This document shows positions 1 through 41,751 of a DNA stretch of 41,751 nt, piece by piece. The translations under genes were made by a program, and so were the position numbers. The notes under the pieces were generated by a model. That model was not told the DNA's origin. It was given only the letters and a program-made list of their open reading frames with translations, and made no database searches. How positions within the stretch are numbered: position 1 is the stretch's first letter; each line of letters opens with the position of its first letter. The stretch comes from Dimargaris cristalligena (lineage: Eukaryota), in NCBI GenBank assembly GCA_003614675.1, contig ML002324.1, positions 1 to 41,751 of the forward strand, in the 5' to 3' direction.

Positions 1-2687
1 GCGGCGAAGTGGTCGTTACTAGCTGAACATAATGAATAGGAATGCCTCCCAAGGGAAGTTGGGGTAAAGGAATGTTCAGGATACTTACTATTCGTTATAG
101 AAGTGTATGAATACGCACAAATGGATAGGTGGTTTATACGATGCTAAATTTAGCCACCTAAAGCGGGCGATATGCAGCAACCGAGATTATATTTCCTGGA
201 TAATTTGCTCACACCAAGCTTATATGGATACTATACCATTACCCACTTGCGAGAGTTGACACACCCACACACACATGTTGGCTACATTTCCCAGACATTT
301 CGCCTGGCACTTGTCATCGGTTTGATTGTTCTGGCAATGCCAAATGCAAATCTTCGTCGAAGTGCCGAATAGCCACCAGTTCTACCTTAACAGCAAACAT
401 CGTTCGGGTGGTCAAAATGGCTTGTGATGGGACTTTCTTTCCAACCTGATCAGTTTTACTCCTCGAAAGGGCGGGATGAACGGTAGGACATGGCAGTCTC
501 AACCAATCCCTCACAGTGGTCAAAAGGGAAGAAATTTGTGGGGTTTACCTAATATTTACATGGCTGTATATCCATAATCTTGTTAGTGCGAAAATTGCTT
601 GTTGTTCCCCACTATGTTTTCCATGGATATATTGATATAACAAGGGAATGTCTAAGTAGGATTTTCGAAAACACAAATTTCGGATAGTATATCATCATAT
701 TCCCAGGTTACGTTGCCTTAGGTGTGTAATAAGATATATGGTGATATTACGGTATAGGAAAGATGGAGGGGGGCATGGGCCAGAAGACGTTGGTTAGATC
801 AAGAGGGGTCGCGTACACTTCTGGTTTAACCAGATATTATATTTGAATTGCGATGCCCTGCCACCCGTGGTGGCCCACTAACTCCAAATAACATTCATTT
901 AACGTTTACACCTGCCAAGGTACACCCAAGGCGACCTACCCACTCAAAATATGGGATACCTGCCATCGCAGATTGCTCAAACAAAATATTATGGAAACGC
1001 ATCATAGATAGATTGTTATTCCCCTGAAGGCGATGTGATAAGGAGAATGGGCGATAATACTACCAGCACTTTTCCTTTAGTCCAAAAGCACTGGGTAAAA
1101 TGACTCTACTTTCTTATTCAATTCCTAAAAATTGACTGTGACTTTTTGGAGTAGGAGGTGTCATGTGCGTCTAGTTCCCGCAAGTCGAACCCATTTCGCA
1201 CTTAAATCAGTCGCTTATAAGCCGCTCTCGGATCCGTAACACTATTAACGACCCCCCTAGTGCCTTTTCATTTCCTGCTGATTCTCCTGAGTCGTTATTC
1301 CGGTTATTGTTGTGATTATTACTATTTCTTTTGCAATACTGATGGTATTCGGAATTCTAGTATTTCCCATAGTGAGCTTCATATGGGCCTAACTAAGTTA
1401 CCCTCGCATTTCTTATGACAATATTTCTAATTCCGCCCTTTCTTCCGGGGCACGATGCTATTAGGTCTGAAAATTTTAAGGTATCGAAGTCTTGTAAAAT
1501 GAACTAAAGCAAGATACACATTTATACCTGATTAGATTACGAAGGTTTACTATAGAGATCCCCGCTCGGGGCCATGGGCGAATATATTGAATACTAAATA
1601 CAGGCAATCTTCTCATGTGTAATTCGTAACCAACATGATACATAGGCCCAGTCCACATACAGTCGGCTTGATCGCTGCCTATCTAATATATGTATTGGCC
1701 CTTTTTATTAATAACTAAAAAGTATATCAATTTCTTAACATGCTTTCTGTCAATATCTTAATTTGAGTATCCAGATGCGCGGGCTCTTGGGTCGAAGTAC
1801 ATAAACCACTTACCGTGTCTTGTATGTCCAAGCAGCTAAGTGTTATCCTTGGTCGGTATTGTACCTTATTAGGCGGAAGGGTAATAGCCCAATAGCATTT
1901 GCCTCCATTGCCCAGTCTGGTAAACCCTGGCTAGCAAGGCTGGTGCATAACTGACGTGTAGTTCCCGGATATAGCAGGTACCATAGTGCGAGCGTGGTGG
2001 GTTGGGGATGAGATAGAGCTGCGGAGTGAACCACCCTTGTGACCTGGCCTGGCTTTATCTGGTCGGTGACTGTAGGGCGGGGCTTAAGGGATTTATAGCC
2101 CACCATCATCGTCACCCGCCTCAGCCTGCGGAGGGAAGCACTGCACCAGTCAAGGATGGCGTCAACCATGTCGGGTGTATATTGTGGTGACCAAACAATC
2201 TGCGGTAGCATTTAACAACTAGTTTATACGCGATCGCCCTGTCGTTGTATGCTATCTCAAATAGGCCCTAATAAGAAACCCTAGATAAAGAGGCCAACTA
2301 CCACCGTTGGCGGGCATAATGCGTGCATGGTACTTTCTGCCAGCTGGTCTTTAATAGAAGGTATATTATTCTGGGCCAGGGAGAGAAAACCATTATAAAC
2401 ATTTCTGGATATTCGTGGGTATATGCGGTCAAATACCGCCCCGCCTTTGAATCGCCCGGATTGGTCCGCTAGGGCATATATTCTTTGTTTAGCTCCCTCC
2501 CTCCACTTATTTAGCGGTCGCTATTCCCCTCACGTTGGTCTTGAGCCTATCCCATTCCCTTTACTTTAGTCCACTCTCCGCTCATTCCCTTCTCTACCCT
2601 ACTCTACTTTCCTCCATTTACACACTCCTTATTCCTTTATTGCGTCTCCTCGTGTTATCACTGCCCTCCTCGTCGACCTAAGTGCAC

Positions 2688-3737
2688 ATGTCCGCCGAGA
2701 CCAGTGTTCTGCTCGGACTACGGTTCAAAAAGGCGGCCAGGGAAATACAGTCCCTCACCGCTGCCTTTTCGCCAGCCGTTACCCTCGACCGCAAACTGCA
2801 CCTCTATGCGCTTTTCAAGCAGGCCACCGAGGGTGACTGTACTTCCTCTAAGCCGGCCTTTTTCTACGCCGTTGCTCGCACCCGCTGGGAAGCCTGGAAC
2901 GGGCTGCGTGGTCAAACCAAGGAACAGGCCCAGGTTCGGTATATCGACGTGACTCTTGAGGTAAGCATAATCGCCGTGGCTTGGTCTCTTCGGATTATTC
3001 CTTGATTTGATAACCATGGGGGAATTTGACTCTTCGCCATCTAGTGACTGTGGGACTTTTCACTGTAACCGTACCAGTATTAACGGCGGGGTGAGAGGGG
3101 ATCAAGGATCAGCCGGAAACTGCACCGAACTGGTCGTGGTGGGAGTGGATGGTAAAGCCATTGTTGTTGGTGCATAATAATAATAGCGGTCCGCCTGTTC
3201 CCCGCTCAGTGCACTTATTTGCCTGTTTATTTGGGTTCTCTAAAGAACGGCCGGGGGTTATGTAAGGCCTAATGTGCTTGGAGGGGAGGGTTGAAGCCCT
3301 GACAGATACCGTATTTCGATGTAGTAAATAGCATGTGTGAAGTATAGGGTGACCTGTCTTTTTCCCACCCAGCGGCCTCCGTCGCTAATTCACACTGGGC
3401 CATTGTGCTTGATCACTGTCTCATTTTTGCCTCTCTTGGAGGTGAGGTCCGAGTATCATACTGTGATCCGGCACATCTCCCCACCCTCCTGTCCCTGCTG
3501 ATTTATTGTAATGTCCGTCTTTGGGCCATTGTTCTCTTCCCACCGCAGATGGGCCACCTGCAGAATGAAGGAATATGCCTAGCCTTCCGGCCCTGCCGTT
3601 TAATAACCCCGAATACCCGACCATTCTCTCCACCTGTGCTTTGCTTGTTCCTAACTCCCCCTACTTCACCGGTCCGAATTTATTCTATTCATTGTCCAAC
3701 GCTGTAGTACGTCGAACAATTGTTTAATCGACTGTGA
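2688..3737 (+). CDS. Short ACBP isoform join(2688..2960,3708..3737), 100 aa, ending ...YIDVTLEYVEQLFNRL*
   Basis: Branch-like CTAAC at 3651-3655. The first AG downstream of it is TAG at 3705-3707. Phase-0 continuation TAC GTC GAA CAA TTG TTT AAT CGA CTG TGA gives a protein of normal stand-alone ACBP size. Confidence 0.55.
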
Positions 3738-6700
3738 CCGCTCTTCAATAATTTTCTTTTATTATCTATCAAACCATCAATATTATTGCTTCCTAGGTCC
3801 TCCACGACCTTTCCGATAGCGATCCCCGTCGTACTGCCATACCGGAACTTACTATTAAAGAAACTTCCGATACCTCAACTGAATCGATGCAGTACTCCAC
3901 CGTCAAGACATCTATTGCCGACGCCATGGCGAATATCACCGGGGGCGAGGGAGGCACGAACGCCGGCCTCAGTGACTCGGAGAGCTCTGGTGGCCGCAAG
4001 GATTTGATGGATGACCAGTCGTCCTCCGGCTCCACCCACAGTTCGCCGGTCCTTGTGACTGGCTCAGTGACTCCAGCGACTCAACTTATTCGTGCTTCAA
4101 CCTTCTCCTCCCCCCAATTACCCTCAGCCCGAACGTTCAGGTCTTCTCGTTCATCGCCGCGCCCGACCTTCTCGTCTATATCCCTGCCCATAACCTCAGT
4201 GACTACCGCCACTTTAACGGACTCGTTTGACCAAAAACGAGCTCACTCGGTGAGTGCCTCCGTCGTGACAAGCTCGACCCATTGGGAGCTGCAGTCCGAT
4301 TTTACTGGGCATTCCGAGGCACATGTCAATGAGATGGACCGCATGGTACCCGCTCCAGGTTCAACCTCGATGGACAGCAAAATGGACCGGCCAAGCCTCC
4401 CGGCGTTTTACGGAAGCCAACCCTTCTCCGGAAACCCCACCACCATTCTTCCGGTTAGTTCGGTTATTAACACCACCGAAATTACCGAAGTGAATGTCAC
4501 TGCTTCTCGCCCTGTTGGCCCTGCCTTCGGTTTCAGCGAATCAGTTGGTTTCAATGTCTCTGCGTCACTCCCGGTGACTAACACCACCGAAGTAACCGAA
4601 ATAAATATCACTGCACCAGCCCTGGTGAGCCCCACCGTCGGCTTCAGTGAATCCATCGGAATCAATATCAACTCCTCCGATTTCATTCATTCACACACCA
4701 ATAAAACTGAAGCCGCCGAAGCGAATATCTCAACCTCGCATTCAACCGACTCGGCCATTAGCACCAAGGCCCCGGTATCCTTCTCGGTTAGTCCGATCAC
4801 CGACCTTACCGATACCGTTGGGGTAAATATATCGGTCCCCTTCCCGGTCAGTTCCGCTATTGGCTTCTTGGAAACCCTGGCGAGCAATGTAGTTAACCGT
4901 TTCCCGGGTACTTCAAGCTCTAAGTCAACCGTGGAGAGTGAGACGAGCGAGGCAAATCTCGTTACCACCCATAGCTACGCCTCGGTTGTGAGTAACCAGA
5001 CTGGCCAAGCCGAAGTGTATATCCCTACTGTCGTGCGGGTCAGTGAATCGGCGATCACCCACACTGGCCAAACCGTTACGGACTCGATCATTCCTGTGAG
5101 CCTTGATGCGGCCATTGGATTCGGCGAAGCTGTCAAAACAAATATGAGCACTCTCGCCCAAGTCGGTGGCGCAATCATTGCCGAAACTGGCGCCGCCTAT
5201 ATTAGTGCTGCGACCCCCTATTTAGTTGACCAGTCTACTAGCAATATGCAGGCATCGCAAATTACCGTTGATGTCCCCTATCCCATTGGATCGATTGCCA
5301 GCATCGGTGGGGCCACAGACATGCATACTTCTACATCCTCGCATGTCAGGGATTCTTTCACTAGCCAAATCGAGGCTACTAATACCAATACCATGGCTTC
5401 GTATTCCACTAGCGCAATTGCAAGCGTTTCACAAGCATCGGAGGTCAGCGTCGATGCTCCCTATCAAATTGGCACTATTATCGATATTAGCGGGGCCACG
5501 GACATGCACACTTCTACGTCCTCTCATTTCAGGGACTCGGTCACTAGCCAAACCGGGATTACCAATATCAACATCACGGCACCGCATTCCACTTCCCATA
5601 CCATTAGCGAAACGCACGTGTCCGAGAATTATATCTCGGCTCCCTATCGAATCGGCACGCTTATCGGCGTCGGCGGATCCACTGATATGAAATACACTTC
5701 AGCATCGCGAGTCGGTGGTTCCCTTGTTACCGAGACCAATATTTCTAGTGACAATTCCACAGTCCCGTTTTCCACTCATCAGATTACAGGCGAAACACAG
5801 GGGTCTGAAATTAACGTCACAGCCCCCTATCGAATCGGTACAGTTGTTAACGTCGGCGGTGCCGCAGTTGTGGATACACATATGACTTCGCATATCAGGG
5901 ACTCGACCACTAGTCATACCGAAGAAGATGGCATCCACATTACCGCCCCGCACTCCACTATCCATTTTACAAATGATACACGCGTGTCAGAAACTGGCGT
6001 TGATATCCCCTATCGAATTGGCACAGTTATTGGTGTTGGTGGAGCTACGGACATGTACACTTCTACGATCTTGCATGCTACGGATTCGGTCACTAGCGAA
6101 ACCAAAATTATCAACATCAATCCCATGTCACCGCATTCCACCAGCCGGGTCACTAGCGAAACGCAAATAGCCGAAATTAATGACACGGCCCCCTATCGAG
6201 CTGGCGCGGTTGTCAGAGTCGGCGGCTCTACAGATATAAGTTACGCTTCATCCTCACACGCCAGCGGGTCGGTTATTCCGGACACCAATACTTCTGGAGT
6301 CAATATCACGGCCCCCCATCGAATTGGTACGGTGTTCAGTACTGGCGGTGCCACGGACATGCACACTTTGACGTCCTCTCATGCCAGGGACTCGATCACT
6401 AACCAAATCCAGAATACCAATCTCAATATTACGGCACCATACACTATTGGTCAGGCCACCGATGATACAAGGGTTTCGACAATCAGTGTCGATGTTCCCT
6501 ATCGGATCGGTACGGTTGTCGGCATCGGTGGAGCCAAGGAAATGGGTTACTCTTCAACTTCGTATATCAGCGGATCGGCTATTACCGAAACTGGTATTTC
6601 TGGTATTAATATCACGAGTCCGTATTCCCCCGGCCAGTCTGCCAGCGATTCCCGGATTTCGACAATCAGTGTTGATGGGCCCTATCGAGTTGGCACAGTT

Positions 6701-9700
6701 ACCGGAATAGGCGCTGCGAAAGACATGGGGTATATCTCGGCCTCGCATGCCACAAACTCGACCACTAGCCAAACCGAAGTTACCCATAAAAATACAACAT
6801 CATCGTATTCCGCTGGTCATATCTCAAGCAATACGCAAGGGTTGGAGATTGATATCACAGCCCCGTATCGGATCGGCACGGTCGTCGGTATTGATGGATC
6901 GGCTATTGCCGAAACTGGGGTTGCTATTACCAATACCACTGCCTCGTATTCCACTGACCAGACCACCAGTAATGCACGAGTGTCCGGGATAGGCATCGAC
7001 ATTCCCTATCGAGTTGGCACAGTTGCCAGTATTAGTGGAGCGAAGGATATGGGGTATATTTCGGCCTCACATGTCAGCGGGTCGGCTATTACCGACACTA
7101 ATACTTCTGGAGTCAATATCACGACCCCCTATCGAATTGGTACGGTTGCAGGTGCTGGTGGTGTAACGCACATGGATGCCACTGCGCCCTCTCATATCAG
7201 CGGATCAGCTATTACCGAAACCGGGGTTGCTAGTGTCAATACCACAACCCCGTATTCCACCAGTCAAACCGCCAGCGATACCCTGGTGTCGGGGATCTGT
7301 ATTGAAGTGCCCTATCGAGTCGGCACAGTTACCGGGATTGGCGGAGCGAAAAACATAAGTTATATTTCATCCTCGCATACCAGCGGATCAGTTATTACCG
7401 AGGACGATATTCCTGGAAGCAATAGCACGACCCCCCATCGTATTGGTACAGTTATTGGCGTCGGCGGTACCGCGGGCATGGATCCCACTTCATCCTCGCA
7501 TGTCAGAGACTCGATCACCAGCCAAATCCAGAATACTGGTACCAATATTACGGCACCGTACTCCACCAGCCAGGCCCTTAACGAAAATCGCATATGGGGG
7601 GTTAGCATCGATGCCCCTTATCGGATCGGCACGGTTATTGGTGTTGGCGGAGTCACTTATACAGATACCAGTACATCTTCACATATCAGGGACTCGATTA
7701 CAGGCCAAACCACTGCCACCAGTATCAGTATCACGGCACCGTACTCCTCCAGTCAGATAGCCAGCGAAACACATGTGTCAGAAATTAATTTTGATGCACC
7801 CTATCGAATTGGCACGGTCACCGGTATTGGCGGGACCACGTACACAGATACTAGTATGTCTTCACATATCAAGGACTCGATTACAGGCCAAACCGAGATT
7901 ATCAATGTTGATATCACAGCTCCGTATTCTATTGGCACGGATACCAGCGGTACATGGGTGCCGGGTATTGGTGTCGCTACCCCCAATCGGGCCGAATCAT
8001 CTTTGAGTCAAACTGACATCACTTTGGTCAGCTCTTCGGTTTCCACGACTGGTGGCCCGGCCTTTAGCATTGGTGGCAGTGCTGAGCTGAATATGGGCAC
8101 CTCCCGACCCTTAGGCCCGACCACTAGTCAGGCTGAAATTACTTCGGTAGCCGTATTGTCACCCACACCCTGTGGCCTGAGAATCCACGGTTACGGAAAT
8201 TCAGGAGCACACGTAAAGGATTCCCGCCCAGTAGGGTCGGTCAGCGGTCAAACCGAAACTATATCGGTGACTACCCATGGTCCTAAGCCCTGCGGTCCAG
8301 GCATCATTATCGGAGGCGACGTGAGATTTGATGTCGGATCTACTCACACGACGAGTTCCGTCGCTGACCAAACAGATATTACATATTTCAGTAGTTCGAC
8401 TCCCAAGCCCTGCGGTTCGGGTGTCATCATCGGAGGCGATATCAGATTCGGGACGGGAATTTCTCACTCCACGGGCTCCATTACAAACCAAACAGGTATC
8501 ATATCTGTGGGCGTTTCGACTTCTAAGCCCTGCGGCCTAGATCCCATTGTCGGGGACGATGTAAAATTCGGGGTTGGACATGCCCACTCGACGGGCTCCA
8601 TTATCAGTAAGACAGATACCATATCTATGGATATTTCAACCCCTGGGCCTGGAGGTTTTGGCGTTAGTGTCCATAGCAACGCTGGATTGAATAGTGACGG
8701 TCGTTACAATACAGGTTACGTACCCGGACCGACCAAAATCACCGTGGTTGATGCCTCACACCCCAAACCTACTCTCCCGCCTCGCCACTTCGGCGGATAC
8801 TCCGAAACCGAGTTGGACAACACCCACACGGTCGGGTTTATCACGAGCCATGGTGGAATTACGACGGCTACTGCTCCAAAATTCACTCCGTATAACCCAG
8901 GCCAGAGTGTATATGGCAGTGTAGGTGTAAATCCTGGCAGTTCGTATACCACGAGTTCAACCTTCTCCCAAACCGAGATTACGTCAATTAGCGCTGTGGC
9001 ACCAAGCCCATGTGGCCCGGATATTGCTGTTGCCGGAAACGCCGGTGCGAGTCTTGGTAATTCCCACGCTGCGGGATCCGTCACTAGCCAGACCAAGACT
9101 ACTTTAGTAGATAGCTTAAATTCCAAGCCTTGTGATCCAAAATTTGGCATTGGCGGCAGTGTGGATATTAATATTGGCAATACTAATTCGTCGAGTTCCG
9201 TTGTCAACCAGACAAGGACCACTTCGACGCACATTTCGACACCCAAGCATTGTGGACCGGGTTATAGTGCCGGCGGGGGTACGGGGCTGGATACTGGAAG
9301 TCCTCGTCCAGCTGGTATCATTGTTGGCCAAACCGAAATCACAACAATCAGTACGTCACCCTCCAAGCCGTGTGGCCCGAGTGTCGGTGCTGGTGCCCAC
9401 ATTGGATTGACCGGCAACGTTACTTACCCCAAGAGTTTGATCACTGGGCAGACCACCACTACTTCGGCCAATATCTCAACACCTCAAACCTGTGGGCCAC
9501 CTCGCCAATCTAGTGGGTACTTTTATTCGGGGACTGGAAAGCAGATTTCAATGGACTCGTCCGTAACGCAAACCGAGATTACTACGGTGAATATTGCTAC
9601 ACCCAAACCCAGTGGCCCAGGTTTTAATGCCAGCGGAAGTATCGGACTGAATACCGGGGGCACTCACAAAGCTGGATCCACCGCCACCCAAACCAAAATC

Positions 9701-12700
9701 AATACCGTTGGGGTCTCTAATCCCATATCTAGTCAGCCAGGAATTATTGGTGTTGGTGGTGGTAGCGGAGTAAACGTGGGTAGTCCTCACCCTACCCATT
9801 CGACGGTCAGCGAGGTTGGTATTACATTAATAGAAGCAACTGTGCCCATGCCATGCGGCCCGAAAACCAACGCAAGTGGACACATGCCCAGGGTTAGTTC
9901 TACCACACACTCCAATCGCCCGGCTATCCCTCACACCGACATGAGTACTGTGAGTGCTACTAACCCGGTACCTGGTGGTTTTGCCCTCGGTATTAGTGGA
10001 AATGCTGGCTTTAATTCCGGTAACTCCCATGCCGCTAACTCGGTTGGAAATCAGACGAGTTATTTTGATATTGGGGCCACCACTCCTATGCCCTGTGGAT
10101 CTAGTACGGGCTATAGTGGAAATGGTGGTGGAATAGTCGGGAACTCCCACCATACCCATTCGACCACAATTCAATATGGATTGGATACCATGGATATGCC
10201 TGCTCCCATGCCGTACAACTCAAGCCATGGAGTCGTCGCTCACATCCCTTTGGATGACAGTAACCTTCCCCCCGCTGGCACTGGCACTGGCGCCAGCCAA
10301 GCCGGCCAGATAGGGACTGGTACATCCGGTACTATACATGGTGGTCAAAATATTGGGTTCGGCAGTCATACAGAGCTGTATGGCAGAGCTCCACACCCTA
10401 ATGCACCAAACGCCGGTCCAAGCAGGTTGCCTCAAGGGAATTATACTCCGACCCATATGACAGCTGGCCCGAAGGTTGGCTTTGTCGAATACAGCGACGG
10501 GTACGTGCCTATGCCGACCCCTAGTCACCCCAATATCGGATTCAACGCCAATGTTAGCGGCGAAAGTACTACATCTCGGCCAGATACCCAAGATGCTAGT
10601 TATTCTGGCCATGTCAACACTACTATTTCGGCTAATATGCCCTGTGGTCCATCCATTGGATTTTCCGGGCAAACCAGTACAACCTCCAGTGTTTCGTATC
10701 CTCCCCTCATTACCGCCGGCCAACCTGGGCCTGCTGGCGTGCAAGTGTCGATGCCCATGCCCAAGACTGGCGAGTCGACTATCTACATCGATGGCCACAT
10801 TGAATCGAGCAGTGGCGGCTTCCACCCTGGTCGCACGGTTATCGGCCAAGCCGGTATCCCTACGTCTGATGTTCTCGGCCCCACCCCCTATAGTCAGACC
10901 ATCGGGTTCAGCGGGCAAGTCACCACATGCGACAGCACTTTGCGACCCATTTATCCGACCTCTGGCGTATCCGGTACCACCGGGGTGAACATATCTGCCA
11001 CCACTCCCTGTGGCCCATCCACCGGTTTCAACCAAACCTCGGGAATGAATAGCTGGACTTCTCATACTGTAGGCTCCTCTGTTAATCAGATTGAAGTCGC
11101 TGGTGTGAACGTTTCAAGTATGTCTAGTGGCTCCACCACCCTTGGCTTTAGCAGTCACACTGGTATGAATACCACTACACCACGCCCTGCTCACCCAACC
11201 TTAAACCGAGTCCCTCATTCCGAATATATTCCGGCCTTCCCTATCCTCTCGGGCCAGAACCTCGGTCTTGGTGGACAATGGGATATAAATGTTACGACAC
11301 CTCGCCCACCCCACCTCGCCGTTAGCCAAACGCACATTCCCGACCCGAGAGGGCCTATGCCTAGCTCAGGTGGAACAAACATTAATCTCAGCGGTTACGC
11401 CGGGGCGAGTACCGGGGGCCACCATTCCGTACAACCGATGGTCTCCCAGACTGAGATTACTACCGTGAACATTTCGACACCAAGCCCACATGGACTCATC
11501 CGCCAAGACAAGACCCGCATCAATGTGAGTGGTGGCACCCCCCACCCCACTGTCTATCAAACCAACACCTCTGGTATCAACGTAGGCGCGACTATGCCCA
11601 GTGGTCCTGGTCCAAACTGGAGTGGCCAGACCAATACAACCATTGGGGGAACTCATACCGTTCAACCAGCTTTTAGCCAGGCCGGAGCTTCCACGTTGAA
11701 TATCCCAGTCCCAGTCCCCGTACCGCAGGGCCCGGGCTTCACCCACAGCGGAAGCATCGAGATTAGAGATAACACTTCCCAGGCAAGCGTCAATTTAGCT
11801 ACGCCTATACCATACGGCCCTAACCACGGTTCTGGCGGACATGTTGGAGTAAGTGGCAGTGTACCTCTTCCCGGTTCCATATATACCAACCAGACCAACT
11901 CTACGACCGTTAACGTGACTACCCCCCAGGCATGTGGCTCGAGTACGGGACTCGGTGGACATTCAGGGGTGAGTGTTGGAGCTACTCGACCTGGGCATCC
12001 AACCACTGTTCACACTGATATTACATTAGTTAGCGGGACGACTCCTACATCAAATGGCCCGACCGTTAGTATCAGTGGTTCTTCTGGAGCAACTGGCCAT
12101 ATTCCACCCCATGGCGGACCCGCCATCGTACCACCGGGGTATATAGCCGTGGCAGCGCCTTCAAATACCCCATGTGGTCCGCCTCGCGACTTCGGTAATC
12201 ACGGTGGCATGACCGGGACAGTTCCCCAACCTGGTAACCCAGTTACGTATCAAAATACCCATGGTAGTGGTGGTGGCCCTATCCCCGGCCCCTATGGGCC
12301 AGTCCATGGCCCCAACGGACATTTTGGCGCAAGTGGCAATGTTCCACATCCCAACCATCCAAATACCCACCATACGGACATTTCAGGCGTGCATATCATC
12401 AACACCACATCCAGCGGCTCGGGTGGTAACTTTGCTGGTCATGCCGGAGTGAACGCGACTACCGTCGGACCTGGTCGACCTGCTCCCAGCCATTCCCTTA
12501 ATGTTGGAGCTAATTGGCCCAACCCTATGGCTCCCGGTTTTAACGGACAAGCTGGCGTGGGTGTCGGGGGATCCCACCAGCAATTCCACTCAACAGCCAA
12601 TCAGGCTGGAGTGCCGGGTATCAGTATGGGTGCCCCTATGCCCCATGGTCCACCTTTCAGCCACGGTGGAGACGCTGGGGTAAATATATCTGCACCAGGT

Positions 12701-13060
12701 CTCCCTCCCCAATATTTTTCCACGACCGTAGAAGCTAGTATGGCGTCTGAGGCGGAACATACCATAGAGCTACTACAGACCCAGATGATGGCGCTCAACG
12801 AGCGAATTGAAATGCTCCGACACGATGCCCACGAGCGAAACAACCGGATCGTACGTCGTATATCCACTTTACGGGTCATTTTGAAAGCCAACTTCAGCCG
12901 CTTTGTGGTTGGCATGATTATACTGGCGCTTGTCATACTATTCCCGTACTGGCGGCGAAAGCGTTGGGTCAACCTGTCGCTGGGTAAGATTCGGGGATTT
13001 ATACCGTTCCTGCTCAACTATTTCATGGGTAAGTTCCTAGACACAGTCGTGTTTTTTTAA
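2688..13060 (+). CDS. Giant ACBP-domain tail-anchored protein (Atg37/ACBD5-like architecture), long isoform join(2688..2960,3797..13060), about 3,178 aa
   Basis: Exon 1 encodes an ACBP domain (KLHLYALFKQATEGDC...KPAFFYAVARTRWEAWNGLRGQTKEQAQVRYI) and ends GAG|GTAAGC in phase 0. The acceptor CCTAG at 3792-3796 opens in phase 0 into the frame of the 3887..13060 ORF (VLHDLSDSDPRRT...ESMQYST). The C-terminus has a coiled-coil-like segment (EHTIELLQTQMMALNERIEMLR), a hydrophobic helix (FVVGMIILALVILFPY) and a basic cluster (WRRKR). Confidence 0.75.
4445..12700 (+). repeat. Coding tandem-repeat array, roughly 60 degenerate units of 40, 41 or 61 aa, rich in Ser/Thr/Gly/Pro/Ile
   Basis: PYRIG-type anchors at 5276, 5459, 5642, 5825, 6008, 6191, 6314, 6497, 6680, 6863, 7004, 7127, 7310, 7433, 7616, 7799, 7922 (spacings 183 or 123 nt, one of 141). 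A PCG-type anchor position (motif degenerate in some units) recurs at an exact 120-nt period from 8168 to 9728 and continues with small indels to about 12650. Confidence 0.92.
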
Positions 13061-14694
13061 TGTTCATGCTCATATTAAGGGACTCTCCTCCTTCACAATT
13101 CATGCGGTTTGGGTATTATCCTAGTCGAAATCACTTTGTTAGATTGCGGCTAATAAATGTGAACTGCGACTAACCCAGCTTGCTCCAATTTCTATGATTA
13201 TACTCTATTATTATTAACTTGAATTGAACATCTCGATTCTCGGATTCGAACCATCTAGGCATGTTTCGGGCCCCTAGTAAAGTTTTCGGCCTAGGCTATA
13301 CCCAGCGACGCTGTGTCAACCACCCTTACTAACGGACGCTGCTTTTAAAAATTGCTCAAAGTCTAAACTCAACAGCGGTGTGTTATCCTTGGCAAGCACC
13401 TCCGAGTCCCATTGCCCGCCTACCAGCCCTCATATAATTACGCACATACCATTCGACTTTCAATGTTTACGCATCAGAAACCATTGACTTATATCGCTAT
13501 TGATTTTTACCTAGTATAATTTAGTTTATACATTTATTCCATCAGTGTAGCTATCCGATATATATATTTTTCATCAGGCTTGCTACCACCATCGATATCT
13601 GAATCTATACTACCTCTCAATGGTATTCTAAGTGAGAACATATTAGTTGGATCTATAAATATTACTTTATTAGGAATAATGAAACAAATGGTCTGGTAGA
13701 GTGGGACACCGGGGATTGTATTAGGTGTAAGCAGGAAGGACGGTGGATTTTACGTTTGTCGAAAGTTAGACTGGCATTTAGCTGTCGCTAGTATCAGCTT
13801 CCCGGTCAACGGTTATTATAGACGGGGAAGTATCTTTTATATGTTTGTTGCTTAGGTATTGTTCATTCTATCAATGAATATCTCGATATCCGCTTTCTTG
13901 GGCTATAGCAGCCCCCACTATTAGACTCTGCCCATACACGCTTGTAATTAACCTCGAACTAGATCCCCCAGAGGTTTTTATGTAGGTACTTATGGCTTTA
14001 CGAATAACAACAGAGTATACTAGTAGTAGACTAGTTTTATTGGGGGGAAATGTGTGTAGCTTCAACCTGAATCCACGTCACTGGAACTGGAATTGGCGAC
14101 TTCCTGGTATCACGGGACAATTCTAGCGCCTTAGTATTTTTTTTTCATCAGTTGTGGCTCTGTATAATGCGCAAGCCAACCCCAATATAATCCGCAGCAA
14201 TTAGTAATTAATGGCTGATTCGGCCGGATGGGAATATATTTCTGGTAAATGGCTAGAAATTAAGTACCACCAGTTAACGCATAGATTCAATGTATGCTGT
14301 TGTGGAGCACCACCATTCTAATGTATATGTGGGATATCTATTTTTTTCAGTAGGGCTGTTTCCAAGAGCCACAGAGATTAAGCAAGCAAGGCCTCCCTCA
14401 TTAAGCCATACTCCATGCTTGTGTGTAGGTAAGGTAGGTAAGAGGTAGGTAGGTGTAGTTCTCTAGCATCATTTACCCCAATCCATAAAAAAAAAACTCA
14501 TCAAGTACACATATAGTCTCGCTTGACTTGCGCAAGCTGCCCTTTTTGTGTTGTTCCTTTACTCTTCTCTTTCCTCCTTCACTTACTCCTTAGTGTCCTG
14601 TACTTTTGTTCTTCTTGAGTTGATTGTAAATTTGATCTCTCGCTCAATCTCCCAACCCAACCTTTCCTTTTCTACTTTAAGCAAAGCCACCATC

Positions 14695-15237
14695 ATGATC
14701 TTCAACTTCCTGAACACCTCCCGCGCCTTCGCTGCCCGCTCCGCCGGCCTCCAGCAGGTGTCTTTCTTCAGCACCTCCCGGCTTGCCCTCATGGCCTCCC
14801 GTTCCATTTACGTTGGCAACATTCCGTGGCGCTCGACTGACGAACAGATCCACGAGCTGTTCGAGACTTTCGGCCCCGTGGCCAAGTGCCACCTGCCCAA
14901 GGACCCCATGGGCCGCCTCAAGGGTATCGGATTCATCGATATGGCCACTGACGAGGCCGCCGATAAGGCTATCGAGCAGCTCAACGGCTACAGCTTCCTG
15001 GGCCGTGATCTCCGTGTGTCCTACAGTTTGAACGAACGCCGTTACACCCCCGGTAACTTCCAGAACCGCACCCCCCGTTTCGGTGGTGAGCAGCAGGAAC
15101 GTGGCGAACAAATGAGCCGGAGTTATAACAACAACAACCAGGCTTACGTGCGTCACAGCGACTACGCCCAGGAAGGTACCGACTCCCACAGTGAGCAGCC
15201 CACCGAGACCCCCTTCCCCCCTACCCAAAAGGAGTAA
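14695..15237 (+). CDS. Single-RRM RNA-binding protein with probable mitochondrial targeting presequence, 180 aa
   Basis: ATG at 14695. The N-terminus is rich in R/S/A/F with no acidic residues (MIFNFLNTSRAFAARSAGLQQVSFFSTSRLAL). RNP2 IYVGNI and RNP1 KGIGFIDM are present. Strong C-ending codon bias; no intron needed. Confidence 0.88.
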   Translation: MIFNFLNTSRAFAARSAGLQQVSFFSTSRLALMASRSIYVGNIPWRSTDEQIHELFETFGPVAKCHLPKDPMGRLKGIGFIDMATDEAADKAIEQLNGYSFLGRDLRVSYSLNERRYTPGNFQNRTPRFGGEQQERGEQMSRSYNNNNQAYVRHSDYAQEGTDSHSEQPTETPFPPTQKE

Positions 15238-15377
15238 ACTTAGGTTACTCCAACCATCCTATTCCTCCTTCTTCAGCTTTATAGTATTCAGGGTTTTTGG
15301 TCGCCGCCCTTTCGCGGTATGAACTTAGCCCCAGTCCATAACCCTCCCCCCTCCTTCCCCCAATACTCATTTAACTG

Positions 15378-15404
15378 CTACTACTACTACTACTACTACT
15401 ACTA
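15378..15404. repeat. (CTA)n microsatellite downstream of the RRM gene
   Basis: About 9 consecutive CTA units. Confidence 0.85.
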
Positions 15405-16068
15405 TTATACGCCTTTTCTATGTTGAAAAGGGTATATATTTTTTTATAGCATACATTTCACCATTAAAATACCCCCGGCTATTTTAATACACCGTATTTA
15501 TTTTATAGAATCATCCATAAACTACATTGTCTTAGGGCTGCTTTAACTCAATTGCTGATTTATATTATGCGTGGGGAATTGGGAATATGGCCAACTATGG
15601 GAGGTACACTAAATACATTTCACAATACTAAATTACAGGCATTTACTATAGCGACCTGATAAACCGGGTGGGTAGAGTAGATAGGACATAACCGGTTGGG
15701 TGTATTTAGTCAATAATATTTTACAGTTAAGGCAGACAACCTCCAGCTAATGCGCTGTTTCTTTTTTTTCTTCTTTTATGTCTATTTCGTTTAGAATTCT
15801 AGAATTTGATAACCAAAAGGGGAGTCTGGATAAACATAGATCATACGAATACGAATACATACATAATCTATTACCAAAAATAAAAAAAACCTCCGAAATA
15901 GAAGTACGCTAGGATATCACCAAAATGCCAGTGGATATTCTGAATTGAGAAGGAAAGGTTGTTGAAACAATAAGCGAAGCATTATGGCAATTCGCCTGTG
16001 CCCAGCCCCTTGATCGTAGAGATCCGTACTGCGCCAAGGGATATAGAACTGGGAGATAAGGAAGGGTC

Positions 16069-17090
16069 TTAGTAAGGAGCGTATCCACCACGACGGCCCC
16101 TGTGTGAAAAAAATATAATCAGGCAATGCGCAAAATCGACCAAATGGAATTATACATTAGCAAAATAGATCTCGCCCATGTTGTTGTAATACATACACAT
16201 TGTATAGATATAGATATAGATATATACCGCTAAGCTGGGAGTACTGTCTCCACTGCAATTGACCTATACTTACCGGAAGAAGCTAGAGCGGCCCCGATAA
16301 CCGCCACGGAATGGCCGACGGCCACGCGAGAAACCTCGGCCACCGGGCCCATTGAACATCGGAATATTGGTCCGCTTGGGGGTGACCTTAATCTCGCGGT
16401 CGTGCAGTGCGGTGCCTTCGAGTTTCACGGCATTGTCGACACTTTCGGCCTCGGCGAATTCCACATAGGCAAATCCTTTGGGTTGTCCAGTGATCTTATT
16501 GCAAAGGATAGTCACCCGGTTGATGGTACCGCAGGGCTGGAAGAGCGCCTGGAGTTCCTCGGGCGTGGTGCTGTAATCCACGTTGCCCACGTAGACGGAC
16601 CGCGTGTCGATTTCCTCCTTTTGGGTGCTGACGGCCCCGGCGGCCGTGACGGCGGTGCCCTGGCTCAGCTCCCTCTCGGCCTCTTCCTGCAGCGTACGGA
16701 GCTTCGCGGCTTCCTGTTCCAACTCCAAAACGCGCTGCTTCATGGCTTCGATTTCCTGTACGGAGTAGAGAGTCCCATTCAAAAAGAAAACCGGAGGAAA
16801 GGTAGAACAAAAGAAGAAGAAGAAACAGTAAGTCAATGAAAATTGAGGGGGAATTTCTGTTAAGGATGGTGGTGAATACGGGGCTACCATGATGCTGGCA
16901 GTCGGAGTATAGGACTCAGGGAATGTGCGCGTGTCGGCCATTACTCTGCAATTCACTTGAAACTGCGGTCAGAGAATCGCATACATGGTGCCTTTGTGAG
17001 GGCCTGGGCTAATGCATGTGGGCGGACACTTACCGGATCGTCGACCATGAGGGTGGCAGGGTCGGGGGTGGTGATGCTTTGGTCGGTCAT
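16069..17090 (-). CDS. PAB2: Nuclear poly(A)-binding protein 2 (PABPN1/Pab2/Sgn1 family), complement join(17034..17090,16274..16755,16069..16099), 189 aa
   Basis: Coiled coil [35 protein letters not shown]...KGFAYVEF...[12 protein letters not shown] tail ending [10 protein letters not shown]. Two GTAAGT...CAG introns with consistent phases (0 and 2). Confidence 0.93.
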
Positions 17091-18095
17091 TTTAATAGTA
17101 ACAAAGTAGGAGATGGGGCTGTGTAAAACAAAAAAGAATGCGAGTATTCTGATCGTAAGTGCGACTGGAGGTAGCAGCGGCTGGCTAGTTGGCTTCCAAA
17201 AATTAGCAGGAATGGGCTTTGTTGGACGTGTCGCGAAAAAAAATAATCTGATAGGGTGTGTGGGATAGTAGAAAATCAGCGTATAATTCTTTGGTTTCAG
17301 AGCAGGGAGTATGAGTGGTTTTAAACCTCCATAATTTCGGTGCTTAGTTGCCCTACAATGCGGTATTTGAATGGACTACAACCACCATTGCTTGCCAAGG
17401 AGATTCACAAATAGCCGCTATTCTTTAATGGCTAACAGAGCCCCTTCTCTTCAAAGTAGGCGTCACTTTAGCCCTTGTTATTAGGAAATTACTACCCACA
17501 AAAGCGGGCTGTGTATTTAAAATTCAAGTCATGTGACATGGGTCTCGAGTATGAGGCTGCTAATGAAAAGAGCGCGATGGAAACCCTCTTCTAAGCACAG
17601 TATTCCAGCTTCGAATCAAGGAGAGAGCCAAAAAGAAATTGGCTTTCCAACTTGTCACCGCGCTTAACCACCCGGCATTATTAGTTTAGACTGGAATTTC
17701 CGGGGAAGCCACGGCAATGGTAAGCCGGTGTGGAATACCCCACCACAATCAATACCAATGGCAAGTCTTTAAGCCATTGGGCGACACCTCCCTCTATACC
17801 TGATTTAATTGTGTGGTTTCATAAATGCCCCTGTCGGTGTTCCCTTCATTATTATAGCTTATGGGGCCATAGGTGATCTTAGAACGCAATCCAGGAATAA
17901 TCCACCGGGGAAAGTTTAATAAATAATGTCAAGGAAATTATTTTCTAGTCGGCCAAGGCATCATCAGCCAATGCCATTATTGGCGAAGTGACTATCACTT
18001 GACCGTTTGGCAGAGAGACATACATACGTTGGAAAGTCAAGAGGGCTATATAGATCTGGACCTTACTGCTTTGCTGCCAACACCGTATACGGGCA

Positions 18096-19301
<1,206 letters not shown>

Positions 19302-19979
19302 TTATATATATATAAACACCAAAACTAGATGATAGACCCGAAACAATAGAGATAGATGAGCATGTAAAACGAGACTCTGAGACAACAAACGGCTGCTTGA
19401 AGGCTTAGAGAGGGGTTCGCCTAATATCATCCACAGCACAGACGCGAAAATTGGAAACTTCCGTTAGAGTATTGGCTAGTGGTATTTAGGAACCTATTAT
19501 GGGGCTTGTATTTTAACCCCAGTTCAAGGGGAAGTAGCCTAAATTAACCACTTTAAGTTTACTCTCGCCTGGTGTCCGGGACAACGTGTCCCTGTTATAC
19601 TATCTTTATATATATATATAGTTGTAATAATTACTCATGAAGTAGACCCATAAGGCCCCGGGCATATGGGGTTAAGCAGGTGATCAGAGTCGTTTTAGGA
19701 TTACTGTGGACATAACAGTCAAGCCAAGGCTGGTTTTTTTTTCAATACTAAAGTATGGGGTTTGGCTTTACCAATGGACCATTCAGCCCATGCCGAGGGT
19801 CCTTTTTCACCTCCACCAAAACCCTTAGAGCTACTTGAAGCCACCAGTTACTCATTTCACTCAACCCTACTTTTACTATTCGTGCTCTCCGACTCATTGG
19901 CCCTCCCCCCACTCTTGCTAAAGGTGCCTCCTATTTTCGACTGCAACTCGACTGTTGAATTTTTTTTACTACACAAAGA

Positions 19980-22030
19980 ATGTCGGCCGAAAGGACCAAA
20001 ATCTGCCACTACGACCTGCTCGGGGTTTCGTTCGATGCCACTTCTGACGAGCTTAAGAAGGCCTATCGGCAACAGGCCCTCCTATGGCATCCAGGTAGGT
20101 CAACCACTACCAGTCCAGCTGACCTACATTTGTAATTTACCCATTGGCCTCGGGAACTTCAGATTAACCGTGTGCTGCCCTTGGTGACCGGGCTTCGTAA
20201 GGGGGTTTTCGGCCTTGCAATATCTAGCTAACCCGTACTGTATCCCACCCATGGCTCTCCCACGTCCTTCCCACTAGATAAAAACCCCCATCGAATTGAC
20301 GAGGCGACGGCCTATTTCGCTCAAATCCAGAGTGCCTACCAAGTACTTTCCGACCCCCAGGAACGGAGCTGGTATGTCATTACATCGTTTATTACTACCT
20401 CTCATTGAGATTTATCATTGTTTCAGTTGGCGGATAATGTGAATGCAGCACCAAGTTCAACCTACCGATATCCACCTAAATATCTTTGTACGTCTGTTTT
20501 AATTAGGTACGACGACCACAAGGATGCGATCTTACGAGGCGGTAAGTCCTATCTTAAGGACTTAATGTCGGCTCATTTACCAGACCACAACAATTCCTAT
20601 AGGAAAATAATGTGTTGGAATGCTATTGTCAGCATGATCCATGTGCTAATCTGAGCCCCGTCCTATATTTACTCCTAAACTACATGCCTATCCATTTACA
20701 GCCGATCTAAATTCCGCCGACCCCGACTCCATGACTTCGGGCCCCACCTCGGAGGCCCTCATGAAATACTTCTCCGACACCATGTTCCGTGGGTACTCGG
20801 ATTCTAAAGATGTAGGTATTTTTTAAAGGTAGAGAATAAAGGGGGAAACCGTGACAAGATTCAGAGTGCCCTTTGGACAGATACGATTCTAACTGTTTCC
20901 AACCCTTTCCACCATAATCATCGCTATTGAACCCTGGTAACCGGTCCCCTTCTCATATCTTTCTATATCACCATGCTGACAACTTATATGCTATTTCAAA
21001 TACTATTATCTATTTCAGGGATTCTTCATGCTCTATGGTAAAATATTCCGTGCTGTATCGGATGAAGAGTTACGGGCCGCCGGGTCCAGTATGGACCCAG
21101 ACCTTAAACAAGCCCTGTCCAATTTAGATTTCGGCCAATCGTTCACCCACGCCAAACAGCCCATCAACCGGAATGATGGATCCCGGCATACATACACCCT
21201 TCTTGAATACTACAGTTTTTGGAGCTCTTTCTCGACCTGCCGTAGTTTTGGCTGGCACGAAAAGTACCGGCTTAGTGAGGCGCCCAACCGCTATGTCCGC
21301 CGCGCCATGGAGAAGGAAAACCGCAAGCTTCGGGAGTCGGCCCGGAAGACCTATAATGATACCGTTCGGGTAAGTATTAGTTAGTTTCGTCAATTATCTT
21401 CGTCCATGCTTAACCAGGAACCTGACTTAACGTTTGTTTTCCATCTCCATTTATATTTATCCCGCTCCATAATCCCCCCCACTCTTCCCTCTTTAGTCGC
21501 TTATTACCTTTGTCAAAAAACGTGATCCACGCATTCAAGCGTGGAACGCCGAGCAGCAGGAGCTCCAGCGGCAGCGCGAAGAAGAAAAAAGTCGCCTAAA
21601 GGCGGAGGCCAAAACCGTCCGGGTGAAGGTGAACTACCAGGCCCCCGCCTGGGCCCAGGTGGATGATGCCGCCTATGACAGGTTATTCGGGTTGGCCGAT
21701 GGGGGGGTAGGCTCGGACAACAGTGGTACCGGGGATCAGACCCCCTCTTCCACGGTCGATGCCGCAGCGGAACCGACAGTTGCTGAGGCCCTGGTGGCTG
21801 ACCTGGACGCCTTGCGAGTAGACCACGCCGACCAACAACCAGCCTCGGATGCGACAGAGGAGGCGGGCTTAGAGGGTGAAGACGAGCTGTACTGTGTGGT
21901 GTGCGACAAAGCGTTCAAATCGGTGCCCCAACGCCAAAATCACGATCGGTCGAAAAAACATATCAAAGCGCTACAACAAATGCGGGTCCAACTGTTGGAG
22001 GATGACGAATTTTTCGAGGGCGGATTTTAA
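19980..22030 (+). CDS. JJJ1: DnaJ co-chaperone of the Jjj1/DNAJC21 family, join(19980..20094,20278..20371,20507..20541,20702..20811,21019..21369,21497..22030), 412 aa
   Basis: J-domain CHYDLLGV...[18 protein letters not shown]...[27 protein letters not shown]; Jjj1 motifs [18 protein letters not shown] and FVKKRDPR; C2H2 finger [23 protein letters not shown]. All five introns are GT-AG and in phase. Confidence 0.93.
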
Positions 22031-22306
22031 AACACGTTACCATATCATGTAATTCTACTGGCCTGCTTGCCGCATTTCAGAACGCGCCCCTCGTTAATAA
22101 AATTTCACAGTAGGTATATTATTGCCATGGTGAAATGGGTTGTTTTTCGTGGGATCGTTGATTATTATCCTTTTATTAAGGTGGCGGGGATTGGGATTAC
22201 TATGATTTAAAGTGCGCCACGGAACAAGAACGGTGAGGAAGAAGAATCCCGTGTTTCTAGAGCTTAATTAGTACCCTTTTCTAAAGGTATTGTGAGTAAC
22301 ATATTC

Positions 22307-23677
22307 TTAACTATTAACAGCCGAGTCCACTTGATTAGGGGTGTATGGTTTGTTGATGCCAAAGTCGCCCGAGAAATCACTCCCGCTATCATCGTTACCA
22401 AACGGCTGGATGGCTTCTGCTGGACGGGTGTATTGGATGACGAGTCCCGCCATGACCAAACTGCCGAACACCGTCATGCCGATCACCACCAGATTCTGGG
22501 CCAAGAGGGACACCTGGGCCGCATCCAGCTGCCAGGAGACGGCGGTTCCAATGGACTGCACCAAAAACAAGAACCCCAAATGATGGTCCAGGGACTCCAC
22601 GTGGGGGAATACCAGGGTCAGGGCCCACAGGGAGAATGCGTTGATCACCGCGTCGAGGGCGCCCCACTGCATAAAGACGGCCAGTGGTCCGAGGTAAGCC
22701 ACCTGGGTAAAATCGACGAGCCGGCCCGTCCGCTGCCCATGGACTTGAATGGCCAAAGCCCCCACGTACGACGCGAGGACCATCACCAGGATGGCCGCCA
22801 GCAAGGTCAAACCGCGGAATCGCCGGGACCAGTGGGGGCGGTCCAGGAGCCAGCCCAGAACATAGGAACTCGTGAGGGAACTGAGGTAGTATACAATACA
22901 ATTGATGGCGCGCGTCCGAATGGTGAAGAGCGTGAAATTAAACCCGTTGAACTGGTAGGCGTAGTAGAATCGGGTGATGGCGAAATAGGGGATGAATAGG
23001 ACCAGGGGACCGTCGCGGGCCGCCCGAAACAGGAGCCTAATTTCGCGCCGCCAGCCCTGGAATTTCGGCACAACGATGGGGCTACCGTCGTCCTTGGTCA
23101 GGTACCGCGGCGACACCAGTAGGAGCGACAGCAGGACGGCCACAATGGTGACGGCCGTGGCCACGTAATAAGTGGCCAGACCCAAGCCGCGAGATGAGTT
23201 ACTGTAGTTGAGGCCCAAGGCCACCGCACCGCCCACCACACCGTTGAGCGACGCTACCAAGAAAAAAGTCGACAGATAAGACCCGCGCTGGGCCTCCTGG
23301 GGGTACGACACCAGCATCACCGACTGGATCATCCCGGACATGAGCAAACCAAAACCCTTTAGGGCCCCCGTGATCACGACCGGTGCGGGTTGGGGCCAGT
23401 ACGCGAACAAGACAAATGAGGCCATGAACAGCGTGTAGGTAACCGAAGCAATGAACATGGCCAGGCGCACGCCGAGGTAGTTGTTGACGCCGCTGACGAC
23501 GAGGCCCGCCACGCAACTGGCGATGGCCCCGGCGACGTTGGCCCGCGCTGATATGCTGCTGTCCATCAAACCCCCGCCGCCAACCCCCAGAACGGCATTC
23601 CAACTGGCGTTGATGCAGAGCGATATCAGAGCCGCGATTACCACCTGGCGGTAGGGGGTGTAAAACCTCGGGATCAT
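22307..23677 (-). CDS. UNC-93-like MFS membrane protein, about 456 aa, intronless
   Basis: Multiple hydrophobic helices. Motifs YTPYRQVVI...NAVLGVGGGGL, MLVSYPQEAQRGSYLS and YAYQFNGFNFTLFTIRTRAIN resemble fungal UNC-93-like proteins. First ATG in frame is at 23677. Confidence 0.85.
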   Translation of the reverse strand: MIPRFYTPYRQVVIAALISLCINASWNAVLGVGGGGLMDSSISARANVAGAIASCVAGLVVSGVNNYLGVRLAMFIASVTYTLFMASFVLFAYWPQPAPVVITGALKGFGLLMSGMIQSVMLVSYPQEAQRGSYLSTFFLVASLNGVVGGAVALGLNYSNSSRGLGLATYYVATAVTIVAVLLSLLLVSPRYLTKDDGSPIVVPKFQGWRREIRLLFRAARDGPLVLFIPYFAITRFYYAYQFNGFNFTLFTIRTRAINCIVYYLSSLTSSYVLGWLLDRPHWSRRFRGLTLLAAILVMVLASYVGALAIQVHGQRTGRLVDFTQVAYLGPLAVFMQWGALDAVINAFSLWALTLVFPHVESLDHHLGFLFLVQSIGTAVSWQLDAAQVSLLAQNLVVIGMTVFGSLVMAGLVIQYTRPAEAIQPFGNDDSGSDFSGDFGINKPYTPNQVDSAVNS

Positions 23678-25424
23678 TAGGCGGGATATGTTTGGGGTGT
23701 GGCCAACTGAGTTCCTGAATTTAAAATGGGTTAACTGGGCCGATGCAAAATGAAATAATAAAAAACAGTCACCGATTAGGAGCAGGCGGACATATAAAAA
23801 CACCTCAATCGACAGGCTGGGTTGAAGTGAAAATAGATTAATTAAAAACGGCGAAATTTATAACAGCAACAATGAAGCTTCAATTAGGAAAAAGTATGTG
23901 GACTAAATAAACACTTTACATAGCGAGCCAAAAAGAAACGTAGATTCGGGGCAATACCCCCATTTATAAACCCGCGTTCCAGATGGCTACGTCCCAGAAA
24001 AAACAGGGATGTGCAGTATATTCGTATATTGGGTAATCGAAAAGAGTAGTCCCGATACGACCGAGATATTCTACCCCAGGTATTTTTCAGACAAGTAGGT
24101 CTTTGTAGATGTAGTATTCGTATTTTTTTTTGGGGGGGGGAGGGGTGGATAGGTAAGGGGTAATACGAGTAGAGCATTCCCAGCTTACCCCAGATGTCCA
24201 TGTTCAATGGAAGCAATGGCGGGTGACCGATCGACTTTTTCATGTAGGCCAACCTTTTAATCCGTCACCAGTAATGGTACATATTTGGCATCAATTGTAT
24301 TTGTCAAGTAGAGTGCGATTTTATTCCACTCCAGGGGCGGAAGGGGATAAACCCTAATTACCGAGGCAGCTGAAGGGCTGAGGAAGGGCGGTCACTATGG
24401 GCAAACCGTTTGGTTCCTGGAATCTTAGTTGGGGGGTTCCCCCGTCCCCTGTTGGCCGTGTGCCTAATCCCTGTAAGTTACAGAATGCAACCAAGGGGCG
24501 AAGACGCGGTTTACCCAAGTGGGATAACCGTGCCCGGAATATCTCCGAATGGCTGAAAATGACCTTATTGAATACGTGGAACCAGGTAGTTTACGCTGGT
24601 TTATGGTGCATCTCGGTCGACTGCATCGAGAATACTCGAGGATAGCAAAGGGAGCCAAAGTAACGGGCGATGCAGGTCCGTAGACTTATAACTAACTGAT
24701 ACAAGTGGGCCACATTTTACCTGTATTTTCCTTATTGGGAATCTTGACTACCTTCCACCCGCTCGCCTTGTCCAACTATATTCGAGACTTCGACTTTTAT
24801 CACACCACTGGTCGACCCCCCTTTATACGAATCTGGATAGTTTATAGTGATAACCCGAATGGCTGGATAGCAGGCAGCTTATTGACTAGGATATATATTT
24901 GGAATGGCAACAGCGGATGAGTTCAAAAGTATGTGGGTTGCAGTCTGTGTTAAACAGGGGATTATTTTACTGGGATTAAGGTGTGATTTTCACCGAGGGG
25001 CCCCAAGTGTAAACAACAGTGCTGTCCGTTGACTACAGCCATTTGGGTGGGGTCGCAGTATGCCAGTCGGATCAGCCTATATTTAGGAAGCAGAAGCGAA
25101 TAAATCAAAAGAGAGCATCAGTCCGTGTTTAGCTTCACGTTGTGGATGTGATACTGGCTTTTCCAAATGGGTGTATTTCTCCCACCAAGGCTTTCCGTTT
25201 TTCCACCCCGAGTCCATTCCATTTGTTGTTGACCTTAGGTGACTTACCGACCCATTCCTTTGGTTACTTTTTACCTGACCACTCCCCTCCCTTCCCCTAT
25301 TATCTTGTATAACCCACTAGCCCCCCTTTTTATTTTTATTACAAAGGTTTCCATTTCCGTTCCATCGCGATCTTTCCCATACCACCTGTCCCTTTTTCAT
25401 TTAGTTTTTCTTCAATTCCCTACC

Positions 25425-28400
25425 ATGGCCGCCCAAGCCCCCAATCTCCAAGTCATTTCCGAGTGCTTCCAGCAAACCCTGCAGCCCGCTACTCGTAAAC
25501 AAGGTACGTCGATTCGGCGAGGTCTTCAGTGCCCCAGCCTCTCGGGTAGACCATTAAAGTTGGTTCGTACCAACCCCGCTCCCGCTCCCATTGCTCAGGG
25601 GTCTAGAGATTCTCAGATAAACTCAGACCCCGCATTCAAAGTCCGCTCCACCCTTGTGCTGCGCCAGCCGGGTAACATTGGCCCCTACTTGGAATAGGCT
25701 CTGCATTCCCCAGTTCATTATAGGTTTGGTCGCCCATGGAATACCAGTGTTTTAACGAGAAACACTCGCTAGTTAGTCCCAACCACTGCGTAGTCAATTT
25801 CCCGGCGGTCGACTAAACTCAATGCTCGGCTCATTCCATCCCTAACCATTATCTGCCCCTGTAACTACTTGTACTATTTACTGTTTTTGTTTTTTTTTGA
25901 CAATGAACAGCCGAGCAGTACCTGAACTCCGCCCAGAAGAGCCCGGGCTTCATTGTGTTGCTGCTCGAACTGGCCGGCACGGATACTGCCGATCCCTCCA
26001 CCCGGTTTGCCGCTTCATTGTACTTTAAGAATTTCGTGAAGAAGTACTGGGATTCGGTAAGTGTACACGCGCGCCCTAATTCTTCCGCCTTGCACCTTCG
26101 TCGAATCTCAATAATCACTGTCGACTGTTCCAAATCCACACTGTTTCATAATCGCACCGGTTATTCATTATTCATAAGCCATGCTATTTATTATATGCCT
26201 ACCTGTATTCTGCTTTGTTCGTTCCCAGGCCGAAAATGACGAAGTCTTGATCTCCGACGCTGACCGCTCGGCAGTCAAGGCCCAGATCGTGGACCTGATG
26301 ATCCGGCTGCCTACCAAGCTTCAACTGCAAGTGAGCGATGGGCTATCCATCATCGCCAAGAACGACTTCCCTGACCAATGGCCCAGTCTGATCCAGGTAT
26401 GTAATATATACTGTTTATCCCTTATCGGTTATGGGATAATATTACTCTATGCCAGTAGTTCGGAATCGGTCGGATTTGGCTGTAATTTTGATATATTGTA
26501 GTCCGATAGCCGGTTTGCCGTACCAATGGCATTCCCCGTAGTTATTTGCACACCACAGCAGTGCTATACTAATCCCATTCGCCACTCAAATTATATCTCT
26601 TTAACACCCGCCCTTCCCGCCTACCAGGATCTGAACAACAAACTTAATCCCCAGGACTACCACGTCAACAACGGCGTGCTCCAAACTGCCCACGCTATTT
26701 TCAAACGGTAGGTTGCTTTGCGATCAGTCAGCCTACTCACTAAGCATCGCTTCTCCTTTACGAGCCCAATTTTTCGTTCAATCTGTGACGATAATACCCA
26801 TTATGAATTAGCCTTATTTTGCTAACCTCTGCCCGCATCGCGTTATTATCCATGAACCCATCCCCCTCACTCTCATCAGGTGGCGCAAGGAGTTCCGCAC
26901 TAACGAGCTCTTTTCCGAAATCAAATTTGTTTTGGAGCAATTCACCGGCCCCTTCACCCAGATCTTCAAGGTAAGTCCACTGTCGGTCGCTATATACCCC
27001 CCCTTCCCATTTCCCCGTCAGTTAACCACATACTATACTTTATATTGACCCCATTGGTCCTTAACCCTCAATACCCACTCTATATCCTAATATAACCATA
27101 TAATTCCGTTAATTCCCCCTCCCAGACCACCGATGAGCTCATCGAGGCCCACCGCAACGACGCCGCTGCTCTTAAAACCCTATTGCCGACCATGCTACTC
27201 TTAACCAAAATCTACTACAGTCTCAATTGCCAGGACCTTCCCGAATATTTTGAGGACCACATGACCGAGTTCATGACCGTATTCCACAAGTACCTGCTGT
27301 ACACGAACCCCCTGGTTGACAACAATGACGACGATGAGGCCACTGACGTTGAGAAGATCAAAGCCAGCATCTGTGAGATCATCAGCCTCTATACTAACCG
27401 GGCCGAAGAGCCGTTTGCCCCGATCCTGCCCAAGTTCGTGGAAACCGTGTGGAACATGTTGACGCAACTGGGCCTACAGCCCAAGTACGATATTCTGGCC
27501 AGCAAGGCCATTGGCTTCCTCACCACTGTGGTGTACCAGCCCGGTAATCGGGAATTATTCGCTAACCAGGATACCATGAAGCTCATCTGTGAAAAGATCA
27601 TCCTGCCCAACATGACCCTGCGGGAGAACGACGAAGAACTGTTCGAGGATGAACCTTTGCAATACGTGGTGCACGATCTCGAGGCATCCGACGCTGATAC
27701 CCGTCGCCGCGCCGCCAGTGATCTGGTGCGGGCTTTCTTGCAGGTGTTCCCCACCGAAATCACCGCCATCGTATCTACCTACATTGACCACTACCTGGCG
27801 CGCTACAACCAAAACCCGGCGACCAACTGGAAGGATAAGGATGTGGCCCTATTTATGGTGATGGCAGTAGCGGCAGTGTCCGTAGTGGCTAGACACGGGG
27901 CCACCAAAGTGAACGATCAGATTGATGTGGTGGACTTTTTCAGCAAACACATTATGATGCACCTCCAGGAACTTCCCGGTCAAGGTCACCCTATTATCCA
28001 GGCCGATGCCATCAAGTATGTTTACATCTTCCGGAACCAGTTGACCAAGGAGCAGCACCAAGTTCTGCTCCCTCTTCTCTGCCACCTCCTCAGCCACCCC
28101 AGTCCCTGTGTGGCCACCTACGCGTCGATCTGTTTGGAACGTATCTTCTTCATCAAGCGCGACAAGCAGCCCCTCTTCAGCCCCGCGGACATTAAACCCC
28201 TCATTGAGCCCCTTTTCACCGTTCTCTTCAATTCCCTGGAGGCGGCCGGGTCCGCGGAGAAGATGTCGGAGCAGGAGTACACTATGAAACTGATCATGCG
28301 CGTTATTATTGTGGCCCGGGAGCAGATTGCCGTCGTGGGACCGGTGGTGCTGGCCAAGCTGGCCGCCATGGTCGGACTGGTAAGCAAAAACCCTAGCAAC

Positions 28401-29513
28401 CCCCAGTTCAACCACTACATGTTCGAGTCCATTGCGGTGTTGGCCCGCTTTACCGTGGCCGCCAACCCTGAGTCAGTGACCGCGTTCGAACAGACTCTAT
28501 TCCCGCCCTTCCAGTTCATCCTCCAAGCCGATGTGGCCGACTTCACACCGTATGTGTTCCAAATCCTGTCCCAGCTTCTGTCGGCCCATGCCGGCCAGGC
28601 ACTGCCGGACCCGTACAAGGCTCTCTTCCCCCCGCTGCTGTTGCCGGTCCTGTGGGAAAATAGCGGCAACGTCCCCGCATTGGTGCGCTTAATTAAGTCC
28701 TACCTGCAAGTGGGCCCTTCGTTCATCGCCCCCGACCACCTGTCCCCCGTCCTGGGTATCTTCCAGAAGCTGCTGGCGTCCAAAACGAATGACCGCTACG
28801 CCTTTGATTTGCTGAACACCCTGCTGTACTACGCCCCCATGGCCGCCCTCAAGCCCCAGTTGAATGCCGTGTTTCTACTTATGCTCAACCGACTCCAGAA
28901 TAGCAGCACGAGCAAATTCACGCGGGCGTTCATCTATTTCATCGCCTTCTTCATGTGCTTAGAGAAGCCCGGCGAATCCATGCCGGCTCTGTTTTTGAAC
29001 GTCACCGACGGGATTCAGCCCAAGATTTTCGCGGGTATTCTGCGCTCGATTGTCATTCCCAACCTCAAGAATCTGAACAATACCCACGAGCGTAAGGTGA
29101 CGACGGTCGGATTTATGCGTTTATTGACTACCCAACCCGCCGTGGTGTTCACCACGCCGTACCTCGAGGTCCTGCCCGACCTGCTGGTGGTTCTGGCCGA
29201 AAAACTCCATATCCAGGTGGCCGATGGCGGAGCCGCCGATTCGGCCGCTAACCAAACCCAAGATGGAGGCGACCCCAGTGGCACGACCGATAACTTGGAT
29301 TCGGTGGATCTGATTGACAGTGCAGCGTTCCAGACCAACTATTCCCGTCTGGCCACGATTTCCAAGGAACAGCTGGACCCTGCCCCTTATGTGACCGACT
29401 ACCGCGCGCAGCTCAAGGATAACTTGGTCGGGTTGGCCCAGTCCCAGCCGGTCCTGATGCGCACGGTAGTGGAACGTTTGTCACCCGAGGCCAAGGCTAT
29501 TTTGGGCGTGTGA
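25425..29513 (+). CDS. CSE1: Importin-alpha re-exporter / exportin-2, join(25425..25503,25911..26056,26229..26396,26628..26707,26880..26970,27126..29513), 983 aa
   Basis: IBN_N start (RKQAEQYL...RFAASLYFKNFVKKYW), DFPDQWPSL, KRWRKEFRTNELFSEIKFVL, SLNCQDLPEYFEDHM, DTRRRAASDLVR, KNPSNPQFNHYMFESI. GT-AG introns all in phase. Confidence 0.96.
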
Positions 29514-31866
29514 TCTAGGTAGTTGCGTATCTTGCCTGGTACCCCAGAATTCGCTTTTAGTTAGGGTGTTTCTCCAAAGTTGGGAAGAGGGGGGGGGTTG
29601 TCGTTATTTTCACCCTTTGGAACATTGTCTAAGCGTAATTTAGTCACTAATGTTAAACCGGTAGGGGAAAAATCAATTATCCGCATATCATTATTTTTTT
29701 GTTCAACCCCCCCCCCCGTATTACCTTCATGCCCTTTATGTTGTTAGGGTGACGTATTTTTTTTTAGGGATACTGCTTGGCCTTTCATTTACTATAGTTT
29801 GACCACAGAGTGCAGTCTGTGATGGACTCTTCGCGGATTATCGTACTCTTCCTTGCCCACCCGGTCCATACAGTATCTATCCCCCCACTTTCCTTACCAA
29901 CCCCATCGATTGAACCATATCCCACATTTACATTGCACTCGGGCTTTCGCCTATTCGCGTGACTGCTCCACCTTGCCGCCATTTCGCTGGTTCTTTATTT
30001 GAACTTACGTGGCTGGAAAGCACTATTTCTCATTATCCTATTTTATTAAAACCATTGACATACATTTACTCTTTTTTTTAAAAAAAAATATAATAATAAT
30101 CTAGTACACCGGCAGGATGAAATATTGCCCAGTTGGATGGCCGGGTCTATAATTGAATAGATTAAATTTGGTCCGCTGTAGTGACTCCGCCGCCTTTTCC
30201 TCCGTTTGAGCCTCGTCAAATATATGGTTTCAGAGGGTGTGGCATATTGATGAATTCGCTGCCCATTTGTTTTAATGATTTCATTAATTTGAAAAAACAT
30301 AACAAAACCAGGTAGACAATAGATTACGCTGGTGGAGCAGTACGGTATGCCTAAGCCCGGTGACTTTAGCAGAACCCCCATAGCCCCGCCCACCTCCTGG
30401 CCAAAACTAGAGTAAGGCCAGTTTGAACATGGGGGTGTGTTGGTAGGGCAAGTGTCGGAGAATAGATTAACCGGTAGAGCGAAAGGCCCAATCTAATCGG
30501 CAATCAGTGAACTCCCTTCCCGCTCTGTCGGACTTCTTTAAGACTTAAAAGGGTGGGTGGGATATAATCGTCACTAAAATAAATAAAACAAGGGGGGGCT
30601 ACTCAGTCAATTTAATCGTTGTCGGGAAAGTTAGGGGGCATTTCCACCGCTAGGAGTATTTGGGGGGAGGGATGATATTTCTATCCGCCCCCTCCCCTTT
30701 CTCTTCATCGTTCGAACGCCCCTCCTTCGCTTTAAAATCGGTCAGGGCGAATGTTAGGACACCACCATTGGGGGGTCATTTATGGCCCACTATACCGAAG
30801 GCACCATTATATAACCCATGCTCCTACAATAGTGGTCGATAACAACCCAGACCTATGGGTGCATTTATCATATAAAGCAGATAATGGACAGTGGTGCAAA
30901 TCCGATCAAGATTTGCATATGCGAGGCAAACCAAAGCCAATGGGGTGAACTCCTACTTAGCAACAAACGGGGACGAAGTAGGCTGACGAGTGGGGATACG
31001 GTTCATTCACGGGACGGGGTTGCTTTGGGGAACACCATTATTGATATCTCTTAGCCAGCGGGGTCAATGATATTGCATACCCATGAAGGCTAATGAAAAA
31101 ATGCCATTCATTTTCCCCTTTTTACCGCACTCATCACTCCTGCAAAATGCGAGCAATTCTATAGATGGACATTCCATTAATCCCTGCTTAGGTATTCTAT
31201 AATCTATGGGGAGTGTTTCTGTAATCCTATTTAGCCGTACTACTTTGGCGCCTCTATACCTCCAGCCATTAATTTCCCAAATCCCTCCTCCCGCCCCTTT
31301 TACTAAATGTCCTATTAATAGACATGCCCCCCCCCCCTTGTATCGGACAGATGGCCAGCTTAAAAGCATATTTCTTTGTCCAGCTTTACTAAAAGGCGGT
31401 GATCTTTCGCGGGGATTGGTGGGGTTGTGCAGAGTGAAAGGGGGGTGGGTGGGGGCAAAAAAAGAACGAGTCTTGCCAATCAACTAGGAGGAACAGCGAG
31501 TTCGTCGATCGCAAGGGTTCGCCAGTTTACTGGGACGTATCCATTACCTTGGGACGAGAGAAGGGGTGGGGAACTAGGCACAGATTGTGCAGTCCGTGGT
31601 GATTTAGCCGGCGTGCAGATTCACAGTAGATTCAATAAAATGTATCATTGTAGTGGGGGGCGAGCAGCAGGCGGTGGGAATGCGTTTGTTGTTAGTAATA
31701 TATAGCCCATTCATTGTTATCTTTATCGACGAACGGGAAGACTAAGAACCCCAGTTAGCCGATTATTTTTCTTTCACGAGCCTGCAGTCGAAAGCCCGCC
31801 TAAATTAATTATACTTGAGTCTTGGCGGTGGGTGCTGCTTCTCAAGCACCAGTACATCTTGGCCAT

Positions 31867-31892
31867 TATATATATATATATATATATATATA
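31867..31892. promoter_or_regulatory. (TA)n tract, candidate TATA element about 120 nt upstream of the small secreted peptide gene
   Basis: About 13 TA repeats followed by a C/A/T-rich leader up to the ATG at 32010 (context ACCATG). Regulatory role is inferred. Confidence 0.45.
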
Positions 31893-32009
31893 CCTGTAAG
31901 TCCGACAACCCCTAGTACCCATCATCAGCTCAATCTCATATATTTTCCATCTCCACTATAACTTCCCATTCCAGCATACTACACTCTTCCCCTGCTATAT
32001 TTACCTACC

Positions 32010-32264
32010 ATGAAGCTCATTGCCCCTTCTCATTCCGTCTTGATAACCGCGCTTGTCGTTGCTTTGGCCATGTCCTCGACCAACTTAGTCGTGGCATCAC
32101 CGGTCCCCTCAGTCTCCAGTGGCGCCATTCCGTCCCCAGAAACCTTCGCCGCACTCCATAAGCGGAGTATTTTAAGTGTGTTTAAAACTGGATTTAAAAT
32201 GGTTCGTGGTGCTTTGGGAATGGGCAGCAGCAGCAGCAGCAGCAGCAAAACTACAAATAAATAA
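32010..32264 (+). CDS. Small secreted prepropeptide, 84 aa: signal peptide, propeptide, KR site, cationic amphipathic mature peptide
   Basis: MK start, hydrophobic core VLITALVVALA, likely cleavage VVA|SPVP, propeptide ending LHKR, mature SILSVFKTGFKMVRGALGMGSSSSSSSKTTNK. Good start context, and AATAAA downstream at 32571. Confidence 0.8.
   Translation: MKLIAPSHSVLITALVVALAMSSTNLVVASPVPSVSSGAIPSPETFAALHKRSILSVFKTGFKMVRGALGMGSSSSSSSKTTNK
32224..32246 (+). repeat. (AGC)n coding microsatellite encoding poly-Ser in the peptide tail
   Basis: Seven consecutive AGC codons following GGC. Confidence 0.85.
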
Positions 32265-34014
32265 GTTGGCCGACTGCCGGGTTGGGTCAGCACCAAGGCC
32301 CTATCCACATTCGTTACGGTTTGTTCGCCTCCATCCCCACTAAGACTTCTTTACCTTGTCGTTATCGACATTTTTAGCATTAGTACACCCACTATCTATC
32401 CCACATTTACCAATAGCATCTCTGTTTAAGGCATGTTTTACATAAGAGTTTTCAATACAGGTGGGTATCTAATATACTGCCCATTCATCGCAGCGAAATT
32501 CATTCAATTATCAGTTGGGTACTCAATATGGTTGGCATATCTATCCCAATTTTTGTTTACACATTTTTCCAATAAATACATTTGTAGTTTAAATTTAACA
32601 TGTAGATACTGAAAATAAGCATAAATAGCTTTCTTGTTTAAGTAATCTGATCAAATGGAGTAGATGGTCATATCGACAGGGTGTAACATAGGTATTATGT
32701 AAATTGGAAGTGTTCGGCGTCGGAAGCTATTACTATCCAGTCGGAGTGGGATTTAAGTAGTCATATAGAAACCTGTGGTAGATTTTAGATGCAGTAGGGC
32801 ATGTTTTCTTGGCTATGTTGACGTTTCTTGGTTAGTTTTTGTTTAAAAAATGATGGGTAAATATCCCGGCTTTTGAAATATCCGTAAAATGGACACTCCG
32901 CCTGCCCATGAAAATTCGAAGTGTGGTTACCGGTAGAAGCTCCGGATTAGAAATATAAATAATGAAACACATCAGCGGTAAACTGCACAGTAAACCCACC
33001 CTAAGAGGAGTATAGGTGAAGCGAAACTCAATCTCGTGGTGTTGAAACGAAATACAAAGGAAAATACCCTTTAAACTAATTGCGCCCTGTCTTGCTAAAC
33101 GGAACATTCGGTATATAGCCAGGTAGAGGCCCACCCATATGCTACTGGACTTCCGAAATGGTCCATTAAAATTCTTGGCGTTAAATATATGAATAGACAA
33201 TAGAATTGGATTCTATATGTATAAAAGTCGAGTCGGGCTAAACTATAAGCGCCCAAATGTCTATTTTATGGGCACAAGAAGACTCTTTTCATATTATAGT
33301 CGAGTGTCTTGAATAGGCCGAATAGAACGTAAATAAGGCAACACTAACTTTACACCATATATACTCGTAAAACTCAAAGCGGCCAGAACTCCATGCGCTC
33401 AGTTTTTCTTCCTATTTATAAGGATATCGCCGTATTCCATGTATATATATAATTAAACTCTTATATTATGCAATAGAAATGGGGTTGAAAGCCCCAGTGA
33501 TTTTCCTTAGTCGGAAACCCGATTTCTTTATTATTTATAAAAGACAGTCAAGCGGGTGGTTGTTAATGCTGGCCTATGTATTCCGAGACTGTTACTTATG
33601 ATTACGATCAATTCCATACATTGTAAGATATATTTTCGTACAGTTGAGAGGCCATTCTCACAATAGGCACACCGGCTTCTAGTAAACCCGATCACGTGAT
33701 ATGTGAAGTATGGCTCACTGGCTCGGGGTTGCTTCGAGATCACGGCTCACTATTATTTTTTTTCGCATTTATTACTATAGGCATTGGCTCACCATGAAGA
33801 ATTTCACATTAAAAGAGATTCCCGTCGCACATTACCAAGTCGAAAACTTCTCGAAATTGGTGACCTTACCACCACAACAGTATTGCAACTGAGTTGGCTG
33901 TTCATACTCTATTTTTTTATACCTCATTTCTTGGAATTGACTAACCAGTAGGGCCTCCATTTCCGCATTTCACCCTTTTCTCACCGCACACGCCCATTCA
34001 GCCAATTGCCCACC

Positions 34015-37000
34015 ATGAGCGAGTCGATAAACCAGGACCTGCAACGGAACAAGTCGCAGTTGTTTGTTCGCAGCCTTCCATACGATGCCACTTCCGAGAT
34101 AAGTACCTTCCCGGGTTTAGCCCGACACTAATTTATGCGTTCCCGGCCCATAGAGGGCTGGGGCGTGTATGGTTTAATGAAAAATACCTGCTGGCTCAAT
34201 TCTCCTCTGCCCGCCCACCTCCAGCCTAAAACTCCCGTATTTACCTTGATATATATTATATGGTTGGTCTTTGATAACCCCTAATCCCCCGGACACCTCT
34301 GTTTTTTGATTGGCCGAATTACGAGCTGGAGGCCTTTTTTAACGAAATCGGTCCAACCAAATCCTGCTTCGTCGCCACCGATAGCACCAAGTTCGATGCC
34401 CAAGGCAACACCCTTAACAAAGGCTACGGCTTTGTCCAATTGTAAGATTATATGGGTCTACTGGTGGTCACCTTGTTTTATGAAATTTGAAGTTCGTCTG
34501 GCACTAGATTCATTTTTTCGGTATTGGACTTGATTCGATATTGTCAGTCACCCGGACTATCAGAAACTGACCCGATAAAAACTGCTGGCTATTGCTAACT
34601 ACTTTAACATATATATATATATATATGTATATATATAACTATTTTGTCTGAAACCATAGCGCCTTGCCTGAAGATGCCGAGAGAGCCATTACTGAGCTAC
34701 CCCAAAAGTTATTTAATAACAAGCGTAAGCTTAAGATTGAATTTGCCATTACCCGGTCCCGTAATGATAATCAGGACGAACACGCCCGATTGGTAAAGCA
34801 GTCAATTGAAGGTAAGTTTCTATAACATCCACAGTCGATCCCCCCCATTATTATTGCCTTCAGTTGCCAGTCCCTGGTTTCTATACATCAACCAAATGCA
34901 AAACAGTAGAAACAAGTATCATAGATTGGTCTTGGAAACGGTTGACTAATTCGGCCTGACGACTTGATAATTCCCTTTTTACTAATCCTAACCTTTAAGA
35001 TGGTCGTATGGCCAAGAAGGTACATTCTAACAAAGCCCGGAAGGAAACGTAAGTAAATCTCCAACCCTCCTTGCACCGACATCTTTCGCATACTAGTCTT
35101 GGTTGTGGCCTTGTAGATCATCATCTTGCTTCATTTATCAAACCATATCGAAATATCCCTTGAACACACCTATCCCTCCTTAGCGTTAACTCGGAACAGA
35201 AAAATTGGAAAACACCTACCCAAGTTATTATTGTGCGCGGTATACCCGCCGGGGTTACTAAAAAGGAAATCTTCAAGAAGGCCAAGAAGTTCGGTAAACC
35301 CCAAAATATTAAGTTCCCCTACGATCTACCTGCCGGTTCCACGACCGAGGCCTCCGACAAATCCGTGACGGGCCAATCAGGTAAATAAGCCGCCGTAGTT
35401 TTTCTCGTTTATGCCGAAACTTGCCACCTGATTTAATGTAAATTGATTGCCATTTGTCAACTCACGCTAATGTCATCCACACTTGGATTATACTGCGACT
35501 TTTACCCTGTATAATTTATTCATACACCCCCTATTGTCTATTCTCTCCTTACTTGTTTTTGTCATTTGTAGCCCTGATCTTCTATACCACCCTCCCCGAG
35601 GCCCGCAAAGCCCGCCATTCCCTGCACGACCACGTGTTCAAAGGGTCTAAGCTGGTCGCCGAATTCGCGCGGTATGCCAAAAAAGATGGGCGTGTTATTG
35701 TGCACAACCTCGCTTTCAACACCGCGGCTGACGACGTGCGCAAACATTTCAGTCCGTTCGGTATGGTGGTCGATGTGAACATCCTCCTGAACAAGGAGAA
35801 GGCCCGGTCCAACGGGGTTGCGTTTGTTCATATGGGTACGGTGGAAGAGGCCCAGTGGGCCATTGAAAAACTCAACGGATCTACCTTGCAGGGTCGCCTG
35901 ATTGCGGTCGACATGGTCGTTTCGAAAGAGGAACATGAGAAGCGCCAGTTAACGGAGCTAATGGACGACGATGATGATGATGATGACGATGACAATGCTG
36001 ATGCCGACGGTGACGACGTGGATGAGGCAGAAGCCGAGGCCGAGCAAGAGAGTGATAGCGAGGATGAAGCCACGCCATCGAAGAACAGCCCTGGCCAGGA
36101 AGGGTCCCAGAAAACCGAGGCTGCTTCCAAGGTCGTGGAATCCTCCGCTGAGCAGACGGACGCCGCCAAGAAGAAGCCCGTCACCTCGACTCGCCTCAAC
36201 AGTACCGTGTTCATTCGCAATTTATCCTACGAGGAAACGGAAGCCACCCTCCACGAACACTTCCTCCGATTCGGTCCCATCCGCCACGCCCTCATCACGC
36301 GGGACAAACTAACCAATAATTCGCTGGGAACGGGATTCGTCTGCTTCGAACACCCCGAAGTAGCCGAGCTGTGTGTCCAGCAGGCCGCCTTCGCCAACGG
36401 CCAGGCCAACACCCAAATGGCCGAGTTTTTCATCAAGCCCGGCCGATTACCCCCGGCCTATAAGAGTGTCTTGGAACCCGAGGTATCCCAGTCCTACCCG
36501 GACATCCAGAACTTCATGCTTCACGGCCGTTTGGTCACGGTGGACATTGCTGTGGACCGCAAGGAAGCCACCCGCCTGCGGGAGGCCAAGTCGAGCCGCC
36601 CCCATAATGACAAGCGGAACCTCTACTTGCTCCAGGAAGGCGCCCTGCCGGTTGACTCCCCCTTGGCCGCGGTGCTAGGGCCCGCTGAATTCGGTAAGCG
36701 CCAGGACTCGTACGCCAAACGTCGGGCGGATCTTACGAACAACCCCAACCTCATGATTTCGCGCACCCGTCTGGCCATCCGCAATGTCCCTGCTGAATGG
36801 GACGACGGTATGATCCGCCGCGCCGCGCTAACCGCCGTGGCGGAATTCAAAAAGGCCGTCGCCAAGGGCGACCAGGCCCCCCTTTCGCCGACGGAAAAAA
36901 GTGAAGGTGGGTGGGATCATCTGCCCCGCCTGAAACAGGCCATCATTAACCGCGAAACGATCCAGATTGACCCCAAAACGAACCTGGGCCGGTCGCGGCG

Positions 37001-37842
37001 GTCGGCGTTTGTGGAATTCGTCGACCATTCCCATGCATTGGCCGCCCTGCGGTACTTGAACAATAACCCCACCGTGTTCACCAAGACCCAGCGGCCCATC
37101 GTCGAGTTTGCCATTGATAAGAAGACCGTCATGTTGTTGCGGGAAAAACGTATCGAGCGGTCAACGGCGGCGATTCAGGCGAAGCAAGCCGACCAGAATC
37201 AGGGTCAGGGTCAGGGTCAGGGCCAGAAGCAGAACCGGAACTCGATCTCAAAGCCGGAGACTAAGCCCAGAATGGGTATGGATGGTCCCGGAAAGGCGGC
37301 CCAGGCCAAGCGCAAGGGTAACCACAAGAGTGATGACACCGAGTCCCCCCGGAAACGGCCGAATAATGGGGATGGCAAGCCAGGGGCTAACCGCAATGGA
37401 CGTCCGCAGCGCGATGCGAAACCCGAGCATAAGTCCCGGTCGGCCAAACCCGGCCAGGCAGGTGATAGACCCCAAGCCTCTAAACGCGAAACTAATCGGT
37501 CGGAGGTAAGTTCCGAAAACGGTTGCCTAATGGCGCTAAACCGATTTGACAGTGATAGTGGTGGTGGCTGTGGGGCTATATACGTGTTATTCGCATTTGG
37601 TCACAATAAGTTCGGCCCACAGCCAATTGCCTGTTCTTTGTAAGAGAACATGTGAAGGGGGATATCTGGCCAATAGTAACCCCGATCCCTCGTTTTCCAT
37701 GGCATTGCTATTAACATCACTGTTTATTTCTGATTGATTTACCAACCTATTTTAGAAGCCGAAACATACGTCCGAGAACAACTCATCCGACGCCTTCAAA
37801 GCTGCCAAGGATTTGATCAAGAATGCCCTCAAGAGCGCTTAA
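34015..37842 (+). CDS. NOP4: Nucleolar multi-RRM 60S biogenesis factor Nop4/RBM28, join(34015..34098,34323..34441,34660..34811,35000..35048,35184..35380,35572..37505,37756..37842), 873 aa
   Basis: RRM1 LFVRSLPYDATSE|ELEAFFNEIGPTKSCFV...NKGYGFVQFALPEDAERA; further RRMs; acidic tract; STVFIRNLSY; DKRNLYLLQEG; NPNLMISRTRLAIRNVP; AFVEFVDHSHALAALRYLNNNP...RPIVEFA. Exon phases are consistent. Intron 1 requires AT-AC termini. Confidence 0.92.
34099..34322 (+). other. Non-canonical AT-AC intron, 224 nt (NOP4 intron 1)
   Basis: GAG|ATAAGTAC ... CCCTAATC ... GTTTTTTGATTGGCCGAATTAC|GAG. No AG dinucleotide between the in-frame stop at 34275 and 34322. Confidence 0.75.
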
Positions 37843-38122
37843 ATCGAGTTACATGCCACATTTTATTTCAGTTTATTCGGCCGCCCAAGTGAGGTTTTCT
37901 TTAATGCCAGTTTAAAGCCCGGCTGTCAACAATTCAATTTTAGTTAATATTGCCGTCCATCATTTATGTTTTTACCACCAGTCAACCGAAAAATTGGGCT
38001 TGATTCAGCCATTCGTACTAGTCAATATTAAAATATCGTACGTCTCGTCTCATTTTCTCTAAATATGGAAACGAGGATATGTGGATTTTTATTCAAAATT
38101 AGGATAGGCCTCTGGTGTATCA

Positions 38123-41751: not shown

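Follow-up and report, generated by a model that had tools for sequence, protein, structure and literature searches.

A putative two-exon gene of Dimargaris cristalligena very probably encodes a tail-anchored Acbd4/5-family protein with a giant repeat linker

Gene structure

The window is the whole stretch of 41,751 nt of contig ML002324.1 (Dimargaris cristalligena) that was analysed. On its forward strand, a short exon containing an ACB domain is followed by a giant open frame of 3,087 codons (3797-13060), which begins 836 nt downstream of the ACB exon (Table 1). The exon ends as GAG/GTAAGC at 2960/2961. The TAG at 3794-3796 closes the giant frame on its upstream side and also supplies the putative acceptor AG; the first in-frame ATG (3887) follows after just 30 codons. 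Both parts were read as one two-exon gene (2688-2960 + 3797-13060), the product of which is very probably a tail-anchored Acbd4/5-family protein of 3,178 residues.

Table 1. Features of the putative gene; positions refer to the window, and frame residues are counted from the first codon of the giant open frame.
Feature	Position	Strand	Description
Exon 1	2688..2960	+	ATG at 2688; complete ACB domain; 273 nt, 91 codons, phase 0
Putative intron	2961..3796	+	836 nt; GTAAGC donor, CCTAG acceptor preceded by a T-rich tract
Conserved post-ACB segment	3797..3889	+	Codons 1-31 of exon 2, up to the first in-frame ATG (3887)
Non-repetitive S/T-rich start of linker	3890..4441	+	Frame residues 32-215; from translation and composition
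Repeat zone A	4442..5275	+	Frame residues 216-493; weak units of ~37-40 residues
Repeat zone B	5276..8008	+	Frame residues 494-1404; ~15 units of 61 residues
Repeat zone C	8009..12706	+	Frame residues 1405-2970; ~39 units of 40 residues
Helix / coiled-coil-like region adjoining the membrane anchor	12716..12901	+	Frame residues 2974-3035
Transmembrane segment FVVGMIILALVILFPYW	12902..12952	+	Frame residues 3036-3052; within the sole Kyte-Doolittle segment of the frame
RRKR basic cluster, 31-residue tail and stop TAA (13058-13060)	12953..13060	+	From translation

ACB domain and closest relatives

The Pfam family ACBP (PF00887) matches residues 12-88 of the 91 encoded by exon 1 with an E-value of 1.3e-23 and 83.3 bits, the cut-off being 28.3. 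The best of 20 PDB sequences was the ACB domain of human ACBD5 (3flv; E 6.2e-15), which aligns over 77 ungapped residues. ACBD4 is also ungapped over 77 residues; classical ACBPs align with four fewer residues. In the alignment, R-K of the exon-1 domain stands opposite M-M of ACBD5, the relevant Met being judged by eye.

An exhaustive HMMER search with the ACB exon against 1.84 billion representatives gave 3,185 matches at E ≤ 0.001, the best 150 of which form the comparison library. Among these 150 of 3,185, the top single-ACB match is P0015 (349 aa), with 57% identity and 101.6 bits to the ACB exon, and the second is P0018 (377 aa), with 52% identity and 90.7 bits; the next single-domain match within the same best 150 reaches 68.2 bits. 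P0015 and P0018 have the architecture ACB-linker-helix-TMD, and the N-terminal MSAE of the exon-1 product is common to P0018. By a crude test, 14 of the 149 matches in this library (the best 150 of 3,185) are ACB-TMD proteins, with lengths of 188-502 aa.

Homology at the putative splice junction

The putative splice 2960^3797 is supported by homology with P0015 and P0018. Residues 4-90 of P0001 align to P0015 6-92, and frame residues 1-31 align without gaps to P0015 94-124 (BLASTP E 0.022). Since the first alignment reaches residue 92 of P0015 and the second begins at residue 94, the two parts are contiguous. When the relatives were placed at all 3,057-3,068 offsets along the frame, the frame start (offset 1) ranked first for P0015 and P0018, with z-values of 6.4-7.7 and without gaps. 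Conversely, when the first 20 or 31 frame residues were compared with all 150 library proteins, the two best places were residue 94 of P0015 and residue 92 of P0018. The codons matching the relatives' post-ACB segment are located upstream of the first in-frame ATG of the frame. Using phmmer, the first 120 frame residues had no match among the 150 library proteins, and the N-terminal match of the giant frame was not reported by BLASTP with P0018.

The putative intron contains 12-16 stops in each frame; it has no second copy within the window and no Rfam match. GTAAGC directly follows the ACB domain, and only one other strict donor-like site occurs in the region 2600-4000. The tail VSIIAVAWSLRIIP, which would result from read-through past the donor, has no counterpart in P0015 and P0018. 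Within 140 nt of the acceptor, no branch motif of the CTRAY type was found; the nearest is CCTAAC at 3650, 142 nt away. The only other AG after this motif is at 3706-3707, and its use would lead to an in-frame stop after 9 codons and, thus, to an ACB-only product of 100 aa. The pyrimidine-rich stretch before 3797 resembles the one before the ATG of exon 1. An intron of 836 nt would be long for a filamentous ascomycete, a yardstick not calibrated on this genome.

The first-pass annotation had proposed splicing of the ACB exon to the giant frame within a single gene, pointing to the acceptor at 3796 being the frame boundary as well. These coordinates are present, but every TAG stop includes an AG, so the coincidence as such is trivial. 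What supports the join is the homology, which runs collinear with P0015 and P0018 at both termini and at the exact junction.

C-terminal helix, membrane anchor and tail

Residues 259-339 of P0015 match frame residues 2974-3054 with 44% identity (E 2e-22), and the C-terminus of P0018 matches the end of the giant frame with 43% identity (E 2e-21). The proposed similarity of this end to ACB-TMD proteins was thereby found. A local phmmer search with the C-terminus gave E-values of 1e-22 and 8.1e-21 for P0015 and P0018, respectively, and 5.2e-05 for P0087. In alignment A5, which covers the C-terminal region, 30 columns are invariant, among them those of LQTQ..ALNERI and LFPYWRR. A Kyte-Doolittle scan of the 3,087-codon frame detected a single hydrophobic segment (residues 3027-3054), and the transmembrane segment is kept in P0015 and P0018. 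The helix-like stretch is conserved with P0015, P0018 and P0087; over the 50 residues before the TMD, 12 of 14 heptad a/d positions are hydrophobic according to a crude count.

Of the coiled coil and single transmembrane segment with which the protein had been thought to end at WRRKR, a helix-like stretch and a single hydrophobic segment were seen, but WRRKR is not the terminus. RRKR directly follows the TMD, and 31 further residues extend to the C-terminus, among them a second, weaker hydrophobic/helical stretch. This tail aligns weakly to that of P0018 (..GKF).

Many Acbd4/5 members, though not all, carry an FFAT motif, which is non-defining for the fungal members. Using a crude pattern, three core-like matches were found in the giant protein, none of them with an acidic tract, and no FFAT-like motif was found in P0015, P0018 and P0087. 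According to passages of a preprint (10.1101/2024.06.21.599987), the tail that follows the TMD is longer in fungal Acbd4/5 proteins and includes a short helix, and K/R stands where animal members have the Met of helix 2. The 31-residue tail and the R-K opposite M-M fit the fungal Acbd4/5 subtype.

Repeat array

The linker of ~2,880 residues contains an array of ~2,750 residues, the repeats of which have units of 40 and 61 residues and are old and diverged. It is part of an uninterrupted reading frame of 9.2 kb. That a large repeat array lies between the ACB domain and the anchor, as had been noticed at first reading, is borne out by BLOSUM autocorrelation against shuffles, in which z reaches 20, the lags being 61 and 102 for residues ~400-1400 and 40, 80 and 120 for residues ~1400-3000. 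In zone A, lags 37, 40 and 77 give z-values of 3.6-4.9, and TRF reports a period of 111 nt with 1.9 copies and 76% matches at 4461-4666. The zone B unit (lag 61, z 18-20) is composed of a 41-residue module (..APYRIGTV.G.GG...SSH.RDSIT..) and a 20-residue module (NITAPYSTSQ..), as seen in the unit listing and alignment A4. The zone C unit is QTEIT.V..STPKPCGPG...GG......SH...S... (unit listing, alignment A3), and its repeats decay toward the C-terminus.

The inter-unit pS of 0.54-0.72 indicates that the units are old. The dN/dS ratio is 0.51 among zone B units (78 pairs) and 0.42 among zone C units (66 pairs). The array comprises 5.7% D+E, 3.4% K+R, 27.7% S+T, 12.8% G and 15.6% I+V. It has 63 N-x-S/T sequons compared to 37.5 ± 5.2 in shuffles, and none of 500 shuffles reached 63; the motif belongs to the repeat unit, so these counts are not independent. 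AF2 models had a pLDDT of 25 for zone B and of 42 for zone C, the latter with strands drawn about every 20 residues. The array has no relative in Pfam, PDB or Atlas and no confident AlphaFold model. No other giant Acbd4/5 member was found in searches which had weak power to find one.

Alternative explanations

Two products may be formed at the locus, i.e. a small soluble ACBP beside or instead of the giant protein. The ACBP would have 105 aa by donor read-through or 100 aa via the AG at 3706-3707. If it were formed instead of the joined protein, a giant tail-anchored repeat protein would start from Met31 (ATG 3887), using a promoter inside the 'intron'. The long gap of 836 nt lacking a canonical branch motif nearby, the AG at 3706-3707 being the first after CCTAAC, and the pyrimidine-rich stretch before 3797 together with the in-frame ATG speak for this, as does Neurospora leashin as a precedent, for which parts of PMC2690989 describe two transcription units in a giant frame. 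However, the 30 codons that run from 3797 up to the first ATG show conservation with the segment after the ACB domain in both relatives, at the exact expected offset, the strict donor (one of two in 2600-4000) directly follows the ACB domain, and neither relative has a counterpart of the read-through tail. Overall, two products are very unlikely; that both isoforms exist is doubtful though conceivable, and that the parts are never joined is unlikely.

The giant frame could also encode a secreted or cell-surface type I membrane protein of the mucin/adhesin-like type, in which case a signal-peptide exon was missed and the ACB exon is coincidental. The S/T/G/I/V-rich composition, the adhesin-like repeats and one TMD followed by a basic stretch agree with such a protein, and the enrichment of sequons would suit a glycosylated, non-cytosolic product. 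This reading is extremely improbable, given that the frame shows homology to ACB-TMD proteins at either end, starting on the N-terminal side with the first codon past the acceptor, that the gap is full of stops in all three frames and that no ATG-led hydrophobic stretch with a donor was seen in 3006-3796 when read by eye. Alternatively, the array might have expanded in a neutral, runaway manner, in a gene that is decaying or non-functional, and have no role of its own. The degeneration of zone C toward its C-terminal end, the lack of a confident fold and the failure of the (weak) searches to find array-bearing relatives would be in line with neutrality. It is nevertheless highly improbable, considering 3,087 codons free of stops despite old units, inter-unit dN/dS values below 1, and two conserved ends and two splice sites which are all intact.

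Family assignment and comparison with known systems

The gene is supported as a putative Acbd4/5-family orthologue, the linker of which is expanded to ~2,880 residues. Its ACB head, post-ACB segment and helix-TMD-basic-tail end are collinear with the relatives of 349-377 aa, so that P0015 and P0018 have all three conserved parts in common with the giant protein. The collinear homology at the exact junction also supports that the ACB domain and the tail anchor would reside on one polypeptide. The family label was derived from ACBD5 as the best PDB match, from the architecture and from Atlas cluster names, the latter as a lead only. The initially suggested Atg37/ACBD5-like layout with an expanded repeat linker is supported, the linker of the relatives having ~170 residues.

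Human ACBD5 and ACBD4 are tail-anchored peroxisomal ACB proteins, which act as peroxisome-ER tethers via FFAT-VAP. The giant protein would have the same order of parts (ACB, linker, coiled-coil-like helix, TMD, basic flank), and its ACB domain aligns to theirs without gaps and with equal loop length. In contrast to both, it bears a giant repeat linker and, past the TMD, a tail of the fungal type, and no FFAT motif was found by the crude pattern; sequence similarity is confined to the ACB domain. Among fungi, AcbdA connects peroxisomes with moving early endosomes. Compared by description, the fungal Acbd4/5 proteins AcbdA (AN1062) of Aspergillus nidulans, Atg37 of Pichia pastoris and Acbd4/5 of Ustilago maydis resemble the giant protein in the N-terminal ACB domain, the linker and the coiled-coil-like helix, and, in the passages describing them, also in a C-terminal TMD, behind which come basic residues and an additional tail. 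AcbdA is given in parts of PMC12383703 as a protein of 384 aa with an ACB domain, a coiled coil and a tail-anchored TMD targeting peroxisomes, and the coiled coil between ACB and TMD is used there as an Acbd4/5 criterion. Pichia Atg37 has 409 aa and Ustilago Acbd4/5 526 aa according to excerpts of the preprint 10.1101/2024.06.21.599987. These proteins differ in the linker, which has ~170-400 residues in them and ~2,880 here; the 3,178 aa of the giant protein are 6 to 9 times the length of the named members.

The first-pass annotation had been reminded of Leashin (Lah), without suggesting homology. In parts of PMC2690989, this Woronin-body tether of Pezizomycotina is described as having 5,936-10,821 aa and a linker which is highly acidic, PELS-rich and thought to be elastic. 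The reminiscence applies to the outline, i.e. conserved ends, a very long, poorly conserved and repetitive middle and, by the same portions of PMC2690989, an organelle of peroxisomal origin. It does not extend to composition: judged by these descriptions, an acidic linker is set against 5.7% D+E in the array, in which beta strands appear only in the low-confidence model. Furthermore, Leashin attaches to the organelle via WSC through its N-terminus, whereas the giant protein has its own TMD. Membership in Leashin / Lah, compared by description, was rejected since the ends have their homologues in ACB-TMD proteins and the array is not acidic.

Proposed function and significance

If it behaves like its family, the protein would insert post-translationally in the peroxisomal membrane by its C-terminal TMD, which has a strongly basic flank, and everything upstream of this TMD would face the cytosol. 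The membrane-proximal helix would pair two chains and the ACB head would bind long-chain acyl-CoA. Tentatively, the low-charge, beta-prone array may serve as a long spacer, holding the ACB head tens of nm or more off the peroxisome surface; such a spacer would lengthen the reach of a tether which in relatives connects peroxisomes with the ER or with early endosomes. Less likely than a spacer, and doubtful, is a dense surface layer on the organelle. It is rather unlikely that the array is a folded beta-rich rod with ~20 residues per rung, or a self-associating layer, instead of a floppy linker. A rod would form a rigid spacer of ~60 nm (2,750 residues / 20 per rung × 0.48 nm), or alternatively a surface coat.

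Proteins with the order ACB-linker-helix-TMD and normally ~350-500 residues are a known family; for the giant repeat array, no relatives are known. The protein adds a presumably cytosolic, uncharged, S/T/G/I/V-rich repeat type, which composition alone would file as a cell-wall mucin. Gene callers based on ORFs or short introns would report a small ACBP and a separate giant orphan protein instead of one gene; therefore, similar cases may be hidden in other fungal genomes. If the rod or layer is true, a fungal lineage would have rebuilt its single Acbd4/5 tether as a structural device on the cytosolic face of the peroxisome; a giant organelle leash would then have been invented independently of Leashin, carrying an acyl-CoA-binding head far beyond normal contact-site distances. 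In Acbd4/5 relatives, a linker a few hundred residues long determines how far the ACB head lies from the membrane. A member with a ~10x longer linker would be a natural test of whether linker length and stiffness set the geometry and reach of contact sites.

Proposed gene structure and splice sites

The window is a eukaryotic, fungus-like stretch, in which the remaining long open frames encode proteins with common housekeeping domains (see table below). Exon 1 encodes a complete ACB domain, its residues 12-88 matching profile positions 3-75/76 of Pfam PF00887 (E 1.3e-23). If the donor is read through, 14 extra codons follow before a stop, giving 105 AA. The 5' boundary of the giant frame is a TAG at 3794-3796, the AG of which is preceded by a T-rich tract; an in-frame ATG comes no earlier than codon 31 (3887). 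The gap of 836 nt between exon 1 and the giant frame contains 12-16 stops in each of its frames, and no copy of it was found elsewhere within the window. Since an Rfam scan of 2400-4000 (E ≤ 1) gave no match, an intron-hosted snoRNA was not found. The CTRAY-type branch motif nearest to the acceptor is CCTAAC at 3650, and only two AGs lie between this motif and the giant frame, the first at 3706-3707. Joining the exon 1 donor to this first AG would add nine codons and yield an ACB-only protein of 100 AA, hence, a short soluble isoform is possible.

Features of the window (residues are those of the giant frame)
Feature	Position	Strand	Remarks
Exon 1	2688-2960	+	ATG at 2688-2690, 91 codons, end ...GAG/GTAAGC at 2960/2961
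Giant frame	3797-13060	+	3,087 codons; by far the largest open frame of the window
Repeat zone A	residues 216-493	+	weak units of 37-40 residues
Repeat zone B	residues 494-1404	+	~15 units of 61 residues; lag 61, z 18-20
Repeat zone C	residues 1405-2970 (8009-12706)	+	~39 units of 40 residues (QTEIT.V..STPKPCGPG...GG......SH...S...); lags 40, 80 and 120, z up to 20
Stop-free frame within array	8716-9261	-	
Stop-free frame within array	10220-11113	-	
Stop-free frame within array	10461-10988	+	
RRM protein	14527-15237	+	
RRM protein	16270-16968	-	
Zinc-knuckle protein	18096-19301	-	
MFS transporter	22307-23857	-	
Cse1/CAS exportin	27096-29513	+	first ~33 profile positions must come from an upstream exon
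RRM protein	35442-37643	+	
UVB_sens/RUS-family protein	38952-40019	-	

A candidate in-frame intron of 57 nt in the tail behind the transmembrane domain (TMD), at 12984-13040 (GTAAGA...CCTAG), was set aside, since a weak alignment to the tail of P0018, a relative described in the next section, speaks for retention of the stretch. Its excision (a multiple of three) would cost the tail 19 residues and leave the frame and the protein end unchanged.

Relatives and homology across the junction

The ACB exon was used as query in an exhaustive HMMER search through 1.84 billion representative proteins and gave 3,185 matches at E ≤ 0.001, the best 150 of which were used as library. Many top-ranking matches are proteins with multiple ACB copies, which score high because the copies are summed. 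Among the best 150 of the 3,185 matches, the two best with a single domain were P0015 (349 AA, 57% identity, 101.6 bits, query 4-90 on 6-92) and P0018 (377 AA, 52% identity, 90.7 bits, query 1-90 on 1-90), and the third dropped to 68.2 bits. In both, Pfam places the ACB domain at the extreme N-terminus, and a hydrophobic segment lies close to the C-terminus. P0006 is a fragment of 81 AA, probably derived from a very short contig, which contains exon 1 residues 12-91 identically plus one V, with neither Met nor stop context; it is uninformative on spliced versus unspliced forms, because V comes next in both.

At the C-terminus, BLASTP aligned P0015 259-339 with giant-frame residues 2974-3054 (44% identity, E 2e-22) and P0018 246-329 with residues 2971-3054 (43% identity, E 2e-21). 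In the three-way alignment, 30 columns are invariant, among them those of LQTQ..ALNERI..LR and LFPYWRR. P0087 (458 AA), another library protein, matched more weakly (E 5.2e-05 in a small local database).

The homology at the junction is a stronger point for one gene than that of the C-terminus. Residues 94-124 of P0015, directly following its ACB domain, matched giant-frame residues 1-31 (BLASTP, E 0.022 for the whole pairwise search space). The end of exon 1 lies opposite P0015 residue 93, so that the ACB and giant-frame alignments abut without a gap. For a junction test, the segment behind the ACB domain of each relative was scored ungapped at every offset of the giant frame (3,087 residues). 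The top rank went to offset 1 for both relatives and both segment lengths, with z 6.4-7.7 over the four tests (see table below). In the reverse test, frame residues 1-20 or 1-31 were slid over all offsets of the 150 library proteins, and the top two positions were P0015 residue 94 and P0018 residue 92. A phmmer search of the 150 library proteins with giant-frame residues 1-120 gave no match, and BLASTP of P0018 against the giant frame did not report the N-terminal match.

Ungapped junction test with segments following the ACB domain
Relative	Segment (residues)	Score at offset 1	Best score elsewhere	Offsets
P0015	20	41	12	3,068
P0015	31	52	20	3,057
P0018	20	35	22	3,068
P0018	31	47	15	3,057

If the giant frame were translated alone, the 30 conserved codons preceding its first ATG would not be kept, and for exon 1 ending by read-through, the extra tail has no counterpart in P0015 or P0018. 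Against the join speak the blank phmmer search, the N-terminal match missing from BLASTP of P0018, the length of the putative intron, the distance of 142 nt between branch motif and acceptor, and the earlier AG. Judged from these comparisons, exon 1 and the giant frame very probably form one joined gene, besides which an extra short isoform or an internal start may be used. The single gene proposed by the first-pass annotation was thus supported by collinear homology to P0015 and P0018, both at the junction and at the C-terminus.

Family assignment

A search of the PDB returned the ACB domain of human ACBD5 as the best of 20 sequences (3flv, E 6.2e-15). ACBD5 and ACBD4 align ungapped over 77 residues, and classical ACBPs align over four residues fewer. 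An Atlas family match (score 0.88) was counted as a lead only. The AcbdA paper counts a protein among Acbd4/5 only if ACB domain, coiled coil and TMD are all present (PMC12383703). Kors et al. describe a single Acbd4/5 gene in fungi, a longer tail with a short helix behind the TMD, and K/R in helix 2 in place of the animal Met (10.1101/2024.06.21.599987).

In the giant frame, one hydrophobic segment was found (residues 3027-3054, Kyte-Doolittle). It is directly followed by RRKR and then by 31 residues that include another, less pronounced hydrophobic stretch. In the helix-like stretch preceding the TMD, 12 of the 14 a/d heptad positions are hydrophobic. In the alignment of the ACB domains, R-K of the query stands opposite M-M of ACBD5. 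The listed Acbd4/5 features are present in the predicted protein of 3,178 AA, the coiled coil as a putative one, with AcbdA, Atg37 and the Ustilago member compared by description only. A crude pattern for FFAT motifs with an acidic tract found none in the giant protein, P0015, P0018 or P0087. The ACB domain, the best PDB match to ACBD5 and the tail-anchor layout all argue for the Acbd4/5 family, to which the gene had been assigned in the first-pass annotation.

Repeat array

The conserved segment following the ACB domain is succeeded by ~185 non-repetitive, S/T-rich residues, whereupon periodicity extends from ~216 to ~2970, with a sub-period of 20 residues throughout. The zone B unit consists of a 41-residue module (..NITAPYRIGTV.G.GG.TDM..S.SSH.RDSIT.QT...) and a 20-residue module (NITAPYSTSQ..S.T.VS.I). 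Zone C units degenerate toward the C-terminus. The units of both zones are visibly akin (QTEIT..N.S/T.P..G...GG...SH..S.T). On DNA level, Tandem Repeats Finder reported two short arrays only, with 74-76% matches. For in-register units, pS was 0.54 and the median dN/dS 0.51 in zone B (78 pairs), and pS was 0.72 and the median dN/dS 0.42 in zone C (66 pairs, 37 of them with finite dS). From the unit divergence and dN/dS it follows that the array is old and no assembly artefact; it is open over 9.2 kb under moderate constraint. The long stop-free frames inside the array (175-297 codons) are most likely a by-product of its repetitive, skewed composition and not genes.

Residues 216-2970 comprise 27.7% S+T, 12.8% G, 15.6% I+V, 7.7% P, 5.7% D+E and 3.4% K+R. 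N-x-S/T sequons are enriched in the giant frame (3797-13057) with 63 versus 37.5 ± 5.2, none of 500 shuffles reaching 63; this count is inflated by duplication, because the motif (..NIT.P..) belongs to the repeat unit. The enrichment is odd for a protein expected to be cytosolic and would fit a glycosylated one.

Many 40-residue units of zone C contain one Cys in a K-P-C-G-P context (11 PCG-type motifs), and units lacking it have S, G, Y or H instead. Such evenly spaced Cys are unexpected for a cytosolic repeat. That they might be acylation sites near the acyl-CoA-binding head is pure speculation.

Searches for relatives of the array gave the following results. Pfam reported only NtrZ, at 18.3 bits and under the cut-off of 27.7. 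PDB profile searches with the unit alignments of zones B and C (A4 and A3) had no matches at E ≤ 1, and the Atlas gave no usable match for residues 596-1404. Metagenome scans confirmed none of 323 pattern matches for one zone B segment and none of 294 for the C-terminal alignment. AlphaFold2 models were built from internal-repeat alignments. Zone B reached pLDDT 25.1 and pTM 0.15, and zone C pLDDT 42.4 and pTM 0.34. Both models are of low confidence and, therefore, too poor for a fold search. Strands of ~10 residues every 20 residues in the zone C model are a hint at most.

Size compared to known members

Atg37 has 409 AA and the Ustilago Acbd4/5 526 AA as given by Kors et al. (10.1101/2024.06.21.599987). 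Named fungal members span 384-526 AA versus 3,178 AA for the predicted giant. In a crude test, 14 of the 149 library proteins examined combine an ACB domain with a TMD, at 188-502 AA. No published description of a giant Acbd4/5 was found; Supplemental Data 1 of Kors et al., which lists domain positions and lengths for 275 Acbd4/5 sequences, may hold longer members (10.1101/2024.06.21.599987). Homologue searches with the ACB exon against longer proteins (208 candidates), with the whole frame against proteins of near length (8,000 candidates) and with the C-terminal 138 residues against shorter proteins (224 candidates) were blank. As the last of these missed the existing P0015 and P0018, all three carry no weight on absence, and the power of the searches to reveal other giant members is weak.

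Proposed function

The architecture of the predicted protein and its homology were established at the sequence level, and the family suggests how it might work. The TMD and its basic flank (RRKR and three further K/R of the tail versus one D, net charge about +6) would insert post-translationally into the peroxisomal membrane, so that some 3,100 residues would stay cytosolic. The membrane-proximal helix would pair chains and the ACB head would bind long-chain acyl-CoA. With less support, the array may set the distance between head and membrane and the mechanics of the connection.

The first-pass annotation had compared the linker to Leashin, which holds in outline only. The Leashin linker is described as highly acidic and PELS-rich (PMC2690989), whereas the array is nearly uncharged. 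Its scarcity of charge and its richness in I/V/T speak against an entropic spring of the Leashin or PEVK type.

If the array is a coil, its contour length would be about 1 µm and it would typically span tens of nm; a beta rod built at about 20 residues per rung would measure about 60 nm. In either form, it would be longer than the usual gaps at contact sites. Such a length would suit the capture at a distance of partners, for example early endosomes, ER or lipid droplets, or the formation of a dense layer on the organelle.

Follow-up and report, generated by a model that had tools for sequence, protein, structure and literature searches.

We favor, with moderate confidence, a single gene of the ACBD4/5 (Atg37) type as the explanation of the locus that begins at position 2688 of the window, the whole stretch of 41,751 nucleotides of Dimargaris cristalligena DNA (contig ML002324.1) that was analysed: its conserved 3,178-aa product would be produced by the splice 2960^3797, and use of a proximal AG ending at 3707 would likely be minor or unproductive. 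By its resemblance to two orthologs, the locus is a fungal ACBD4/5 (Atg37) ortholog whose linker has apparently grown from ~160 to ~2,970 aa through ~57 repeat copies; the family itself is a known one, and the middle section appears to have been swollen about tenfold by the repeats. The predicted product would comprise, in order, the ACB domain, a ~2,970-aa spacer consisting mostly of the ~57 repeats, a helical segment, a transmembrane segment (TMD) followed by RRKR and a short tail, and, if it behaves like ACBD5 and Atg37, it may be held in the peroxisomal membrane as a tail-anchored protein whose exceptionally long spacer carries the ACB domain in the cytosol. The proximal AG could credibly compete as a 3′ splice site, and its use would truncate the frame after exon 1 and leave ~9.3 kb of mRNA downstream of the stop codon. 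The likeliest outcome of such splicing would be a minor or unproductive transcript, probably removed by nonsense-mediated decay, and a dedicated soluble-ACBP mRNA appears less likely than that. The features of the locus are collected in Table 1.

Table 1. Sequence features of the predicted ACBD4/5-type locus (positions in the window; a slash marks a splice boundary)
Feature	Position	Strand	Description
Exon 1	2688..2960	+	273 nt = 91 codons; complete ACB domain; phase 0 at end
Intron	2961..3796	+	836 nt; donor GTAAGC; removal required for the conserved full-length protein
Further candidate acceptor	3043..3044	+	would give an 84-nt intron, with TGA immediately after, and a 91-aa ACBP
AG/GTGAGG	3440..3447	+	candidate acceptor-like AG (CTAAT 53 nt upstream) adjoining a donor-like GT
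CTAAC branch-site-like motif	3651..3655	+	53 nt upstream of the proximal AG; AG-free in between
Proximal candidate acceptor AG	3706..3707	+	context GCTGTAG/TAC
Predicted 9-codon tail YVEQLFNRL + TGA	3708..3737	+	hypothetical; frame read from 3708
TTAAT branch-like motif	3724..3728	+	69 nt upstream of the distal AG; inside the hypothetical mini-exon
Distal acceptor AG	3795..3796	+	context CTTCCTAG/GTC
Giant exon	3797..13060	+	3,087 codons + stop (13058-13060)
Repeat region	4460..12697	+	a Ser-, Thr- and Gly-rich unit of 40-49 aa in ~57 diverged copies
Helical, coiled-coil-like segment	12713..12901	+	LQTQ..ALNERI..LR; 43-44% identity to the orthologs
Transmembrane segment FVVGMIILALVILFPYW	12902..12964	+	single; then RRKR
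Tail after the basic cluster	12965..13057	+	31 residues; second predicted helix

A first-pass annotation had read from the letters a start codon at 2688, a 91-codon exon 1, a donor at 2961, two acceptors, and products of 100 and 3,178 aa, and all of these are present in the sequence. The start ATG occupies 2688-2690, the GT of the donor (GAG/GTAAGC) lies at 2961-2962, and the joined lengths are 91 + 9 = 100 aa for the short form and 91 + 3,087 = 3,178 aa for the long form. In a Pfam search, exon 1 matched PF00887 with an E value of 1.3e-23 and 83.3 bits (cutoff 28.3), which bears out its earlier identification as an ACBP domain, with residues 12-88 aligned to profile positions 3-75 of 76. The locus has the N-terminal ACB domain of the ACBD4/5 (Atg37) family, and this domain, which a small soluble ACBP (ACBD1 type, about 10 kDa) of about 90-100 aa would carry on a stable mRNA of its own, is complete within exon 1. 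Because exon 1 alone already covers these profile positions, the extra ACBP-terminal helix that had been seen in YVEQLFNRL is not needed.

Among 3,185 matches at E ≤ 1e-3, the top single-domain ones were a 349-aa protein of Dispira simplex (P0018, KAJ1647073.1; 57% identity) and a 377-aa protein of Dimargaris verticillata (P0021, KAJ1978706.1; 52% identity), both annotated as 'Acyl-CoA binding domain containing 5'. Residues 1-91 of the D. verticillata protein aligned without a gap to residues 1-91 of exon 1 (E 6e-32, 52% identity), and residues 6-92 of the D. simplex protein aligned with exon 1 residues 4-90. At the other end, over its final ~85 residues, the giant ORF shared 43-44% identity with the two orthologs (E 2e-21 and 2e-22), in both of which the sequence FLFPYWRR is invariant, and a profile made from the two orthologs was matched by exon 1 at positions 2-94 and by the giant C-terminus at positions 280-374. 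Because the orthologs match both exon 1 and the C-terminus, the gene reads as an ACBD4/5 (Atg37) ortholog with an expanded linker. The exhaustive search had two long matches besides, P0019 (2595 aa) and P0035 (948 aa), and both are unrelated multi-domain enzymes. A word-index search with exon 1 gave no match among 208 candidates in proteins of 161-2000 aa, and of the 80 loci retained when metagenomes were scanned with the three-protein alignment, all had ≤57% identity and none carried the clade motif KEQA[KQ][VT]RY.

The exact join 2960^3797 has modest support. Residues 94-124 of the D. simplex protein aligned gaplessly with residues 1-31 of the giant exon (E 0.022), so that the matches of this ortholog to exon 1 and to the giant exon are exactly collinear. 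Residues 1-40 of the giant exon gave no BLASTP alignment with the D. verticillata protein, the start of the giant exon alone was not significant against the ortholog profile (i-E 12), and the mini-exon fragment had no match to the two-ortholog profile. The giant ORF begins with the codon directly after the distal AG, and the in-frame TAG immediately upstream, which is the TAG of the acceptor itself, doubles as the stop that bounds the ORF; its first ATG is residue 31. The proposal that the long form is a membrane-anchored giant made through 2960^3797 is thus supported by orthology at both ends together with the seamless continuation.

An iterated HMM search of the protein against itself delimited the repeat region to exon residues 222-2967, with 57 domains, and at the DNA level only two arrays, with 74-76% matches, could be found in it. 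For 11 in-register pairs of repeat copies, dN/dS ranged from 0.23 to 0.59 and dS from 0.57 to 2.1; five pairs that included the repeat copy at residue 1260 were left out of this estimate as out of register (pN about 0.72). The run of 3,087 open codons and these dN/dS values indicate that the repeats are translated sequence. Single-sequence AlphaFold2 prediction of 200 aa of the repeats gave a mean pLDDT of 38, at which no fold can be claimed; ESM Atlas returned no usable match to 725 aa of the repeats, and a word-index search with repeat residues 560-1400 matched none of 8000 scored candidates, which were proteins of 1697-5403 aa. On the giant exon as a whole, Pfam yielded nothing except a sub-threshold NtrZ match (18.3 bits vs a cutoff of 27.7). 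Toward the C-terminus, a single long helix was predicted over residues 22-103 of the C-terminal segment (pLDDT 75-86), and this prediction, together with the block common to both orthologs, is consistent with the helical or coiled-coil region that ACBD4/5 proteins have upstream of the TMD. The TMD is the sole stretch of the 3,087 residues in which the 19-residue Kyte-Doolittle mean exceeds 1.6, and it is followed by positively charged residues, as in the ACBD4/5 family. The tail, which aligns with that of the D. verticillata protein, may form a further helix at segment residues 111-135, predicted at a low pLDDT of 52-65.

The intron between the two exons was compared with a control set of 10 introns inferred in the window, of 127-407 nt; a JJJ1-like intron 3, whose lone candidate had the weak donor GTTGGA, and the PABPN1-like and MFS junctions, which could not be placed, were left out of the set. 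At 836 nt, the intron exceeds the control median (178 nt) by a factor of 4.7 and is double the longest control (407 nt). No match to Rfam was obtained at E ≤ 1 over 2300-4000, hence no known intronic RNA that would explain the length, and the repeats within 2400-3900 amounted to nothing beyond short matches of 12-26 nt. In eight of the 10 control introns, a branch-like motif lies 39-66 nt upstream of the true acceptor, and eight of the nine modules of branch motif and AG inside these introns mark the true acceptor. Counted in a branch-to-AG zone of 39-71 nt that was picked after looking at the data, five acceptor-like modules occur in the 836-nt interval, ending at 3044, 3441, 3548, 3707 and 3796, vs one decoy over the 2,033 nt of the control introns and a background of ~1 per kb per strand across the window. 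As a counterweight to a simple gene model, the outlier length and the five modules mean that the true structure may exceed one intron.

Direct reading of the letters bears out that no AG lies between the proximal and distal acceptors, 89 nt apart, and that the proximal one has the CTAAC branch site ascribed to it. An AG-free zone of this kind, here 87 nt, is ordinary in the window (48-136 nt in the control introns). For CTAAC to precede the penultimate AG at a spacing typical of the genome is more than expected by chance, and a branch-motif module at the penultimate AG was found in none of the 10 control introns. For the distal acceptor, TTAAT is the sole strict branch-like motif upstream; the 'long T-rich tract' that had been noted there is better described as A/T-rich, with 70% pyrimidines at -23..-4, vs 65% for the proximal acceptor and 60-95% for the control introns. 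Judged from the 10 inferred introns, both acceptors look competent, each having a branch-like motif within 39-71 nt and an AG-free run, and by the habits of the window's introns the proximal acceptor looks at least equal to the distal one (CTAAC at 53 nt vs TTAAT at 69 nt). Given this quality of the proximal acceptor, use of 3707 could be substantial and not minor. RNA folding of 3645-3800 gave z = -0.49, with no structure that masks the proximal AG or brings the distal AG nearer. A mini-exon kept between two introns was rejected: it would end at the GT at 3711, 3722 or 3734 and measure 3, 14 or 26 nt, respectively, and only the 3-nt exon keeps the frame.

These splice signals invite the reading of the first-pass annotation, a regulated choice between two 3′ splice sites that would yield a functional soluble 100-aa ACBP beside the anchored giant, which we regard as unlikely while leaving it some weight. 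The spacing at the proximal site is typical of the window's introns, the entire ACB domain is encoded by exon 1, and TMD-less ACBD4 isoforms are reported in mammals in a passage of PMC7057175. However, the stop of the short form lies 59 nt upstream of the giant exon, which would leave the long post-stop region in the mRNA unless cleavage occurred early, and the 9-residue tail has no counterpart in the two orthologs. In a word-index search with exon 1 of proteins of 50-160 aa, four of seven candidates matched, the only close one being the window's own, so that no close short ACBP with a YVEQLFNRL-type end was found. According to the same passage of PMC7057175, a small ACBP is encoded by a gene of its own in most species. 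At least one more AG, at 3043-3044, would yield an ACBP equally well, with TTGAC 15 nt and TTGAT 34 and 39 nt upstream of it. The intron contains 31 AGs, 29 of which reach a stop within 55 codons, and because nearly any of them would thus give a short tail and a stop, the 9-residue tail is unremarkable. The stronger version, a two-output ACBD4/5 gene in which tandem 3′ splice modules set the ratio of free 100-aa ACBP to the 3,178-aa tail-anchored form, seems to us distinctly improbable. Still less can be said for the import of the short form into peroxisomes through -NRL as a cryptic PTS1 created by splicing, to which we give hardly any credence. Freitag and colleagues reportedly described in 2012 cryptic PTS1 signals of fungal glycolytic enzymes that arise through alternative splicing or read-through. 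The excerpted text of PMC12316961 likewise gives peroxisomal isoforms of such enzymes by these two routes, and NRL is allowed by its relaxed formula [A/C/H/K/N/P/S/T]-[H/K/N/Q/R/S]-[A/F/I/L/M/V], a weak criterion. The N at -3 nevertheless breaks the canonical [A/S][K/R][I/M/L] and is missing too from the plant-derived extended formula, both as given in that excerpt, in line with the earlier caution that NRL is non-consensus and weakly PTS1-like. The residues ahead of NRL (EQLF) are not basic, import into the matrix would put the ACB domain across the membrane from the cytosol, where the family has it, and the whole reading presupposes that the short form exists.

Two further gene structures bear on the length of the interval. 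It may not be one simple intron, being removed stepwise (nested or recursive splicing) or containing non-coding or poison exons, with 3707 as one of several real acceptors, a reading that we consider rather unlikely. The excess of acceptor-like modules over the controls speaks for it, as does the AG/GTGAGG at 3440-3447, which pairs an acceptor with a donor and would split the interval into 481 + 355 nt, nearer to the control range; nested 'stwintrons' have been described in fungi (PMC5639578). The evidence for stepwise removal is nevertheless a set of motif counts, taken against 10 inferred control introns in a distance zone picked post hoc, and, judged by the orthologs, exon 1 and the giant exon adjoin with no space for additional coding residues. 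Alternatively, two genes could be present, a small ACBP made of exon 1 and a short tail, and an independent giant that starts from the ATG at residue 31 under a promoter located within the 'intron'. In favor are the length of the interval relative to the window's introns and the in-frame position of this ATG, but the ACB domain and the anchor lie in one protein in both orthologs, giant-exon residues 1-31, upstream of the ATG, form an open frame that begins directly behind the AG and is collinear with the D. simplex protein, and the phases of exon 1 and the giant exon match, all of which makes a two-gene arrangement very unlikely.

The preferred reading, one ACBD4/5-type gene with an expanded linker, would be a striking case of repeat expansion within a conserved gene. 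With its conserved ends and ~2,750 aa of repeats as spacer, such an ortholog may serve as a natural test of spacer length in a tail-anchored lipid-binding tether. An extended chain measures roughly 0.35 nm per residue; ~2,750 residues, if fully extended, would come near 1 micrometre, a calculated and not a measured length. If the two-output gene were true, the ~57-repeat spacer would hold the ACB domain of the long form far from the organelle surface. On present evidence the splicing question weighs less, and it touches a real precedent in the non-anchored ACBD4 variants. The intron habits of the window, with distant branch-like motifs and long AG-free zones, may bear on how genes are predicted in this lineage, which is poorly annotated.

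The known members of the family provide the closest comparison. According to passages of bioRxiv 10.1101/2024.06.21.599987, ACBD5 and ACBD4 act as peroxisome-ER tethers and capture acyl-CoAs, and loss of ACBD5 results in a human peroxisomal disorder; the ACBD4/5-like architecture consists of an ACB domain, a coiled coil and a C-terminal TMD with an adjacent basic stretch, fungal members have a longer post-TMD tail with a short helix, and fungi have one ACBD4/5 copy per genome. An FFAT motif is present in animal members, and most fungal Atg37 proteins are without one, as stated in a section of PMC7057175. Human ACBD5 and ACBD4, Pichia pastoris Atg37 and Ustilago maydis Acbd4/5 have the architecture predicted here, whereas the present protein would be 6-10 times longer than the sizes quoted for the family in the bioRxiv passages, which give 409 aa for P. 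pastoris Atg37 and 526 aa for U. maydis Acbd4/5. As in the fungal glycolytic enzymes, the proposed splice choice would alter the C-terminal tripeptide; those cases place a working PTS1 on otherwise complete enzymes, whereas NRL departs from the canonical signal and splicing to 3707 would remove 97% of the protein. Mammalian ACBD4 gives anchored and non-anchored ACB proteins from one locus, as was proposed here, although its TMD-less variants are documented transcripts (PMC7057175), whereas the short form here is predicted from splice signals and would end 9 residues past the ACB exon. The two orthologs resemble this protein throughout its conserved parts: the N-terminal ACB domain is collinear (52-57% identity), the same short segment VLxxL..D.RR follows it, and the helical segment, TMD and FLFPYWRR are the same (43-44% identity). 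They differ in the linker between the ACB domain and the C-terminal block, which is ~155-165 aa in the orthologs vs ~2,970 aa here, ~2,750 aa of it being repeats without a detectable counterpart in either.

Direct reading of the sequence bore out the splice-site features and exact coordinates of the first-pass annotation. Exon 1 begins with the ATG at 2688, spans 273 nt (2688-2960), ends in phase 0 and is followed by the donor GAG/GTAAGC. After the proximal acceptor (AG 3706-3707) the frame reads TAC GTC GAA CAA TTG TTT AAT CGA CTG TGA (YVEQLFNRL and a stop), which would give a 100-aa short form; after the distal acceptor (AG 3795-3796) 3,087 codons are open up to the stop at 13058-13060. The stretch between these acceptors is free of AG. 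The exon 1 product is an acyl-CoA-binding (ACB) domain (PF00887, E 1.3e-23), of which residues 12-88 cover profile positions 3-75 of 76, and therefore the domain is whole before either acceptor. A C/T-rich run at about 2490-2680 extends up to the exon 1 ATG, and positions 1-2400 have 42% G+C, below the rest of the window, with no ORF of at least 150 codons among those listed.

Using exon 1 as the query, an exhaustive HMMER search returned 3,185 matches at E<=1e-3, and the top matches with a single N-terminal ACB domain were proteins of Dispira simplex (KAJ1647073.1, P0018; 349 aa, 57% identity) and Dimargaris verticillata (KAJ1978706.1, P0021; 377 aa, 52%), both named 'Acyl-CoA binding domain containing 5' at source. 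Going by these best matches alone, the window probably stems from a related early-diverging fungus. Residues 1-91 of exon 1 aligned without gaps to residues 1-91 of P0021 (E 6e-32), and near its other end the giant ORF matched P0021 (residues 2971-3054, 43%, E 2e-21) and P0018 (residues 2974-3054, 44%, E 2e-22) over a conserved block of ~85 residues up to and through the membrane span, with FLFPYWRR invariant in all three. In a profile made from P0018 and P0021, exon 1 matched positions 2-94, and the giant C-terminus 280-374. Residues 1-31 of the giant ORF (VLHDLSDSDPRRTAIPELTIK...) aligned to residues 94-124 of P0018 (E 0.022), collinearly: the end of exon 1 pairs with the residue just before 94. 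The post-ACB stretch alone was not significant against the two-ortholog profile (i-E 12), and BLASTP did not align the giant ORF's first 40 residues with P0021. The giant ORF starts at the codon directly after the distal AG, bounded by an in-frame TAG, and its first ATG comes no earlier than residue 31. Together, orthology and this frame logic make the join 2960^3797 appear well supported, and two separate genes, an exon 1 ACBP and an independent giant, are unlikely. The interpretation in the first-pass annotation thus holds in part, the anchored giant joined to the ACBP exon being well supported. Peroxisomal targeting of the short form is unlikely and the PTS1 idea weak: the terminal -NRL departs from the canonical formula [A/S][K/R][I/M/L], agreeing only with a relaxed one quoted in PMC12316961.

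Features of the window discussed in the text
Feature	Position	Strand	Remark
Candidate intron, 84 nt (GTAAGC ... TTGAC ... TAG), then TGA	2961-3047	+	shorter than 10/10 control introns
AG/GTGAGG, acceptor abutting donor	3440-3447	+	one of 5 modules
Ser/Thr/Gly-rich repeat units, about 57, diverged	4460-12697	+	within giant exon
DnaJ protein with zuotin-homology domain and C2H2-jaz zinc finger	19960-22030	+	
Control introns	20095-20277, 20372-20506, 20812-21018, 21370-21496	+	inferred
Cse1/CAS exportin gene	25450-29513	+	PF08506, PF03378
Control introns	25504-25910, 26057-26228, 26397-26627, 26708-26879, 26971-27125	+	inferred
Control intron	38716-38959	-	inferred
Other gene spans	14527-15237 (+), 16273-17100 (-), 18096-19301 (-), 22310-23857 (-), 35442-37643 (+), 38126-40019 (-)		Pfam

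A scan of metagenomes yielded no DNA of a relative. The acceptors in 2961-3796 were judged against a small sample of ten inferred control introns of the same window, located in the Cse1/CAS (5), DnaJ (4) and RUS/UVB-sensitive (1) genes from the continuity of reading frames together with Pfam or homology considerations; one further junction was left out and two were unplaceable. The Cse1/CAS gene carries five inferred introns within its first 1.7 kb, followed by a single 805-codon exon, and the DnaJ gene, which is JJJ1/DNAJC21-like, has at least five introns, the junction of intron 3 lacking a clean placement. Besides the RUS/UVB-sensitive family member, the other genes encode, by Pfam, two single-RRM proteins (one with a coiled coil ahead of the RRM, which we take to be PABPN1-like), a zf-CCHC_3 protein, an MFS transporter and a double-RRM protein (733 codons). 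The control introns are 127-407 nt long (median 178), with donors of the form GTANGT and 48-136 nt (median 65) free of AG ahead of the acceptor. A strict yTrAy (CTAAC, CTGAC, TTAAC or CTAAT) lay 39-66 nt upstream of the AG in eight of the ten, a count reached in 12 of 5,000 shuffles, a result that exaggerates the case because the zone was picked post hoc; in textbook fungal introns the branch-to-acceptor spacing is much shorter. When a module was defined as a yTrAy-type motif with its first downstream AG 39-71 nt away, the 2,033 nt of control introns held nine, eight at the true acceptor, one a decoy and none at a penultimate AG.

By this yardstick the proximal acceptor is typical, with CTAAC at 53 nt; for the distal acceptor the sole motif is TTAAT, 69 nt away and within the hypothetical mini-exon. 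RNA folding showed nothing that would conceal the proximal AG (z = -0.49). Being typical and unmasked, AG 3707 is credible as a 3′ splice site, and the structural point of the earlier reading is, if anything, strengthened. On splice signals a short isoform is plausible, though unproven. For a dedicated soluble ACBP made via this acceptor, mammalian ACBD4 variants lacking the TMD, described in PMC7057175, offer a precedent, but several observations count against it. The nine-residue tail is what any AG might yield, 29 of 31 intron AGs leading to a stop within 55 codons; it is not required for a complete ACB domain and has no counterpart in P0018 or P0021, the nine-codon fragment finding no match to the profile of both. 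The short-form stop, moreover, lies 59 nt 5′ of the giant exon and leaves about 9.3 kb of transcript behind it, and so long a stretch after a stop usually marks a transcript for nonsense-mediated decay. An ACBP, of 91 aa and without the tail, would also result from AG 3043-3044, which has TGA directly after it; the 100-aa product is thus one of at least two possible short forms.

The 836-nt interval 2961-3796 contains five modules, ending at 3044, 3441, 3548, 3707 and 3796, against a background of about one per kb and the one decoy in the 2,033 nt of control introns. AG/GTGAGG resembles a site of recursive or nested splicing. The surplus could arise if this unusually long intron is spliced out in steps, or if it contains additional non-coding exons; it could also be due to chance or to internal duplication on a small scale. 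Internal repeats in the interval are short only, possible small duplications being 3396-3409/3522-3535 and 3277-3289/3435-3447.

An HMM iterated on the giant protein itself identified 57 copies of a 40-49-aa unit of the type ..QTEIT.VNITAP.P.GP..G.GG......SH... over exon residues 222-2967; locally the repeats follow registers of 61 aa and 40 aa (variants APYRIGTV.G.GG and KPCGP). Tandem Repeats Finder reported only two DNA arrays, with 74-76% matches, and the copies are old. In-register copy pairs (n=11; five out-of-register pairs were left out) gave dS 0.57-2.1 and dN/dS 0.23-0.59, values that, with the open frame of 3,087 codons, argue for translated, moderately constrained sequence and against an assembly artefact. 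Searches of Pfam, of proteins of 1697-5403 aa (repeat region 560-1400 as query, 8000 candidates scored) and of the ESM Atlas (725 aa of repeats), and AlphaFold2 on 200 aa, returned no families, relatives or confident folds for the repeats.

According to bioRxiv 10.1101/2024.06.21.599987, proteins of the tail-anchored ACBD4/5 (Atg37) group have an ACB domain and a coiled coil, together with a C-terminal TMD beside a basic stretch, and fungi have one copy, whose longer tail includes a short helix; Pichia Atg37 is given as 409 aa and the Ustilago protein as 526 aa. The giant fits this group, and the expected parts can be recognised in it: the giant ORF has a single hydrophobic segment, followed by RRKR, the conserved block and TMD are predicted as one long helix (pLDDT 75-86), and a second helix is predicted, at lower confidence, in the tail after the TMD (pLDDT 52-65). 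In the portions of the family literature consulted we met no description of a giant member, though long ones may be among the 275 sequences that the preprint tabulates in its supplement. The middle section measures about 155-165 aa in P0018 and P0021, whereas it reaches about 2,970 aa in the giant. The most noteworthy feature of the locus is that an ACBD4/5 ortholog, conserved in its other parts, has expanded roughly tenfold through repeats.

Follow-up and report, generated by a model that had tools for sequence, protein, structure and literature searches.

A probable U2-type AT-AC intron within RRM1 of the NOP4/RBM28 orthologue of Dimargaris cristalligena

Introns whose first two bases are AT and whose last two are AC while carrying the signals of the major spliceosome form a very rare class. 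In a survey of five species and ~610,000 introns, Sheth et al. 2006 (PMC1557818) counted 15 such U2-type AT-AC introns in human, six in mouse, three in fly and none in worm or Arabidopsis, a share of about 0.003%; the published consensus of their donors is /ATAAGT (PMC5029451). These and the other published comparisons made below are taken from passages of the papers cited. Amongst the described examples are introns of human SCN4A and SCN5A and of human and fly TAF2 (PMC1557818), in which AT-AC termini are accompanied by a donor that is U2-type save at +1 and by neither the donor nor the branch motif of U12-type introns. There is also experimental precedent, in yeast and human, for the rescue of a first-base change from G to A in U2-type introns by a last-base change from G to C, although less efficiently than the usual pair (PMC1557818).

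Fungal examples are described more sparingly. U2-type AT-AC introns have been hypothesised in fungal xylanase genes (PMC1557818), and EST-defined 'other AT-AC introns', meaning those that are not U12, number three in Rhizopus oryzae and 31-32 in Phycomyces blakesleeanus, both zygomycetes (Bartschat and Samuelsson 2010, PMC2846911, Table 2). As far as the cited passages go, the fungal U2-type cases are hypothesised or counted only, and examples outside animals are few. An endogenous AT-AC intron, nested in RPL30, is known from S. cerevisiae (Gould et al. 2016, PMC5029451).

Here we describe the first intron of the NOP4/RBM28 gene of Dimargaris cristalligena, which lies at positions 34099-34322 of the analysed window, a stretch of 41,751 bp that is a complete contig. 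We consider it likely that this is a genuine spliceosomal intron of the U2-type ('type II') AT-AC kind, removed at exactly 34098^34323. The class to which it belongs is a known, very rare one, and intron 1 is not a new kind of thing. It shares with the SCN4A, SCN5A and TAF2 introns the AT-AC termini, the donor /ATAAGT and the lack of U12 donor and branch motifs. Unlike them, it belongs to a gene of ribosome biogenesis and to a fungus that diverged early, and whereas splicing by the major spliceosome has been demonstrated for the SCN4A and SCN5A introns, here we infer from the sequence both the junction in the mRNA and the major spliceosome as its maker. The Rhizopus and Phycomyces introns are likewise non-U12 AT-AC introns of early-diverging fungi, given in the passages of PMC2846911 as counts without donor words. 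The RPL30 intron also comes from a fungus and a ribosome-related gene, but its AT-AC splicing is a side product of 1-2% and its donor is unlike /ATAAGT (PMC5029451), whereas in NOP4 the full protein would be reached through the AT-AC junction alone, from a donor that is the consensus word. The compensation between first-base G-to-A and last-base G-to-C would follow the same logic as in the engineered or mutant A1/C-last introns of yeast and human (PMC1557818, PMC5029451); those constructs are laboratory-made and less efficient, whereas intron 1 is a natural allele whose termini are the same in the contigs of two studies. The locus may offer a clean natural fungal case, with a consensus /ATAAGT donor in an essential, conserved domain and the same termini in two sequenced isolates.

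The host gene was built from reading frames and splice signals and occupies 34015-37842 on the + strand, as do all of its features given below. It has seven exons and encodes a four-RRM protein of 873 aa. At E<=0.001 the product has 165 homologues, several of which are named by their sources as nucleolar protein 4 or RNA-binding protein 28, and it appears to be a nucleolar protein with multiple RRMs, the orthologue of Nop4 in yeast and RBM28 in human. The gene looks single-copy. Exon 1 (34015-34098) opens with the ATG at 34015, a start codon common to the deposited model KAJ1986213.1, and encodes 15 N-terminal residues together with RNP2 and loop 1 of RRM1 (LFVRSLPYDATSE). Exon 2 (34323-34441) continues the same domain with alpha-1 and beta-2 and enters RNP1; on its own it gives a partial match to Pfam RRM_1 (profile positions 14-45, E 0.00058). 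It is followed by intron 2 (34442-34659; GTAAGA...AG, 218 nt, with a (TA)n run), exon 3 (34660-34811), exon 4 (35000-35048), exon 5 (35184-35380), which encodes the first part of RRM2, exon 6 (35572-37505), which encodes the remainder of RRM2 with RRM3 and RRM4, and exon 7 (37756-37842), which contains the stop codon TAA. Exon 6 holds three RRM_1 stretches (E 8.7e-37) and is matched by the orthologues. Exons 4 and 5 agree with KAJ1986213.1 (861 aa), and from exon 3 onwards the two proteins are identical save for two substitutions, so that the exon boundaries downstream of exon 2 are independently confirmed. The other five introns of the gene are canonical: GTAAGA...AG occurs once, GTAAGT...AG three times and GTAAAT...AG once. 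The best protein match of the largest exon is a deposited partial model that itself bears the name Dimargaris cristalligena.

Intron 1 is 224 nt long and in phase 0. Exon 1 ends ...ACT TCC GAG at 34098, exon 2 starts GAG CTG GAG at 34323, and joining 34098 to 34323 gives LFVRSLPYDATSE|ELEAFFNEIGPTKSCFVATD. Retention, by contrast, reads ISTFPGLARH and then meets an in-frame TAA at 34129-34131. The 5' splice site, ATAAGT (34099-34104), follows the exon triplet GAG, its wider context being GAG/ATAAGTA; the word ATAAGT equals the donor of three of the five GT-AG introns of the gene with G at +1 changed to A. Towards the other end lies CTAAT (34281-34285), a candidate branch site whose branch A (34284) precedes the intron end by 38 nt; for TTGAT, a second YTRAY word, the corresponding distance is 13 nt. 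A pyrimidine-rich run, CCTCTGTTTTTT (34296-34307), follows the branch candidate, and the intron closes with TTAC (34319-34322), of which the terminal AC is 34321-34322. CTAAT followed by this run would be an ordinary major-type layout. Three nucleotides downstream of the AC there is an AG (34324-34325), which is a competing in-frame acceptor, is the acceptor of KAJ1986213.1 and, if used, would give a protein one residue shorter. This AG was counted against the proposed reading, along with the 15 nt that precede the AC (GATTGGCCGAATTAC), which are not pyrimidine-rich.

So far as contigs can tell, the two terminal bases are not errors of the assembly. Contigs over 33500-34598 were available from four DNA runs, three of them (X1, X2 and X3) from one study, possibly the source of the assembly, and one (X5) from a second study, representing at most three samples. 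None differs from the window at A34099 or C34322, and the termini are the same in both studies at word depths of 155-324; contigs lose rare variants, and the result concerns the main allele. Run X5 is distinguishable from the window by eight listed differences in 4.5 kb, including 34255 (inside intron 1), 34400 (exon 2) and 34502. Its coding differences are synonymous in four cases out of five, which indicates that the gene is under constraint. These observations bear on the proposal that intron 1 is not removed at all, be it through decay of the gene or because a shared artefact of sequencing, or a minor allele, accounts for the termini. The loss of rare variants from contigs leaves some room for it. 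Against it stand the agreement of two studies at such depths, the synonymous differences, the intactness of all other exons over 873 codons with five other introns canonical, and the near-universal presence of NOP4 orthologues among the fungi found. We regard this proposal as hardly credible.

The position of the junction can be approached from the protein. Of 119 non-self homologues, 117 gave a match and 115 passed a position filter, and the RRM1s of these 115 orthologues were made into a profile. On it the AT-AC product reaches 93.6 bits, the product of an AT-AG intron (34098^34326) 85.5 bits (with a gap), KAJ1986213.1 61.4 bits and the other deposited model, RKP38846.1, 30.4 bits. An exhaustive scan with the same profile combined every donor from 34030 to 34134 with every acceptor from 34200 to 34399, and 4,174 of the pairs keep the frame and meet no stop; amongst these the highest score, 94.2 bits, belongs to the AT-AC pair 34099-34322. 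The runners-up amongst GT-AG, GC-AG and AT-AC pairs are a GC-AG pair (34120-34325, 82.0 bits) and a GT-AG pair (34066-34325, 62.1 bits). The next-best pairs of any kind keep the length of 224 nt and are shifted by 1-4 nt (89.6-93.9 bits), with termini such as TA-CG, AG-TT and GA-TA, for which we know of no splicing precedent; in the top 25, only the AT-AC pair has termini known to be spliced. The profile cannot tell the AT-AC junction from these same-length shifts, and it is the termini and the donor word alone that single it out. Within that limit, the correct junction can apparently be fixed from protein conservation alone: the protein would require an intron of exactly 224 nt at this place, for which AT-AC is the sole route by way of termini on which spliceosomes are known to act.

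From RNP2 to the G-P motif, the spacing is 16 residues in 104 of the 106 orthologues matched by a regular expression (nine of the 115 had no match and were left out of the count) and in 40 of the 41 matched amongst 45 further proteins (four unmatched), the exception being a poly(A)-binding protein. The AT-AC product has the spacing of 16. Similarly, exon 2 read from 34323 enters Pfam RRM_1 at profile position 14, and exon 1 gives 13 residues, which by count fill positions 1-13; read from 34326, exon 2 enters at position 15. These comparisons weigh on a junction between the donor at 34099 and the AG at 34325, an AT-AG intron whose product would read ...TSE|LEAFF..., one residue shorter. That product is in frame and stop-free and still reaches 85.5 bits, and AG, here only 3 nt from the AC, is the normal acceptor. 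Its score is nevertheless 8 bits below that of the AT-AC product and needs a gap, its spacing of 15 is absent from all 106 and 41 matched proteins, and an A at +1 is rescued by C, not G, at the last position (PMC1557818), which makes such an intron quite improbable.

Both deposited gene models go astray at this site. RKP38846.1 (partial, 576 aa) starts FDWPNY|ELEAFF, so that the last 18 nt of intron 1 are read as protein and exon 1 is missing; it also omits RNP1 and the RRM2 exons. KAJ1986213.1 joins a GT at 34066 to the AG at 34325 and thereby loses VRSLPYDATSEE, 12 residues that include most of RNP2. It might be argued that this second model is right and that the protein lacks VRSLPYDATSEE, given that the termini are canonical, that the product is in frame and that it stands in a public record. 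Against this, the splice removes most of RNP2 together with loop 1, at a cost visible in the scores (61.4 versus 93.6 bits), and it would be a coincidence that the 33 'intronic' nt encode the conserved motif in frame. GTTCGC (34066-34071, within exon 1), the donor of this model, is a weak match to local donors: its T and C at +3 and +4 contrast with the A and A of all five other introns. We consider it very improbable that this model is correct. On the proposed reading, both public records err at RRM1, since predictors admit no introns other than GT-AG or GC-AG, and a corrected NOP4/RBM28 model of 873 aa is of practical value.

Several of these points had been anticipated in an initial annotation of the same DNA, which proposed an AT-AC intron at 34099-34322 in RRM1 of NOP4. 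The frame, the letters and the gap-free profile fit, first amongst 4,174 junctions, agree with that proposal. The annotation further held that the GT at 34103 has no compatible AG, and indeed its only in-frame partner of the right length is GC-ending (34103-34326); the TAA at 34129 that it predicted on retention and the CTAAT that it placed at 34281 are both present. Its expectation that gene predictors would probably mis-model the intron is borne out by RKP38846.1, which starts inside the 3' end of the intron, and by KAJ1986213.1, which forces a canonical pair. The two terminal bases, for which it had suggested a check in raw reads, show no difference in the contigs of the four runs.

It remains to consider which spliceosome would act on this intron. 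Intron 1 has the AT and AC termini of the U2-type (type II) class. Sheth et al. (PMC1557818) admitted to that class donors with A at +1 that scored 75 or more on a U2 PWM; the donor was judged here by word match, and it has no mismatch to TAAGT at +2 to +6. In comparison with the U12 motif TATCCTT at +2 to +8 it has mismatches at five of seven positions, so that the donor, ATAAGTAC, differs from the U12-type /ATATCCTT. The initial annotation had described it as the local GTAAGT with G1 changed to A and not as a U12 donor, and this description holds. A U12 branch site lies about 10-26 nt from the 3' splice site. In the last 45 nt of intron 1, the best match to TCCTTRAC, located 37-38 nt before the 3' end, departs from the motif at three positions and is no better than those of the GT-AG introns of the gene (two or three mismatches); there is no TCCTTAAC-like branch site near the 3' splice site. 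Compared with U12-type AT-AC introns (/ATATCCTT ... TCCTTAAC ... AC), intron 1 has the terminal dinucleotides in common, whereas its donor and branch sequences do not conform and its branch candidate is 38 nt from the 3' end.

The same junction could nonetheless be the work of the minor (U12-dependent) spliceosome, its signals being degenerate, or the intron could be a hybrid available to either machine. Eukaryotic AT-AC introns are mostly U12-type (PMC10639083, PMC7072748), hybrid intron classes have been described (PMC11347168), and some early-diverging fungi have kept the minor system, amongst them Basidiobolus meristosporus, of the same phylum, with 249 called minor introns (PMC10639083). 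However, the five donor mismatches and the poor, distant TCCTTRAC match run counter to it, minor-intron loss is reported as pronounced for the ancestor of Zoopagomycota (Larue and Roy, PMC10639083), and the whole window, which covers only 42 kb, gave no Rfam match of any kind at the gathering threshold, U11, U12, U4atac and U6atac included. Excision by the minor spliceosome seems improbable on this evidence. D. cristalligena goes unmentioned in the main text of Larue and Roy (PMC10639083). Literature searches returned no paper linking Dimargaris with the minor spliceosome or Dimargaris cristalligena with U12, and nothing apparently related for RBM28 with a minor intron.

If intron 1 is indeed a U2-type AT-AC intron, its removal can be pictured as follows. 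U1 and U6 would find all consensus positions save +1 in GAG/ATAAGTA and bind there, and U2 would pair with a YTRAY branch site that lies upstream of the pyrimidine run. The first-position A would pair with the last-position C in the second step, replacing the usual contact between two Gs. We propose that the AC at 34322 would be used, and not the AG 3 nt further on, because the A at +1 is rescued by a last-base C. It was counted against this scheme that to pass from GT-AG to AT-AC takes two changes in an essential gene. Other routes were set aside by reasoning: in a stwintron, removal of an internal intron could not repair the A at +1, which adjoins the exon boundary, and A-to-I editing of +1 would leave a last-position C that cannot be converted to G. 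Splicing of the IRE1 or tRNA type was also considered and set aside.

The splice words themselves were counted across the window. ATAAGT occurs 17 times against 21 expected and is not enriched; the signal lies in its position. GTAAGT occurs 23 times against 16.5 expected, a number that was reached by five of 100 shuffles, and RTATCCTT three times against 3.3 expected; the RTATCCTT match nearest the gene is at 33420-33427 on the minus strand, in AT-rich DNA without an ORF. A heuristic that sought GT-AG and AT-AC introns of neighbouring genes from the flanks of ORFs yielded for the most part false pairs that lay within long ORFs and was abandoned, and the local donor consensus is accordingly that of the five GT-AG introns in the gene itself. 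Rfam gave no match at E<=1 across 33900-35600, so that no snoRNA or other known RNA is recognised in intron 1. The idea that intron 1 is a rate-limiting regulatory intron, put forward in the initial annotation, found no direct support.

The same is true of the idea, also raised there, of a converted U12 intron, which can be stated more fully: an ancient phase-0 AT-AC minor intron in RRM1 would have kept its termini whilst its donor and branch site drifted to the major type, in a lineage from which the minor spliceosome was disappearing, so that intron 1 would be a fossil of U12-to-U2 conversion. We hold such an origin to be doubtful. Were the origin traced, the way in which major-type introns come by AT-AC termini, or keep them, might be visible at the corresponding loci of Tieghemiomyces, Coemansia and Basidiobolus; the evolutionary value of intron 1 depends on comparative and RNA data.

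Among the protein models of relatives, that of Tieghemiomyces parasiticus, the closest found, shows no disruption where intron 1 lies, and nor do the Kickxellales models found, save one that is N-terminally partial; these organisms are taken to have a canonical intron or none at the site. That no relative confirms the AT-AC state was counted against the proposed reading of intron 1. The model from Basidiobolus meristosporus has an unexplained insertion of 13 residues (IPRISNDLVFFLY) at exactly this site, between ...KNE and ELESFF, which has the appearance that might be expected of an unrecognised non-canonical intron at the same place. The first codon of the insertion must be ATH and the last TAY; the codons that follow the first spell neither ATATCC nor ATAAGT, and for this reason the insertion is only a hint of an old non-canonical intron there. 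The model from B. ranarum is without it.

When the protein of the first deposited model (P0001, RKP38846.1) was compared with the rebuilt NOP4/RBM28 model over window positions 34323-35571 on the forward strand, two stretches were found to be missing from it. P0001 passes from ...CFVATDST straight to ALPEDAERAIT, and so lacks RNP1 of RRM1; further on it passes from ...VKQSIE straight to GSKLVAEFARY, which removes exons 4 and 5 as well as the first part of exon 6, and with them RRM2. These faults at RNP1 and RRM2 are additional to that at the AT-AC intron.

The orthologue model from Basidiobolus meristosporus (P0009) carries a 13-residue insertion, IPRISNDLVFFLY, at residues ~43-55, exactly where the AT-AC intron lies in the Dimargaris gene; the B. 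ranarum model (P0121) has no such insertion. The insertion is probably the mark of an unrecognised intron within the P0009 record.

An exact U12 donor word, ATATCCTT, occurs at 33420-33427 on the reverse strand, 600 bp upstream of the NOP4/RBM28 gene, where the DNA is AT-rich and contains no ORF. Three such words are present in the window, against 3.3 expected, which is chance frequency. Elsewhere in the window, an uninterrupted forward-strand ORF of 3,057 amino acids (3887-13060) matches no Pfam family at E ≤ 0.001, and its size is very high given the absence of any recognisable domain.

Three repeats were left out of the comparison with the contigs of the four DNA runs: a (TA)n microsatellite in intron 2 (34599-34644), and two repeats in forward-strand coding sequence, an Asp run (35958-36009) and a Gly-Gln repeat (37189-37251). 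Around the microsatellite the contigs from all four runs are broken, the pieces stopping at 34598 and restarting at 34645. Downstream of exon 2, two substitutions separate the rebuilt protein from the second deposited model (P0138, KAJ1986213.1), and one of them, N342D, falls within the Asp run.
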